A stretch of 64,000 nt of DNA from Hydrolagus colliei (taxonomy: Eukaryota), in contig CM068772.1 in the NCBI GenBank assembly GCA_035084275.1, positions 3,100,001-3,164,000 of the forward strand. The letters run 5' to 3'. Positions within the stretch are counted from its first letter, which is position 1. The number at the start of each line of letters is the position of its first letter. The translations under genes and the position numbers were made by a program. Positions 1-64,000 of the stretch are shown here, piece by piece. The notes beneath the pieces are model-generated. The model was not told where the DNA came from. It saw only the letters and a list, made by a program, of their open reading frames with translations, and did not search any database.

Positions 1-574
1 AAAACAAAAATCTGTGCCAGGAAGCAATTCTAAGGGTTTACCAACAAGATTGGCTTAATGGAAAAAGTTAACTTTCAGCTATTATAAATGATACATCAAT
101 GGTTAAAGGTCAATTGAAAATCCCACAATGCATTTAACCACAAAATACATTTACCAAACAGGTTAACAAACAAACATTTCAACTAAACCTAGTTGCCAAA
201 CCTCTGTACCATAAAACTGATTAGAATCGATTAGTAGCTCCAGCCATTGAAGTGTGGTGTTGACTGACTTGAGTCACAAGTTGACAAAAAATACTAATCA
301 TTAATTCACTGGATTTCCGTGATGTCAAAAGAAAAATCAGTGGGTGGGCGATGACAAGCAGGTTAGCCAGCCACAAGGCACCCACAAGATAAGAGAACCT
401 ACATTATAACACAGTATATTATCACAGGTTTCCATCATATATCTTCAATTCCAAAAACTAAAATAACAGTGCACTGGGTTCAGCTGATTAGCCATTTTGA
501 AACATTTTCAACATTCTTAATTCTGATATCTAGGCGCAAAATGAAACAGCAATGGGATCTTAAATAAGACATAC

Positions 575-712
575 CTCTACAGAGGGGTCCTTCATCATAT
601 GAATCGGAACAGTCAGATATTCCATCACATAGCTTGCTCATGTGAATACAAATGTCAGATCCCAAGCACTGGTATTCATTCACAGCACACTTAAAATCCT
701 TGTGGTGAGGAC
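575..712 (-). CDS. LRP1: LRP1 coding exon 3 (second LDL-receptor class A repeat); gene continues beyond the left edge
   Basis: 138-nt exon, ccag|GT...AGA G|gtatgt, phase 1-1. Encodes (C)[45 protein letters not shown], an LDLa pattern with a DC-x-D-x-x-DE motif. Confidence 0.93.
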
Positions 713-3700
713 CTGGAAATATTGCAAAATATTAATATTTTAATAATTAAAATATGAATAGAAAATTCACAAAAAAAATACAGGTATTCTGTGAAGTGCA
801 ATGAAATGCTTCAATGACAGATAAGGCGCTATATCAAATGCAAGCATTATTTATATATTCAATTTAATTAATAATCATTACATTTGATATAGTGCCTTTC
901 ATGTTAGGACATGCTTCACAGGATGCACTGTGTATGCACTTATCCTCTAACAATGCAGGTCATCCAAAACTGCCACAGATGTTCCTTTGGGACTAATACC
1001 GACGGGAAAGGCATTCTATAAACGTAACTTCTGTTGTTGTTGCTGAAATAATTGACCCTTGCATGTGCCAGTATGAAAAAAAGGGATAGATTGCAGATTG
1101 AATTTGAATGCTGCAAGTGCAGGGTTGGCTGCCAGAGACAAAACATCATTCTCACATAGGAATTGAAGGCAGAAAAGAAGTAGTTCCGCCACACAAAGAT
1201 AGAAACACGTGGGAAGAAAGACAAAAAGGATTAAAATGAATTTTCTCCTTTTAAGGTATGTGGTAAATCTTAGTTCCAAATAAAATGCTTGCAAAACTAT
1301 TGTGAGTAAATGCACCATATTGCATGAAAATATCTCATTAAATCAAAATTAATTTTATTTAGTCATTTAAGACTTTTCCTACTATCAAATATTTCACCCA
1401 GAACAGAAGTAATGAACAGGAAGAGAATCCTACAAGTCAGGGAAGCACAGGTGCTAATCGTGAGCCTTCGATAAATAGCTCAAGCATTTTATGAATGTCA
1501 CCAAATTCTAAGAATGAATTGTTCTAATGCATACATATTTATGTAGTGTAGTTTAAGATATTTCGATCATTAATAATAATGCTTGCATTTGATATTGTCA
1601 CACGCCTTGGGACGTCCTCCCGACGTGAAAGGCGCTTTATAAGTTTAAGTTGTTGTTGTTGTTGCATCTTATCACTACATTAAAACATCTCAAAACGCTT
1701 CACAGAATATACTCAGCAAACAATCGATAGGTGTAAATGGGCAATAAACTATTGTTGGATGAAACTAGAACTCATTTGACCATTAACAAGAACAACAAAA
1801 AAAATTACATTTGCATAGCACCTTTGCCAATTAATATAATCCAAAGGGATGCTAAAGGGAACTACCAGTATTGAAATCTCCACTATTAGTTTACTATTTG
1901 TTCTCTATCATGCACACATACATAACTTGATCTTCGGTTAACATAAGGAATGACTACTGAATGCAAATGGTTCACAAGGAATAGTGCCCTTCAGGGAAAT
2001 AAACATTAGTCACCACATTAATGACTTTGTTTTCCAAAATTTACAGCTATTGGGTTTGCCCTCAGGAAGTCATTCATCTCCTATTGCGCTAAAATGAGCT
2101 TCGGAGTTACAGCTGTTTGTAATACCTTCCTATATACTGTTGGCTGTAGTTAATTCAATATTTTTATTGAGTAAGATTTCCTGCATAATTTCCAAATGTT
2201 AAATACTTGTTGAAATGATTTCAAAGGGTGTTGAAGTAAAACAAATTGTTCCAAATAATTAATCAACTGAAAACAAATTTGTAAGCGCAGTTTTAACAAA
2301 TATCAAATCACTAAGAGGTTTGCTGTCAATTTAGCTTTTAGTGATAAATAGTTGGGTTACCAAGTCAGATTGCACTGAGAACATCCAACTAGTTCAAAAG
2401 ATTATTTTTTAAAAAAGGATGAACTACCAAACAAGAAAATAAGTTCAATTCCCTGAGGCCCATCACTCCGAGCATCCGACGAAAGGTAGATTTTACACTG
2501 GTGCTACTGCTACCAGTTTAATGTCATCTCCCTATCAGAAGCTGACCTTGGATACAAAGAGCTATAATCAACTGGTGTTTTCTTCTCCTTCCATAACAAT
2601 GATTTTCTTCCAACAATATTTTTTTTGCCTTATAATAACCAACTGTGTCAAATAATGCCTATATTTCTCTAATGGGGCAATCAGCTTCCCCAAACAATTA
2701 GTTCTGGTTTACACACATTCCACAGCATGGAAAGCTTATGTTAAATGAAGAAATAAGACTACAATTTCATGAAAATAGACAGAAAGAAAACGCATACTTT
2801 GGGCAGCCATTTTAAGTTTTACTTACAAAATAGACAGATATAATGCAGCAATAAATCTGCTGGGGTGTCAAAGTTGATGCATACTATACTATTAACCAAC
2901 CAATAAACAGAATTTTAATAATTTACTTTCAGCATACAAAATCCCTGAAAAACTGACACAACAACAGCAAAGAAACATGTTGCTTTTCCAAGACGTAAGC
3001 CTGTTCTTTTTCATTTACTATTATCTGGAATTATTCCAAAATAGTAGGTCACATCTTAACGTTTTCTTCTCGCCAACTGAAGACAGCTATTAATTCTAGT
3101 ATTGGTTATGAAATGCTCTGTTGATCCACGAGGACGGTAAATGAATTCTGGAACAGATTATTATTTCAACATAACAGAAACAATGTGGTGTGATGATGGC
3201 TCCTGTATTGTGTGGTGGAGTTGAGGTGTGAGGGGGAGGGGGTGGCAGCTAGTAAAGATCCAGCACCCAAAGTGCCACTTAGCAGGATAGTTTGGACGTT
3301 CAGTTGAAGAAAGCAGATTTAGGAATTGATGTTCAACAGGCAATCTGTCAGAACACCAGTGGTTTGGGAGTCAAGGGTGGAGGCAGTAGAGTTGGGTGTC
3401 ATCCGCATGGACATGGACACTGCCTACATGTGAGCAAACAGGAGGAGACAAACAATACCACAAATATAACGGTTGATCACTTAATCAACTTCATGCAAGC
3501 ACAATTTAACCCAACTTCTTTTTAGAAATAGTACATTTACATTCTAAAAGCCATTTTTGTTGAACATACTCCATTCAAATTCCCTAACTAAAGGGAAGGG
3601 AAACCCCGGCCTTGACACATTAACTAGCAAGTCATCATGTCTCTGTCTGAGGCAGTTTGACCTACAGCATATGCTGACAATGTAGGTTTTACTCATGCAG

Positions 3701-4295
3701 CATTACTGAAAACATATATCCTGTTGTGGTGAAGAAGAATTGGACAGACATATTGTATGACCATGGAAGAGGATTAGTGGCCTGTTGACCCTCAAGTTAA
3801 ATGCACAAGAATTATTTACACAACTCAACCCAGATCAAATCACTCCATACTGACAGCTCAATGCCACAAGGGATCTTTAGCTTCTCTAACAAGCAACACA
3901 CATAAATGATAAAGGGGAAAAATAATCTACTGTTAGCCGTTGAGTATTTATATTTGACAAAATGCACACAGATATGAAAAAAGCATTAAGAGAAGACCGA
4001 GATACAAACAAGAATCTCTGATTGAATAATACAAATTTTTCAAGGCTTTTGTTGAGTAAGGATAGAGATAAGCAGTTGTGCAACAGTCTACACCTAGAAA
4101 TGATTATGACACATCATGACAAAATTTGAAAATGCTGGATATCCTCATGACATATCACTCGGCTCGAGTACAAACATGCAAATGTCAATTGTAACTATCT
4201 ACTGACGTATTGACTGCTGGTTTGACATGTTCACCTCCCAGTCCCACTTTTATCAAAAGCAAGTTTGATATATTTTTTAAAAAAAGTAAAAATCA

Positions 4296-4523
<228 letters not shown>

Positions 4524-7079
4524 TCAGGATTACACTATTTAAAGAATTATACAAATTGCTCAAAAATGAGATGAAATATTATTTTTAACCTGATGAAAAT
4601 CTATTTGTTTATACATCACAAATCTATAAGTAGCACCCTTACATTAAATGCTTCAGTAAAGAAAATTTAGTTTCTATGTTTTTCTCTCAAAAGAAAAGTC
4701 ATTTTTCATTTTTATAGCCATGACAAGTTTGTTGCCTAGCTTTTTATATCACCCTAGAACATATAATGGGGCAATTGCAGCAATTAACTTGTAAAATTAA
4801 GTTTGAAGTTTTGGATATAAATTTTGAGCCATCAGTTTAAAAGTCTTGAAAATCCAGATTAACCATTTTTTTTAAAATAGCACTTGTGCAATTTACAGAC
4901 CACCCCCCTGTATTTGTACAAGTCTAACCCAGGGTAATTCAACAATATCAAGACTGGAGAACTGAGAGAGAGAGAAAACAAAATCAGTGAGAGTAGGAGG
5001 TATTGTAATTAATGCAATAGAGATTGACTTAGTTACTTCAACAAATATTGCAAATCTAGCAGAAACTGCTGATTCAGTGAAGTGCCAACCATCACAATGA
5101 TCCTCTTTTACAAAACAGTGACGCTTATTTGATTCCTATACCGTTTCCAAGCTTCTGAAATCAGACATATGTTCTATGGGCTGCCCTTTTTTAAAAAAAA
5201 AAGTTTGTGACTGTTACGCAAAATTACTAAGCCAATGTGATCAGAATACTGTATTTTGATTCATTTAAATTGTATCAACCTGAGCAGATAATAAAAAAAT
5301 TCTTGTTTTTCATTTGGTGGGTAGATTAAAAACTATTTGGGGATAATGAAAATAATTGGTTCTTCATTACAGAATTTATCAATGATTGACATTTTAGAAG
5401 AGTCTTATCCACTATTTAAAAAAATACATTGCTTTTTACACAGGAAATGGGAGAATATTATGGCTGTCTGGGAAAACATAAGCAAATGGTCATTTAATCC
5501 AAAAGGCCGTGTTACACAGACCATGAAAAATCTTCCCCATCGTGGACCCTAACTTATTTAATCGTTTATGGAAAAGTTCTGCAAAGCTATCCCAAAGTTA
5601 ATCAGGACAAACAACACAACTACAGGACTGAAATAACTGCTCAAGTGAAAAAATGTTTGAGGACTTTTTAAACAGTCAAAAGTATAGATTATATGATAAT
5701 TTCGGGAAAATCATAAAGGGAAATTGAGAAAAATCAATAATTTCACAAAACAATAATATGCAATCAGTTTGCAGATCATCAGGGCTCCACAGTAATTCTG
5801 TCTATTGGATTTTCCTTGTATACTAACGCAGTTGCTGCTTCAAATTCTAATTTGGACATCCTTCCCGATGTGAAAGGCACTTTACAAATGTAAATCAATC
5901 AATCTAAGGCTACAAGTACAACCTATCAATTCTTCGTAGCTACTAAATATAATCACACAATTGAAATTAACTAAATGTATCTGAAGAAATCAAATCTAAA
6001 ATTAAATTTTTACAACTCCTTTTAATTGGTTAGAAGCAGCAACTTCCAAATGGCATAAAATATTGAAAATAAAATGGAACCCCAAACCAAGAGTGCTATT
6101 GTGAATTAGTTGTTAAATGTTTAAAAATCACAAATGTACTAGTTAAATTGCAGATTAGATCTTCGTCTTATTCAGTACAGTACTGAGTCATTTAATACTT
6201 TTATCTCAAGAGATTTAAAAACTTTTGCAATTGGTCTTCCACCGGAGGTGGCTTTGGCAGTCACAACGGACTATGCAAAGGTTAATGTTTAAAGCATATG
6301 TGCAGTTTTGTAACCGACCCAACATTCTTTGTCTTGTTTCAGCCAATATACACATATGTGCTGTTTAAGTCTGTGTTGCGCAGGTTTTTTTTGGCTTGCA
6401 TTCAGAGAACATGAACTGCACAGTCACGATTGAATCAATTGACAGCAATGGTGACAAGCTGATCATAGTTCTCATTAAGCTTTCTAAGAAGCCACCCAAT
6501 ACAATGGGCACTACAGTAGATCAAGTTTATACAAGTGGCTGTTGAAACAATGTCTCTTAGACTCAGGATTTCCTACTGTCCCAAACATTTGCTACACTCA
6601 GCTTTTTCCACAAGTTTCATCCAAACAAACAAAATATTTTCTAAACTTTTCAGCATATTCATCAGAGACACTTGTGTTACCAAGCCTCCAAAGTATACAC
6701 ATTTTAAATTACAGCAAATATTTTGTTAAATAGATTTTTTTTTAAATTTGTTACAAAATCTTCAGAAACTATTAAAAGCAGAAATAGACTCAAAGGAATA
6801 CTTCACCCAGTAATCCCGACAATTTCTGGCCCCTCTATATACTTGCTTGATTATCTCCACAAACCAGATCATGAAAACACAATATTGCCAGACTTCGGAA
6901 AGATGAGGTAGCAGCCTGGCTCCGTTAGTATGATTCTCTGAAGCCCAACAACAGAACTTTTAAGTATATTGTCTCAGCTGCACTAAAGCATATATACTGC
7001 TTGTCATAGGTATTATCCTTTGGTTAAGACACTAACACAAGAGGTAGGTTCATGCCGCTCATTAAGAAAGAAGAATTAC

Positions 7080-7290
7080 ACTTATATAGCGCCTTTTACT
7101 TTGGAAGGATATCCCCAAACGCTAAACAAATGATATGGATACCAAGGAAATTACCTTCCTACTCTTCTTCAAAATAGTGCCAAAAGATCTTTAACATCCA
7201 TCTTAACAAACAGACACAACTTAATCTCAATATTTCATCTATTTCATCTCTGGAAGTGTACCAAGGAAGGAAGGCCTGGTTTAAGTTAAG
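7080..7290 (-). mobile_element. Old Deu-domain SINE fragment (SacSINE1/AmnSINE1-like)
   Basis: Reverse strand reads GGATGTTAAAGATCTTTTGGCACTATTTTGAAGAAGAGTAG and ends ...AAAGGCGCTATATAAG, resembling the Deu-domain core and tail. Boundaries approximate. Confidence 0.6.
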
Positions 7291-7689
7291 GAACCAGTTG
7301 GGTTCAATCAAGTCAATTCTAGTGCAATATGAGACCCTGGATACCCAGGTAGGGCCCCACAATAAGTTAAGGAAAAAAGTATAGCATGAAGTGACCTACC
7401 TGGTCATCCCCGTGTTATATTCTCCAGAATTATTCCGTTAATTAACAACCCCCAAATTATCTTATATACTGTATATTTGAATATAATATTTGAAAGGGAA
7501 AGTCAAGTTAAATATTACTACATTGATACACTTAATACAGAAATGCTGCATGTTAGTGTTTGTGTGCAAAGCTCTGTTGACATCTGAATGATTTGAACAA
7601 TTGAGTGGCAAATTGTATTATTCTGGAAATTCACATTGTTTGGCAGCTGTATTCTCAACAATATTAAGTTAATAATATGTTTTTAAAAA

Positions 7690-7995
7690 TCCTTAGATTT
7701 GATATAGTATCTCACGTCAGAATGAGGTCTTAAAGCACTTGATAGAAGTGTAGTTAGTGACTGTATTTTGTTGGGATCCCAGCAGTCAATTCACGCAGAG
7801 CAATGTCCCACAAACAGTCATCAAATGAATGACCAATTTTTTTTATTGGGTGGGATTGATGGGCAGAACACCAGGAGAAACTCACTTTAAATTGAGCAGA
7901 ACTATGGAATCTTTAATATCCACCTGAACAAGCAAACTGGATCTTAGTTTGTCATCTTATCCACAGGAAAGTACCCCCATCAATGCAGCACAACA
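7690..7995 (-). mobile_element. Old Deu-domain SINE fragment
   Basis: Reverse strand has TGCTGCATTGATGGGGGTAC...CAGGTGGATATTAAAGATTCCATAG...TCTCCTGGTGTTCTG and ...CTGTTTGTGGGACATTGCTCTGCGTGAATTGACTGC. Boundaries approximate. Confidence 0.6.
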
Positions 7996-9439
7996 CCAAG
8001 CACGGTAATTACATTATTAAAAGTATTCAGGAAAGTCAAGAAAGCCAATAAGTCTGCACTCGTGTATAAGATTGGGGAAGTGCAAGTTGTTTCGAATTGC
8101 TTTGACTCACACGGAGTACCACGTGGGCTCTATCATGAAATAATTCAAAATATAGATTGAATAATGCATGGGCTGGGATTCCAAATGGGATTCCTAAAAA
8201 TTGTGAATAAACAAAAATCAAATGGATGTATAAAAAAACACACATTTTGGTGGCATTTTTTAAGCCATGTGCAGATATTCCTTGCTGTGGGGAAATGCTG
8301 GAACAACACTGATACTTGCAAGTGAGGCAATCCAAATTAATACAGGAGCCTAATTAGTATTTTAACCTCAACTCCAGAACAGAAACATGGTACAAGTTAT
8401 TCATATTGTCTGAGTGTAATTCTTTGGGATATAGTTGCATGATTGCTGGCTGTTCTCTGGTACCATGCCAAAGTGATCATTAATCATCCATTAACCTCAT
8501 CAGCGAGCATTAGTAGGCTCTTTTATAATGGAGGTATTGAAGCTGAGCCCACAGAGGCAAGCAAAGTCCAGAGTAGTTCAGAGTAATTAGATGGTCAATC
8601 TACTTTTCACAGTGATTTGTCACAAACAACATAATATAAATAAGACACAAAATACTACAGATCCTGGGAATCTGAAACAAAAACAGAAGTTGCTGGGGAA
8701 ACTCAGCAGGTCAGGCAGCATCCATGGAGAAAGGAAAAAGAGTCAATGTTTCGGGTCTATAACCCTTACTGATAATATAAATAAGATTTTAATACAGACT
8801 CTTACAAAAAAGATAACTGCAAAAAGCTTTCAACTTGAGTGCACTCGTGTGCGCACACACACCAATTAAATCAATTTTCTTTTCTTTGTGATATTAAACT
8901 ACACCATTTTCAGAATGACTGCCATGTTCCAAAATGTTGTTCTGAGTGATGAGCAACTCAAAAAATCTTATCCTACATTTTGAAAAGCAGTTTGAAGACT
9001 GATTTGTATAAACAACATTTATTTTTAAAATGATTTGTACAAATGTTTGTCAAACCTTAAATGTAAATAAGCACAGGACCCAAGACAAACAACGATTTCA
9101 TTGATTTTTTTTAATACAAATTCCAAAGGGTAAAATAACCAAACATTCTGGAAAAATCAATCAATAGACCCTTTTGAGAAAAGTTACTAACCAATGCAAA
9201 CATTGTACATGCTCCATTTCTGCAAAACAGCTTAAAGAATTAGTGATGTAATAAGCTAAAACTATTCAAGGGTCATAGGCTAAAGCATTCATCTTTTTTT
9301 CAAATCTGTATATGTTTTAGTCATACTTTAAAGTCAAATGCGTCACAGAACACTGATAGTATTTTTTTAAATTAAAATGGATTAAAGGAAACAGTGTTGT
9401 CTACTAACAATGCAATTAACCATTAAAAACAAATTAATG

Positions 9440-10385
9440 AGGTACCTAGCCATGAAATTGTATACAGTATTAAATTTGCGGATGACACCAAGTTGGGGGA
9501 AATTGTGGAATTAGAGGAGGCAGCAAAGGATTTAAATAGAGCACGTTTTGGGTATGCACACGGGCTGACGACTTCATGCAAATGGCTATACACTTTCAAA
9601 AATCCTTCATAATATACTTTCACTTATCTCAGGATTTAATGCTGAAATGCAACTTTCCATTGTTCACCTCTTGAAATGAAGTGCTATTTGAAGTGCTCAA
9701 ATGATCACTGTTTTATATAGATGTAAAATGATATTGGGCTCCCTAGATTTGTTTGGGGAATGTCAAGAAATCCTATCCCTGAGCAGTGATTGAGAGGATA
9801 CAGGAGGGCAACCAAAATGAAAAGAAAACCAAAAGAAATGGAGGGCTTGGACTACAAAGAGCGATTAGATAAACTGGGCACTTTCATGCTGGAAAAGAGA
9901 AGGTTGAGGGTTGAGATATGATTTCCGTCTTTAAGATTCTGAAGTGACTAGACAATGTAGACTGGGATAATCCGTTTTATCTTGTGCTGAACCAGAGGAG
10001 AAGCCTGCGATTGAAGGGAATGGTAAATTCACAACAAATCTGTGGAAAGACTACTTCAATGAGCGAGTAATAATTTATGAAACAGGCTTCCTAGGGAGAT
10101 GGTGGAAGCAGAATATGATTGTTTCAAGAACAAATGAAGTCAGATTTCTTCTAGAAAATAATATCTCAAGATACGGTAATGTACTGTATATAGTTTGGGA
10201 CACAACACCACCAACAACAACAATTTGGATTTGTAGAAACCAATGGATTCAGAATTTTGAATAAGCTGGATTTTATGAATGGTGGAGGAAAAGGAGGAGG
10301 GCATTGACAACGTCAAACCAGGATGGCAGAACGTGAACTAAATGGACCTTGGCTTTCTTTCGCCTAGCAAATTCTTCTGTTCCAA
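9440..10385 (+). mobile_element. Decayed CR1-type LINE 3' fragments (RT remnant plus 3' end)
   Basis: AAATTTGCGGATGACACCAAGTTGGGG = KFADDTKLG (CR1 RT motif) near 9470. QRRATKM and EGLDYKERLDKLGTFMLEKRRLR-like C-terminal remnants at ~9800-9910. TTCTTCTGTTC-type tail near 10375. Confidence 0.8.
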
Positions 10386-10559
10386 TACTTAGCACATTGG
10401 TAAAATACAATTTGCTGATGGTCCAGACAAGGTGTAGCCCACTCTACTCATGCTGTAGTTACTTTTTGGACCAACATTAATAAAGTTTTGGTTGACACAA
10501 ACTGAATGAATGTATATCCATGCCTTACTCAGTGATATTATCTTGAGCCGAGAATTCCA

Positions 10560-10845
10560 GGCATAAAGAGCTTGTGATCACTGTGCTTCCAAGCTGGGTT
10601 GAACATTTAGATCACAATTAGATTTGTTGGCTAGGACACCGGAACAAACTCCTCTCTCTTTTCAAATTGTTCTGTGAGATCCCGAATGTCCACCTGAACA
10701 GGCAGGTTTAGTGTCTCTTCCAAAAGATAGCACCTCCAACAATGAACACCCTTACCCCCTGCACCGACTTGTCAGTTTAAACCGTGTGATTTCAAGTCCC
10801 CTCTGACTTGAAGGCGAAGGCACGGCCACTGAGCCAGGCTGACTA
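10560..10845 (-). mobile_element. Old Deu-domain SINE (5' half)
   Basis: Reverse strand GTCAGCCTGGCTCAGTGGCCGTGCCTTCGCC...GTTGGAGGTGCTATCTTTTGGAAGAGACACTAAACC...CAGGTGGACATTCGGGATCTCACAGAACAATTTGAAAAGAGAGAGGAGTTTGTTCCGGTGTCCTAGCC: tRNA-like head plus Deu core. Confidence 0.65.
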
Positions 10846-13800
10846 ATTTTAAACTAATTTCTTTTGACAAACATAGAAGATGTGTCAGTTTCACAAAGAA
10901 AAACTTGGCACAGGTTCAAGAATACTGGAAAAACACTGGTATTTTCAGTTGCTGTTACTGATATCCTGTAATATATCCCTGAGTGACATTGTCTGAATTG
11001 GCGGCACGTGACAATTAATGCCTATTGGCTACATCATTTGTCAGCATTTACTCAGATCACAACATGCCAAAATATGAATGGAAATATTTTATAGGTCCAC
11101 TTTTTCCTCACATAAGCTGATGTTCAAAGATTTCAAGGCTCGAACCTTGGTTTGTTCTTCATTCAACTCAATAATGTTTGAAGTACTTCAAATGAGTAAA
11201 GGCTATATTAAATATAGTATGGCTAATCTAAAACAGTTGCAATGTGCCCCTTTCTCTTCATTCCTCATTCCTGACCTATTCTTAATCCAAACAAAATGTT
11301 TTTTTTAAATGATAGGGATAATAAATATAATTCATCACTATCAAAATTCACATATAATTCTGAAATGTATTTCAATGCAAATTACAAAAATATGAGAAAG
11401 AGCAAAAGGTAACTTGCTCTGTCGCCCTATTATCCAAATCAGTGATTAGTCTATTTGGGGGCCCTATTACAAGATGATCTCACCTTCTTCTAGATTACAT
11501 TTTGCAGACACTTATATATTATACCCTAAAGACCAAAAAGATATATTTTTCTATGTTATAAATCAAATATTTTGCTATAAGTGTATCTGCTTAACTGGCT
11601 AAAAGGAGGTGCTGTACAATTTTCACACATGATGGTTGGATGGCAGATCATCAAATAATAAGTTGTCATTGATTAACACAGCCATAAATTAAAAATCATC
11701 TATGCATGCTGGAAAAAAGCTGAAAGTGTACAGATCAAACGCACTTGAAAGAGAAAGATGGGTTAGCTTTTCAGTATTGGCTATCAGTAAACTGTTCTGC
11801 CAGGCAAAAACTACTATACAGAATATAGCTTGGATAGTAAAAAAAAACTAAACTTGCACTTAACATATCAATGGAAATCTCAATTAGTAACTGAGCTAAA
11901 AAAAATTGTTGCATCAACGACTCAGTATAAACAGGAAATGTTCAGAGGTAGGACACATAAGCTCAGAAGAAATAGAGCAAATTTAATACAGAACATTTAC
12001 CATCAGGGTAGTTTTAATTTTTCCCAACACCATTTTACAGTTCAATGTTCTTTTCTAACATATTCAGGATTTGAAGTAATCAATGTGCTATGTAACATAA
12101 ATTTCAAAATGTAGCTTTTGTTTGACAATACAACAATGTTATTCTGTTTGTTTGTTTTGGAAAATGACCTTTGCATCATTGACTTAGTTTCTATTTACTG
12201 GAAAGGAAAGGGGGTGGGGAAGAAGAGTACAATCTGTCTGTCACAACTATGAACAGATTCTTCAGCAGCGGCGTATTATACTTCCAATTACACTGATCCC
12301 TGTAGACATATATAAAATGAATGGTGCTTTCTGAGTTGGAGCATATTCTCCACAACTAAAGCAGAAATCCATTCTGAAATCCATAAACATGATAGAATTT
12401 TTTAAGACTGTCTTGCCAACAACTTTGCTGAGGGCAATAGTTTTGCTCAGTCTTTTTTCAAAAGCACGTACAGTTTATTAGCACTGAACCAAACGCTTGG
12501 CTGTCTAAAGCAAAATCACTTGCAGCTGGTTTCCCCTCAATCATGGCATAGTATAGTTTGAATTATTTCCTTCTGTGGAGGCCTAATCCTTACCAGGGTG
12601 AAAAGAAAAATGCAGAACCATGTCTTATCTCACTATAACTTTCTTTTGATTTGCAAAAATCCAATTCTTACAGTAACTATTCAATGCTTTAACTTCACCC
12701 TTGTATCTCAAAATGTTTTCGTCATTAAACTAAAAAACAGAATACTATTCAATCATCTGCTATTAGTGAATTGTGATCAAAGAAACAAGTACATTTTCAG
12801 AATTTTACTGTCTCATGTAGTACTTCCAAAGCAATTTGTTTTAAATGAGTATTCAGGGTAATTTTATTAAATTATTCATTCAAAAAATTATAAAGTGTAA
12901 ATTTTGCAAATTATTAATAGACATACCACTCAGGAAATTCTTATACATTCACAAAAGGAGAATGAAATGGAATTGCGAATTACACACTGTACATTCCACA
13001 AATATAGCAGGAGATTATAGCTTTTGTGTCATTCTTTCAGAAGAGTCAACATTAAGCCCCACAGAACCAAAGGCCAACGACAAGCAATGACATTCTCGCG
13101 ACACTACTTGCTAACCTCAATCTACAATTGAACAGCAAAATAGGATACATTGCATACATAGCAAGGGGAGGCCCCAAATAAATAAGTTTATTTACTCTTT
13201 TTTAGACATTATAGATGTAGAGTGGCACTAAGGGGGGGGGCTAGAGGTGCGATGACAATTTATTAATTAACAGCTAATAATTAAATCTTAAGTGTCATCA
13301 ATACAGGCACAAAATTTGTTTCTAATTAGCCTACAGTGCTAGTCTATTGGTGGTCCAATGCAGATCAATTGTAGATGTAACTTCTCTCCATAGGATGGCA
13401 AGTCACTGAACTTAAGTTCTCTTTATATGTACTCAATACAAAAGTTATTTCAACCAATGCATTTAGCTAGAATTCACTAAACAGAGTGTAGCCCCTAATG
13501 TAAACAATAAATGAGGAAATGAGGAGGGACTTGTTTATAAAAATAGCCGTGAGAAAGTGGAAGTCTCAACAGAAGCTATGGTACGCCAAATAAAAATTCT
13601 TCAACATGAAGGCTGACTCAGTAATATTTGCCTGGCAGTTTAAATTTTATGACAGGGATTTTTTTAAAAAACAGCACTACACTGAAAGCGTCAAGCCTAG
13701 ATGACAGCAGCAGCATTGAGCAGAAATGTCTTTAAGATTGTGTTATCGCTCTCAATTTAATGCTGTGACCCTTAGGCTGATGTAAACAATGGCTCTTTTA

Positions 13801-14579
13801 GGGCAAGTAACCAATGATATGCATGTTACCCACATTATAGTGAGATAAAGAATTCTCTTGACCCCCAATAGTATTGTAGATCAAGAAAATAAAAAGTTAC
13901 CATCCAGCATTTTAAAAGATCACCAAGTTAGAACCAACAAAGCAAGAAAATCAACACTGCAATTTGCCTAAAACAACAAAACGTTGTGCATCCTCAAACT
14001 GAGTTTTTCCTCATAAAGAACTCAATTTTCCCATACATATCTTGGGCAATAACCAACATTCCCAGGGTTTCATCAATACAGAATCAGCTACAAAGACACC
14101 ATATCAGTACTGTGCAGGGCACCACTCCAATTTCCCTCCACCAGAGACTTCTGGGATGACTTCAGTACTTCTCCACAGCAACACTGCTGCTCTTACCTTG
14201 CTGTACAATTTTAGTTGGCTTTTTGGGAAAGGTTTTGATTGTTTTAGGGGCAGACAATATAACAAATTTTCCTTTAAATTTTATTTGGTTTCATTTTTCA
14301 AAAATTATTTCAACCAAGGCAGCTAAATGCTAAGATTTAGTTAGAATTAATTTAACAGAGTATAGCCCCTAATGTCAACAATAAATGAAGAAAGAAGCAC
14401 TACCTACCACTCTAGTGTTGGCTTAACAATTTAACTGCTGCATATTAAAGCAAAATACTTGCAAACTTTCTCCTAAATTATTGAATTACAGATCAAACTG
14501 GCATAGTCATTTTTAACTGACATATAAAAACAGCATTCCAGTGCAACCATTCCAACTTTTAAAAAAATTATTTCCCACA

Positions 14580-14700
14580 ATAACAACAACAAAATTACAT
14601 TTATAGAGCCTTTCACGTCAGGAGCATGTCCCAAGGCGTTGGACAGTGTTTCAGACCCGAGCTGGGGTTGGGATGGGGGAGGGTGGAGGGCAATTTGGGA
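14580..14700 (-). mobile_element. L2 LINE 3' tail fragment
   Basis: AACAACAACAAAATTACATTTATAGAGCCTTTCACGTCAGGAGCATGTCCCAAGGCG is the reverse complement of the (GTT)n-ending tail seen at 17590-17647. Confidence 0.75.
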
Positions 14701-15584
14701 TGACCCTAATGGGTGGACTTTACATCTTTGCACATCAGCTAAAAGAGAAATGACCCATTCAAAATAAGGAGGAACTTATTTATTAAAACAGCCATGGGAA
14801 TGTGGAACTCTCTACAGAAGCTGTGGTTGAAATAAATTACATTAGTTCATTTCACACAAGATCAGTTACTAATGCAAAAAAAAGGCCATTTGACCCATCT
14901 GATCTCACACTTCAGTATATGCATAACTCCTATGTTTCATCAAAGTACTATCTTATTTTAATGAATACATTAACAAATTTAATTTCTCTTGGAAACTAAA
15001 CCTATATCCCCTTCTGTTTCCTTAATTTACCTTTTCAATCCCATTTTAATTTTTATAGACCTCTACAAGGTTCCTTCCGAGACATCTCATTTCAAGACTG
15101 AAGAGCCCAGCCTGTCTATCGGTGCTCATAGCTCATTTTTGAAAATACTTTAAAAATACCTTTTTACTTTAGTGTTCATCAATGAATGTCACTTTTTTAC
15201 CTCTGTCCCAGAATACTGTACTATCTATTTTACTGTTTGCTCTACCTACTGAGGTTGAAACAAGATATTGCTTAGTACCACTGGGACATAAAAGTTATTG
15301 GTACAATGAAGCAATTGAAAAGATACTTATCAGCACAGTTCAAATCTTTTCTACAGAAATTTCCTAACATATTTGTGAATCATCACATCTGTTAGCCTGA
15401 TGGCATTAGAAGAATTTGTCCAAACTATGATAAGGCCCAAACGATATCCTTTCTATGTGGTAATCGTCACTAAATTATACTTTTATCTTTCATCCACATT
15501 ACAAACAAATCCAAGAACGACTAAAATACATGGGGTGGGGGGGGGGGGGGGGAGGGTTGGGGATGGAAAGAGGATGAAGTATTT

Positions 15585-15825
15585 GTGTTAAAAGCACTCA
15601 CATCGCAAGCGAGATGACCTGGGTTCAATTCCCAAACAGGTCAAAACATTGAGCAAGTTTCCTTACCCCACATGCCTCTGGTTACCTAGCGGTAAGTAGG
15701 AACCTAATTGTTAATCAAATGGTGGATGGATTGTTTATGAAATAACAGTATATTTTGTGATGTGATTTAAAACCACTCGATGTTATGAAAAGGCACTATA
15801 TGAAATGCAAAGATTATTATTGATA
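15585..15825 (+). mobile_element. tRNA-derived SINE (older, internally shortened copy)
   Basis: AGCACTCACATCGCAAGCGAGATGACCTGGGTTCAATTCC (B-box-like) and a tail ...AGGCACTATATGAAATGCAAAGATTATTATT. Confidence 0.7.
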
Positions 15826-17174
15826 ATAATGTTACTAGAATTATAATGCTATCTATCCATCCACAAACGTTTACACTGGGAAGACGGAAGGAGAACACTG
15901 ATCATCGGCAGCCACATGTCCAAGTTCTGTTCTTGCTTCCCAATCTTAACAAAGAAATACTGAACAGAACTTGTAGTGTCTCCCAATAGAGGAGGAGGGA
16001 GTGGGGGGGGTTAAAAAACAAACCAGAAAGCTAAATCACATCTGGGTGGTCCTGCCACTTCCTGTGAGCAACTTACTGCAGGACAAACTGCAGTGGCCTG
16101 GGACCAAGCAATGTCTGTGCTCTCACTGCGACAGGCTGATCAGTTCAAGGAAAGAATAAATTAAAAAGTACTAAAGGAGGAAAAAACATACATTGGAAAT
16201 ATTTTTAAACAGGTTTTACTGTAGCAATCAATTAAAGCACAACAATCTCACTGCTAAAGACATTTTGACAATATAACACAAGGTAAATGATCTCCAGTGT
16301 TCCCAAAGCACTTGCAGTCTTGAGCCTTATTTAAATTATATTGTACACCATATTTTGATCTCATAATTGGTAAAGAATTTAAAGAAATTCAGCAGAACAC
16401 AGAATGTTAAATGTCCTGATTGTTATGAAAATTTGATGCATTTTTCCCCACAATAACTGCATGCTCTGGGTTCTTCCCACCCCATTGCCCCTCCCACCAC
16501 CCCAACCCATTTACTCAAGTAAATGGGCTCTATGCCATTTAGGCAAAATATTTCAAACGTGTTGAAGATATTTTTGATCGACAGAGGCATAATAAAAACA
16601 GAAACTGAAGTTTTACCTTCCAAAATTCATCATCTCTTTCCTCATCCCCTTCCCAGAACTACCTACCATCTAAAAAAGGATCAACTCGAACCTTGGGGTT
16701 GATTTGGAGGATTTGTTCTGTGGATGGAAGGAAACAAATATTTACCAGCTTATTCCAGTAAAAACATTTAATCACAGTTCCCGTCGCCTATTTGTAACTT
16801 GTGACCATCCAAATAGACTTTGCCCACACCCCACCCCCCACACATAAAAACCATGTGTCAGTCCTCAAGATAAACTTCATCACCTTCTAAACAGTTCAAA
16901 ATGACAGGAAATTTTGTGGCACCAAGCTGACTGGTATCAATTTCAAACCTACTCTTAAAAAGACCTTCTCCCACTGGATTGCTTAATCTAAAGCAGCCGT
17001 CCGCCTCATACAGTGTAAGATGATCCTGAAAGGATGTCAGTTTGGCAAGTTTCAAATGCTTCTAATGCCATTCTAAATGACGAGGGCAAAAAAAAGGTCT
17101 ACATCATTAACATTTATTTAACTTTCCTAAAAATGAATATATTTTTTCATATTTTAATATACGAAAATATTACA

Positions 17175-17647
17175 CACTAAGCTCCACGACCACATCAGTC
17201 CCACCCTCGCTCAGCTCTATTGGCTCCCCATCCCCCAGAGGATCGGATCCTCGTCCTCATTTTCAAGGCCATTCACGGCCTTGCCCCCTCCTACCTCTCC
17301 GACCTGCTGTCTCCCTATGAATCTGCCCACCCCCTCCGTTCATCGGGCTCCAGTCTGCTCTATGTCCCCCACCTGACCCACCCTACCATTGGTGGACGGG
17401 CTTTCACCCTCTTTGCCCCCACATCCCAGAACTCCATCCCACAGTCCCTTCACCTCGCTTCCTCCCTTGCCTCCTTCAAGGCCACTCTCAAGGCCCTCCT
17501 CTTCGATCGTGCCTTCTGCTGCCTTCCCAACTCACTCCCTCCCCACCCTATCCCACCCCCTTGCTCCCGACCCAACTGTTCGAGAGTGCCTTGGTATGTC
17601 CTCCCAATGTGAAAGGCGCTCTATAAATGTAATTTTGTTGTTGTTGT
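17175..17647 (+). mobile_element. 5'-truncated L2 LINE (ORF2 C-terminus plus 3' tail)
   Basis: Translation HDHISPTLAQLYWLP / ILVLIFKAIHGLAPSYLSDLLSPYESAHPLRSSGSSLLYVP...IGGRAF is typical of the L2 ORF2 end. Tail ...GTGAAAGGCGCTCTATAAATGTAATTTTGTTGTTGTTG. Confidence 0.88.
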
Positions 17648-19707
17648 ATTGAATCACCTCCTCTCATTTATTTTTCATGGTATAGGTATTACAGCAAGTA
17701 GCAAGAACAATATTTGTAAAGTAATATTTTTATATCATAGATGTTAAGTCATTTACTTAACAACAAAGCAGTATGGAGGTTGAAATCCCAGCAAGGTTTG
17801 TCCTTTATGTCTAACAACAACAGTTGTGATGAGCTTCTGCAGTACTGTCTGCCAAATCATTACGGCAAGGACATCATAACCTACCAGCTTTCTTGTAGGA
17901 ACAGTTAATTATGAGGGTGGTCAGGGTTTCAGAAACAGCCATCCTCCACTATTCTACTACATTGCAAGTTGAAGAAAAACTTTTATTTTAATATTATAGT
18001 AAAACTGCATTCGGCAAAACTATCCCAAAAGCTGGCTGATAAAGTCAACGTCCCACACTAAAGTGTTAATGCCAATTGTTAGTGCCTTTATAATCGCCCA
18101 AACTGAGTATCTACCAACTCAAATATCAAACCTGGTACTCGTCTGTTCTGCCCGTGTGTAACACACCGTTCAATAAATTTTCCCACCAAACCATTGAGCA
18201 TGCAGTGATAATTTTTGGCCATTATAAATAAATCCAAATGAATGCATAGAGCATACAGCTTATTGGAAGTGCAAAATGTTAGCTTCAAGGGCACAGCTGT
18301 TATAAAACTAGACAACACAGCCTGCAGACATAATTTATACCAATCTTTTGTTAACCCAACTGGAGAGCAGATTGAGTGGGGGTGTTTCTTAACCCTGCTT
18401 TCTAAGATAACCCAGTCAAATCTAATGGAACTTACCCCCATGTGTAGCTGGAATATAAATCAAGACAAGAAAGCCAGAATTGAAGCCTGAGCCAAGATTA
18501 TTTAAACTCCGTCGCATTACATATAAAGGACGAACGTAACCTGATGACTTGCGAACTGAGAATGAATTGTGGTCGAATAGCGCACAGATATATTTGCACC
18601 GTTTTGTCGATTTTCACTCTTAAACTAGAGATGATTAAGTGCTTGATATTAGATCAGATTTCCATAAATAAGGGATTTTGACTGTACCATAAAGAAATGC
18701 AAGGAGCAGTTGTGTTGCCAACCAACTATCTACAAATGTGTGGTAAGCATACAAAGTGTATAAAACAACAACAACAACAACAACAACAACAAAATTATAC
18801 TTGTACAGCACTGCCTTTCACGTCAGGAAGACGTCCCAAGGCACTGGACGGTCATTGTTTCAGACCCGAGCTGCAATATGTCAGATACGATAATCAATCT
18901 CCAGATCACAGTCTGCTTATACTTGATTTATACCAAGTAGCCATCACCAAGGTCATAGGAAATAAGTGCATGCTTATGTAAATTTCATGCATACCTTAAT
19001 ACAAGAAAAATTTATGGAAAAAAATGAATCGCATCAATGGTATTCATAAAATTTTATACACTGAACAACATAATAGGAATTTGTTTAAAAATCTTTTTAC
19101 CATTATTTCTCTGAGATTAACAGAATGCTGCTGCCAAGACATAATTTATAAAACAAATCCATTGTCTGAATATTGTAATCTCAATGACAAGCAATTAACA
19201 TATTACCTTTAACTGTGCTCAAACCAAAAAAAATGTTTGGCAATGACTCAATAATGCAGTTATCTTGGGTATAATTTGTTTGCAGAAGAAATCTATGACT
19301 AATCTACATTATCTGTAGAAGCTTGCCTTTGCAAGATTGCAACCTACAAGTCATTCTTTAATAGCAAGCACAGAACTGTGCTCTTTCCCCATAATTGAAT
19401 ATACCTTCATGTTTTGTGATCATATGGTTAAACATATACTCATCTTTGATGAAGAAATACAATTAGCTTTCTTGAGAAAATAAACAAACTCTCGCCTCAT
19501 ATATAAAAAAACAAATAAAAGATGTTTGCAGGCATGAAATGATGGAGTCAAGAAGAGACAAGTGCAGTCTGCATCACTTAGATTTTCACATGCCTTTGGC
19601 ATTTTTTGTGCCATAACACCAATGTGCTGCCAAAGATGCAAAACCTTAAAATGTTCCACAAGTGGTTCATGCAAAGGGCTACAACACAACTATGCAAAGA
19701 TGTGGCA

Positions 19708-19797
19708 GGGGGGGGGGGGGGGGGGCGGGGGGGGGGAAGGGGGAGGGGGGAAGGGGGGGGGGGAAGGAGGGGAGGGGGGGGGGAAGAGGAGGGAGGG
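19708..19797 (+). repeat. G-rich homopurine run (G-quadruplex-capable)
   Basis: ~90 nt of G tracts separated by single A/C bases. Confidence 0.85.
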
Positions 19798-21042
19798 AAA
19801 GAAAAAAAGAAAAAATCCTGAATTATGTTTGATAGTTAAAGCATCAACTTCCATTATGACAGTCGAGGTTAGTGCAAAACTGCTGCCCATAAAAGCTACC
19901 ACCGTACTGAACATCACATATGGAAAAAATTAGGTCACTAGATAATGCAGAGTATAGTCGAGACCCAAAATACCGCTTAAATTGTTTCACAAAATAAATA
20001 TTTTCCTGCACTAGTATCTTATCATCTAATTTGCTCACCTACATTAACGATTGTCTGATTAGTCCAACCACAGAAATTATTTTTTATATAAACCAATGAA
20101 AGAATTCCAGTGACATTCTTTGCATAATTCTGGAAATTTGTATGTTTACTTGACTTTGCTAACATGCTGAGAGTAGAGGTATTTGTCCAGTTGGAGGATG
20201 CTCTCATTTATTCCATATGGAGTCAAGCTGCTCACTAAGAGACTCACAAGTTCTAACAAGGTAGGGTGGTCCCAAATCAGTGAACAAATATCCAAATGAC
20301 AAATCACCATGGGGAGACAAAACTGGCAGCATCTTCTACAATATAATTTTCACTCAATAAGTTCTAAGGATTTTGTGTTGCACCATCTGATTTCATCAAA
20401 ATATACAGTTTATATTATTGTATTAAATCTTTTAAAAAATTGCAACAAAAAAGTTTGGTTAAATTTTAGGCAGGTTTCATTTATGAGAAAGATATTCACA
20501 TAACCTCACCTAAAATGATCTACAACATTAACCTAACCCTAAACATCTAAGATTAGCTGCAGTCTTGAGTATTTTTAAATAATTAATCATTTTAATATTT
20601 TCGAGATGCAACCATCGCAAATTCCTCTCTTCCAGCTGGTCACATTCCACTTTTCTCTGAGGGAATCTGGTCCTGTCTCTAGTGGCAAAACTGTATGCTA
20701 CAGTACTTCAATAGAAATGAAGTAAAAAATATAAGATGATTGCTCCATTGAGTATTCAATTATAAAACAATGAATAAGATGTACATATTTGTACTGACTG
20801 GCCCATTGGATGTCAGTATTCTCTACTGGAATTTTTACAACTGGCCTTTCAAACTATTTCATTCATACATTATGAATGAATAAATCATGGCTCAAGTCAA
20901 TCATTCAGTTCACTATAATCACATTTATGGGCAGTAGATTACATATTTTTCACCAATGCATTGCTGTTATTGCAAAATATTTTGGATAAACTAATTAAAT
21001 AAAACAAAGGCTCTGTGATGTATTGAATAAGTAGATTAATGT

Positions 21043-21310
21043 GGAATCCTGAAGCTCAGTGGTTAGAGCACTCACCTCACAAGTGAGACCTGGGTTAGAT
21101 TCCCAGCAGGGCAAAATGATGAGCAAGTTCTTATATTCCACACGACTCTGTTTACCTGACAGTAAATAGGTTGACAGATCGTGTTTCCGGGGGTAATAAT
21201 TCCTTCCAAAAAATTGATCCGTTAAACCCATGACTCTGTGGAATATTTTGAGACTTCTTGAAGATGTGATGAGGCATCAAATGCAAGGATTATTATTATT
21301 ATTATTATTA
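21043..21310 (+). mobile_element. tRNA-derived SINE with (ATT)n tail
   Basis: A-box AGCTCAGTGGTTAGAGC, B-box-like GGTTAGATTCC, tail ATCAAATGCAAGG(ATT)n. Confidence 0.8.
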
Positions 21311-21516
21311 TCCCTGAAAGCCTATTCAGTGGACAACGATGGTTGCATCTCGACAACTGAACAGATCAGGGGAGGCTCCATACCAAGCTTATGCTCTTTG
21401 CCAAGGTAGCACTAGGATATATTAGTTTTGATGAGTTGTGATAAGGAAAGGCATGGAAGAAAATCGGTCCAAGCTCCAACACATAATCACCTTCCACCAA
21501 ATCCAACAACGGAAAT

Positions 21517-22360
21517 CAACAACAACAACAAAATTACACTTGTATAGCGCCTTTCACGTCAGGAGGGCATCTCGAGGCACTGGACGGTCATTGTTTCAGA
21601 CCGGTGCTGGGGTTGGGGAAAGGGGAGGATTTGGGGTGACCAATGGAAACGCCAAAGAGGAGGATCTTGGGGTGGGACTTGAAGGAGGACAGCGAGGGGG
21701 CGAGGTGGAGGGATTGTCGGATGGAGTTCCAGAGGTTGGGGGCAGAGTGGCTGAAGGCTCGCCCGCCAATCATGAGTGTCGGGGGATGTGGAGCAGGCTG
21801 GAGACTGCTGAGCAGAGGGGGCGGGTAGGTTGGTAAGGAATTAGGAGGCCACAGAGGTAGGGTAGGGCATGAATGTGAAGACCAGGATGTTGAATTGGAT
21901 CCTCTGGGTGATGGGGAGCCAATGGAGTCGAGCAAGGATGGGGGAGATGCGGTCATGAAGCTTGAAGTGGTAGGGGACAAGAGCCGCAGAATTCTGGATT
22001 ATCTGCAAACTATGGAGGGAGGAATTGGACAGCTGACAAGCAGGGTATTGGCGTAGTCAAGCTGGGATGTAATGAAGGCGTGAATGAGGGTTTCAGCAGC
22101 CTTGGGGAGTGAGGTAGTGGTGGAGTCAGGCAATATTGCAGAGATGAGGGAAAGCAGAGCGGGTCATGACTTGGATGTGGGGGAGGAAAGACAGCTGAGG
22201 ATCGAACAAGACCCTAACTGACTGGCTTCAAGAGGTTGAGTGAGAAACCACGGAGGTTGATGCTGCCTGTGCCTGATGCATGAAGGCAGTGGCACGAGTC
22301 AATCAGGAAGGCCTCAGTCTTGTTGACATTCAACTGTAGATTAGCTCTCATCCAAGACTG
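21517..22360 (-). mobile_element. 5'-truncated L2 LINE, ~840 bp
   Basis: Reverse-strand ORF fragments such as IGGRAFSHSAPNLWNSIRQSLHLAPSLSSFKS, an LQLNVNKTEAFLI-like remnant near 22330, and a (CAA)n tail on the plus strand at 21517. Confidence 0.85.
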
Positions 22361-23384
22361 AGCTCTCATCCAAATCAGAGACTATCCCCACTCCCAATCA
22401 CAGGAACAGTCAAAAGGTCTATACCCACTAACACACGGCTCACATATGAATGACAACTTGGATGAGGCTTAAGAAGAAAACTTTGACCCATGAAACCATG
22501 CTCAACTGAAAGAAAATCAATGACAATCTGGTTTCTGTAGCAATGCATTGCATCAACTGCCCAACCGAACTCAGCTAACAGGGAGCATTCAAAGAAACCT
22601 TATTTACCCCCCTCCCACCAAAACAAAATCCATCAATTTGGTGATCGGTATTCTAAAATTACTGGATGTTTCTGCATTAGTGAGAAAATCAATCCAAAAT
22701 CTCCAAATCCCAGCGTTCAGATCTCATTTTGTCCTCTAGGTGAAACACAAGAGTTCTATTCCTTTAATTCGCCTCGGCTTTTAAGCGGAAATTTTTTTTT
22801 TTGCAAATGACACATCGAACCAACCACTAGCAAAACATTTGTTGCCTTAATGGAGAAGGAGAAGAAAAGGGGAGGAAGGAGAGGGGTGAAAAGAGCCAAA
22901 ACACATTCCACTGCCAAACTCACCTCCAAACAAAAAAATCACGGTCACCCAATGGGAGAGAGAAAAAAATGTTCTCTCTCCCACCCCCCCAACCCACTCG
23001 TCCACCCCCCGACTCCCCAAAAAACGTTTTTTATATTTAAAAAAAGTTTGCCACAACCTGTTACATAATCTGACTGCGTTTTATTAGAATAATACATTAT
23101 TATTACTACATGTATATGAAACAAAATACAAGAAAAATCTTACAAGATACGTGGGGAGTGGTGGTGGTGGTGGGGGGGGAGGGAGGGGGAGAGAAATGAA
23201 GACACAGATACACATTACATTACAGCCCCGTTAAACAATATTGTTCCAGGTCTCTCCAATGCCATGTCACGCACAGATTTGAAGGAGCCTGATGAGAGCC
23301 AGGCGCAGTGCAGTGCTCGCTCTCTCTCTCTCTCTGTGCCACAAAAAACACCCTTGCCCCGGACAATTTTAGGTACTTAACACT

Positions 23385-23405
23385 GATATATGTGTGTATA
23401 TACAG

Positions 23406-23438
<33 letters not shown>

Positions 23439-23760
23439 TATTTATATATATATTTATATATATATACATTTATATATTAATGTTTGTATATATATATATA
23501 TAGTTCATATATATGTAGTGTGTATATAGTGTATATATATGTAAATAACACTCACACGTTTAGCACATTTATACAGCAAAATGTATATTTTTAATATACA
23601 CACATATATATGAACACACATAGATATATAAATATAATATATATAAGCTATATATTAACTCAAAAAAAATCCTTACCATATATACACACACACCACACAT
23701 ATATATATATGGACACACATACATACAGATATATAAAATATATATGTATAAGATATAAAC
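23385..23760. repeat. Degenerate (TA)n/(CA)n low-complexity tract at the start of LRP1 intron 1
   Basis: Visible alternating TA/CA runs. Confidence 0.9.
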
Positions 23761-23802
23761 TGTATCAATCACCCCCACCTAAAACAAAACCAATCTCCTT
23801 AC

Positions 23803-23886
23803 CTTCGGCCGCCTGGGTGGACGAGAGCAATTCAATGCTGGAGAAAACCCCAAATAACAGCGCAGACACACTCCGAGGGCAGGCAT
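23803..23886 (-). CDS. LRP1: LRP1 coding exon 1 (signal peptide), with an apparent 2-nt frameshift
   Basis: ATG at 23886-23884 in ACAATG context, strong donor GAAG|gtaagg at 23803/23802. The frame that joins exon 2 reads VSALLFGVFSSIELLSSTQAAE|AQKTC (hydrophobic, signal-peptide-like). ATG to donor is 84 nt, whereas 82 or 85 is needed for phase 1. Confidence 0.75.
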
Positions 23887-24301
23887 TGTGCAAACAAAAT
23901 AATGATGATGATGGTGCTGGCAATCACACACACAGGCACAGAGAGAGAGACTGAGACAAACACACAGAGAGATATAGTGAGAGAGACACACACACACAGA
24001 GAGAGAGAGAGAAAGAGGGAGAGACACGCAGACACGGGATAAATCTCTCTCTCTCTCTTAGTGTATATATATATATATATATATTATAATATATATATTA
24101 AGGAAAAAGTCTCTCGTCTCGGTTTTTTCTCCCCCAAAAAAAAATCAGCAACACTGGCTTCGTCTACTCCTCAGATTTATCTCCATCGCGCATCAAAAGA
24201 GATGCGCCTTTTTTTTTTTGGGGGGGGGGGTTGTGAGGGGGGTGGGGGGAGGGGGTTTGGTGGTGGGGGGGGGGGTTAAGGAGATATGGGGGGAGGGGGG
24301 A

Positions 24302-24501
24302 NNNNNNNNNNNNNNNNNNNNNNNNNNNNNNNNNNNNNNNNNNNNNNNNNNNNNNNNNNNNNNNNNNNNNNNNNNNNNNNNNNNNNNNNNNNNNNNNNNN
24401 NNNNNNNNNNNNNNNNNNNNNNNNNNNNNNNNNNNNNNNNNNNNNNNNNNNNNNNNNNNNNNNNNNNNNNNNNNNNNNNNNNNNNNNNNNNNNNNNNNNN
24501 N
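24302..24501. other. Assembly gap (200 N)
   Basis: Run of N. Confidence 1.
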
Positions 24502-25915
24502 TGGGGGACACACACACACACACATACACACAGGGGCACAGAGAGGGGGGGACACACACACAGGGAGACACACATACACACACACACACAGGGAGACACA
24601 CACACACAGGGGCACAGAGAGGGGGGGGGACACACACACACGGGCACAGAGAGGGGGACACACACACACACACGACACACACAGGGCACAGAGAGGGTGA
24701 CACACACACACACACACAGGGGCACAGAGAGGGGGACACACACACACACACAGGGGCACAGAGAGGGGGACACACACACACACACACACGGGCACAGAGA
24801 GGGGGACACACACACACACACACCAGGGGGCACAGAGAGGGGGGGGAACACACACACAGGGGCACAGAGAGGGGGGGGGACACACACACACACAGGGGCA
24901 CAGAGAGGGGGGGGACACACACACACACAGGGCACAGAGAGGGGGGGAACACACACACACACACGGGCACAGAGAGGGGGGGGACACATACACACACAGG
25001 GGCACAGAGAGGGGACACACACACACACACAGGGGCACAGAAGGGGGGGACACATACACACATACACAGGGGCACAGAGAGGGGGGGACACATACACACA
25101 TACACAGGGGCACAGAGGGGACACATACACACACACAGGAGGACACACACACACACGGGCACAGAGAGGGGGACACACACACACACACAGAGAGGGGAAC
25201 ACACACACAGGGACACAGAGAGGGACACACACACACACAGAGGGGGAACACACACACAGGGACACAGAGAGGGACACACACACACACACAGAGAGGGGGA
25301 ACACACACACAGGGACACAGAGAGGGACACACACACACAGAGAGGGGGAACACACACACAGGGACACAGAGAGGGGGACACACACACACAGAGAGGGGGA
25401 ACACACACACAGGGACACAGAGAGGGACACACACACAGAGGGGGAACACACACACACACACAGGGGCACAGAGAGAGGGGGAACACACACACAGGGCACA
25501 GAGAGGGGGGGAACACACACACAGGGGCACAGAGAGGGACACACACACACATACACACAGAGAGAGGGGGAACACACACACGGACACAGAGAGGGACACA
25601 CACACAGACAGGGAGGACACACACACACACACACAGAGGGACACACACACACACACACACAGGGGGGAACACACACACGGGCACAGAGAGGGGGACACAC
25701 ACACAGGGGCACAGAGAGGGGGACACACACACAGAGAGAAGGGGACACACACACAGGGGCACAGAGAGGGACACACACACAGGGGCACAGAGAGGGGGAC
25801 ACACACACAGAGAGAGGGGGGGACTGGGGACGCACACACACACACGGAGAGAGGGGGGGGACCTGGGTGTGGGAAGGGGGGGGAGGGACACACACATACA
25901 CAGAGAGGGGGGGGG
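24502..25915 (+). repeat. Compound minisatellite, unit about (CA)4-8 GGGGCACAGAGA G5-8 (~25-35 bp)
   Basis: Dozens of visible tandem units. A variant subarray with GGGACACAGAGAGGG/GGGGAAC occupies ~25180-25450. Confidence 0.95.
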
Positions 25916-27129
25916 GGTGGGGAGGGGGGCTCATCCCCCAACATCCCCCCCCCCACCCTCCCTCACCCTCAGCATCGCTGTCACACAGCCTACCCCCTCC
26001 TCACCCCCCCCTCTAAGTCTCTCCCCACCCCCCCCCTCTCTCCCCCCCCCCACCCCCTCTCTCCCCCCCCCCACCCACCACTGTTTTTTTAGTTTGTTAG
26101 TTTTCAAAAGAAAAAAAACTTTAAATCGATTCAAAAAACAATAGTTTCACACACACCCCCCCCTCACACACACATTCCCCTCCCCCCCCACCCCTCCCTC
26201 CCCGCACACACACTCCCCCCACCCCCCCCACACAGTGACAACAAGAACAGTCTCTGTGTACGTTCGCGTGTCGGTGGGATGTCCCACGGTGGGCAGAGGA
26301 TCAGCTTCTCACACTGTCCCCCACAACATCCCGCATAATGTCGCGTTACACTCACCCCACAAATATATACACACACACTCATACACACATACATACACAC
26401 ACACACATATATATACACTCATACATACACACACACTCACATACACACACTCACACACACAGTCACTTCACTTGACAGTATATTCTGTGAAGCGCTTTGA
26501 GTCACAGTCTAGATTAGACGTGAAAAGCCGCCGCATCAAATGCAAAGATTATTATTATTATTTTATGATTGTGGTGTGTGTATTTACGCAGACACACACA
26601 CGCATACACACATATATATATCTCCCCCACAAATATACAGTCAATTCGCTTGACAGTCTATCCTGCGAAACGCTTTGAGACACAGACGTGAAAAGCCATG
26701 ATATCAAACACCAGGATTATGATGGTGATGATCCTCTGTCTGCTCTCTGTGGCAGACAGTACACACAGTGAATGTCACCCATTGCGTCGAGACAAACAAC
26801 CCCCAAAACAGTTCACTGACAACTGCTGCCTGGTCAGCGTCACTCTCACCCACAGCAAACTCTCACCCACAGCCCGGGGAGGGGAGGGGAGGGGAGGGAA
26901 TGATTCATTTTGTTTCAAGTATTGTTGGCCTGGGACACTTCTCTTTTCCAATAAAAGCGATGGAACAGTTATGTCAGTGTAAACTTTCGCCCAGATGATT
27001 ACAGCCTGGACAATGCTCTCTCCCCCCCCCCCCCATCTCTCCCCCTCTCTCCCCCCCATCTCCCCCTCTTCCCCCCCCCCCCCCCCCCACCACACACACC
27101 CCAGAGCTGTAAGGGAGAGTCATCCCCTC

Positions 27130-27642
27130 CGTGTACAGTGATTTCACCGCACTGTGTATGTGTGTGTGTGTGGACATTGCCGAACCCACAGTCTCTCAGC
27201 GAGTGCAGCGAACGAATGAACCCTTGCATTCGCTGTCGCGCCCTAACAAATCTTTTAAGGCGTCTCGGAGCGCTTGGCAGGATACACCCGCCTGCGTACT
27301 TCGTGAGCAGAGAGCCGCGAGGGGAGAGAGGGGGGGCCAGTGAGACCCTCGTGAATGTTTTCTCGAGGCGTTTCGATGGGGAATTCGATCCGTTTGCGTT
27401 GCCGCCAACTAACCGAACACGATTTAAACGATCTGCTCTCCCCCGCAGCTCCTGACTCTCGGCGCGAGGGAGAGCGAGACCCGGACAAGAGAGACAACCG
27501 CACAGCGAACGTGAGGCCGACGGCGCGCAATGGGCCCTCTCTCCCACCCGTTACCGACCGCACGGACTGGCCTTGAGGCGAAGGTGCTGCTTTGTACGCG
27601 GGCCCTCCCTGGGGGGAGGGGCGATGACCCGAAGCTGATCTG
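27130..27642. promoter_or_regulatory. CpG-rich island-like segment between the divergent LRP1 and MBD 5' ends (candidate promoter)
   Basis: Dense CpG dinucleotides (CGGCGCGAG, CGACGGCGCGC, GTACGCG) compared with the CpG-poor LRP1 intron. Lies upstream of both genes. Not quantified. Confidence 0.45.
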
Positions 27643-27805
27643 NNNNNNNNNNNNNNNNNNNNNNNNNNNNNNNNNNNNNNNNNNNNNNNNNNNNNNNNNN
27701 NNNNNNNNNNNNNNNNNNNNNNNNNNNNNNNNNNNNNNNNNNNNNNNNNNNNNNNNNNNNNNNNNNNNNNNNNNNNNNNNNNNNNNNNNNNNNNNNNNNN
27801 NNNNN
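27643..27805. other. Assembly gap (163 N); probably hides the MBD start codon
   Basis: Run of N. Sequence resumes at GGG AAG GAT TGT, which aligns with residue 4 of MBD5 MNGGKEC. Confidence 0.95.
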
Positions 27806-27910
27806 GGGAAGGATTGTAGCCTCGGTGACCAAGTGGGGTTGTTCGCTGGCAGCCCAGGTTCCTGTTGGCTGGGAGAGGAGAGTGGATCAGGACAGGGTGG
27901 CGTACATCAG
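27806..27910 (+). CDS. MBD6: MBD5/MBD6-family coding exon 1 (5'-partial, +1 frameshift)
   Basis: GKDCSLGDQVG then, one frame over, SLAAQVPVGWERRVDQDRVAYI(S), versus MBD5 [35 protein letters not shown]. Donor AG|gtgagg. Symbol assigned from synteny with DCTN2; sequence is MBD5-like. Confidence 0.85.
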
Positions 27911-28429
27911 GTGAGGGGCTGTGTGCGCACTCGGCTGCCGCGTCTCTCCCCACCCCGCAAAATACAGTCGCTTCACTTTACGGTATGTTCGACGACGTTG
28001 TTTTGAGACGCGTCTCGAAGACTTTGACGAGACTCTGCGTCGGACGCAAGGGATGTTTACTTTCATTATGTCCAGTGTTTGCTGGGTGGGGGGAGAGAGG
28101 GTGGGGGGGTGGGGTGGGGAGTGGGTTTGGGGGAGAGAATTGGCAGATAAACGGCTGATTTTGTTTTTAAACACGGGAGGCTCCTGTGGAGGATTAGCTG
28201 CCGAGTTTCGCCCCACAAAACACGCGGCAAATTATCGTTGAGTCTCAAAGCGTTTCATAGAATATACTGTCAAAAGTGAACTGTCTGTATGTATTGTGAA
28301 TTCTCATATCCCCCCCCCCCCCCCCCCCCACACACACCACCACCACCCCGACCCCCCCCCCCCCCCCACTTCTTCTGTCAGTGGTTTTGTTTCAGGTTCT
28401 GTAAGCTCACCTCTCCCCTTTGTGTCCAG

Positions 28430-28532
28430 TCCCAGTGGCACGGTACTCTCCTCAGTGCAGCAGCTGAGAACGTATCTCCTGACCGAGGGGGCCTGCAAGT
28501 GTGGCCTGGAATGTCCTCTTATCCTGCACAAG
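28430..28532 (+). CDS. MBD6: MBD5/6 coding exon 2 (MBD domain)
   Basis: 103 nt, ccag|T...AAG|gtgagt. (S)[34 protein letters not shown] contains the family CKCGLECPL motif. Confidence 0.93.
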
Positions 28533-28959
28533 GTGAGTCTCCGCCGTTGAGGGAAGCCCGTGCCTCGGCCTCGGCCTCTGTCGAGCCTCCCTGGGATCCG
28601 CTCGTGTCTCCCCCCGCGCGAGAGAGGTGCGGAATATAAACGCACGGTTGCTGGTGTTGTTGTTGTTGTGTATCGTACCTTTCCATGGCCTGTGTGACAT
28701 CCCCTGAAACAGTTTGCAAAGTACTTCAGCGTGGCTTTTTCTCTGGTACGGAGAGAGGAGGCTGACATGCGCAGAGCTCTCCGTGTCGGTCAGTGTCACT
28801 CTCCCCTCGACCGCCAGAAGGTTGCGGGTTCAAGCCCCACCTCGCGACTTCTGAGCTCACGGTCTTTGGGTTTCTCTCCATGCCTCATGTAACAGTCCCC
28901 CCCCGGTTTCCCATTCGTTCGAGGGTTGGGATGGTCTCGCGTGCAAATGGCCCGTACGT

Positions 28960-29132
28960 CTCTGGAAGACGTTGCCTCCCTTCAAGGGGACACCTTGAGA
29001 CCTTCCTCTTCGACCCAACCTCCCACCCCACCCCACCCCCAGCTCAGGTCCAAACCCCTACCTGTCCAGCACCTTGGGTTGTCCCCCCAAAGTGAAAGGC
29101 GCAGTGTAAATCCCATTTTGTTGTTGTTGTTG
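28960..29132 (+). mobile_element. L2 LINE 3' fragment
   Basis: CTCCCTTCAAGGGACACCTTGAGACCTTCCTCTTCGAC...GTGAAAGGCGCAGTGTAAATCCCATTTTGTTGTTGTTGTTG. Confidence 0.75.
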
Positions 29133-29151
29133 ATGAGACTCTGGGTTGCAG

Positions 29152-29326
29152 GCGTTCAGCTTTGATCCTGGGGTGAGTGTGAAGCGAAGGACGGCCGAGG
29201 ATGTCAAAGCGGACGAAGATGTGCTGAAGCTCTGTAATCACAAAAGGAAGATCATCGCCATGGCCACGCTTCACAAGAGCCTGGAGAGCACACACTCATC
29301 ACTCACCCTGGCCAGCCCCGCCACCG
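29152..29326 (+). CDS. MBD6: MBD5/6 coding exon 3
   Basis: gcag|GCG...ACC G|gtacgt. [45 protein letters not shown] versus MBD5 [45 protein letters not shown]. Confidence 0.93.
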
Positions 29327-29817
29327 GTACGTACCAAACACTTGTTTTGGGTGGTTGTGGGGGGGGAGGGGAGTGGGGGCGGGGGGCGGGTAGTCATTCC
29401 CCCAGTGACTAGACTCCTCTTCCAGGTCGTGCCGATGAGCTGCGTTGTCATCAGCCGCCTTGGGAAGTCCTCCCCTCCCGACGTGAGACGTGCTCTGTAA
29501 CTGTAATTTTGTTGTCGTTGGCTCAAAGGGCCAGATGACCCCTGGCTCCATTGTGACATTACTTTGCAAAGAGTTACAGTATCTCTGGGGTTTACAACCA
29601 TTATTATAAACGGATATAACATTACCCGAGAAGGTTTTACTCTCAAGAGAATGTCTTGGGATTGTGAAAGGCGCTATATCAAGCGCCAGGATCAGTGTTG
29701 TTTATGACCTGAGCTGGGAGGGTGAGGAACCAACCCTTTGTGACCAAAGTGGAAGACCGTGAACTGGGCAAGTCTTCGTTTGTGATTCCAAAGTCTCTTT
29801 GTTTCTGTGAATTTCAG

Positions 29818-31748
29818 GAGGGAATGCAGGCCTGCTGACCCACACTACCCCCCCCGGGCCAGCGCTGGGCACACCGCAGCATTCGCTATCGCCAGAGTAC
29901 AAGAATGTTTTTCTGTCCAAGCTCATGGGGGCTCCCAACTCCCTGGGAAGGCCCTTCCAGCCGGTGTCTTCTCCGGACCAACAGCACGACCCTCACTCTG
30001 GTTACCCCCGGCAGAGACACGGCAGCTCTGACCACAGACAGACTTCTCCTTGCTCCCGCCATCGTGGGGGAGACCCTCCCAATCCCATGGGGGCCGGGAC
30101 CCTGCCCGCCACTGGCGCTCTGTCTCCTCGCCTCGACGGGAAAGGAAGATGCGAAACTTTTCCCAGGACTTATTCCCCTTTTAACCCTGAACTCCATTTG
30201 CACCAAAACCCTTTGATGGCCGCGGGGCTGCCACCGAAGCCCCAGGCGCTGCTCTCGCACGGTATGATCAGCCCTCCGCCTCCTCTCCCTCCGCTCCCCC
30301 CGCTCTCCAAACAGCCCCCTGCTCAAGAACTCTTGCGGCTTCACCTCGAGCGCTGAGGTCACGGCCTCCGGGTTCCAGAAACGTTCTCCGGGCCCCGCCG
30401 CCTCTCTTCAGAATCCCAAACAGTCCTTCGAGAAGGATCCCTTCGGCATCTTGGATCTGATCTGCCGCAGCCCGGAGGCCTCGGTTGGAGGGGTGGCTGC
30501 CCCGAATGTAAACGTGGCGCAGTCTGCGGCCCCGCCGCTCGGACCGTCTCCCTTCGCCGGCTCACGGAAACTCCCACCCCGAGTCCTCCCTCGCTCAAGC
30601 AGTCGGGGTGGTCAAGCGAGCGCCCCAGAGGTCCCGGCCTTCGTCCACCTCCTCGGACCCGGGCGGCTACACGCTGACCGGCCAGCAGACACGCTGCAGC
30701 ACCCCAAAGTCGCACTCGAGATCCCCGAGGTCCCTGAACTCCCCCAGGCCCTCGTTGCCGCCGAGTCCCAAGGCCAAAGTGGACGGGTTTTTCCAGCAGT
30801 ACAAGGAGCTCTCCTGCCCGCTCTTCGCTGCGGCCGGCAATGCCGTGAGCCACCACCAAAGCCTCCCCCTGCACCTGCCCCTGCCCACTGACAACGTGCC
30901 TCAGCCGATCAAGCCGCCAGGCCTCCTCGGCATGCCTTTGAACGAGATCTTCAGCCAACCGCACAACGCTGCCTTCTTCCCAGCGAGCAGCTTGCTCTCG
31001 GCGGCGGCCAAAGCCCAGCTGGCCAGTCAGAACAAGATGGCGGCCGGCGGCGGGTACCACCACGCCACGGCCACCGGCAACCATCGGACCCCTGAGATAC
31101 AAAGCACTTTACCAAACCATTTCTCTCCCGCTCCCAATCGGCTCCTACCCGTGGCTGACCCCGGCCGCGGCCCCCAGAGGGACAGGGGGCCACCGGCTCC
31201 ACACAAGGATTTGTCCAAGAAACGGAAAGCCACCACGCCCACGGTCCTGAGCATGCTCAAACAGTCCCAAACCAACCTGGCCAACGGGTCCAAGCTCGAA
31301 GCTGAGGTACCGAGGAACCAATGGCCCAATCTCTCCCTGGTCAATCAGCCCATGTCTCAGTTACTTCACTCGTTGAGTGCCCAGAGCTCTCAGGCAAATA
31401 GCAATAACAGTACTTGTCATATAAACTCTGTGTCTTTTCCACCTTGCACCAATAACCAGTTCAGTATCATAGCATCCAACCTGAACCCTTCTCCTGTGCA
31501 GAACCTACCGGTTGTGAATGTGCCTGTTGGGTCTGTTGGAGAGACAGCCTCCAGCCAAAGTCTAAGCACTAACCTACTCTCTAGCTATCAGGAGGCCAAC
31601 AGTCACCTTCTTGGGCTGGTGGGCCAGCTGGCTCTGTGTTCCCCGGGGCCGTCTTCGGGAAGTGCCCCGGTCCTCAAGATTCCAGCCTCCACGCTGCTCG
31701 TGCTCCCACACGGCTCCGGCGGCGGCAGCCAAAACCCGGCTGACGTGG
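29818..31748 (+). CDS. MBD6: MBD5/6 coding exon 4 (large Pro/Ser-rich exon) with two apparent +1 frameshifts
   Basis: ttcag|GA...GTG G|gtaagt. MBD5-like blocks YPRQRHGSSDH, EKDPFGILD and PQRSRPSSTSSD fall in three successive frames. PGLLGMPLNEI, FPASSLLSAAAKAQLASQNK and KRKATTPTVLSMLKQSQ follow in the third frame. Confidence 0.88.
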
Positions 31749-31969
31749 GTAAGTCGACCTCAGAGCGACCGGGAGTGTCCCCCCCCTTTTAACGTGCTTC
31801 TTGCGGTGACGCCAGCGAGAGAGAAACCCACCTTCGCGTGCGTTGTCGGGTGTTTGTGGGTTAAGAATGTGAGAAATTTGCTTCAGCGAAAGAAGACCGT
31901 CTGGTTTGCCCCATCCACCATCCTGGCAGTCGCTTGCCATGTTGTGTCCCAAACTATATACCAGTCACT

Positions 31970-32160
31970 TAATCCACGACTGTTTGGTTGGGGTGGGTGG
32001 GGGGGGTCGGGACACGGACGCTGTCGTGCGCAATTGGCTGCCGCGTTTCGCCCACAAAATAGGCAGTCACTTCACTTGACAGTATATTCTGTGAAGCGCT
32101 TTGAGACACAGTCTGGAAGACGTGAAAAGCCGCGATATCAAACGCCAGGAATCATTTATT
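31970..32160 (+). mobile_element. SINE 3' half
   Basis: GTGCGCAATTGGCTGCCGCGTTTCGCCCACAAAAT...TATTCTGTGAAGCGCTTTGAGACAC...CGATATCAAACG, the same tail as 34990-35140. Confidence 0.75.
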
Positions 32161-32305
32161 ATAAGTTGACTATCAGGGCAGAGGCCATGCAGGCTTGGAG
32201 ACACCACCCTCCAACTAAGATATATTTGGGGTTTTGTTTCCCCAGAATAAATGGATTCTAATGAATGATTGCTAAACTGTGGGTGTCTTTCTGTTTGTGT
32301 TACAG

Positions 32306-33093
32306 AAGGTGCTGGCCAGTCTGTCTCCATCTCTATCGCTGGCAAAGGTCATCCCGCCATCACCAAGACAACCTCAGTCCTCAATCCTGGTGTGATAGTT
32401 ACCACTACAGTAGATGGATCCTTGTCCAGCCCATTGCCTCTTGCAGATGCCTTTGCGTTCATTAACCAGGATCAGGTGCTTCCATTTGGACACTCGACAT
32501 CCCCGAGTGGTGGACAATCCAATCCTCTGAACCCAAACCTACTTAGCTCCCTTCCCATCTCTCTACCCATGAACCAGCAACCGACTCTCAACCAAAACCC
32601 ATTGCAGTTGGTTTCCACTGCAGTAGAAGGGCAGGGCGATGGCATGTTGAACCTGTTGGGCCTTCTTAACCCTACCTTGAACCCAGCTTTACCTCCAAAT
32701 TCCAATGACCTCGATGGACAAACACTACAAGCCCTCCAGATCCTAATGACTGCCTTGCATAAGAACCAGTCCCAAGCAAGCTTGCTTCCCCTGGCATCCC
32801 TTAACCTGTCTGTTCCAGACTTGGTACAACAGCAGACTAACTCCTTGCCCTCTGTTATCCAGCTTCCTACCCTACAGGACCACCTATCCAGTGCCCAGGC
32901 AACAGGAGAAAGAGCAGACGGATTGATAACCAATCCACTTGGCAATGCATTTGGTGGACTCTCTAGTAATGATGGCTCCTCACAATCCCTTCTCTTCCCA
33001 ACAGCGTCTTCTACCCCAGCCTTACTGGCCTTAAACCAGCAACTCCTAGCTGCACTCCTCAGTTCTTCGTCAGACAATGTTAGTCAACCTCAG
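32306..33093 (+). CDS. MBD6: MBD5/6 coding exon 5 (long form)
   Basis: tacag|AAG (NAGNAG)...CAG|gtaggg. SISIAGKGHPAITKTTSVL and LNPNLLSSLPISLPMNQQ match MBD5 HPAITKTTSVL / LNPSLLSSLPISLPVNQQ. Confidence 0.9.
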
Positions 33094-33778
33094 GTAGGGT
33101 ACACCGTTGAGGGAGACGCTCAATTAGTTGTGAGTGAATGAATGAGTGTAGTAGCCCACCTCGTGTGTAAAGCTGCCTTTCCTTTGTTTGCGCGGGTCTT
33201 GTGTTCTGGAGCGTGTTTTCAATCGGTGAGTTCATTGTGCGCGTGGGTTTGCTCAGCTGGCTGATGGCCTGAGTGGAAACGCGTCACCCTGGCATAAGAG
33301 TCTCCAAACCCAGCTGAGAATTCCATGCCTCCTCCTACGTACACGTGCAAATCCCAGAGTAGATTGTTGCAATGGAACGCTCTCTCTCTCTCAGGAGGGA
33401 CGCATGTTGCTTGCCTATATCTGAAGAGCAGTAGGTGGTGGTTGGCATGAACCAAGGCTTGTGGACAGTGTGCGTTGGGGGCTAACTGCTGGAGTCTACA
33501 GCTGAAACTCCGTGGCTTGCTGCGGAGAGTGCTGTAAAACGCTCGTTACACTTCATTCACCTGAGAGGTTGAGCAAGGCTACGTTCGCTGTCTTGGTGTT
33601 CAGTTTGAAAGGAAATGGTGCCAGGGTTATTTGGAGCCAGTGACACTGTGGGAGGCAAGGGGCGGGTGGGAGGGGGAGTTTTTAGAAGGCGAAGGAAGGC
33701 CATTTATATATGAGCTCCCTCCCCGGGGAAGGTGGAAAATGTGTGGCCTGTGATGTTTACTGCTGTTCCTATCCGCAG

Positions 33779-33974
33779 GTCTGTCTTTCAGCCGTTTCCC
33801 TAGGCTCTGCAAATACCACCAACACCGCCTCCCCTTCCCTGGAGGGCAACGTGGTCTTGCCGATGGCTGAATCCTTGCTGCCTTTAGCCAATTCTGGAAC
33901 CGCAGCCTTTCCCGCAAAACTCAACGCTCTCACGCCTCACCTGCTGAACCCTCTACTAGGTGCCAGCTTTGTTG
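33779..33974 (+). CDS. MBD6: MBD5/6 coding exon 6
   Basis: gcag|GTC...GTT G|gtgagt, 196 nt, phases consistent. ...VVLPMAESLL...PAKLNALTPHLLNPLLGASFV resembles the MBD5 long-isoform segment. Confidence 0.85.
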
Positions 33975-34541
33975 GTGAGTTCCTGCATTGGGTTTCATTC
34001 TACCCACTCGCTCCAATTTCCAATTTTGCTCCCTATTCTCTCTCGAAGACATGTCGACTCCCATTTTTCCTACCACCGTTAGGGTGTGAGGAAGGGGCTG
34101 GGGGAGAATTTATACGTGAGCTTCCCCGGGAAAAGTAAACCGTGAAGCTCTGTGTGACTTTATGGCTGTTCCTATCCAGGGTTGTTGTGAGCTTGTTTCC
34201 CTCGAGTCAAGCCTGTGCTTCAGATACCAGCTCTTGAAGCGCTTTGAGACATCTAAAAGACTTGAAAAGCGCTACATCAAATGCAAGGATTTTTATTTGT
34301 TACTGATAGTGAGCATCAAGAGGGTATTTATTGGACGCGGGAGAAGGCTTGGTCCTCAGTCAGTGCCTTCGGGAGGCTGGGGGGAGGGGAGGGCAAACTT
34401 CTTTCCATAGAAACCCGGCCAAACGATTTCCCCCCGTACCGGCAACAACCGTCACCGCGTCTCTCCCGGCCCCGATGGGAGGTCGGCGGCGACTGGAGGG
34501 AGCCTCGGATGGACTGGACTGTCCCCGCTCTTGTTTTGCAG

Positions 34542-34735
34542 GCGACCTGTCGGCGTTGAGCCAGCCTCAGCTGCAAGCCATTGTCGGCGGCAACTCCATG
34601 TTCCTCCAGAGCCAGCAGCCCCTTCTCCAGGCTCTGCAGGGGCCGCTCGGGATCCAGATGTTCCAAAGCCAGCTGCCCTTCCCAGGCCCCATCCATCACA
34701 CTAACCCCTTGTCCTGTCTCTTCCACAATGTCCAG
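34542..34735 (+). CDS. MBD6: MBD5/6 coding exon 7
   Basis: ttgcag|GC...CAG|gtaagt, 194 nt. Ends NPLSCLFHNVQ versus MBD5 NPMACLFQNFQ. Confidence 0.9.
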
Positions 34736-34787
34736 GTAAGTGGGCGCCTGCGGGCGGACATGGAGTTGCGCCGTGTTGTATCGAATG

Positions 34788-35140
34788 GGAAGCTCCGTTA
34801 GCTCAGTGGTTAGATGGCTCGCCTGACAAGCGCGAGAGACCTGTGTTTTGAATCCAGGCAGGTCAGGGTGAAACCTTGGGCAAGTTTCCTTACTCCACAC
34901 ACACACACACACACACACACACGCGCTTAATACTCCCCCCAAAAAACCACAATAATAAAAATTGGTTATTTTCAATCCACGGCTGTTTGTGGGGGACGCT
35001 GCTGTGCGCAATTGGCTGCCGCGTTTCGCCCACAAAATATACAGCCAATTCACTTTGCAGTATATTCTGTGAGGGACTTTGAGACATCGATAAGACATGA
35101 AAAGCTCTACATCAAATGCAAGGATTATTATTAATATTAT
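34788..35140 (+). mobile_element. Full-length tRNA-derived SINE (~350 bp) with internal (CA)n and (ATT)n tail
   Basis: A-box AGCTCAGTGGTTAGA, body GGGCAAGTTTCCTTACTCCA(CA)n, GCTGTGCGCAATTGGCTGCCGCGTTTCGCCCACAAAAT, tail ATCAAATGCAAGGATTATTATT. Confidence 0.88.
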
Positions 35141-35194
35141 TAAAGCATTATTTTCAACGTCTCACTGGGTTTTAATTGATATTTTACTTTGCAG

Positions 35195-36088
35195 GTGAAT
35201 GTGGGTCAGTCTCTGAACCTCCCTAAACTAGGAAACCTTCCCGACCCGTCGGCCCCTCCAGCAGAGACCTCCTTCTCCAGCCTGATACCTTCCCACCATC
35301 ACTCGGCCAGCCCCGGCCACCAGCCCCTGCAGCACAAGCTTCACGTGGTCGAGCCCGACAGCGCTTGCATGGACGCTCTGTACAACACAGTCCTGGACGC
35401 GGTGGGGAAAGTGACGAGCACAGCGCCTGGCAGCGTCTTCTACTCCAGGACAGTCCCAGCCTTCAGCACCGCCAGTGCCTTTACAGCCTCTGTGTCTGAC
35501 TCTGCCGTGGCGCCCAGCGGCGAGAGCGAGCTTGCGGCGGGGGGAGGAACCCTGCTGGCCCGGGGCCACGCAACGGAGCAGCCACCCAGCGACCCCCACC
35601 CCGTCAGGCTCTTCGCTGAGCGGGCCTGCGGCACCGAGCGGCTCGGCCGAGACCCTGGCTCCTCGCGCCACCATTTCGTGGAGCAGGCCGCCGCTAAAGA
35701 CACCGCCAGCAATACGTGTACGTGTCGCAGCCGTGCGCACTGTGAAATCTCAGGGCATCACCGTAGTGTGGAAACATCACCGGTCTCCCGCGGGGAGGCC
35801 GGGGCGGAGGGGGAGAGCCGGGGGGCGACGCAACGAGGCTCCGAGCAGCGGCAGAGACACGTACCGACGGACACCGGGCGCTGCAACGGGGAGGGCCGGG
35901 CGGAGAGCACACACACACGCTCCCTGGGCCCCAGCAAGGGAGAGCTGGCAGAGCACGGGGGGCGAAGGACGAATGACTCTAACAGCCCCGAGGAGGGTCC
36001 CGGGAAAGGATTCCCTCCCTGGGCGGACAAGCCAGCGGGGCTCGGTAGTGTGCAGCAATCCGGTCAGGAAAGGAGTGAGGAAGACAAG
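35195..36088 (+). CDS. MBD6: MBD5/6 coding exon 8, ending in a degenerate PWWP-like segment
   Basis: ttgcag|GTG...AAG|gtgggt, 894 nt. DALYNTVLDAVGK and PAFSTASAFTASVSD match MBD5 DAIYKAVVDAASK / PALSAMSAFTASIGD. Ends GKGFPPWADKP...QERSEEDK. Confidence 0.88.
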
Positions 36089-36105
36089 GTGGGTGTTACT
36101 GCGGT

Positions 36106-36445
36106 AATAACAACAACAACTTGGATTTGTATCGCGCTCTCGCCTGACTCCACGCCGAACGGCGTCTCAGAGCGGGATCCCGTGGCTGAGCTGGTGGGGG
36201 TTGGGGGGGGGGGGGGGGGGGGGAGAAGGCGACCGAAAGCACCGTCGAAAAGAAAGGTCTTTAGCCGAGACCTGAAAATAGGAAAGGAGGGGAGGGTAGC
36301 GGTAGTGAAGGGAGTGAGGGGGGGAATTCCAGAGCCTCGGGGGGTGGTGGCTGAAAGCACGGCCACCGATGGTGGAGCGGAGGGTTCGGAGGCCAGACCC
36401 GGTGGAGCGAAGGCAAAGGGTGGTGGTTGTAAGGGGAGAGGAGGT
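36106..36445 (-). mobile_element. 5'-truncated L2 LINE
   Basis: Reverse strand LRSTGSGLRTLRSTIGGRAFSHHPPRLWNS / FRSRLKTFLFDGAFG. (CAA)n tail at 36106-36120. Confidence 0.85.
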
Positions 36446-36743
36446 CAGAAAGGAACTATTATTATAATAATACTTGTGTTTGATATAAAGCCTCATATTG
36501 TCTACAGTGTCTCCACCAAACACAGGATAGCTGTACAGTATAAGATTCTCTCGGGTTACGTTATTGGAACAGAACCACACAAACATGACATACGCATCCT
36601 GCGGATGTCTCTGAAATCCAGCACCAGGGACTCAACGGCCAGAGTGTGGAGCACTCTAACCCAGAGGGCTTTGCTCCTCTTCCCCTTCCCTTGGCCCCCC
36701 ACCCAGAGACTCCTGGCTCATAACCCTGTACTTTCTCTGCCAG

Positions 36744-36817
36744 GTAATACCTGAGAACATGAAGACACTATTGGCAGGGCTCGAAGCGCCGCACAGAACC
36801 AGGAAAAGAAGTAAGAA
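36744..36817 (+). CDS. MBD6: MBD5/6 coding exon 9
   Basis: ccag|GTA...AAG AA|gtaagt, 74 nt. VIPENMKTLLAGLEAPHRTRKRSK versus MBD5 [24 protein letters not shown]. Confidence 0.88.
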
Positions 36818-37115
36818 GTAAGTAACTGCGCTGACTGCTGCCCTGCGGAGTTAGCCTCTGGCCGGATGGGTCAAAGTCTCAATCTTGGTCTAGGAATGGA
36901 AGTGTCAGCCAACATTGTCACCCCCTACCCCCACTCCATGTCACCATACTTCAGCATATAGTTGATTGATGCCTTTTAAGAGAAGAAAAGTTGGGTGGTG
37001 GAGTGGGGGGGGGGATATAAGAAAATGACCTATTTGGTGTGGGAGAGATTGTTGAAGATTTAACGTTGGAATGATTAACGTTCAGTCTGTCCTCTCTCTC
37101 TCTCTCTCTCTGTAG

Positions 37116-37191
37116 CACTCCCAAGATGAACAGCAATCTGGAAGTTGCTTTGCAAGAGGCCATGATGGAACTAGACCAAATAACAGCCAAT
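37116..37191 (+). CDS. MBD6: MBD5/6 coding exon 10
   Basis: (CT)n tgtag|C...AAT|gtaagt, 76 nt. TPKMNSNLEVALQEAMMELDQITAN versus MBD5 [25 protein letters not shown]. Confidence 0.9.
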
Positions 37192-37755
37192 GTAAGTGGG
37201 TTATCTGGGTGGGGATCGCTCACGGTTGGGGTGCTGGGGAGATGGGGGGGGGTGGGGGGGGGGGGGGGGGGGGGGGGGGAAGGGAAGCTGACCTCAGTAA
37301 GCAAGTAGTAAACATACAGAACCAGTTCTCTGGGGATATTAGAAGCAGAAATTGGCGATTCTTTCAAGTATAAATGAGATGAGATTTGTGTCGGGAAATG
37401 ATATGTTGGGTTACAGTACATGGTTTGGGAAGCGCTCTGAGACGCCGTGCGGCATGGAGGGCGCTATATGAATCAAACTTGTTGTTGCTGGAGAAGAGGA
37501 CAAGTAAGTTGGGCAAGTAGGTCACTGCCAGAATGGCGGCAGGCAAAAACAAAAGGACCTTGGGACTTCATTTCACATAAGAAAATTCTTACGTGACTGC
37601 AAAAGAAAAATTTAAATAGGTGGGTGGAAAAATAGGCCGCAGGAATGTGGATGTGATGGGGGAGTTCCAGGCTGAGGAAGGAAGTTAGACCAACATTTGA
37701 GAGATAACTCTATGGAATACTTTATCCCCCTCCCCCTTTTTTTTTCCCCTGGCAG

Positions 37756-37827
37756 GCTGACCAGCCATCTCCAAAAGAAAAAACAAGGAAGCCAATGAAA
37801 AGCAAACGAAGGAAAATTGTTCGGTAG
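37756..37827 (+). CDS. MBD6: MBD5/6 last coding exon (basic C-terminal NLS-like tail)
   Basis: ggcag|GCT...TAG. ADQPSPKEKTRKPMKSKRRKIVR* versus MBD5 [23 protein letters not shown]. Absent from the ORF track. Confidence 0.88.
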   Translation, partial: ADQPSPKEKTRKPMKSKRRKIVR

Positions 37828-38151
37828 CCCTACGGCCTTGATCAACGCAAATCAAACCCTTTGAAAGGACGTCGATCGATCCTATGCTTGGTTTCCTCCT
37901 TGGAAGCCATTCGGATTCAGTTTATAAAGGGTTTTTAATTTTTTTTACCCACACACACACACACAAAAGAGACTGGAGGGAAGAAATGGAGGGAGGGCTG
38001 GAAGATGGAAGCCAATGCCGTCGTCGCCCCCTGCTGGGCAGAGGCCGCGCGGCATTTGAACCACTGGAGGCAAGTCTGGTACCCAACCTCCCAGTGTTTT
38101 GGGCTTCGTGATTCACCATCCTGCAAGGCAATAACTATCCTTCACTTCAGC

Positions 38152-38157
38152 AATAAA
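38152..38157 (+). terminator. Candidate polyadenylation hexamer of the MBD gene (further AATAAA at 39552 and 40441)
   Basis: AATAAA 325 nt after the stop codon. Which hexamer is used cannot be determined from sequence. Confidence 0.35.
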
Positions 38158-39889
38158 GTGAGGTACAGAGACAGTGCAACCTGTGATTTAAAAACGGGCC
38201 CTTTTTCTTTTCCAAAAGCGCTCGTTTCCCTACCCCACCCCACCCACCCATCCACCACCACCCGATTCTCTCCCATCCTTTGTCCAAAACCAACCAGTTT
38301 CCACTTGAGAAAGGATCTGGATCTGCACTTGAATTTGCCCCCCCCCCCACCCCTACACATCCCTCTCTCTTCCCCCCCCCCCCACCACCACCACCCACCT
38401 CTATCCCCATCCCCAGACTGACTCCACAGCTGTGATCTGTGGCGTTTCTGTTGTGTATAATCTGCCCAAAGTATTTGAATACTTAATATAATGAAATAGA
38501 ATGAAATACTGTACTGTAATTTCTGGAGAAAAAAAATAATCCTAACCTGGCTGTATTTACAAGCTCCACTTTTTCGTATGTAGTTTAAAAAAAACAAAAA
38601 AAAAACAAAAATGTGTTTTTTGTTTGTGTCCAACGTGTGTTTGGAGCGAGCGACTGCGCGGAATAGCAATCTCACTCACGTCCAGCCAGTGTGTCCTTGC
38701 ACCATCTCCCCACCTGGGGACACTGAGGAGTGAACGATTGAAGCAAAACCTGAACAAGAAATAACGTTGCAACGGCGGGCTTCACTCACACTGAATTAAT
38801 CCTGAAGGATGGCAGGTCCCTCGGGCAGGGATTTCTGTACTGACGGTTTGTATTTGGTCTGACTTAACCTCTCGCCTGTTTTCACTGAGGCCTGATATAC
38901 TGGAGAGGCTCAGATGGTACATTGCAGGGAAATGTCATCTGACAACCCGCCCGATCCCAGGCAAAATCCCTCTGCCGTTTGTACGTTACTGCAGCAGTTT
39001 CACAGTTGGCGTCTCTTCCGTGAAGAACTGATAAGGCAGGCGAACGACATCCATTTTGCACAGAACCCATCACAGCTATGGGATCAACCGACAAATACCC
39101 AGAGGATTTCTAGGCTGGGGAAAGGGGGTGGTTGGTGGTGGGGTGGGGGTAGAGAGGGGATCGAATAGTAACTCAACACTCACAATTTCAAGGTTTTTGA
39201 AAAGATGTGGGATTAAAAACACAGTGAAATGGTTGATGGGATCACAACATCAACATGCGCAACACATTCGCACGGCACTGATTGAAGGGACGGGGGAGGG
39301 AATGGTTCAGATTTTTTTTTTAAAAAAGACAATAAGGTATAATCGAGATTTATTAGCCATTTAAATTGTGTAAGCGCTCACTTGGCATCTGCAGTACACA
39401 CACGCACACACACAACTGATTTAGCATTTCCAGCTTAACAAGTCATCTCCAGTCCACTGATTTTCATTTTAATCCCCCTCCCCCCCCACCCCCCTCGCAG
39501 TCGGTGAGCGCATCGTAAATTTACCACGTTTCATCCATAAATAATTACGATAATAAAGGCAAATATTTAAGTTATACACACAACCGATCGACTTAATAAT
39601 GCACACTAAACACAGATTTCAGCACACGTCTCCTTCCTATTATCTGGTAGCCAGTGAAAATTTTGATCAGTCCCAAGTTCTCGTCTGTGTGACAGTCTTG
39701 AGGTTTGTTGGCGTTGTAGCCAGCCTCTGCAGCAAAACCCCAAGCAATCCTATTGTTTATATTGAACAGGATTGGTTCAATCTCTGGTGACACCGTGCAA
39801 CAACCCAATCTATCGACAGAATGAGTTTCTGCTTGAGTCAGGAAAACAAGTGACATCCCTACATTGCCGTGTGACACAGCCTCGGGGAT

Positions 39890-40240
39890 AAACACTCCAC
39901 TACGTTGTGTAGTATAATGATAACAAACCTCACATTGTCGAGAGGTTTCAATCAGCTTCACATTATATACTGTCAAGCGTATCGACTGTATATTTTGCTG
40001 GGTGAAACTCAGCCAAAAGCGGCGTGCGTCCGTCCCCACAAACAGTCGTGGGTCGAGTGATCAAATTATTATTTACTATTTATTTTTTCCAATGGGATTA
40101 TCACCCCGCAGAAAACCCATCCACCAACCCACTAAAAACACAAACGGGTTCTTACTTACTGGTGGGTAAACCGTAGGGGCGTTGCCTTCTCGTTTGCAAG
40201 GCGATCGCTCTCTAACCAACAACGCTACTGGACTCTCCAT
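39890..40240 (-). mobile_element. tRNA-derived SINE, diverged copy
   Basis: Reverse strand GGAGAGTCCAGTAGCGTTGTTGGTTAGAGAGCGATCGCCTTGCAAACGAG head, with body and tail similar to the other copies. Confidence 0.65.
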
Positions 40241-42290
40241 TTACACCTGTTGCAGTAATGTCCAGCGCCACTCGCTGTTACCTTATTTTAGACGAGTTGG
40301 AACATTTGCCATACCTGATAAGCCTACCGTGCTACAGAGTTCGCGTTAAGACCGGGTTCAGAATTTTACACATGCGTTTCTTCCAGTAAATGGCGTTCTG
40401 CTGTAAATCCCGAGGACACTGGGATTAAAATTAAAAACAGAATAAAGGCTTAAGAAAAAGTACGTTCTTTGACAGAGCACTTATTCACAACCGCGCTTTA
40501 TGAATCTTTCAACAGTAAATACAAGTGAGGTCTCGTGGTAGAGGGAATTGCTCAGGCCTGAGCATTTATTCAGCCTCGGTCGTTGCTTTTCATGCAGAAG
40601 AGTTACTGGATGCTTTGCACAGCAAAGTAAATCTGCCTCATCCTGCCCTGTGACTAGATGGCTGTCCTCTAGACACACACACACACACACATCAAGAGGC
40701 AAACTGTGTCAATGCACTAATAATAATCCTTGCGTTTGATATCGCGCCTTATCATGTCCCCAAAGCACTTCAGATCATATACAGTAAATTGAATTGACTG
40801 GACATTTTGGGGGCAAAACACGGCAGCCAATTGAACCAAGCAGTATCGGGCAAATAGTTGTGGATCGAGTGAGCAACTTATATATATATATATGAAACAC
40901 GATACAAGCAGATTCCTGCCAATATTTTCTTTAAAAGCAATTTCCCAGCTCTAATACTAAATTAGCAGCTTGTTCGTTTGGCAGAGGAGAGGGTGAGACT
41001 TCATGAATAAATGAATCCACAGCAATAATATAATACAAACCAAGCTTGAGGCAAAATTGCCCCATTATCACATCAAGTAAGTGAATGGGGTTATTAAAAA
41101 TATAAATCAAAATGAATCATAACCTTGATGATTGTTCTTTTTCTTAAAAAATCCCATCATTTATCCTACCTCAAGGTCGCTGCAGACATAAGACACACTA
41201 AACAAAGCCAGAGATTGGAGCCTCTTTGTAGGCAGGACTTAATTATCCCCAAATTGTCCACCTCCTGCTTAGCTGTGTGTGTGTGTGTGTGTGTGTTGGT
41301 AACACAATCCCTGAACCCCAAGAGGGACTTTGCCTGCTTTCTTCGCTCTTAATAATGATAAGAAATCTTCAGCGTTTCACAAGGGGAAGGCCTTGCTCCT
41401 CACTGACAAGATCACAGACAGTGAGAGACCTTCAAGTCCATTTAAGCAACAGGAAACGAAGGACAGAGGCCTTCCCCACAGGTTAGCTTTACCCCGCTGA
41501 TGCCTGAGGTGACACCTATAGTGAGTGAGCGGGTGAGCGAGTGCAATTCCACGGTTTCCATTTGAAAGCGTTTTTCAAAACCGTAAAACGTTTACCATAA
41601 ACGACAAACCAAAGTGCTGCCTGCTGCTGGCGAGCCACCAGAACAATCCAGGGACTTCAAACAAACACAAAAATCTAATCAGAGCTCAAGGAATGTGGTG
41701 GACCTGAAGCTTTTATACAGTAATATAGACCTCCTGCTGCCAGCCAGCCAGCCTTTAGGAGGAGGCACGCTAGAAAGAAGAAAGTACTCGATATAGGGAT
41801 TCTGCTGCGGAGAAAAAAACAACTAGCAAAATAACGGGCACATTACAGTGAGGCCAAGAGTAGATGAGGGTGTTTTATGCAGTGCAGAGGGGAGTCAAAG
41901 AACAAGAATTGCTAAAAAAAAAAGGGTCATTATAGTCAGATGATATTTATATGCTTTCCTTACTGAAGGGAGTTTGAAATGTACAGGTTATTGATACCAG
42001 CTCATGGAAGGGATGGCTAGATTTGGAAATCTAAAACTGAATCTGATTCCAATGGCTTTCAGGTGTCCTTGATGCGTACTTAAGAAAGGGTTAAATTTGT
42101 GCTTGGGTGTGACGATAGGTTAAACCTGCTAAAGGTCCGTCGAAGCAGGCTTCAAACATTCAATCAATCCAAACAGCGAAGGCTGCCCTTACGGATAATT
42201 GGAACAGTAAATAGTAAAGGTGGACGGTAGAGCAAATAAAATAAAGAGGGGATCGTAGAGATAAGCAAGCAGTGAGGACAAGGTATGTAG

Positions 42291-42296
42291 TTTATT
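42291..42296 (-). terminator. Candidate DCTN2 polyadenylation hexamer
   Basis: TTTATT (AATAAA on minus) ~150 nt after the DCTN2 stop, followed on the minus strand by U-rich sequence (TTTATTTTATTTG). Confidence 0.5.
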
Positions 42297-42447
42297 GGGC
42301 TAGGTGGAATAGGGCAGAGAAGAGGACTTGGAGCATTTTTTTTCCCCAATCGACCGCAACCCGTTAGTTAGATAGTTAGATAGTTAGTTAGTTATTTAGT
42401 GTGTTCTCCACCCGAATCCATCGCTGGCCGACATGAGGCGCTGGCGT

Positions 42448-42534
42448 TTATTTGGTGACGTTCTTCATTCGAGCCTCGATGCCGACAAAATTTCCCTCAA
42501 TCACCGCCAGGTTCTCCTTCATGGTGTTCTGAAC
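42448..42534 (-). CDS. DCTN2: DCTN2 (dynactin p50/dynamitin) last coding exon
   Basis: ctacag|GTT...TAA. VQNTMKENLAVIEGNFVGIEARMKNVTK* versus human [28 protein letters not shown]. Confidence 0.95.
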   Translation of the reverse strand, partial: VQNTMKENLAVIEGNFVGIEARMKNVTK

Positions 42535-42644
42535 CTGTAGCAGACATGGGAGGTGAGTTGACTGGAGAGGCGGGCGAGCGAGCGCACATAAAGTCACGAT
42601 AACTACACCTGCTGCTGACTCATCAGCACTACTCGATAATACTG

Positions 42645-42972
42645 TAATAATATCCTTGCATTTGATATAGTGCTATTCACGTCTTCTAGACGTCTCAAAG
42701 CGCTTCACAGAATATACTGTAAAGTGAATTGACTGTATATTTGTGGGCGAAACGCGACAGCCAATTACGCACAGCAGCATCCCCCACAAACAGCCGTGGA
42801 TTGAAAATGACCAATTTATTACAGGGTTTTTCGAGGGATTATTATCAGGCGTGTGTGTGTGTATGTGTGTGTGGAGCAAGGAAACTTGCTCAAGGTTTCG
42901 CCCTGACTGGAATCGAACCCAGATCTCCCGCATGCAAGGCGAGTGCTCTAACCACTGAGCTACAGGTCTCCT
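42645..42972 (-). mobile_element. Full-length young tRNA-Ala-derived SINE
   Basis: Reverse strand GGAGACCTGTAGCTCAGTGGTTAGAGCACTCGCCTTGCATGCGGGAGATCTGGGTTCGATTCC (A box, TGC anticodon loop, intact B box) through a tail ATCAAATGCAAGGATATTATT. Confidence 0.9.
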
Positions 42973-43339
42973 CCCAGAACTCAGCCAATATCACACACAA
43001 AACCCACTCCACTTTTACAGTATGTATTCCGTGAAGCACTGCGACACGATAAGGGGCTACATCAAGGTCTGCATTTCCGCAAATCCACGACTGAATTCAA
43101 TTGGAGCGTCACAGAATGGAGGAGAGGCTGGTCCAGTGATTACATTACATCCCGAGGCGCCTCTTCTGCAGGCCGAAATAGCAACGTTTTGTTGGTTGTA
43201 TCACACCTTCAGGCTCTCCCAATTTGTGACTACACTTAAAACAGGGGAACTGAACTGGGCAGTAGCCATCTCTGTGTGTGTGTGTGTCTGTGTCTGTGTG
43301 TCTGCGTGTGCGTGTGTGTCTGTGAAGTAAATACTGTAC

Positions 43340-43431
43340 CTGGCTTAACAAAGTTGTGTTTTCCTTCAGTGTGCCTGTGATGATCTGCTGAGTGGAATCC
43401 AGGTGAGTCAGCAGCTGACCAAATTGCATGG
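43340..43431 (-). CDS. DCTN2: DCTN2 coding exon (92 nt)
   Basis: tttcag|CC...CAG|gtacag. (A)[30 protein letters not shown]. Confidence 0.95.
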
Positions 43432-43833
43432 CTGAAACACAATCAGACACGTCAGGCCAGTTCACCAGCAGCTGAACCTCCACACACGCTGACATATATA
43501 TATACACACATATATATATCCCTCCCCAAGAATCTGTCCGTTCCCTCTGGGAAGAGCGAGAGGACTGTGTTCAGCACCCAGCAATTCCATGTTAAGATAA
43601 AAAATATATATATTTTTAATGGTTTAACCATTTAACACACATTGTGCAGTCTGGTTTGGTAAATATTTTCTGCTTTTCTAATCCCTAATCCTCCCTCTTC
43701 CCGCCACCCACCCACCCCACCCCCAGTCCTCTGCTCGGGTCAGATACAGTGACTGTCCAGTGCGTTGGGATGTCCTCCTGACGTGAAAGGCGCTGTCTAT
43801 ACAAGTGTAATTTTGTTGTTGCTGGAATCCTAC

Positions 43834-43936
43834 CTTGCTCATGGAGCTCCTTCACAGTAACTAGCCGCTGGACTACCTGTGGGAGGGTGGTAGCCATTGC
43901 GTCCCATTTCTGCACCAGCTCATACAGCTGAGCTAC
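43834..43936 (-). CDS. DCTN2: DCTN2 coding exon (103 nt)
   Basis: gcag|GTA...CAA G|gtagga. [34 protein letters not shown]. Confidence 0.95.
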
Positions 43937-44237
43937 CTGCAGGCAACAACAGGGAGGGAGGGAGGGAGTGAGTGACCGTGATCTGAGCACATCACAACAA
44001 CACGATGGAACAGGCTCCAGGGGCTGAATAGCCAAACTTCTGTCTCTATGTTCCACGATTGCCTGTCCAGGCGAATGTTAAACGATCTTACGACACCACA
44101 AGGAAACAGAAGTTTCAGCCATCCTCCAGATTAATCTATTATGATTTACGATCAACAAGCTCGGACACAAGATGTGATTAAAGCTAAACTAGATGGTGCA
44201 ACATTTCAGAATGCGCGGATAGAGACAATCGACTGAC

Positions 44238-44309
44238 CTTGCTCTGAGTCTCTGCGTCCTCGCTGGCTGTTTTGTGCTTGGCGATCTCGTTCAGCTTCCC
44301 CAAGACACT
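44238..44309 (-). CDS. DCTN2: DCTN2 coding exon (72 nt)
   Basis: ttaag|AGT...AAG|gtcagt. SVLGKLNEIAKHKTASEDAETQSK. Confidence 0.94.
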
Positions 44310-44760
44310 CTTAAGGGTAAAAGAATAAGAATCATTTCAGATGTGATCAAGAGAGGCATTGGACAGCTGCCACAGGGACCAGAGATGCAATATTTCTTCT
44401 TGGTTTTAAGATCAAGTGCATTGTCTAAGCATTTAAAATGGCGCAGAATGTTTAAAAACTCCCTCATTTTGAAGCCCAGTTTCCAACGGTAAAATAAATA
44501 TAATTATTTAACCAATTTTAATGCCGAATTTAGGAATTTCCCAAATGTGCCCCGCTGTCACTGTTCCCGAGTGGCCCGCAAGGCTCGGTCACTCATTCTC
44601 CCACAGCGTTTCTCAGCCACAGCCTCTATGGCTTCTCTCATTCAGATCCTGCTTCCCAGCAGATCAAGAGTTGGGTCAGACTGGAATATTAAACAGTAGT
44701 ATAAGTAGTTCATCTTCTTCTTCTTCGCCCTCTCATGTCGACACACACTGAGGAACTTAC

Positions 44761-44838
44761 TTGTAATCTTGCTTCAATCTGATCAAGTGTTGCTGAATCC
44801 AATGTGCTCACTTTAGCCTGAAGAATCTCAATGGTTCC
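44761..44838 (-). CDS. DCTN2: DCTN2 coding exon (78 nt)
   Basis: tgtag|GGA...CAA|gtaagt. GTIEILQAKVSTLDSATLDQIEARLQ. Confidence 0.94.
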
Positions 44839-45237
44839 CTACAGGGACAAGGGAAGAAGGAAAGAGAAGTTCAACATCTGACAGATTGAATTTTACAACC
44901 AGTCCCACCCTGACAGTTACGTTTGTCTCTATTGGAATATCACTAGTTTTTTCAGACATCTTCCTGATGTGATAGGCACTTGGTAAATGTAAATAACCCT
45001 TCCTCCAAGCTGATAATATTAATAATAATCCTTGCATTTGATATCGCGCTTTTCACGTTTAATCAATGTCTCAAAGCGCTTCACAGAATTTACTGTAAAG
45101 TGAATGGATTTGTATATTTGTGGGCGAAACGTGGCAGCCAATTGCGCACAGCAGCGTCCCGCAAAACCAGTCGTGGATTGAAATTATTTACAGAGCACCT
45201 TTCACGTCGGGTCTAGGATAAAGACGGAGATGCTTAC

Positions 45238-45276
45238 CATTAGACACGGGCCCTGCAATCCGACAGTAAGTGGGTT
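45238..45276 (-). CDS. DCTN2: DCTN2 coding exon (39 nt)
   Basis: tgtag|AAC...ATG|gtaagc. NPLTVGLQGPCLM versus human NPLSAGLQGACLM. Confidence 0.92.
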
Positions 45277-46594
45277 CTACAGGAAGGAAAAACAAAACAT
45301 AACAAGATAAATGTGATGATTAAAACAAGTAGCGAGATTCTGAAGCCCCTGAGAGCTAACCTGTGCCATTAGCAATGACAGCAATGACCAATTCATCATT
45401 CCTCACTGAAGGAAAAATAGATGTCATTATACCAGGCTAATAATAAGCCTTGTTCACCTTCCAACAAGCAATACAAACATTCGGCTGAGCCAACAGAAAA
45501 GGCAGCAAAAAAAAACTAAATTTGTAAATCCAAAATACAGTAAGATTCGCATGAGTATGATCTGTAATTGCTTAGGTGGTGAATCCACCCAAATCCTGTT
45601 CAAGAGTTTATATTCTATACAAATTTGACTTAACACAAGGCTTAGCATATGCCCTATTAAATGTATGGTCCCACGACTGATGTGACGTTTGCTGTGGATC
45701 AGTTATTTGCATCATCAAAGAGGTTTTCTCTGCCTCTTAAAACGGATGCACACTGGCTTCAGATCAATATATGGGATTACTTCCCTTACTGAGTTAATTC
45801 CTCGGAATTGTCAACCAGATTAAGCGTTACAGAGAGAGAGAGAGAGAGAGAGGGGGAGGGAGGGAAAGAAAAAGTACTGCTGCTGCCGCTGCTGTAATAA
45901 TCCCCGATTACAGGCCGTGTGAGCAGCGAGGGAAATTCTGGTACAGTGAAGATTCTGCGTTGCAACCATCCGCTGGTGATTGAAGAGCAAGGAAATTAAA
46001 CAGACTGTTGGTGGTGGGTGGAAGCCATTTAGAAATTGGTGGCTCGCAACTCAATAACGGCAACACTTGGCAATCATCGTTCCATTTAAGTCCAATCCTG
46101 GGATGGCCTGCCAGTGAGAGAGATCGGCAGTGAATCAGAAATGTAAATCTGGCACGTTGCATCTGGACTGTGAAAGCAGCCAATGGGTCCCGCCTGCTTT
46201 ATTCACGTACTGACTGGCTTCCGTGTGGAAGTATCGAAGTAAAGAAATATCCAAGTTTCCTGAATTAAGTAGTAGTAATAATGATAATAATAATAATCCT
46301 TGCCTTTGATAAGAGTGCCTTATCACACCTTCAAGACCCATTAAAGCACTTCACACGGTAGCCCAAAGCCCAATATCGCATGGGAACCTGCTGGTCCTTG
46401 CACCGTTTCAAGTGATGCTACTCACAATTTTTGCCCCGTCACAAAACATGAGGAACCAGTCAAGGTGATTGACTGAATGAAAGGGAAAACAAAGGCATTC
46501 TATTCCCAAGCAGGGGACATCAGGCGATTTGACAAGCATACAATAAATCTACACATTGGTTGACAAGAAACCAGGCTTGCGAGATTGTCTGTAC

Positions 46595-46660
46595 CTGTTT
46601 ATCAGAGGATGTGCCCACAGCGATCTCCAGCTCTGACAGCCGTTTCTCCAGCTCCGCCAC
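46595..46660 (-). CDS. DCTN2: DCTN2 coding exon (66 nt)
   Basis: tacag|GTG...CAG|gtacag. VAELEKRLSELEIAVGTSSDKQ. Confidence 0.94.
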
Positions 46661-47019
46661 CTGTAGGAAAACATTGACAAAATTGAGACTGAATTTAATA
46701 AAAAATGTAAGAATTTTTAAAATTATTTACACCCACTAATAAACCACCCCCCCAACCCGCACCCCGACCCCCACACGAGAGAAAAACATTGAATCAAATC
46801 TGCAACAATAAAAAACGTGCGATTTTCCATACACAGGTAAGTCCGGAGGGCAGCAGATTTTGTGACTGGGGTAGAAAGAGCTGTGTGTGCTGGGAGACGC
46901 TGCCAGTTTTACCCGGTAAACACTCTACCCATGAGGAACGCCTGTGGATATGACCTCAGCGGTTGCTCACTCGCACTCGTACGCCACTATAACACCCGCC
47001 TCCGTCACCTCATCCTTAC

Positions 47020-47167
47020 CTTTGATGCCTGAGTGAACTTGTACTGCTCCGGTCGGTAGTATAACTCATAAGTGATGGCATTTACATCAGATCCTTTACC
47101 GGAGCTTTTGTCCACCGTCGAGTGTCCCTTTCCACTCTTTGTGACGTCCAGTTGGGCAAGCAGTCGC
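47020..47167 (-). CDS. DCTN2: DCTN2 coding exon (148 nt)
   Basis: gcag|G...AAG|gtaagg. RLLAQLDVTKSGKGHSTVDKSSGKGSDVNAITYELYYRPEQYKFTQASK. Confidence 0.94.
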
Positions 47168-47589
47168 CTGCACACAGATCACAAAGAATAATTAGCGCGG
47201 ATGATGTACAATACCATTATGTTTTGCGACAGGATTCACATTTCAGATGTAATGTACTGTCACTCTAATACGTATTGTTTGGAGGCTAGACCGACTACCA
47301 CATTTGCTTTCATAACAACATTCTCCCACCATTCATTACACATTTCTTGTAGATGCATTTCCACCCTTATTTGTTCGAGTCATTAGTTTTGTGTCCCTGA
47401 CTGCGTCTGCCTTCAACGAGCTTGATGTTGCAGAAAAAATTCTCAAAATTGAGACTGAATTAAAAGTGTTCCAGAACCCCCGCACCAGCTCAAGACACAA
47501 AGGCAAACGGTGAGAGATTTTCAGCCCCTGACACTGCAGGCTGAGGGGAGAACGGTCAGGCTGTGATGCACAATGAACCTCATAGAGCA

Positions 47590-47797
47590 TGGTGCCGTTT
47601 GGAACTCCATCCTACAGTCCCTACACCTCACCTCACCCCACCCTCCCTTGCCTGCTTCAAGGCTTGTCTCGATACCTTTCTCTTCGACGTTGCCTCCAAC
47701 CCCCTACCACCCTCCCACCGATCCTGATCCCTGTCCAGCGCCTTGGGACGTCCTCCCAACGTGAAAGGCACCGTGTAAATTTAATTTGTTGCCGTTG
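47590..47797 (+). mobile_element. L2 LINE 3' fragment
   Basis: TGGAACTCCATCCTACAGTCCCTACACCTC...CAGCGCCTTGGGACGTCCTCCCAACGTGAAAGGCAC...TTTGTTG. Confidence 0.78.
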
Positions 47798-47808
47798 GCG
47801 TCCCTTAC

Positions 47809-47969
47809 TTGGCCAGGGCCCCCTCGGGATCGGTCAAGTCAATGGCCGCGTCCGGTCCCAGCACCTTCTCCAGCTGTAGTGTGACCAGGTGCTGCTTCAG
47901 GGTTGAGACTTGGTTGGCCAAAGCCACTGGGGTCAACTTCTCTTCAGCAGAAGAATCCTTCACTGTACT
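47809..47969 (-). CDS. DCTN2: DCTN2 coding exon (161 nt)
   Basis: cctag|AGT...GCC AA|gtaagg. [53 protein letters not shown](K). Confidence 0.95.
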
Positions 47970-49639
47970 CTAGGAGAGAAAGGCAAGGTCGTCAGTCAGC
48001 GAGTACTTTTTTGGTTTTTTTTAAAAACCTCCGGGGAAAGGAACATTCTCAAATTGATTAATATAAACGCAATATGATAGACCCTGTCTCTGCAATAGCC
48101 CTACACAGCAGAACTCAAAATCAACCCCGCTATCCTGGATCTGCCAGGTTTACAGTAAAAATCACCTACATCTTTTCCACCCGGACAAAATCTTCCAATC
48201 AGTTTGCGTGGACTCAGATTCTAAATGGTTCACTCCTACCTCTCACTGCACAATGAAGGGCGACATTTCCATTGTATTCTCTACACTACAGGGTATGTTC
48301 ACAAACTACTGTTTACCCATCACGTTTTTCCTTAAGATAATTTTATTTTCTGTTGCAGATGAGTTGTTATCAGTGGCATTAGTGAGTTCCACACATTTCA
48401 GTTGTCAGTCAGTGCATTGTAGGAAAGGAGATGACTGCGGTGGGGGAGGGGGGGGGGGCAGGGGGGAAGATGGGGGGCAGGTAAATAGGAGTTTGTGAAC
48501 AGACTGTACATGAGGTGCTACTCAAGAACCACCAAGCTCAATGAATATACCAAACCAGCGATGGAATGAGGGAAACACATTGTATACAAGTTCTCTGCGG
48601 CAGACCTCTGCCGCAGTTCTCTGCGGCAGACCACAGTTTAGAAAGGGATTCAAATCAACGTTTGAGAAAGGTGAGGAATATTACTGGGTCCCGGAAAACG
48701 CGATTAGCTGAAGCGATTCATGTGGAGAAAAACAGCGGCTTGTTCCTGCAGTCAACGGTTACAGTATCAATACCACAAGTGTGAAATAGTATTAAAATAA
48801 ATCTGTCAAGATGAAGCACTAATGCAGGCAAAACGGTGATATATTTTAGCAGTCCACAAACACGTACACAGAAATCTTGTTTGGTTTTTGTGCTGAAATT
48901 TTTCAATCAAGGTTTTCAAACCAGCCGTGAAATGCATTACCGCTGTCTCGGTTGGCTTATCAGCCCTCTCCACAGCTGGCTGGCTATCTGACAAAAGACA
49001 TGGACACCACGCGGGACTGTGGACACAAGCTCAGAATACTGATAGGAAGCACAATGCTGTAAAGGACGGGGCTTTCAATTCAAAGAACTCCTTCCCGTGC
49101 AATTTAAAATAATATGTTGTTGTTATGACAAGTAATATCTCCTGCGTTCCACTGTCAAGTTTATGTCCCCCACCTACAGCAGAGACTTGTGCAAACAGCA
49201 TCGCAATGGTGGCTCTCCGCAAGCTGGAGTCTATGATTAACTCTGGTAGGTGTGAAGCAGATTGCTCCCTGGGTTACTGCTTTGTGCAGCAGGATTTAAA
49301 GGCCTCGTTTCATATTGCTCTGTGCTTCTGCACATACACAACCCCACAAACGATTATCGTTGTTATTGTCGCACAAACCTCCTCCACGTACTGTCAGAGG
49401 CAAGGCTCCTATCAGAGACTTGCTGGGCTCACCTTCTTTATACAGCACATTTAGATGTGAACAAAGACATTAGTCAAGCCGGGGAGATTTATAACAAAAT
49501 AAAAACTGCTCCTCCCATGAATTCCTGCTCGCCTCTGTCAATTGATCTCAGAATGAATTATTCAGGCTTGTTGGTCGAGCACAGTCCCGTTTGCATCTTC
49601 TTGTCAATAAATGTAATGCATATTGCAATTTGTTAAATA

Positions 49640-50018
49640 AAGCCTTTAAAGCCCTCCATGGCCTTGCCCCATCCTACCACTGAAACCTGCTGGCCCCCTA
49701 CAAACCTACCCCCTCCCTCCACTCAGAGGGCTCCAGCCTGCTCCACGTCCCCCGACCCACCCAGGCCACCTTCGGCGGGCGAGCCTTCAGCCACTCTACC
49801 CACAACCTCTGACCATCCCGCAGTCCATGACTCGCCCCCCTCCCTGGCCTTCTTCAGGTCCCGCCTCAAGACCCGCTCTTTGACGGTCCCATCAGACACC
49901 CTTTCTGTCCACCCTCACTGATCCCGACCCTAGCTCGGCTCTGAAACACTGACTGTCCAGCGCCTTGGGACAGCCTCCCGACGTGAAACCCGCTAGACAA
50001 ATGTAACCGTGTTGTTGT
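49640..50018 (+). mobile_element. 5'-truncated L2 LINE
   Basis: FKALHGLAPSY...GGRAFSH...FRSRLKT remnants. Tail CAGCGCCTTGGGACAGCCTCCCGACGTGAAACC...GTTGTTG. Confidence 0.82.
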
Positions 50019-51379
50019 TAAATCCATCTTACTGACCAGCGCTGCACGGTTAGAAGTTTGGCACAGAGATTCCAGAAACAAAGATATTTGCCGAGCATAT
50101 GTCGGATGCATGAGGCGAAGACGCTCACACACTGGCTCCCGCCACAAACAACATCTGTGGAGTTTATCAGGCTTTGCCGACAAGACACTAAAATTAGACA
50201 AATAAACAGAAAATAAAGCGCCATCTGCTGCCAAACTGTGAGGTTCAAATAATTAATTAAAACCGAGAAAAATGGCCAACGAAGAAAGCAACAGCATATC
50301 AACGGGGAAACTGCAGCTATTTACTCATCTGCCATTTTACATCCCAGTCACTCTGCCCATACATAGAATTACTTTGCCGATGGCAATCATAGTTAGCGCG
50401 ATGCAGCGAGAGCAATTCAAGGGTGAAGGTTTATTACTTCAATTATAGCTCGGCCACAGAAAGTTATGTTGATGAATTGTCATTTTCAAATGGAGGTGGG
50501 GGGGGGGGAAGGGCGGAGAAAAGGGAAGAAAGCTAGTATCTGTCTGTCTGTCTAGAAGGATCCTGGAGGAGCTGCTATTTTAATCAGCCAGGCAGTCAGC
50601 TGTGAATTATGAGGCTTCACCGCCATGAACAGTTTTGTAAGATGATAGATTTGCTCTCCCTTCAGGAGCTGGATTCCAAGCATCCGGACAGTGGATGAGT
50701 GCTGGTGACTCATACAAGGAAAGGGGTCAGCAATCTAGTCAATCAATTTGGCCAAACGTTCTTTTCAACCGCGCTTTCGGTCACCTACTTCCCCGTCCCA
50801 CTGGCTTGGCCCCGGGATCCGTTATTGGGAAGCACTCTGGGACGCCGTCCTGCGTGGGGGGGGGGCTACATAAATCCAAGTTGTTGTGGTTGTTATTTAG
50901 AAGGGACATGAATAGGCCATTCAGGCCATCAAGTCTATTCCCCCAATTTATTACATCGTAGCAGATCTTTGAATCCATCTCCCCACTTTTCCAGTTTATA
51001 CCTTTACGTCTAAGGTAAATATCTCCCTTTAAATCATGCCAATAGATCCTGCTTGTATTCCTTCTGGGATAGTGCGGGCTGAAGAAATGCTTGGGGACCT
51101 CACTTCTAACTATGCGCGACAAGCCTCTATGCAAGTTGTTGTTGATGTAACTGGGCAAAAATCTTTTTAAGATTCCCAACAGTCAGCAATATTTCCAATC
51201 TCTGCTCTGGTTATGTTTAATATGCATTTTACCCACTGCTTCTCTTTCCCCCTCACATTTCTTCAAATCCATCTTTCATATTTCTGTTCATGGTTGAAAT
51301 AAATCGTATGAAGCACTAATGAAAAGAATGTGAGGAACGTCTCTCTCACCCTGGAGCCACTGTTAAGTTGGTTTTATAA

Positions 51380-51990
51380 ATAATTCTCCTCATCCCAGGA
51401 TAATAATAGGAAGGAAACTGTTTCCACTGGCAGGTAGTTCGATAACCGAGGGACATAGATTCAAAATAATTGGCAACAAAAACAGGAGAGTCGCGATTCT
51501 TTTTTTAACAAAACAAAAGTTGTTAAGATCAGGAATTCACTGCCTGAAAGGATGGTGGAAACAGATCCAATAACATAATTCAAAAGGCAATTGGATAGGT
51601 AATTGAAAAGGAAAAACTTTGCAAAGATATAGGAAAAGAGCGGAAGAGTGGGACTGATTAGGTGAGTCTTCCGAAATACAATGGGCCAAAATATCTCCTT
51701 CTGTGCTGTAATGTTCTATAATTCTAATCTTTCTCTCTCGTACCGCCTTCAGAGATTCCCCTGCCCACAGCCTGGGTCATGACAAAAGAACATTGCATGT
51801 GAAAACGCTATTTTTAAAATTATTTCAAAAGCAAATTAGATCATTTCTTTTAGGAAGTACATTCTTGGGAGTGCGGTATATAGTTTGGGACATGATATGG
51901 GCGTGCCACGGCGAGAATGGTGGAAGGTGAACTGGATGGACCTTGATCTTCTTTCATCCAGCAATTCTTAAGTTCTTACGTTCCTGTTCT
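51380..51990 (+). mobile_element. Two CR1-type LINE 3' end fragments
   Basis: KLFPLAGSSITEGHRFKIIG and NSLPERMVETD-like remnants ending TTCTATAATTCTA (~51725). A second family end ...GGATGGACCTTGATCTTCTTTCATCCAGCAATTCTTAAGTTCTTACGTTC (~51985). Confidence 0.72.
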
Positions 51991-52625
51991 GGGAAACTTC
52001 GTCGTGAGAACCAACATGAGAGTAAGACTTCTAAACCACTTCCCCAGGTTTGGCATAAAAGATTGTAGCTTAAGCTGCTGTTAGCAGAAACTTAAGTTTG
52101 TAAGATTCCTGAATGTCTTAAGTCAGGAACGCTGGCTGATGTGGGAGAAATGAGCAACATATATTTAGACTACAAGACCTGCTGTTGATCCACAAACCAT
52201 CATTTCTATGATCCACTCTGCTGAATAGATTACAGCACTGTGGCGCGCGTTCGTCAGTGCCTGCAAGTCCCCAGACACACTGGTCCTAATGGTTGGTGAC
52301 ACGCACACATTCCTAGGTCAGAGACTTGACGGAATTTCACCTAAATAAAACATTAGCCAATGGCAAAGAGGATATTCCAGGAGGCTGGGACAGATGAAAA
52401 ATCCAGGACTGATATGAAGAACCCAACCACAAGCCCTTTATAAAAAATAATTGATTCCAGTGTAGATATTAGCAGTCACCATGCATCTCAGGTATCAGCA
52501 CTTAGTAAGTTACAACAAGCAGCTCACATCATTCAACTCTGTCCAGAAAAATGTCTAGTCAATACTTTAACCCTAACCCTACCCCAATACTTGGTTTGCT
52601 ATGGATATGGAAGAAAGATGTTCAC

Positions 52626-53070
52626 TAAGAACATAAGAAGAGGTCCTAACCTCAGTGGTTAGAGCACTCGCCTTGCAAGCGAGAGACCTGGGTTCAATTC
52701 CAGGCAGGACGAAACCTTCAGCAAGTTTCCTTACTCCACACACCTGACTGTTCAACGCCTTGGGACTTCATCTCGACGTGAGAGGCGCTCTACAAATCTA
52801 ATTTTGTTGTTGTGGTTGTTGAAAAGCGTGATATCAAACGGAAGGATTATTATTATTATTAAGGTCAGCTGGACAAAAGAAGACCAAGGTTCATCCAGTA
52901 CACATTCCATCCTAGCAATCCCGTGCACACGTCACGTCCCAAACTATATATTGTATCCCACATCATTATTTCCTGATAGAAATCTATCTAATTTGCGTTT
53001 GAAAGCATTTTCTGCTTCCACCGTCTGTCTCCTTAGGGAGCCTGTTCCTTACATTGGCTGCATTTTGGTG
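52626..53070. mobile_element. Nested insertion: CR1 3' end (minus) split by a SINE (plus) that contains an L2 tail
   Basis: TAAGAACATAAGAA | tRNA-Ala head 52640-52743 | L2 tail to (GTT)n at ~52820 | SINE tail to (ATT)n at 52860 | GCTGGACAAAAGAAGACCAAGGTTCATCCAGT (CR1 resumes). Confidence 0.7.
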
Positions 53071-54049
53071 AATAGGGAAGGAACACTGAGGACAGAAGAT
53101 ATTTAAACAGCTACTTTCAAACAGAAAGTAGGTTTTTCTTTTTTTTAAAATCTATCTGAAGAAGCTCTTACAATCTTACCAGGAAATAAATGGAATCATT
53201 TTCACTCACTCCAAAACACCATAACTCAAACTGCATTTATATCACTCAAAATTTAGAAAAACACTCACATGCTGTCTCAATCGTGATAAATCACCATCCC
53301 CGAGGATCCATACACCACATAAAAAACGTCCAACCTCTCAGTCTGTCATAATTCAAAAATAACAACAGTTTCTGCATTCTCTACATAATTCATTAAAATG
53401 TCCAGTATTCCAAGTGGGTACCTCTCTCGCACAAAAATATCTCTCGCTGCAAATGTCAAATGGCAGATCCATAAGTAAAGTTGACGGCTGCTTTTACCAG
53501 TGATATTTATCATTTCTGACTCAAGTCATTGGAGAAGAAGCAAACGAGCTCCGGCCAAACCAGTTGTAAAACGGGAAAAGTGCATTGGCTTGACTTGATA
53601 TTTCCCAATGTTTATATTTCCCCCCCTCACCCCCCCCCCCCCCCCCCCCACCAGCCAATCAATTCCAATCTATATAAATGACCGATTACATAAATAGATT
53701 TATTTCTCCGCCACACTCCGTCATTTAAATAATGATACCTCATTATGATACTGTTTCGAATCACAGAAATTTACATAACAGAAGGTGGCTATTCAGCCCA
53801 TCACATCTGTGTTCAAAGTGTAATCCATTTAATCGCACTCACTTTCTTTTCCTTCCTCCCTTCCCTCACCCCTTTATGTTGTTCCTTTTCAATTATTTAA
53901 TTCCCTTTTTAAAGCCAATATTGATTATTTCCAACTAAGGTTTTGGTTGTGCAAACTCTCCCATGTCACAGAAATACTCTCCTCACCTCTCCTTTGTTTT
54001 CTTGTTTAATGATCTTAAATTGATGTCATAACAATCCTGTACCATTTCA

Positions 54050-54352
54050 CATTGTTGAGATGTCTCAAAGCGCTTCACAGAAAATATTGTAAAGTGGAAT
54101 GACTGGATTTTGTGGACGAAACGGTGCGGCCAATTGCACACAGTGGTGTCCCACAAACACTCGTGGATTGAGTGACCAATTTGTTTTTCAAAGTTGGTAG
54201 GAATTATTAACTATTAAGGAAAGCGATCCACCAATCACCAAAAAAAACTCATTTCTACTTACTGCTAGGTAAACAAAAAGTATGTGGAGTAACGTTTTGC
54301 CCTGTCTGGGAATCGAACCTGGGTCCTCTCGCTCATTATGATACAGGACTCC
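54050..54352 (-). mobile_element. tRNA-derived SINE
   Basis: Reverse strand GGAGTCCTGTA...CCAGGTTCGATTCCCAG head, and a TGTGCAATTGGCCGCACCGTTTCGTCCACAAAAT...TCTGTGAAGCGCTTTGAGAC body and tail. Confidence 0.75.
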
Positions 54353-54417
54353 GTGATATCCTCTAGTTACTCACCCACTGACCATTATTTTCAGCTACGA
54401 TTCCATACATGTCTCAC

Positions 54418-54516
54418 CTTAATTTGCTCCACCTCTTCAGACAGTTCTTGCATTTCATGCAGCAGTCGCTGGTATTTCTGCTGTGGGCTCTCCTTTACGC
54501 CACTTCCCTCTCCCAG
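54418..54516 (-). CDS. DCTN2: DCTN2 coding exon (99 nt)
   Basis: tgtag|CTG...AAG|gtgaga. [33 protein letters not shown]. Confidence 0.95.
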
Positions 54517-55497
54517 CTACAGAGGAACAAAGCAACGGGAACAATTGATTAATTCAGTTTTACTATCAGAAGACAGAGGCCTTTTGAGCCTGAAAGAAGA
54601 GTTCATTGGAAACAAATTCCTAGCACAAATGCTTAACTGTGCTAAGGATCATGAGCAGAGAGTCATATAGCATTTAAACTGTTTCCAATGTTTGAACACA
54701 GTATTTTTAACGTCCTGAAAGGGACCAACCTTGTGCCTAACGGAGATTGCACTTCCAGCTGTTAAACTGGTACAAGAAGATCAAGTAAATCGAACTCCCA
54801 ACTTCTCTTTAGGGTATTGGTGCATGGAGTAGATCGACACTATAATTGATGCAAGACAGAACAAGAGAGATTCCAAAACGACAGGATCCCCTACTTGTCA
54901 GCTCCTTTGGACGTGAAAGGCGCTGTACAAATGCAATTTGTTATTGTTGTGTAAGCTTCACTGATGGCTGACGAAAGAGGGCCAGTGAATAGAAACAGAG
55001 AATCCTACAGTACAGAAGGAAGCTGGTTCTTTAATGCTGTAGAAAAGGAAATTGTCAATAATACCCCCCTCCCTACCTCATTTTCCTAATACTGTACGCC
55101 AGTATTTTTTCCCAGTGATTAGGTGGAGTGGGTGTGAATGTTATTGCCTTGCTATGTGGGACTCACAAGAGGAACTTGGGTTGGTTTGTTCTTTCCTTTG
55201 GGTAAGTGCAACACTAAAGACTCACGCAAGATCAGTCAACTCTCAATCAAGGAATCAGACACAAAACACACACCATGTGTGTTCTTCTCTGTCAGATATT
55301 TAAAGAAATGCTTAAAAAAGAGCTCATATCTATTCCCTCTAGCCTTTCTTTTATTGCTGTCAATATTTCACTTTGCAGTTTGTACTTGAAACTCGGTCTG
55401 AACACAACTCGAGAAGCTCCAGAGATCAGTAAGTCTATGTGCAAATAAAAAAAATCAAGACATCAACATTGGCAATGCTTGATCATTTCATATTTAC

Positions 55498-55559
55498 CAT
55501 CTCGTAATCTCCAGTTTCATAGCCAGTTCTTCTCGATTTGCTGATCCGATCTGAAAAGT
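55498..55559 (-). CDS. DCTN2: DCTN2 coding exon (62 nt)
   Basis: tgcag|AC...ATG|gtaaat. (D)FSDRISKSRRTGYETGDYEM. Confidence 0.95.
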
Positions 55560-55963
55560 CTGCAGCATAGCACACATTAATAATCAATAAGCAGCTTTTT
55601 CAGAAAATGATTTAACTAAAAATGAGCAATACCATGTTGTATATGCTCATAATACAGACGTCTACAGTACTATTTACTGTATACACAAGCGCTGCTATAT
55701 GCAAACTACCCACGTGACGGGCACTATATAAATACAAGCTGTGCTTATCGTATTGGTTGCTTGTATGCTCGGAGAAAGGCTTAAGTACAACAACAACAAC
55801 AAATTACATTTATAGAGCGCCTTTCACGTCGGGAGGACGTCCCAAGGCGCTGCAGAAGCAGACAAATACTAGGGAAATGCATCTAGTACAGTGTAGGAGA
55901 ACTAGTCAATATTCCAAGGGAACAGTGAAACATGGAAAAGAAATATATCTGTTGGGTTCTTAC

Positions 55964-56060
55964 CAATGTCTTTGGTGCTAACTCGTTTGTCTTTAAATTT
56001 GTCATAAGAAGCATTTGGATTGACCACAATGCGCTCCACGCTCTCGCTGTTCAGCTCCTC
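55964..56060 (-). CDS. DCTN2: DCTN2 coding exon (97 nt); the first constitutive exons lie beyond the right edge
   Basis: tgcag|GAG...ATT G|gtaaga. [32 protein letters not shown] versus human [32 protein letters not shown]. Confidence 0.95.
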
Positions 56061-59000
56061 CTGCATATAAGCAAATCATTAGGGTTCAGCTGACAAGCAA
56101 ACCAACACAAAGGATTACACACAGAATGAAGAAGTAATCAAAGCAATGGGGTTGCAAAAGGAAAAATCCCAAAGCACAACACAATGCAGGAAGTGGGATT
56201 CATTCTGTAATTCAATGCTTGCTGGAGTGCTTATAATTCGTATCAAGCGCATGCAAATTTTTAATATGTATGTGTACAATTTTTTTTAAAAAGGGTACGC
56301 TAACAAGCATAGTAACATGAGTTTAGCTGGTTTGATTCTTGCAAGTCACAAGACTCCAAACTAACACTGAGCATAGCCACGTGCGATCATAATATCACCA
56401 GCACCTACCATGGGTCCACACTATGTAACTACCACTCTGCAATCTAATGGTGTATCGCTACCTCACATACAATGATTGACTACGTATTGAAATATATAAT
56501 AATGTATTCCTAACATCCTCAAAACAATACGACTGATTTCTAGGCATCTGACAGGTTGCCAGAAGGATAGCTGAGGTCAGGACACTAGAATCATTTTTTT
56601 TTAAATGCTTGATGCTGTAACCGTAGGAAAATAGGATAAGTATTCAGGAAGGGTGAGATCAGATGGGCTGAAGGGCGTTCTTCATCCAAACTAATCTGGT
56701 GATTTGGATCGACAATTAAAATTACAACTCAGGACCATCCCAGAAATAAAGGGAGTTTAAAACTTTTTTAAAAACAAACATTGCACTACATATGTTTCTT
56801 ATAAAACAAATCTTTTAGTGTAATGCTTGACATTTGGAAAATATTGTACTGCAAATTGTTCTCATGATCTAGTCGGGCTTCAGCCTGACCACTTTGGCTG
56901 TTGAGCAGCTTTGTCATTTTGCTCATGGGTCTTGAGCTTTGGAAATCTGCCATAATACAAAACATTAAACATCAGACTCCCTGTTATGTTCCCACTAATT
57001 GCTCATTTTCAACATGTTCAATCTTAAATAAAATTCAAGCTCTACACTTCAAAGTTGTTTTTAAAAAGTGTGCTCAGTGTAAGTATCTGTCTGAACGTGG
57101 ATCTAAGATCCACATCATTCTCGGAATCATTAAAAGCAATCATCAGACCTTCAATCAATCATTAATTAATGTCATCATTACATAAGGCATTTCAAGCAGT
57201 TTCTTTTACATGAAAGGCGGGCACTATATAAATAGAAGTTGTTGTTCAATGGCTTTCCGGCAATTGGAACACTTTCTAAACCCCTTCTTCTCCTGAATAA
57301 AGATGGATTTCTTTTTTAAAAAATTGGACTTAATTTGGTTGATGCAGAAACCGCAAACTAATTTTTTGGGAACAATGTAATTGGAGAGCTGCTTGCTCCA
57401 GCAATACAGATGGGACTAAGCAAATCTTATAAGTACTGTACAGTAATTCATCTGAAATTGCACTCAGCTCCTACAGTTACGTAATGCAGACCAACCAGAT
57501 TATCTCCTCAGAATCAACCTTTGATTGTTAACACTCCACGCATCATTGGGAACATGCAAACCAGCCGAATTAAAGGCAATTTCTGATCTCTGATTGCATT
57601 GATGTTCAAGTCTTTATCACACTAAATCAATCCCCTATCCATCAGACAATCAGCATTAACAACTCACATTTGAGCCATTGCCCTGCAATTTAACCTGTTT
57701 ACTTTCCTCCCTTCCAGGAGGGGTCTTGGTTACTACCCCGTCCTCTGATCTGCTCCCTACTGAAGACTGTGTTAGAACCTCATTGAAAAGGTACAGAAAA
57801 TTTCTTTCAAATGTTATATGACAAAAGATAACTCATGATAATTATTTGATGGTCCCAAAGGTTTGAGTTCGCATAAAATTTCAAACAACAAGACTGTTGT
57901 AATTATATAGCACTTGTATAATAATGCTTGCATTTGATATAGCTCACGTCTTCTAGACAACTCAAAGCATTTCACAGAATATACTGTGAAGTAATTGACT
58001 GTATATTTGTGGGCGAAACGCAGCAGCGCACAGCAGTGCCCCACATACGGTCGTGAATTGTGTGACCAAATTATTCGGGGTTTTTTTAGGAATTATTATT
58101 AATTATTATTATATCATTTTATGATATAATACATATTCTGACACTACATATTCTATCCCACAATAGATGTTGTGTGACTCATCAAGCAAGCTATGGCAAT
58201 TTTTCTATTAATGTAGTAGCAAAAATCTAATGTATTAGTATTGATATTTGTTCTTCAATATATAATGGTTGATTTTAACTCAAATATACAGTTGTGCCAC
58301 AATGGTTAATTTATTAATATGAATGATCGGCTCCACAAAAACTCTTCACCCTCTGATGACACTCAACAGGGTGGAGGGAATAACATTGAAGATGTAATTA
58401 AGCTCATTTCATGGTTGCCAAATGAAATTAATTTATAGGGAATTAAATTACTTGGAAGTGACAAGGCCATTTAGTAGATAGTAAGGAACAATTTAAGTCC
58501 ATGCTCATTTAACCTCTTGACAAGATTAAAAGACAGAATATTACAAATAATAATATGATATGGAATTTTTTTAAAAAATCTTTATAAGCCCAGAGAAACC
58601 TAAAACAATTAATTTTGACCAGACTATAAATAAAAGGTGTAGCACACAAAACATTTCCCCTCTCAATTTGACTTTATTGAATCTTACTCAGACTTTGTTG
58701 TTGTAAAAATAAATGCTCTTACCAAAAGAATCAAATCAATAGCTTTTAGGAAATAAAATCCTAAATTAGCAGAAAAACATAAAGGTAAATGTGACTAGAT
58801 TTCCAATCTCTGATTCTTCGATCAGAGGAAATTGGCATGACATACTGTCAATTTTCCACAAGTCTTCGACCCTTATAGGAGAACATGCTACAGATCTTTG
58901 TAAGAGATAAACAAATTGCTAAGATTTATCCAACTCCCAGTTAAGATGCAATCAATGCAAGTGAGAACAATTTTGAATTTTGTTTAACATTCACAGATCC

Positions 59001-59084
59001 TCAAGCTATTGTAGCCCTGAAAGGGTTGAAAGACTTGACATTGTAGCACAAAGATTAGAAGTGTTCAAAGGTCAGGCTTCTTAC

Positions 59085-59090
59085 CAGCTC
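59085..59090 (-). CDS. DCTN2: DCTN2 6-nt microexon (Glu-Leu)
   Basis: Minus strand: ~80-nt pyrimidine tract ...ttcttccttctttggaattgcaag|GAGCTG|gtaaga. Matches the EL insert of human DCTN2 isoforms (…AEFDA-EL-EELT…). Confidence 0.85.
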
Positions 59091-60264
59091 CTTGCAATTC
59101 CAAAGAAGGAAGAATTAGAAGTGAAAAAAGTGGGAGGAGGAAAGGGGAGTGGGAGTGGGAGAGGGAAAAGAGACACAGTGAGAAATTAATAAGATGTTAC
59201 ACAAAGCACAACATAACATTATTAGTGCTCATACAACATTCAAAGCTTCACAGAACAGTTCCCATAATAAGTGCATTGTTGTTCAGTTCATACCAGGTCC
59301 CATTCTTACGCATTATTAAAAAAAAACTTTCAATTCTGATCACAGAATTCAACCATTTCATTGATTGGAGGCAAAGGGAAGAAAACATAATAATGTGGAC
59401 TCAATAAATCAGAAAATCGCTGAGATTCTATTAATATATTAATTTAAAGTGTTCCCGGTTACACTTGTTTGAATGATTTAATAATGACATTAGAATTGTT
59501 GAATAAATAATAAATCAAACTGTAAGATTTCCATGAACCTATACAGTGGTTTGAACAGGATTGTATTAAGAGCTGGATGAGGACATGCAATAAAAAGCAA
59601 TGGGGTGATGATATGAAGTAGCTCAGCTGAGGAAGGGAAAACAAATAACAACAACAAAATTACATTTATAATGGGAGCAAGGACAGATAGGTAACATGAA
59701 GTGGTAGGTATTGAGTTCACAGTTCTAATCTAAGCCCAGGCTAACATAAGGAGGTGACAAAAGGAGGTCAGACACCTTCATAAGGAAGGAAAAAATTACC
59801 GTACGTTTAGGCAATCTAATCACTCTCAGCATACTTCAAGCTGCTGGTGATAAGAAAATAGTACTGGCAGAAGTCAGAGCAAGTCAACTACCCAGTCTAA
59901 CAGCCAAAAATAATGTATGGAGGCTTGGAGGGAATAGAATAACTCCATATGAAGCAGGCGTTTCAGAGAATGGAAGAGCAGATTCCCATTTATGCACTTT
60001 GAGACATCGATAAGACGGAAAGCGCTATATAAATGTAAGGATTATTATTATTATTATTATTTATAATGTTATGCTTCACAGAGCATCCATTTCCTTAAGA
60101 TCCTGATGCATTACAGAATAGCTTTCTGGGATGATGCACCTCATTTGTTCATCCTGACAGTTTTAACATTCACACACTGAAAATCAACCAAGTAGAAAAA
60201 TTACCGCGTAATGTTTAGATGGGTCCTGAGCAAAGGTAGATGAATTTAATGTTCTAACATCCTG

Positions 60265-60510
60265 CACCATAGAATTATACAGCACAGAAGGAGGCCATTC
60301 AGTCCACCGTGCCTGTGCCAGCTCTTGAAACAGCTGTCCAAATTAATCCCGCTCCCCCACTCTCTTCCCATAGCCTTACAAATTTGTCCTCCCCAAATAT
60401 CTGTCCATTTCTATCTTGAAAGTTAGCGAATCTGCTTCTATCGTATTTTCAAGCAGAGCATTCCAGGCCAAATAACTCACTGAGAGAAAAATAATTCTCA
60501 TCCCCCCTGC
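60265..60510 (-). mobile_element. CR1-type LINE 3' fragment
   Basis: CATAGAATTATACAGCACAGAAGGAGGCCATTCAGTCCACCGTGCCTGTGCCAGCTCTT is the reverse of a CR1 3' end similar to 51660-51725. Confidence 0.7.
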
Positions 60511-62224
60511 TCTGTGTTTTTTTTGCAATCAGAGATGGCAGCATTCTCGTTTTTAAACAGTGGATCACACATCATGCAACTTTCACATGGATTTCAGGAA
60601 TATATTTTAGTGTTTAAAAAAAACGAAAACAATCTTGAACCAAGAAAGGTGAAGGCTCAAGCGAACTCAACTGGGGTTAACTCAAATCTTCAACACATCA
60701 TGCCTTGAAATTCACATTCTAAAGAGTTTATACCTCCAATGAGATGCATCCCAAATAATTTCAAAACTAATTACTACTCTTGAACCTTTAAAATAAAGCA
60801 CAAAAGTGAACAATATGCCTCCCCACCCCATTCATAACTTATGCAAAATGCATACAACACTGGTGTAATGCTCACCCACATGGACAATAGTACTTTTGAA
60901 CTCTTCTTCCCAGCAATCAGGGAGAATACTTCTAAGAATTCAGGTTATTAATGTGCCTATTGCTGTTTCATATACTGTAATATATAATAATAATAGCATT
61001 AGATATAGCACCCCTTATCACATCTTTGAGATGTCTCAAAGCACATCATGGAATCTACTGTAAGTGATGATCCATTACAGATGCATGCTTTTAATGAATC
61101 AATATTGTAAGGCACCAGGTTTTATCATTATGTTCAGAGGCAGAAGGTAAGCGGCATTCTGGTTGGAAATTTAAGCTTTCACGTCCTTATTCCAAATCAA
61201 TTTGATATTGAAGATACAGCTCTCTGGCAATAATATTGAATAATTGAAACACAATACTGGATCCTTCTGACTGATTTCACTGTGCAAGGAAATTGCACAG
61301 TGATTATTGTCTCCTGGCAATGTGACTATAGCTCGATGGATGTGGGGTGGGGAGGGGGGTGAAATGAATGTGCAAGGCACAGAGTTACAACATACACCAT
61401 GTAAAAACAGGAGATTCTGAACAGGTAGGTTCAGAAAGTTGAGCCATACCCAAAACACTAGCAAAAAAAACAGGATTTCAATCAACAAAATTTATTCAGA
61501 ATCAAATATTTTCTATGACAAATAGTTTACAGCACAATCCCTCTAGAATTAAATTTTCAGAAATCACTTGACTTCACCCCAGCCCAGTCTGTTATGTGAC
61601 TCAGCTCCAGTTCTTTTTCCCAAAAGAAGTAAACAGATAATGGGATTTATAAAGCAAGACACAAAAACATGAAAGTTAACCTGTTTGTAAAGTAAATTAC
61701 AATAAATTTAACATATTATTATTAAAATATTAATCTTTAGGACTTGGATCTCACCTGGAGAGATTGTGCAGTACACTTTGAACTTTTTTAACCCTCTAAA
61801 TATAGGAATTCAACATAATCAAATACAACTCGTAAGCTTTTTACCCAGATTACTACAAAACATACACTATTGCAATTTTATATATTTGTGGATATGGCAA
61901 ATATGTGACTTAACATTGGATATAATGACATGAATGACAGTAGATAAATCACCTGCAATATCTAATCCAATGCTCACGCCTCAAGAAATCAAAACTATTC
62001 ATTTAAACGAATAGTAATGCTTGATTATAATTAAAGAAAACTGATAGAATTTTAAAGCTAACATTAACTAAATTAATCAGAGGAAACGACTTTTTAATAT
62101 GAATCACTGACAGCCAATGCAGTCAACTGCACATTATAAATGTGGTAGTCCATGTCACAATTTAACCATGTGAAGATTGGAATGGACATTCATCAGATCA
62201 GGCTCATGTTATTCTTATATTTCC

Positions 62225-62612
62225 AATGTTGGTCGCCTATGAATTCCAACCCTGGTTTTGAGCACCTGCTACCAACTGCACCCACTAAACTGTTCTAGTT
62301 CAGTACAGTGTGGGTAAGGTGCAGGATAAAGCTTCCTTTAAATTGCATCTAACAAAGTGCTTTATCCCACCGTCTGCATTTCCATTTGCCACAAGTACCA
62401 TCACTGTAGCTGCTTGGTGCAAAATTGCTCTCAGATCAGTGAAAAATTAAGCTTTGTGCTGTGGTGGACTCACAATCACCAGTAACCAGGAAGCTCACTG
62501 CACCTTCCAGCCAGCAGCAGGAGAAAACTGGCATCCTATCTGTCTGAGCTCGTGGAGCTCAAGCCTCAGACATTAAAGGACAGGATTCTAAACCAGTGAT
62601 ACCACCCAGTCC
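62225..62612 (-). mobile_element. Old SINE-like element with possible LF-SINE affinity
   Basis: Reverse strand starts GGACTGGGTGGTATCACTGGTTTAG...CCTTTAATGTCTGAGG and contains GGAAGCTTTATCCTGCACCTTACCCACACTGTAC. Resemblance from memory only. Confidence 0.35.
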
Positions 62613-62710
62613 TTGTACCTCAGTTGGAATCCCAGAGCTCAGATGCACTGAAGTGATGCTAATGATTCACACTTTTCTATATGGCAATGCAGCACAGCAA
62701 AGTGGAATTG

Positions 62711-62738
62711 CATGCAGAATACATAACAAAAGCATGCA
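62711..62738 (-). promoter_or_regulatory. Two RBFOX-type UGCAUG intronic motifs downstream of the 9-nt microexon
   Basis: CATGCA on plus at 62711-62716 and 62733-62738 = TGCATG on the transcribed strand, at +49 and +27 nt from the microexon donor. Confidence 0.65.
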
Positions 62739-62764
62739 AAATAGTAGCATTTGAAAACTCTTAC

Positions 62765-62773
62765 TTGCGCAAA
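62765..62773 (-). CDS. DCTN2: DCTN2 9-nt microexon (Phe-Ala-Gln)
   Basis: Minus strand ...ctttcccctttgacttcgttgcctggacactag|TTTGCGCAA|gtaaga. With the 6-nt microexon it rebuilds FAQ-EL-EEL, the insert of the longest human DCTN2 isoform. Confidence 0.87.
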
Positions 62774-64000
62774 CTAGTGTCCAGGCAACGAAGTCAAAGG
62801 GGAAAGCATTTTAGGAAAATTGTGGTAAGTCCAGTGCACAAAATGAAATATATCAGCCTCTATCCTGCATCTCTGAGGCGCTCTAGCGAATGGACTAAGG
62901 AGGATGCCAACTTGATTTGTTTTTAAAAAAAACACCTTTAATGTTGATTTTATTTTTTAAATAAAATTTCTTCCAAGCCATACATTATGATTTGTGAGTT
63001 CATCTTTAAAAATCACACTCAAGTTTACAGAACTGGAACCTTGGTTCCTACTCGCCTTTTTTGTATAAAAAGGTGTGCATTACTGAATGCTATAGACAAT
63101 ATTTCATACAATAGCCAAAATATCTGTTTCAACACCATTGGTTCCAGTTAAACCTAGCAATATTCATGGCGCAGTTTAGCAGAATAGCCATTTATCAAAT
63201 GTATATATAGAATGTACAAGGACTTTTTAATGGTTTAAAATAGAAAACAAACAAGCAAACTTATCATGGTCACTATCCTGCAGTGATCATACAACTCTGG
63301 ATAAGTTCTCCACCATTGCACCCAAAGAATGAGCCAGATGGATATCTTGCTAACTGTAAACATTAATCACAAAGCTTAGAAAGGAAACCTGTACTAAACA
63401 GAAATCAGTTTCCCCAATTCCCTCCTCACTGTGGAAGGCTGCCCACCCTTTCTACCCTAGGAAACTTGTGGACTTGCATTTCGTAAATAGAAATGCAATC
63501 AGTAATTTAAAAAACTGAAATCTACAGACATTTAACAACTACCTACACAAAGGGAATAGTAGTGTGCTTTACTTGACTCTATAGAAGTTGACTCTGTAGA
63601 AGTTATTTTCACACAGGCAGTTATATTGGAGACATTCTCTCTCTCTTAATAAAAATATGTATTAATCATGGTGTCTAGATTATCTTTCCTGTATGTTTTT
63701 TGTGATATATACCTCTGTTGCTATCCTTTCTTGAAGTGTTCTTGTGTCATTCACACTGCCCAGCTGGGTGTACCCAATTTCAATCTGTTCTCATATTCTC
63801 ATTAATGTCACTCTATAACCAGCGACTCAGAAGTGCCTAGGTTATACTTTCTGGAAAGGTATGTGGTAACGATGACAAACCTGAGACTGTAAAACCCACT
63901 GTAGGTAAATATGTGACAAGCTCATTCTGTTACCATTCGTAGGGCTGTATAACACTATATATGAAGACCATTTTCCCTTTTACTGTCTGCGATCCTCCTG

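Follow-up and report, generated by a model that had tools for sequence, protein, structure and literature searches.

Which of the two paralogues MBD5 and MBD6 does the MBD5/6-type gene beside DCTN2 in the chimaera Hydrolagus colliei represent, and how much of the MBD5 architecture does it retain? Human MBD5 lies at 2q23 and is an intellectual-disability gene; human MBD6 (1,003 aa) adjoins DCTN2, as does the gene studied here. We analysed a stretch of 64,000 nucleotides (the window) around this gene. The explanation that we propose, and hold with considerable confidence as a whole, is that the gene is likely an MBD6 ohnologue whose product likely joins the PR-DUB complex through an N-terminal motif and is predicted not to read chromatin through a PWWP domain, and that the frameshifts in its assembled sequence are likely assembly errors.

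We identified 11 coding exons (Table 1) with a coding total of 4,608 nt, and all ten introns are bounded by GT..AG. The conceptual protein has 1,534 aa, 11% of them proline, and contains no internal stops when X is set at the three +1 breaks. The ATG is not seen in the window because the gap of Ns cuts exon 1; the orthologue in Callorhinchus milii has three residues ahead of the first visible one, and the protein reaches ~1,537 aa once the hidden start is counted. The 11 exons and ~1,540 aa proposed in the initial annotation are therefore borne out, as are the motifs that it quoted, and the gene is confirmed as real. The initial annotation mentions neither the decay of the PWWP domain nor the LRP-family gene to the left.

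Table 1. Features of the window, in window positions.
Feature	Position	Strand	Remarks
LRP-family gene, head-to-head left neighbour	575..23886	-	exons 23803-23886, 4364-4486, 575-712; LDLa Pfam matches
Assembly gap, 163 N	27643..27805		hides start codon and first codons
Exon 1 (partial), MBD start	27806..27910	+	+1 frameshift near 27836-27839
Exon 2, MBD including CKCGLEC motif (C60/K61/C62/C66 equivalents)	28430..28532	+	
Exon 3, post-MBD conserved block	29152..29326	+	joined to exon 4 in relative's spliced contig
Exon 4, Pro/Ser-rich, ASSLLSAAAKAQL block	29818..31748	+	two +1 frameshifts, ~30297-30300 and ~30518-30524
Exon 5, counterpart of MBD5 long-isoform region	32306..33093	+	
Exon 6, remainder of long-isoform region	33779..33974	+	
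Exon 7, LQGPLG block	34542..34735	+	block also in coelacanth, lungfish and amphibian MBD6
Exon 8, weakly conserved	35195..36088	+	PWWP relic at its end
PWWP relic, strands 1-2, gapless	35963..36088	+	recognisable by KGFPPW alone; in register at 115 aa from C-terminus
Exon 9, first closing helix of PWWP, plus basic cluster	36744..36817	+	
Exon 10, last PWWP helix	37116..37191	+	23/26 positions unchanged across four cartilaginous fishes
Exon 11, basic C-terminus (likely nuclear localisation signal), stop	37756..37827	+	
DCTN2, convergent neighbour	42448..54520	-	last exon 42448-42534; stop 42448-42450; further exons to at least 54520

The three breaks in the reading frame could reflect a pseudogene, or a null allele, in Hydrolagus colliei, a reading in keeping with run X1, which lists no piece crossing any break, and with the fact that the break positions were not directly seen in reads. 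Splice sites remain intact, however, and no further stops occur; exons 5-7 and 9-11 share 92-100% identity with those of Callorhinchus milii, whose protein is continuous across all three break sites. X5, from a second individual of the species, omits three letters (1 + 2) in its pieces over the breaks: the one covering 27806-28271 contains 6 gap letters with a net of +4 (one omitted, five inserted), and the X5 contig has 3,664 letters against 3,666 window letters. This evidence consists of gap counts in pieces spanning the breaks, and gap counts in a relative's spliced contig agree with it. The adjoining LRP-family gene carries a one-base break as well, which indicates a local assembly error. 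We thus regard the three +1 frameshifts as likely assembly errors, and a genuine loss of the gene as very improbable. We rejected a real 8-base deletion near 30560 as the source of the third break, as the Callorhinchus milii spacing fits one extra base near 30518-24.

The gene is convergent with DCTN2, with 4.6 kb from stop to stop, as the initial annotation had stated; the DCTN2 exon at 43834-43936 matches dynactin subunit 2 (E 4e-9). The left neighbour is presumably LRP1 rather than LRP1B; searches of PDB, the literature and Atlas for a distinction between these two returned generic LDLa matches or nothing. The neighbours in the window are thus not those of an MBD5-type locus (ACVR2A/ORC4 to EPC2/KIF5C), and the gene adjoins DCTN2 as in the 12q13.3-type segment. 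According to an excerpt of PMC3990535, the human order at 12q13.3 is MARS-DDIT3-MBD6-DCTN2-KIF5A, plus LRP1. In the skate, chromosome Leri_7C has Acvr2a at 65.05, Mbd5 at 65.28, Epc2 at 65.55 and Kif5c at 65.67 Mb (excerpt of PMC10115646, SI Table 10), where Mbd5 is a gene label in another species and not a sequence from Hydrolagus colliei. Given the position between DCTN2 and the LRP-family gene, and a separate Mbd5 label between Acvr2a and Epc2 in skate, we conclude that the chimaera gene is likely an MBD6 ohnologue.

Phylogenetic analyses do not decide between the two paralogues. In the best tree the gene joins MBD6 with support of 68/48 (15 in an earlier quick tree), in an analysis that included no cartilaginous-fish MBD5 sequence; it lies apart from the bony-vertebrate MBD5 clade (support 100/98), and a position as sister to MBD5 is not rejected (p-AU 0.368). 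The gene might accordingly be of MBD5 lineage: an MBD5 that moved or was duplicated, or an MBD6 in which exchange with MBD5 replaced part of the sequence following the genome duplication. Three derived sites in common with MBD5 (against four polarised sites for MBD6) would suit such an origin, as would HPAITKTTSVL and the terminal helix, which match MBD5 and not bony-vertebrate MBD6. The MBD5-like tail is also found in lamprey and amphioxus, however, and is therefore ancestral. Within exons 5-7, MBD6 is favoured by 27 sites and bird MBD5 by 13, and both the DCTN2 locus and the Mbd5 label that the skate carries at the canonical locus argue against MBD5 lineage, which we consider unlikely. Less likely still, in our estimation, is a third paralogue in cartilaginous fishes that would be sister to MBD5 and bony-vertebrate MBD6 together: a position outside both is not rejected in the same tree test (p-AU 0.078), but it gives the worst of the three trees (log-likelihood 5.1 units lower), requires hidden losses and leaves a gene beside DCTN2, like MBD6. 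The assignment to MBD6 proposed in the initial annotation thus stands as likely, and the gene indeed evolves more slowly and is more MBD5-like than bony-vertebrate MBD6.

We found no cartilaginous-fish MBD5 with a PWWP domain among the matches listed in protein searches, including the best 120 of 975 and the best 120 of 874, which were crowded by amniote MBD5, so that absence is not implied. Among the named entries of ten MBD5-like fragments there were no cartilaginous-fish records (many entries are unnamed). MBD5-named clusters in Atlas came with no informative taxa. The PMC11406177 supplement and 12 of 24 whale-shark supplementary files gave no match; other supplements may name shark MBD5 or MBD6.

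The closest known relative is Callorhinchus milii XP_007907525.1 (P0376, 1,533 aa), an orthologue 81% identical end to end with the same relic register and tail, and itself marked LOW QUALITY PROTEIN in RefSeq. The gene reveals no new kind of system, and RefSeq already contains the orthologue. Two shark proteins that carry MBD5 or MBD5-like labels (Pristiophorus, P0004; Heterodontus, P0010) fall in the same fully supported clade, have no PWWP match, and share the tail length and terminal helix, although they are shorter (1,326 and 1,386 aa). As the initial annotation anticipated, pipelines assign such labels, also in Xenopus, Amia, Rhinatrema and Lissotriton; 'MBD5' labels on shark and chimaera genes can therefore mask MBD6. 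Bony-vertebrate MBD6 (coelacanth, lungfish, amphibians, ray-finned fishes and amniotes) resembles the window gene in lacking a PWWP domain and in common exon 5-7 blocks. MBD5 is collinear with the window gene from the MBD to the basic tail, with ~40% identity over the first 880 aa and 44% in the long-isoform region, but has a Pfam PWWP match and other neighbour genes, and five bird-type MBD5 reading frames are unbroken where the window gene has intron 5. The single MBD5/6 gene of lamprey, amphioxus and echinoderms shares the MBD motif, the ASSLLSAAAKAQ block and the terminal helix, but its PWWP domain is complete, with the strand 3-4 piece included.

The claim of a full-length MBD5-like architecture fails at this domain, which is the mark of MBD5. 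Pfam PWWP gave no match in exon 8 of the window gene; across 18 proteins it matched five (three MBD5, lamprey and amphioxus) and none of the 13 of MBD6 type. The gene lacks the 13-aa piece for strands 3-4, and a search of intron 8 for it returned nothing. AlphaFold2 predicted only helices for the Callorhinchus milii tail (pTM 0.24), whereas the MBD5 control at equal depth had helices together with four strands (pTM 0.63). The relic is better kept in Callorhinchus milii, which retains RTF and the final WP (score 47 versus 24.5 in the window), and more decayed in Pristiophorus and Heterodontus (-2.5 and 11.3). As judged from sequence, the PWWP domain is non-functional, a decayed relic only. Because no more than this barrel relic is left, we predict that the protein is unable to read chromatin via PWWP, a domain that MBD5 needs for heterochromatin targeting (PMC2917364).

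The closing helices of the domain and the basic end of the protein are kept in cartilaginous fishes (57-87 bits) and lost in bony-vertebrate MBD6, where none of 17 exceeds 4.6 bits; retention of the tail is thus special to cartilaginous fishes. Among four of these, 23 of 26 positions are invariant in exon 10, whereas the relic has 7 invariant positions of 42. Since the barrel was lost, by this account before the chimaera-shark split, yet the closing helix is near-invariant, we tentatively suggest that the helix could be a stand-alone binding element with its own partner, perhaps active in human MBD5 too, although we would not favour this over other readings. The result singles out this 26-residue helix, which outlasted its domain, as a functional element that could be tested in MBD5, a human protein linked to neurodevelopmental disorder.

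Length has a different history. The description of human MBD6 as about 1,000 aa and proline-rich does not fit the window protein, nor MBD6 of coelacanth, lungfish and amphibians, where 1,345-1,574 aa is general, and so applies to amniotes only: MBD6 has 948-1,010 aa in turtle, tuatara, gulls and mouse, with 16-22% proline in amniotes. The shortening is amniote-wide, and the earlier proposal of one remodelling event in the mammalian line is not supported. We envisage that a PWWP-bearing ancestor duplicated, that the barrel had decayed by the chimaera-shark split, that the terminal helices were then lost in bony vertebrates, and that shortening and proline enrichment may have followed in amniotes. 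MBD6 would thus have diverged from MBD5 in the order barrel, helices, length, and the chimaera gene is likely a snapshot of a duplicate losing its PWWP domain.

The N-terminus is that of the MBD5/MBD6 subfamily, a non-canonical MBD with a CKCGLEC insert. Pfam MBD matches the Callorhinchus milii orthologue with E 0.003, below the gathering score, as it does the MBD5 controls. The motif begins at residue 60 in mouse MBD6 and in the Callorhinchus milii orthologue, and is identical in the window gene. Excerpts of PMC9523997 and PMC12713335 report that C60, K61, C62 and C66 are needed for binding the ASXL PHD finger, and their equivalents are conserved here. By analogy with human MBD5/6, this intact zinc-ligand motif likely brings the protein into the BAP1/ASXL (PR-DUB) complex; the MBD would bind the PHD finger via a shared zinc site and stabilise the complex, with the long low-complexity middle as a likely disordered scaffold and the basic tail as a likely nuclear signal. 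Two residues just ahead of the motif differ, with EGAC here and DGTC in other vertebrates, which counts against this reading.

We identified an MBD5/MBD6-type gene with 11 coding exons (4,608 nt in total) and GT..AG boundaries at all ten introns. Its start codon is unseen because exon 1 opens at an N gap. Translated with an X placed at each of three breaks, the gene gives 1,534 aa free of internal stops. This protein is 81% identical (1,271/1,575 columns) to XP_007907525.1 of Callorhinchus milii (1,533 aa), which points to a holocephalan source distinct from C. milii. The orthologue is already in RefSeq, and shark copies in NCBI or UniRef carry MBD5 names.

Features of the MBD5/MBD6-type gene and its surroundings (positions within the window)
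Feature	Position	Strand	Remarks
LRP-family gene, LDLa repeats	575-23886	-	left neighbour, head-to-head with MBD5/MBD6-type gene
LRP exon 1	23803-23886	-	ATG to donor spans 84 nt; phase 0
Purine-rich minisatellite	24502-25900		~1.4 kb, ACAC/GAGGG units, between two gaps; AT skew 0.7
GC climb over the gene	26000-36000		~35% to 50-61%; CpG observed/expected up to 0.8
N gap	27643-27805		abuts exon 1
MBD5/MBD6-type gene	27806-37827	+
+1 break	near 27836-39
+1 break	near 30297-300
+1 break	near 30518-24
Intron 5	33094-33778
Intron 5 acceptor region	about 33660-33780		duplicated inside intron 6
Duplicate in intron 6	about 34080-34180		ends in AG; could serve as cryptic acceptor
DCTN2 stop codon	42448-42450	-	match to PDB dynactin subunit 2, E 4e-9

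The start codon of the LRP-family gene, presumably LRP1 and not LRP1B, lies 3.9 kb from exon 1. This interval holds one repeat tract and two gaps; unlike in the human order, reading frames for DDIT3 or MARS1 were not noticed between the two genes. Human 12q13.3 is described as MARS-DDIT3-MBD6-DCTN2-KIF5A, with LRP1 also there (PMC3990535), and the same gene set is given for cattle (PMC11460123). Among the skate Leri_7C promoter baits in SI Table 10 of PMC10115646 are those labelled Acvr2a (65.05 Mb), Mbd5 (65.28), Epc2 (65.55) and Kif5c (65.67), and the Dctn2 gene number in that table is far from theirs; by label, and in another species, a cartilaginous fish therefore has an Mbd5 gene at the canonical locus. 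Genomic position favours MBD6.

Trees revealed three fully supported groups: the four cartilaginous-fish proteins (the window protein, C. milii, Heterodontus and Pristiophorus), MBD5, and bony-vertebrate MBD6. The node joining cartilaginous fishes to MBD6 had a support of 15 in a quick tree (28 rows, 902 columns) and 68/48 on 244 curated columns, with 22 rows left after the removal of six. Alternatively, the cartilaginous-fish proteins may group with MBD5 (p-AU 0.368) or fall outside both paralogues (p-AU 0.078). Lamprey-polarised sites divide 4 to MBD6 and 3 to MBD5, and unpolarised sites in exons 5-7, scored with five bird or bird-like sequences as the MBD5 rows, divide 27 to MBD6, 13 to MBD5 and 5 to neither (53 same, 13 all different). 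The short internal branch would fit paralogues that arose in the second genome duplication, after which the beta copy is described as evolving faster (a general principle in PMC10115646). Given the position beside DCTN2 and the LDLa-repeat gene, and the skate Mbd5 label elsewhere, we consider the gene likely to be the chimaera MBD6 ohnologue, as first proposed. Five bird-type MBD5 reading frames continue through the site of intron 5 and have nothing corresponding to it, which makes this intron a possible structural marker separating the paralogues. Six records without PWWP, of MBD6 type, are nevertheless named MBD5 or MBD5-like (P0041, P0063, P0015, P0044, P0010 and P0004; from Xenopus, Amia, Rhinatrema, Lissotriton, Heterodontus and Pristiophorus); tree placement covers Amia and the two sharks.

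Compared with bony-vertebrate MBD6, this gene is more MBD5-like than any tested. The full-length MBD5-like architecture claimed in the initial annotation holds for the C-terminal module and fails for the PWWP domain, which is already a relic. Specifically, the whole-module profile scores 57-87 bits in the four cartilaginous fishes and at most 4.6 in 17/17 bony-vertebrate MBD6. Invariant positions across the four fishes number 23/26 in exon 10, 14/24 in exon 9, 14/23 in exon 11 and 84/127 in the MBD region, versus 7/42 in the PWWP relic (decayed strands 1-2 at the end of exon 8).

Pfam PWWP was detected in 5/18 proteins (three MBD5, lamprey and amphioxus) and in 0/13 of MBD6 type, and exon 8 gave no match at E up to 1. 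Goose MBD5 matches 26 PDB sequences via its PWWP, whereas the C. milii protein matches none. A 26-column profile of strands 1-2, with significance from 200 shuffles, matched the tail best at 115 residues from the C-terminus in 4/4 cartilaginous fishes, which is also the register of tarpon MBD5. It scored 47.4 in C. milii and 24.5 in the window protein (0/200 shuffles as high for each), 11.3 in Heterodontus (4/200) and -2.5 in Pristiophorus (143/200), versus 106-115 in training proteins; for the best of 17 bony-vertebrate MBD6, 9/200 shuffles scored as high. The core VW pair is EE in both chimaeras and Heterodontus, and the 13-residue strand 3-4 piece is absent; a search of intron 8 did not recover it. 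AlphaFold2 predicted the C. milii tail as two helices with no strand (pTM 0.24), versus helices together with four strands in the MBD5 control (pTM 0.63); being from shallow three-row alignments, and for C. milii, this is supporting evidence only. Among the papers listed on how MBD5 and MBD6 evolved, on sharks and on the loss of PWWP, a set that takes in few subscription journals, none describes the relic or retained helix. In amniote MBD5 isoforms, strands 3-4 form an optional 13-aa piece (P0141 versus P0306 and P0008), present in 17/274 proteins; the MBD5 Pfam score is 57.5 bits where the piece is present and about 28 where it is lacking, so incomplete PWWP may occur in many isoforms.

The three breaks in the gene are likely assembly errors. 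X5 comes from a second sample of the species. Its piece covering 27806-28271 shows six gap letters (net +4, one left out) and that over 28380-32045 has 3,664 letters against 3,666, with two gaps; gap counts, rather than displayed positions, give one letter fewer per break. The listed pieces of X1, another run, match the window exactly and none spans a break. Two contigs from X13, a run of a relative and presumably RNA, are spliced (exons 3-4-5 and 6-7-8 joined, introns absent), and in both break-bearing exon-4 segments the length difference to the window is +1 (mod 3). LRP exon 2 requires phase 1, which leaves exon 1 out of frame by one base; this fourth break in the window is likely an assembly error too.

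The CKCGLEC motif begins at residue 60 of both mouse MBD6 and the C. milii protein, and the window protein carries it unchanged. Binding to ASXL1 and stabilisation of BAP1 are reported to require K61 and C66 (PMC9523997), and C60/C62 are reported to share a zinc site with the ASXL2 PHD finger (PMC12713335); the protein is a putative subunit of the BAP1/ASXL complex (PR-DUB). Chromocentre localisation of human MBD5 is described as requiring MBD and PWWP, and MBD6 as reaching chromocentres in a quarter of cells (PMC2917364); we therefore predict MBD6-like targeting. In zebrafish, mbd6 is reported to compensate partly for mbd5 loss (PMC11077058).

Great length is not special to this gene. MBD6-type proteins measure 1,565 aa in lungfish and 1,574 aa in coelacanth; the 24 amphibian records range over 1,345-1,566 aa and the seven ray-finned ones over 902-1,647 aa, and the long-isoform region is also alignable in MBD6 of coelacanth, lungfish and amphibians. 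Amniote MBD6 spans 948-1,010 aa with 16-22% proline (five records: turtle, tuatara, two gulls and mouse). These length figures omit short isoforms P0014, P0032, P0171, P0365 and P0367 and a second tuatara record. The shortening is amniote-wide, which does not support a single remodelling of MBD6 in the lineage leading to mammals.

Follow-up and report, generated by a model that had tools for sequence, protein, structure and literature searches.

Two very short alternative exons of DCTN2, the gene for the dynactin subunit p50 (dynamitin), were described by Hammesfahr and Kollmar (2012; PMC3583065), namely exon 3 encoding the peptide 'FAQ' and exon 4 encoding the peptide 'EL', both of which are reported there to occur from lamprey to human and to be absent from invertebrates. 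The same FAQ and EL exons have also been used as a test case for the prediction of short exons (PMC3162530). For mouse, the microexon catalogue of Parada et al. (2021; PMC7821500) lists a 6-nt Dctn2 exon with the sequence GAGCTG and a coverage of 5272, compared with 108 for a 3-nt CTG form, as well as a 9-nt exon with a coverage of 59 that belongs to the neuronal cluster N6. According to the same source, inclusion of the mouse 6-nt exon climbs in the brain from E10.5-12.5 with support by qRT-PCR, and the exon is assigned to the neuromuscular cluster NM2; its row flags skeletal muscle, heart and adrenal as differential without giving a direction, and the exon's own loading on PC2 (muscle) is slightly negative. 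The coordinates of neither mouse exon appear in the mouse-zebrafish table of that study, and its zebrafish table contains no GAGCTG. Neural microexons in general have been characterized by a strong donor, a weak acceptor, a distal pyrimidine tract and, in about three quarters of cases, a UGC (bioRxiv 10.1101/2024.09.17.613571; PMC12871342).

The sequence analysed here, referred to as the window, comprises 64,000 nt of contig CM068772.1 of the chimaera Hydrolagus colliei (assembly GCA_035084275.1, positions 3,100,001 to 3,164,000), and all coordinates are given relative to the window unless stated differently. DCTN2 is located on the minus strand. By tblastn with isoform X1 of Callorhinchus milii (P0004) as query, a constitutive exon of 97 nt beginning with EELNS was placed at 55964..56060 and the other coding exons found in the window at 42451..55559, while the same query located exons 1 and 2 in L002, the stretch next to the window. 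Callorhinchus proteins match the EELNS exon at 100% identity, and the junction of this exon to the next one was found in all four mapped sequencing runs. Exon 2 lies outside the window (G000:C39:3166997-3166929); its last codon is complete, and GTAAGC comes next. When the genome was searched with P0087, 11 matches were obtained, all of them at this locus, which is thus the single DCTN2 locus of the genome.

The 6-nt cassette microexon GAGCTG (Glu-Leu, hereafter EL) is located on the minus strand at 59085..59090, in DCTN2 intron 2, which separates the exon that ends with residue 35 from the EELxS exon, and corresponds to DCTN2 exon 4. It is bounded by an AAG acceptor at 59093-59091, preceded directly by a TGC at 59096-59094 (-6 to -4; the two elements together span 59091..59096), and by a GTAAGA 5′ splice site at 59079..59084; a distal polypyrimidine tract, in which 74 of 83 bases are C or T, extends over 59103..59185. 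All of these elements had been named in the original prediction and were recovered as described on the minus strand, and the distance to the EELNS exon, put there at about 3 kb, was measured as 3,024 nt. The predicted phase 0-0 holds as well, because exon 2 stops on a whole codon before GTAAGC, and inclusion of the six bases keeps the frame.

EL thus combines very short length, frame preservation, AG/GT boundaries, a strong donor, a weak acceptor context and a UGC between tract and AG, donor and acceptor strength being judged from sequence context. Its acceptor is the only AAG among the 13 DCTN2 acceptors tabulated, the AG-free zone upstream of it measures 135 nt, and the pyrimidine fraction at -90 to -13 amounts to 0.88 versus 0.47-0.68 at the 12 other acceptors. 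Between -105 and -13 there are four UCUU and two CUCU words, which we take to be motifs of the PTBP1 type, and candidate branch-point words are located at -99 and -28. No stable RNA fold was predicted for the acceptor region (z 0.66), and the hexamer TGCATG is absent within 150 nt upstream and 300 nt downstream of EL. The tandem acceptor AAG/GAG at 59093-59085 (minus strand), the second of which lies within the EL exon, permits a 3-nt alternative form CTG (Leu) at 59085..59087. This 3-nt alternative acceptor is possible in mouse and chimaera alike, the CTG form being the minor one in mouse, and a lone L insert at the DCTN2 junction is present in the trout protein P0144.

A partner microexon of 9 nt, TTTGCGCAA (Phe-Ala-Gln, hereafter FAQ), which was absent from the original prediction, is located 3.7 kb upstream of EL at 62765..62773 on the minus strand and corresponds to DCTN2 exon 3; its peptide is found as part of the FAQEL insert of C. 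milii X1. FAQ has a TAG acceptor, a UGC at -14 and a GTAAGA donor, and it is followed by two TGCATG hexamers at +27 and +49, of nine that occur in 21,601 nt of the DCTN2 sense strand. The hexamer is presumably an RBFOX-type motif, and its paired occurrence suggests that FAQ may be enhanced by RBFOX, separately from the control of EL. Both FAQ and EL are present a single time and in the published order, and the FAQ exon should be annotated together with EL. As other vertebrates splice exons 3 and 4 independently of each other (PMC3583065), four isoforms would be expected.

When compared with the exons described in PMC3583065, the pair in the window agrees in gene, insertion point after residue 35, order, lengths and peptides and differs in species; Callorhinchus is not mentioned in the text of that paper. 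EL is identical to the mouse 6-nt exon in 6/6 bases, and FAQ differs from the mouse 9-nt exon (VastDB MmuEX0013953) in 1/9 bases, the difference being synonymous. The intron containing both microexons is about 10.9 kb long in the chimaera versus about 7.2 kb in mouse, and the tissue pattern and inclusion values cited above are those of the mouse, whereas the chimaera exon is known from its sequence. In RefSeq, the three C. milii DCTN2 isoforms carry FAQEL (X1, XP_007907518.1), EL (X2, XP_007907519.1) and no insert (X3), and the Carcharodon isoform X1 carries EL; the DCTN2 of the window and that of C. milii RefSeq are not identical, and one block of exon sequence, for example, matches at 80%. 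The identification of the hexamer as the DCTN2 EL microexon is therefore supported, on account of the identical mouse hexamer and the EL isoforms of C. milii, and its proposed conservation across jawed vertebrates falls within a published range that is wider still and includes the lamprey (PMC3583065).

For a wider survey 150 DCTN2 proteins were fetched, of which 137 were readable at the junction and 13 were not. Among the readable proteins, 95 have no insert, 15 have EL alone, 2 have FAQEL, 3 FVQEL, 2 CVQEL, 7 FVQ and 4 CVQ, and 9 have other inserts. Forms with EL come from chimaera, shark, Logan proteins close to skate, gar, tarpon, herring, catfish and salmonids. Both exons are called invariant in PMC3583065, but here FAQ is replaced by FVQ in several ray-finned fishes and by CVQ in salmonids (proteins P0015-P0027, P0074, P0079 and P0113). 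Deposited dynactin models likewise differ at the p50 insert site, which reads EL, LQ or nothing: one 405-aa sequence with EL is used in 14 PDB entries, a 401-aa sequence without insert in 2 entries, and entries 7z8m and 6f38 have LQ. The intron end at 56075-56061 (minus strand) reads in frame as FAYMQ, and tblastn draws the FAQEL residues onto this end. The database inserts VQ, VS and LQ, including those of two PDB sequences, may have arisen from similar read-through into the intron by gene predictors. The expectation that EL would be missed by ORF-based annotation was borne out for protein-to-genome tblastn, which misplaces FAQEL, but not for RefSeq, where EL isoforms are listed for C. milii and Carcharodon. 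EL is an already known exon, as it was published (in print since 2011-2012), mapped in mouse and annotated among the RefSeq isoforms of C. milii.

In order to assess how readily such a feature arises by chance, 500 dinucleotide shuffles of 56061-64000, the part of the DCTN2 intron within the window, were analysed. In the observed sequence the most pyrimidine-rich 80 nt reached a fraction of 0.89, above the maximum of 0.79 among the 500 shuffles, and the strict pattern AG-GAGCTR-GTRAG was found in only one of 500, while the F[AV]Q microexon pattern was found in 6 of 500. With a loose pattern, in which EL may be encoded by any of its codons as long as AG precedes and GT follows, 51 of another 500 shuffles gave a match, so that the EL hexamer by itself is weak evidence, and equally or more pyrimidine-rich tracts occur at three other sites of the window, all of them C-rich and of low complexity, so that the tract by itself is not unique either. 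It is the features taken together, and their placement in the DCTN2 intron, that count as evidence. The explanation that GAGCTG came to stand between AG and GT, next to a low-complexity tract, by chance, as the loose pattern and the other tracts of the window might allow, is hardly credible in view of the strict pattern, of a tract exceeding those of all shuffles and of FAQ and EL each occurring once in the published order; this explanation is effectively refuted because the mouse exon is identical and the FAQ-EL pair is ordered.

Four of six sequencing runs, none of which is recorded as RNA, were mapped to 46500-63000 at 80% likeness. Four constitutive DCTN2 junctions were found in 4/4 mapped runs. 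Repeats filled the tables of this mapping, and among the entries listed, next to which there are a further 5909 loose-end and 1527 joint entries, neither an EL junction nor a loose end at 56060 was found. The mapping therefore speaks neither for nor against the EL junction; the mapped stretch does not extend to exon 2, and a 6-nt exon is unmappable by itself. Because the mapping did not display the junction, inclusion of EL in the chimaera is predicted from orthology. Contigs of a related organism were additionally compared with the window, and among the matches listed, mismatches amount to 48 of 656 bases in the stretch spanning EL and 108 of 1285 in that spanning FAQ, versus 196 of 1701 for five pieces of distal intron, a set from which pieces containing an exon were left out and in which only long listed pieces were compared (Fisher p versus the distal pieces: EL 0.002, FAQ 0.006). 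As the pieces were selected by the tool and a piece 400-850 nt away from FAQ, with 36 differences in 448 bases, is conserved to the same degree, conservation of the flanks gives modest support only. The undisplayed junction would also fit an ancestral EL that persists in the chimaera as an unspliced relic. We regard such a relic as very improbable, given that both splice sites are intact, that the hexamer equals the mouse exon, that EL isoforms are annotated in the close relative C. milii and that the EL flank is somewhat more conserved than the distal intron. Taken as a whole, the evidence makes it nearly certain that EL is a real exon.

EL shares with the SRRM3/4 (eMIC) microexon programme its frame preservation, weak acceptor, distal tract, UGC and strong donor, and a putative control of EL by SRRM3/4 is plausible by analogy, against which stands the classification of the mouse orthologue as neuromuscular. 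The genome encodes an SRRM_C (eMIC) exon at G000:C28:6448655-6448783 (Pfam PF15230 over the cut-off, E 6.9e-12). This was the only such match in the genome search, and an RS-rich exon follows it in the same stretch (L006). In the literature, no work was found that shows SRRM dependence of DCTN2, although unsearched supplements may hold such data: neither the Bonnal nor the Randazza preprint (bioRxiv 10.1101/2024.09.17.613571 and PMC12871342) mentions DCTN2 in its main text, although the Bonnal supplements with orthologous flanks from 47 jawed vertebrates may list it, and no DCTN2 entry was found in five supplement files of PMC4317164; nothing relevant was found in the portions of PMC13262244 and bioRxiv 10.1101/2022.01.31.478155 that were covered.

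On balance we lean towards the reading that EL is DCTN2 exon 4 and that SRRM3/4 would contribute to its inclusion alongside relief from PTBP1. EL would likely be skipped in most cells, probably as a consequence of its tiny size, its weak AAG acceptor and a set-back tract that may be open to PTBP1, and it would likely be included in neurons and possibly in muscle, where inclusion would probably need a fall of PTBP1 together with SRRM3/4 acting via the UGC, aided by the strong donor, by analogy with described neural microexons. A competing explanation, which we consider less probable though it deserves weight, also takes the exon as real but attributes its inclusion mainly to PTBP1 relief or to muscle and neuron factors (RBFOX, MBNL, QKI), the UGC being incidental. 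The UCUU and CUCU words upstream of EL would suit this SRRM-independent route, and so would the neuromuscular cluster of the mouse exon and its muscle and heart flags, given that SRRM3/4 are described as mainly neural and endocrine; the adrenal flag, in contrast, fits endocrine SRRM3. A UGC is found within 20 nt of 7/11 constitutive DCTN2 acceptors (6/11 without counting TGCAG), so that this motif is non-discriminating in DCTN2, and according to bioRxiv 10.1101/2024.09.17.613571 it is not strictly needed in mutagenesis and is lacking in about a quarter of SRRM-dependent exons. Against the SRRM-independent route stands the conjunction of distal tract, weak acceptor, UGC and strong donor, which matches the SRRM3/4 pattern, and for RBFOX in particular the lack of a TGCATG near EL.

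With EL included, p50 would gain Glu-Leu behind its residue 35. Residues 1-87 of p50 have been described as disordered and as binding Arp1 directly (PMC4091830), and cryo-EM models show the four N-termini of p50 emerging from the shoulder at residue 100, of which two are taut and two slack (PMC8047447). The inserted residues would thus belong to the arm at the p50 N-terminus (residues 1-100), which is disordered and binds the Arp1 filament, and for this reason a small change of arm length or affinity, with no new function, is the likely effect. An AlphaFold2 model of the C. milii EL isoform, obtained with a 35-sequence alignment, has pLDDT values below 50 over residues 29-97. A helix of four residues at 34-37 in this model lies within the low-confidence range and was discounted as evidence.

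A more far-reaching proposal, which we put forward as a speculation unlikely to hold, is that the FAQ/EL pair has been kept since before the lampreys as a splice-encoded length switch in the 'ruler' arm of p50, giving rise to tissue-specific dynactins. If true, the arm would be lengthened by 2, 3 or 5 residues, and attachment of the shoulder or activation of the motor could differ; the added residues could alter dynactin because two of the four p50 arms are taut on the Arp1 filament (PMC8047447). Two separate controls would then be involved, with a UGC and a long tract for a neuromuscular EL and paired RBFOX sites for a neuronal FAQ. A new DCTN2 splicing event, located between exons 2 and 3, has been reported in TARDBP-mutant motor neurons (PMC12361731), and it might be the FAQ/EL switch. 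Most microexon deletions in zebrafish had minimal or no larval phenotypes (PMC12626420), dctn2 not being mentioned in the passages covered. As of 2012, residues 36-40 of p50 were without biochemical study (PMC3583065), and the literature searches found no later test of them; the chimaera locus gives no easier test of these residues than mouse or zebrafish. The window adds one holocephalan to an exon known across vertebrates, and the observation matters little in itself because EL has been described across vertebrates and is annotated in C. milii.

The surroundings of DCTN2 were also inspected. A GC-rich region at 29811-36751 contains several long Ser/Pro-rich open frames of 181-524 aa on the plus strand, facing the 3′ end of DCTN2, and gave no Pfam match. 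MBD6 was considered as a candidate for the plus-strand neighbour on the assumption that it lies next to DCTN2 in human; this assignment was unsupported, as a Pfam search of five ORFs of the window gave no match in 5/5 and the two MBD matches obtained are both outside the window. An ORF of the sulfite oxidase type with Cyt-b5, molybdopterin and dimerisation domains (L003:1233-3536, plus strand) lies on the strand opposite to DCTN2, about 7 kb upstream of its first exon. Finally, the DCTN2 introns contain high-copy interspersed repeats at about 52650-52750, 54047-54105, 55801-55852 and 57940-58027, which draw thousands of reads and appear to be SINE-like.

Follow-up and report, generated by a model that had tools for sequence, protein, structure and literature searches.

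The DCTN2 microexons FAQ and EL in the chimaera Hydrolagus colliei: a known vertebrate pair with candidate RBFOX sites

The DCTN2 gene and its two microexons

The window analysed in this study is a stretch of 64,000 nucleotides of contig CM068772.1 from the assembly GCA_035084275.1 of Hydrolagus colliei. A large part of its minus strand belongs to the gene for dynactin subunit 2 (DCTN2, p50), the first two exons of which lie past the end of the window and are given here with L002 coordinates. Two very short exons, called FAQ and EL after the residues that they encode, lie between exon 2 and the next flanking exon. The features considered are, in the order of transcription:

42451..64000, minus strand: DCTN2 (dynactin p50) gene, portion within the window
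L002:4447-4482, past the window end: DCTN2 exon 1
L002:2929-2997, just past the window end: DCTN2 exon 2, the upstream flanking exon (AFNEPD...QFEA), 69 nt, phase 0
62774..62806, minus strand: 3' splice region of the FAQ exon, with a pyrimidine tract at -33..-15, TGC at -14 and a TAG acceptor
62785..62787, minus strand: UGC at -14 of the FAQ exon, a candidate SRRM3/4 enhancer by its position and the published grammar, weak alone
62765..62773, minus strand: 9-nt microexon TTTGCGCAA (Phe-Ala-Gln), by its sequence the orthologue of vertebrate DCTN2 exon 3
62759..62764, minus strand: 5' splice site GTAAGA of the FAQ exon, read from the sequence
62733..62738, minus strand: TGCATG at +27 of the FAQ exon, a candidate RBFOX site by motif
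62711..62716, minus strand: TGCATG at +49 of the FAQ exon, a candidate RBFOX site by motif
59085..59090, minus strand: 6-nt microexon GAGCTG (Glu-Leu), in the context ag/GAGCTG/gtaaga, the orthologue of DCTN2 exon 4
55964..56060, minus strand: downstream flanking exon EELNSESVE...

In the PDB, the flanking exons find their match in chains of dynactin subunit 2, and all three matches to the Dynamitin family in the genome fall within this gene. The closest proteins are those of Callorhinchus milii (98% over one exon), followed by those of sharks and rays at 73-89%; 14 exons can be aligned to the C. milii protein, one of them at just 80%. Downstream of DCTN2, at about 29800-36700 on the plus strand, a convergent gene displays long open frames rich in Pro, Ser and Gln, which we take to resemble MBD5/MBD6, the neighbour of DCTN2 in mammals.

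The preliminary description of this window had recognized a DCTN2 FAQ microexon with an EL partner 3.7 kb downstream, and its layout proved exact: on the minus strand the exon reads ag/TTTGCGCAA/gtaaga, with TGC at -14 and TGCATG at +27 and +49, it lies in the DCTN2 orthologue between the expected flanking exons, and the 6-nt exon is seen 3,675 nt on, at 59090..59085. With its 9 nt the FAQ exon falls in the microexon range of 3-27 nt; it preserves the frame, is in phase 0 and has AG/GT boundaries, and because the flanking exons are in phase 0 an insert of FAQ, EL or FAQEL keeps the reading frame. The next AG upstream of the FAQ acceptor does not occur before -86, and a further TGC is found at -35. 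By chance, the 10,868-nt intron should contain 0.002 copies of the string formed by AG, the FAQ codons and GT; a single copy exists in 94 kb, at the FAQ exon. When the 43 AG..GTRAG candidates of 30 nt or less are ranked by pyrimidine content, EL is first and FAQ second. The available sequencing run behaves as genomic DNA, with reads across introns, holds no splice information and may come from the source sample; its contig over 61020-64000 shows 3 letter differences, none of them in the FAQ exon or its motifs. The exon, its frame and motifs, its orthology and the presence in the genome of genes of the RBFOX and SRRM3/4 types (Fox-1_C at three loci, SRRM_C at one, with a match over the cut-off) are established by sequence.

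The acceptor of the EL exon is a tandem aag-gag (59085-59093, minus strand), the second AG of which would give a 3-nt exon encoding only Leu. Isoforms with 'L' are annotated in mouse and rat, and a 3-nt Leu exon is also present, with a coverage of 108, in the mouse supplement of Parada et al. 2021 (PMC7821500).

Occurrence of the inserts among vertebrates

The FAQ/EL microexon pair is already known, and the Hydrolagus case is an ordinary one. Hammesfahr and Kollmar in 2012 described DCTN2 exon 3 'FAQ' and exon 4 'EL' in four combinations from ESTs of many vertebrates, found both exons in lamprey and neither in invertebrates, and asked how the inserts could alter Arp1 binding (PMC3583065). The chimaera pair is the same in gene, position (after residue 35), order, lengths and peptides; the species alone differs, the chimaera being unnamed in the available text and supplements of that paper, while the intronic motifs are undiscussed in its section on these exons. 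The presence and the regulatory grammar of the inserts in this lineage had been put forward in the preliminary description as the new part. Presence is not new, because a C. milii RefSeq protein (XP_007907518.1) has FAQEL and lamprey has both exons, and the claim for the grammar falls as well, since the combination of UGC with UGCAUG downstream is the usual one in neural microexons. For C. milii, the FAQ exon may already be listed in VastDB and in Torres-Mendez 2019. Hydrolagus is one more chimaera for a vertebrate-wide exon pair, and hence changes little.

C. milii isoforms X1, X2 and X3 (XP_007907518.1, XP_007907519.1 and NP_001279319.1) are identical to Hydrolagus in the residues encoded by exons 1-2, by the flanking exon and by both inserts, and differ at several residues in later exons. 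The seven members of the C. milii cluster comprise two with FAQEL (XP_007907518.1 and XP_007907521.1), one with EL, two with no insert and two with a VQ model, and FAQ alone is found in none of the seven. Judging from these isoform models, the FAQ exon of Hydrolagus is almost certainly alternatively included.

In mouse, the counterpart of the chimaera pair is an adjacent pair of 9-nt (VastDB MmuEX0013953) and 6-nt exons of Dctn2 with neural inclusion (PMC7821500). The 6-nt exon is identical in sequence in the two species, whereas the 9-nt exon is one synonymous base apart and a 3-nt variant is seen in mouse; the spacing between the two exons is about 1.9 kb in mouse and 3.7 kb in the chimaera.

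We surveyed the isoforms of 259 proteins (the best 120 of 682 matches plus at most 15 members per cluster), a biased sample that consists mostly of predicted models. Among those listed, 107 have no insert, 51 have xxQEL, 43 EL, 22 xxQ alone and 16 some other insert, and 20 did not match the pattern. All four insert forms are present in gar and in three caecilians among the matches listed; together with the published ESTs (PMC3583065) this bears out the four inserts (0, EL, FAQ and FAQEL) of the preliminary description as forms that occur in vertebrates. The 22 xxQ-only proteins among the matches listed are from ray-finned fishes (17), a coelacanth (1) and amphibians (4), with none from amniotes or cartilaginous fishes. 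Although both exons are called invariant in the section devoted to them in PMC3583065, FVQ, CVQ, LVQ, LLQ or FIQ replaces FAQ in 28 proteins among the matches listed, all of them from ray-finned fishes; the FAQ peptide itself is found in 45 (chimaera, coelacanth, tetrapods and 3 unnamed). The chimaera retains the tetrapod form FAQ, and the ray-finned fishes have altered it. Four JGI entries in the lizard cluster (P0177, P0178, P0180 and P0181) were rejected as unrelated short proteins that are not DCTN2.

Expression in other species and candidate regulators

In the mouse supplement of Parada et al. 2021 (PMC7821500) the 9-nt exon is assigned to the cluster 'Neuronal N6', with differential inclusion from E13.5, none in skeletal muscle or heart, and a coverage of 59; the 6-nt exon is assigned to 'Neuro-Muscular NM2', from E10.5, with a coverage of 5,272. 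Both rows have the same flanking junction, so that reads containing both exons may go uncounted. The preliminary description had called the FAQ exon probably neural, which agrees with the neuronal class of its mouse orthologue, and by extension from mouse a neuronal bias of the chimaera exon is very likely. In zebrafish the 6-nt exon has a PSI of 91 in neural tissue, 39 in muscle and 1 in liver, and loses 16 PSI in the srrm3/4 mutant, barely past the paper's threshold of -15; the human event paired with it is labelled NO_REG, not regulated neurally, with a neural dPSI of 0.49, and no row for a 9-nt dctn2 exon was found in the zebrafish neural-exon table (PMC12626424). By the mouse data, EL looks like the broad and dominant exon and FAQ like a later neuronal add-on. 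The same division of labour probably holds in the chimaera, with EL as a broad neuro-muscular exon and FAQ mostly as an addition yielding FAQEL; this hierarchy is not universal, given the xxQ-only isoforms of fishes, coelacanth and amphibians (22 proteins).

Among the 23 TGCATG on the minus strand of 94 kb, the two that follow the FAQ exon are the only ones to lie within 100 nt of each other, and at the rate of the gene the Poisson probability of at least two in 100 nt is 9e-4. Two TGCATG are also obtained in 1,647 of 20,000 dinucleotide shuffles of the same 100 nt (8%), because this stretch is rich in TGC and GCA. TGC alone says little, as it precedes 324 of the 1,548 AGs in the DCTN2 gene (21%) at -20..-6. 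Besides the two TGCATG, the intron after FAQ (62680-62760, minus strand) contains dense TGC/TGCT triplets. The MBNL motif is YGCY, and such an intron might be bound by MBNL or CELF.

Alternative microexons show an enrichment of TGCATG downstream, and in brain, muscle and heart RBFOX favours the inclusion of microexons (Li et al. 2015, PMC4317164). UGC is located between the branch point and the AG in 74-79% of SRRM3/4 targets, and a response to SRRM4 has no strict need for it (10.1101/2024.09.17.613571). Like the neural microexons regulated by SRRM3/4 and RBFOX, the FAQ exon is frame-preserving and shorter than 27 nt, with UGC between the pyrimidine tract and the AG and UGCAUG downstream. From its motifs, we would expect RBFOX to aid FAQ inclusion, with some confidence, while for an action of SRRM3/4 through the UGC the chances appear about even. 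No assignment of the FAQ exon to RBFOX or SRRM3/4 was found in the literature searched, which had most subscription papers and VastDB outside its reach; nor was DCTN2 found in the files covered from the supplements of PMC7935315 (12 of 19), PMC12626420 (12 of 13) and PMC4317164 (4 of 5).

FAQ and EL are laid out differently: the UGCAUG pair belongs to FAQ, and EL has a TGC at -6, no other AG in the 100 nt upstream and no UGCAUG in the 300 nt downstream. A scan of metagenome contigs with 262 pattern matches gave one confirmed locus, L008, which is teleost-like by its exon peptide and covers EL only; the 2.9 kb that it has ahead of the flanking exon contain no FAQ-like exon. The EL flanks are almost identical in the chimaera (59075-59120, minus strand) and in L008:1560-1610, but the TGC at -6 is absent in the latter, where a TGCATG lies 120 nt upstream of EL. 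The differences in layout between FAQ and EL, taken with the comparison of EL flanks, would fit separate control of the two exons.

The inserts in the Arp1-binding arm and competing explanations

The p50-Arp1 pair is structurally solved, and the p50 ruler arm sets the grip of the dynactin shoulder on the Arp1 filament. The preliminary description had the p50 N-terminus in contact with Arp1, and residues 1-87, which are disordered in isolation, do bind Arp1 directly (PMC4091830); the four p50 N-termini have been described as rulers, two pulled taut and two with disordered slack (PMC8047447). Residues 36-40 were without biochemical study as of 2012, according to the section on these exons in PMC3583065, and no later test was found in the literature searched. 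In 5adx_a and 5adx_b, chain positions 1-20 correspond to p50 1-20, and the next position, 21, is aligned to the L of EL. If these chains list modelled residues only, the insert would end an unmodelled linker that adjoins the filament-bound segment, and such a placement would suit a spacer role. The deposited p50 chains 6znl_M, 7z8m_M, 6f38_b and 9b7j_P vary at the insert, with EL, LQ or none, so that the residue numbering of dynactin models depends on the splice choice. The two additional residues of 405-residue p50 chains were rejected as evidence on isoforms, since they vary between EL and LQ from entry to entry.

The best explanation overall, in which we place considerable confidence, is that the window holds the chimaera copy of DCTN2 exon 3, neuron-biased and RBFOX-helped, in the Arp1-binding arm. 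The exon would be skipped in most tissues and included chiefly in neurons, probably with the aid of RBFOX at the two downstream UGCAUG sites, and its inclusion would make the Arp1-binding arm of dynactin p50 three residues longer. The predicted effect on the protein, for and against which we judge the case to be evenly balanced, is a mild tuning, where two filament-binding segments join, of how the four p50 arms are placed along the Arp1 filament. The candidate RBFOX pair also offers a concrete minigene target in a cartilaginous fish.

In the version of the preliminary description, the two exons combine freely into a switch with four states, by which the length of the tether is tuned (0, +2, +3 or +5 residues) in the chimaera lineage. 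The four forms annotated in gar and three caecilians (among the matches listed) or reported from ESTs of many vertebrates (PMC3583065) speak for such a switch, and so do the two p50 arms pulled taut on the filament (PMC8047447). We nevertheless find it unlikely: none of the seven C. milii cluster members is FAQ-only, amniotes and cartilaginous fishes contribute none of the 22 xxQ-only proteins among the matches listed, coverage in the mouse supplement is 59 for FAQ against 5,272 for EL (PMC7821500), and the chemistry of the inserts is conserved beyond the need of a pure spacer.

Alternatively, EL, and above all FAQ+EL, might be a helix builder rather than a spacer: a helix of residues about 27-44, with hydrophobic residues aligned along one face, would form on binding and strengthen the contact with Arp1 or another partner, or create a new one. 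Counted from F33, hydrophobic residues stand at offsets 0 and 5 without insert, 0, 4 and 7 with EL, 0, 3 and 8 with FAQ, and 0, 3, 7 and 10 with FAQEL. The best 11-mer hydrophobic moment in C. milii is 0.24 without insert, 0.30 with EL and 0.53 with FAQEL (0.23 for a caecilian FAQ-only form), although 14 of the 120 orderings of FAQEL score equally high, so that helix register can be considered only a lead. All 51 double-insert proteins among the matches listed, including the fish FVQ, CVQ, LVQ and LLQ forms, are hydrophobic (F, L, V, I, M or C) at the four offsets, but they are related and were chosen by a pattern in which three of these four are already fixed. AlphaFold2 predicts a helix at 27-39 without insert and at 27-44 with FAQEL, with a pLDDT of only about 51-63 in the helix and whole-model means of 53 and 59. 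Furthermore, chicken p50 residues 1-87 alone are 1.8% helix by CD (PMC4091830), and 5adx_a and 5adx_b lack residues 21-36, a gap suggestive of disorder on the filament. On balance a helix-building role is doubtful, and somewhat more so than a four-state switch; as an idea it provides a testable reason for keeping two to five residues in the p50 ruler arm.

Improbable, in our estimate, is an AND gate in place since early vertebrates, in which a neuro-muscular EL and an RBFOX-driven neuronal FAQ, under different regulators, would jointly complete an amphipathic helix (F33, F36, L40, L43) on the Arp1-binding arm. If it were true, the dynactin of neurons would have a shoulder grip or a partner site of its own.

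With respect to tissue, the FAQ exon of chimaeras might be regulated in muscle or heart, by RBFOX and possibly by MBNL on the TGC-rich intron, and not be specific to neurons. RBFOX acts on microexons in brain, muscle and heart alike (PMC4317164), the 100 nt downstream of FAQ are TGC-rich, and the partner EL exon is neuro-muscular; the mouse supplement, however, shows no differential inclusion of the 9-nt exon in skeletal muscle or heart (PMC7821500), and we regard such regulation as quite improbable.

Finally, it is hardly credible that the 9-nt string is an intronic match due to chance or decay and always left out of the mRNA: FAQ is seen in none of five proteins from four shark and ray clusters, neither of two from Carcharodon, nor in the other elasmobranch matches listed, but the chance expectation is just 0.002, the splice sites of the exon are intact, C. 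milii has an annotated FAQEL protein, and order and peptide agree with those of mouse and human.
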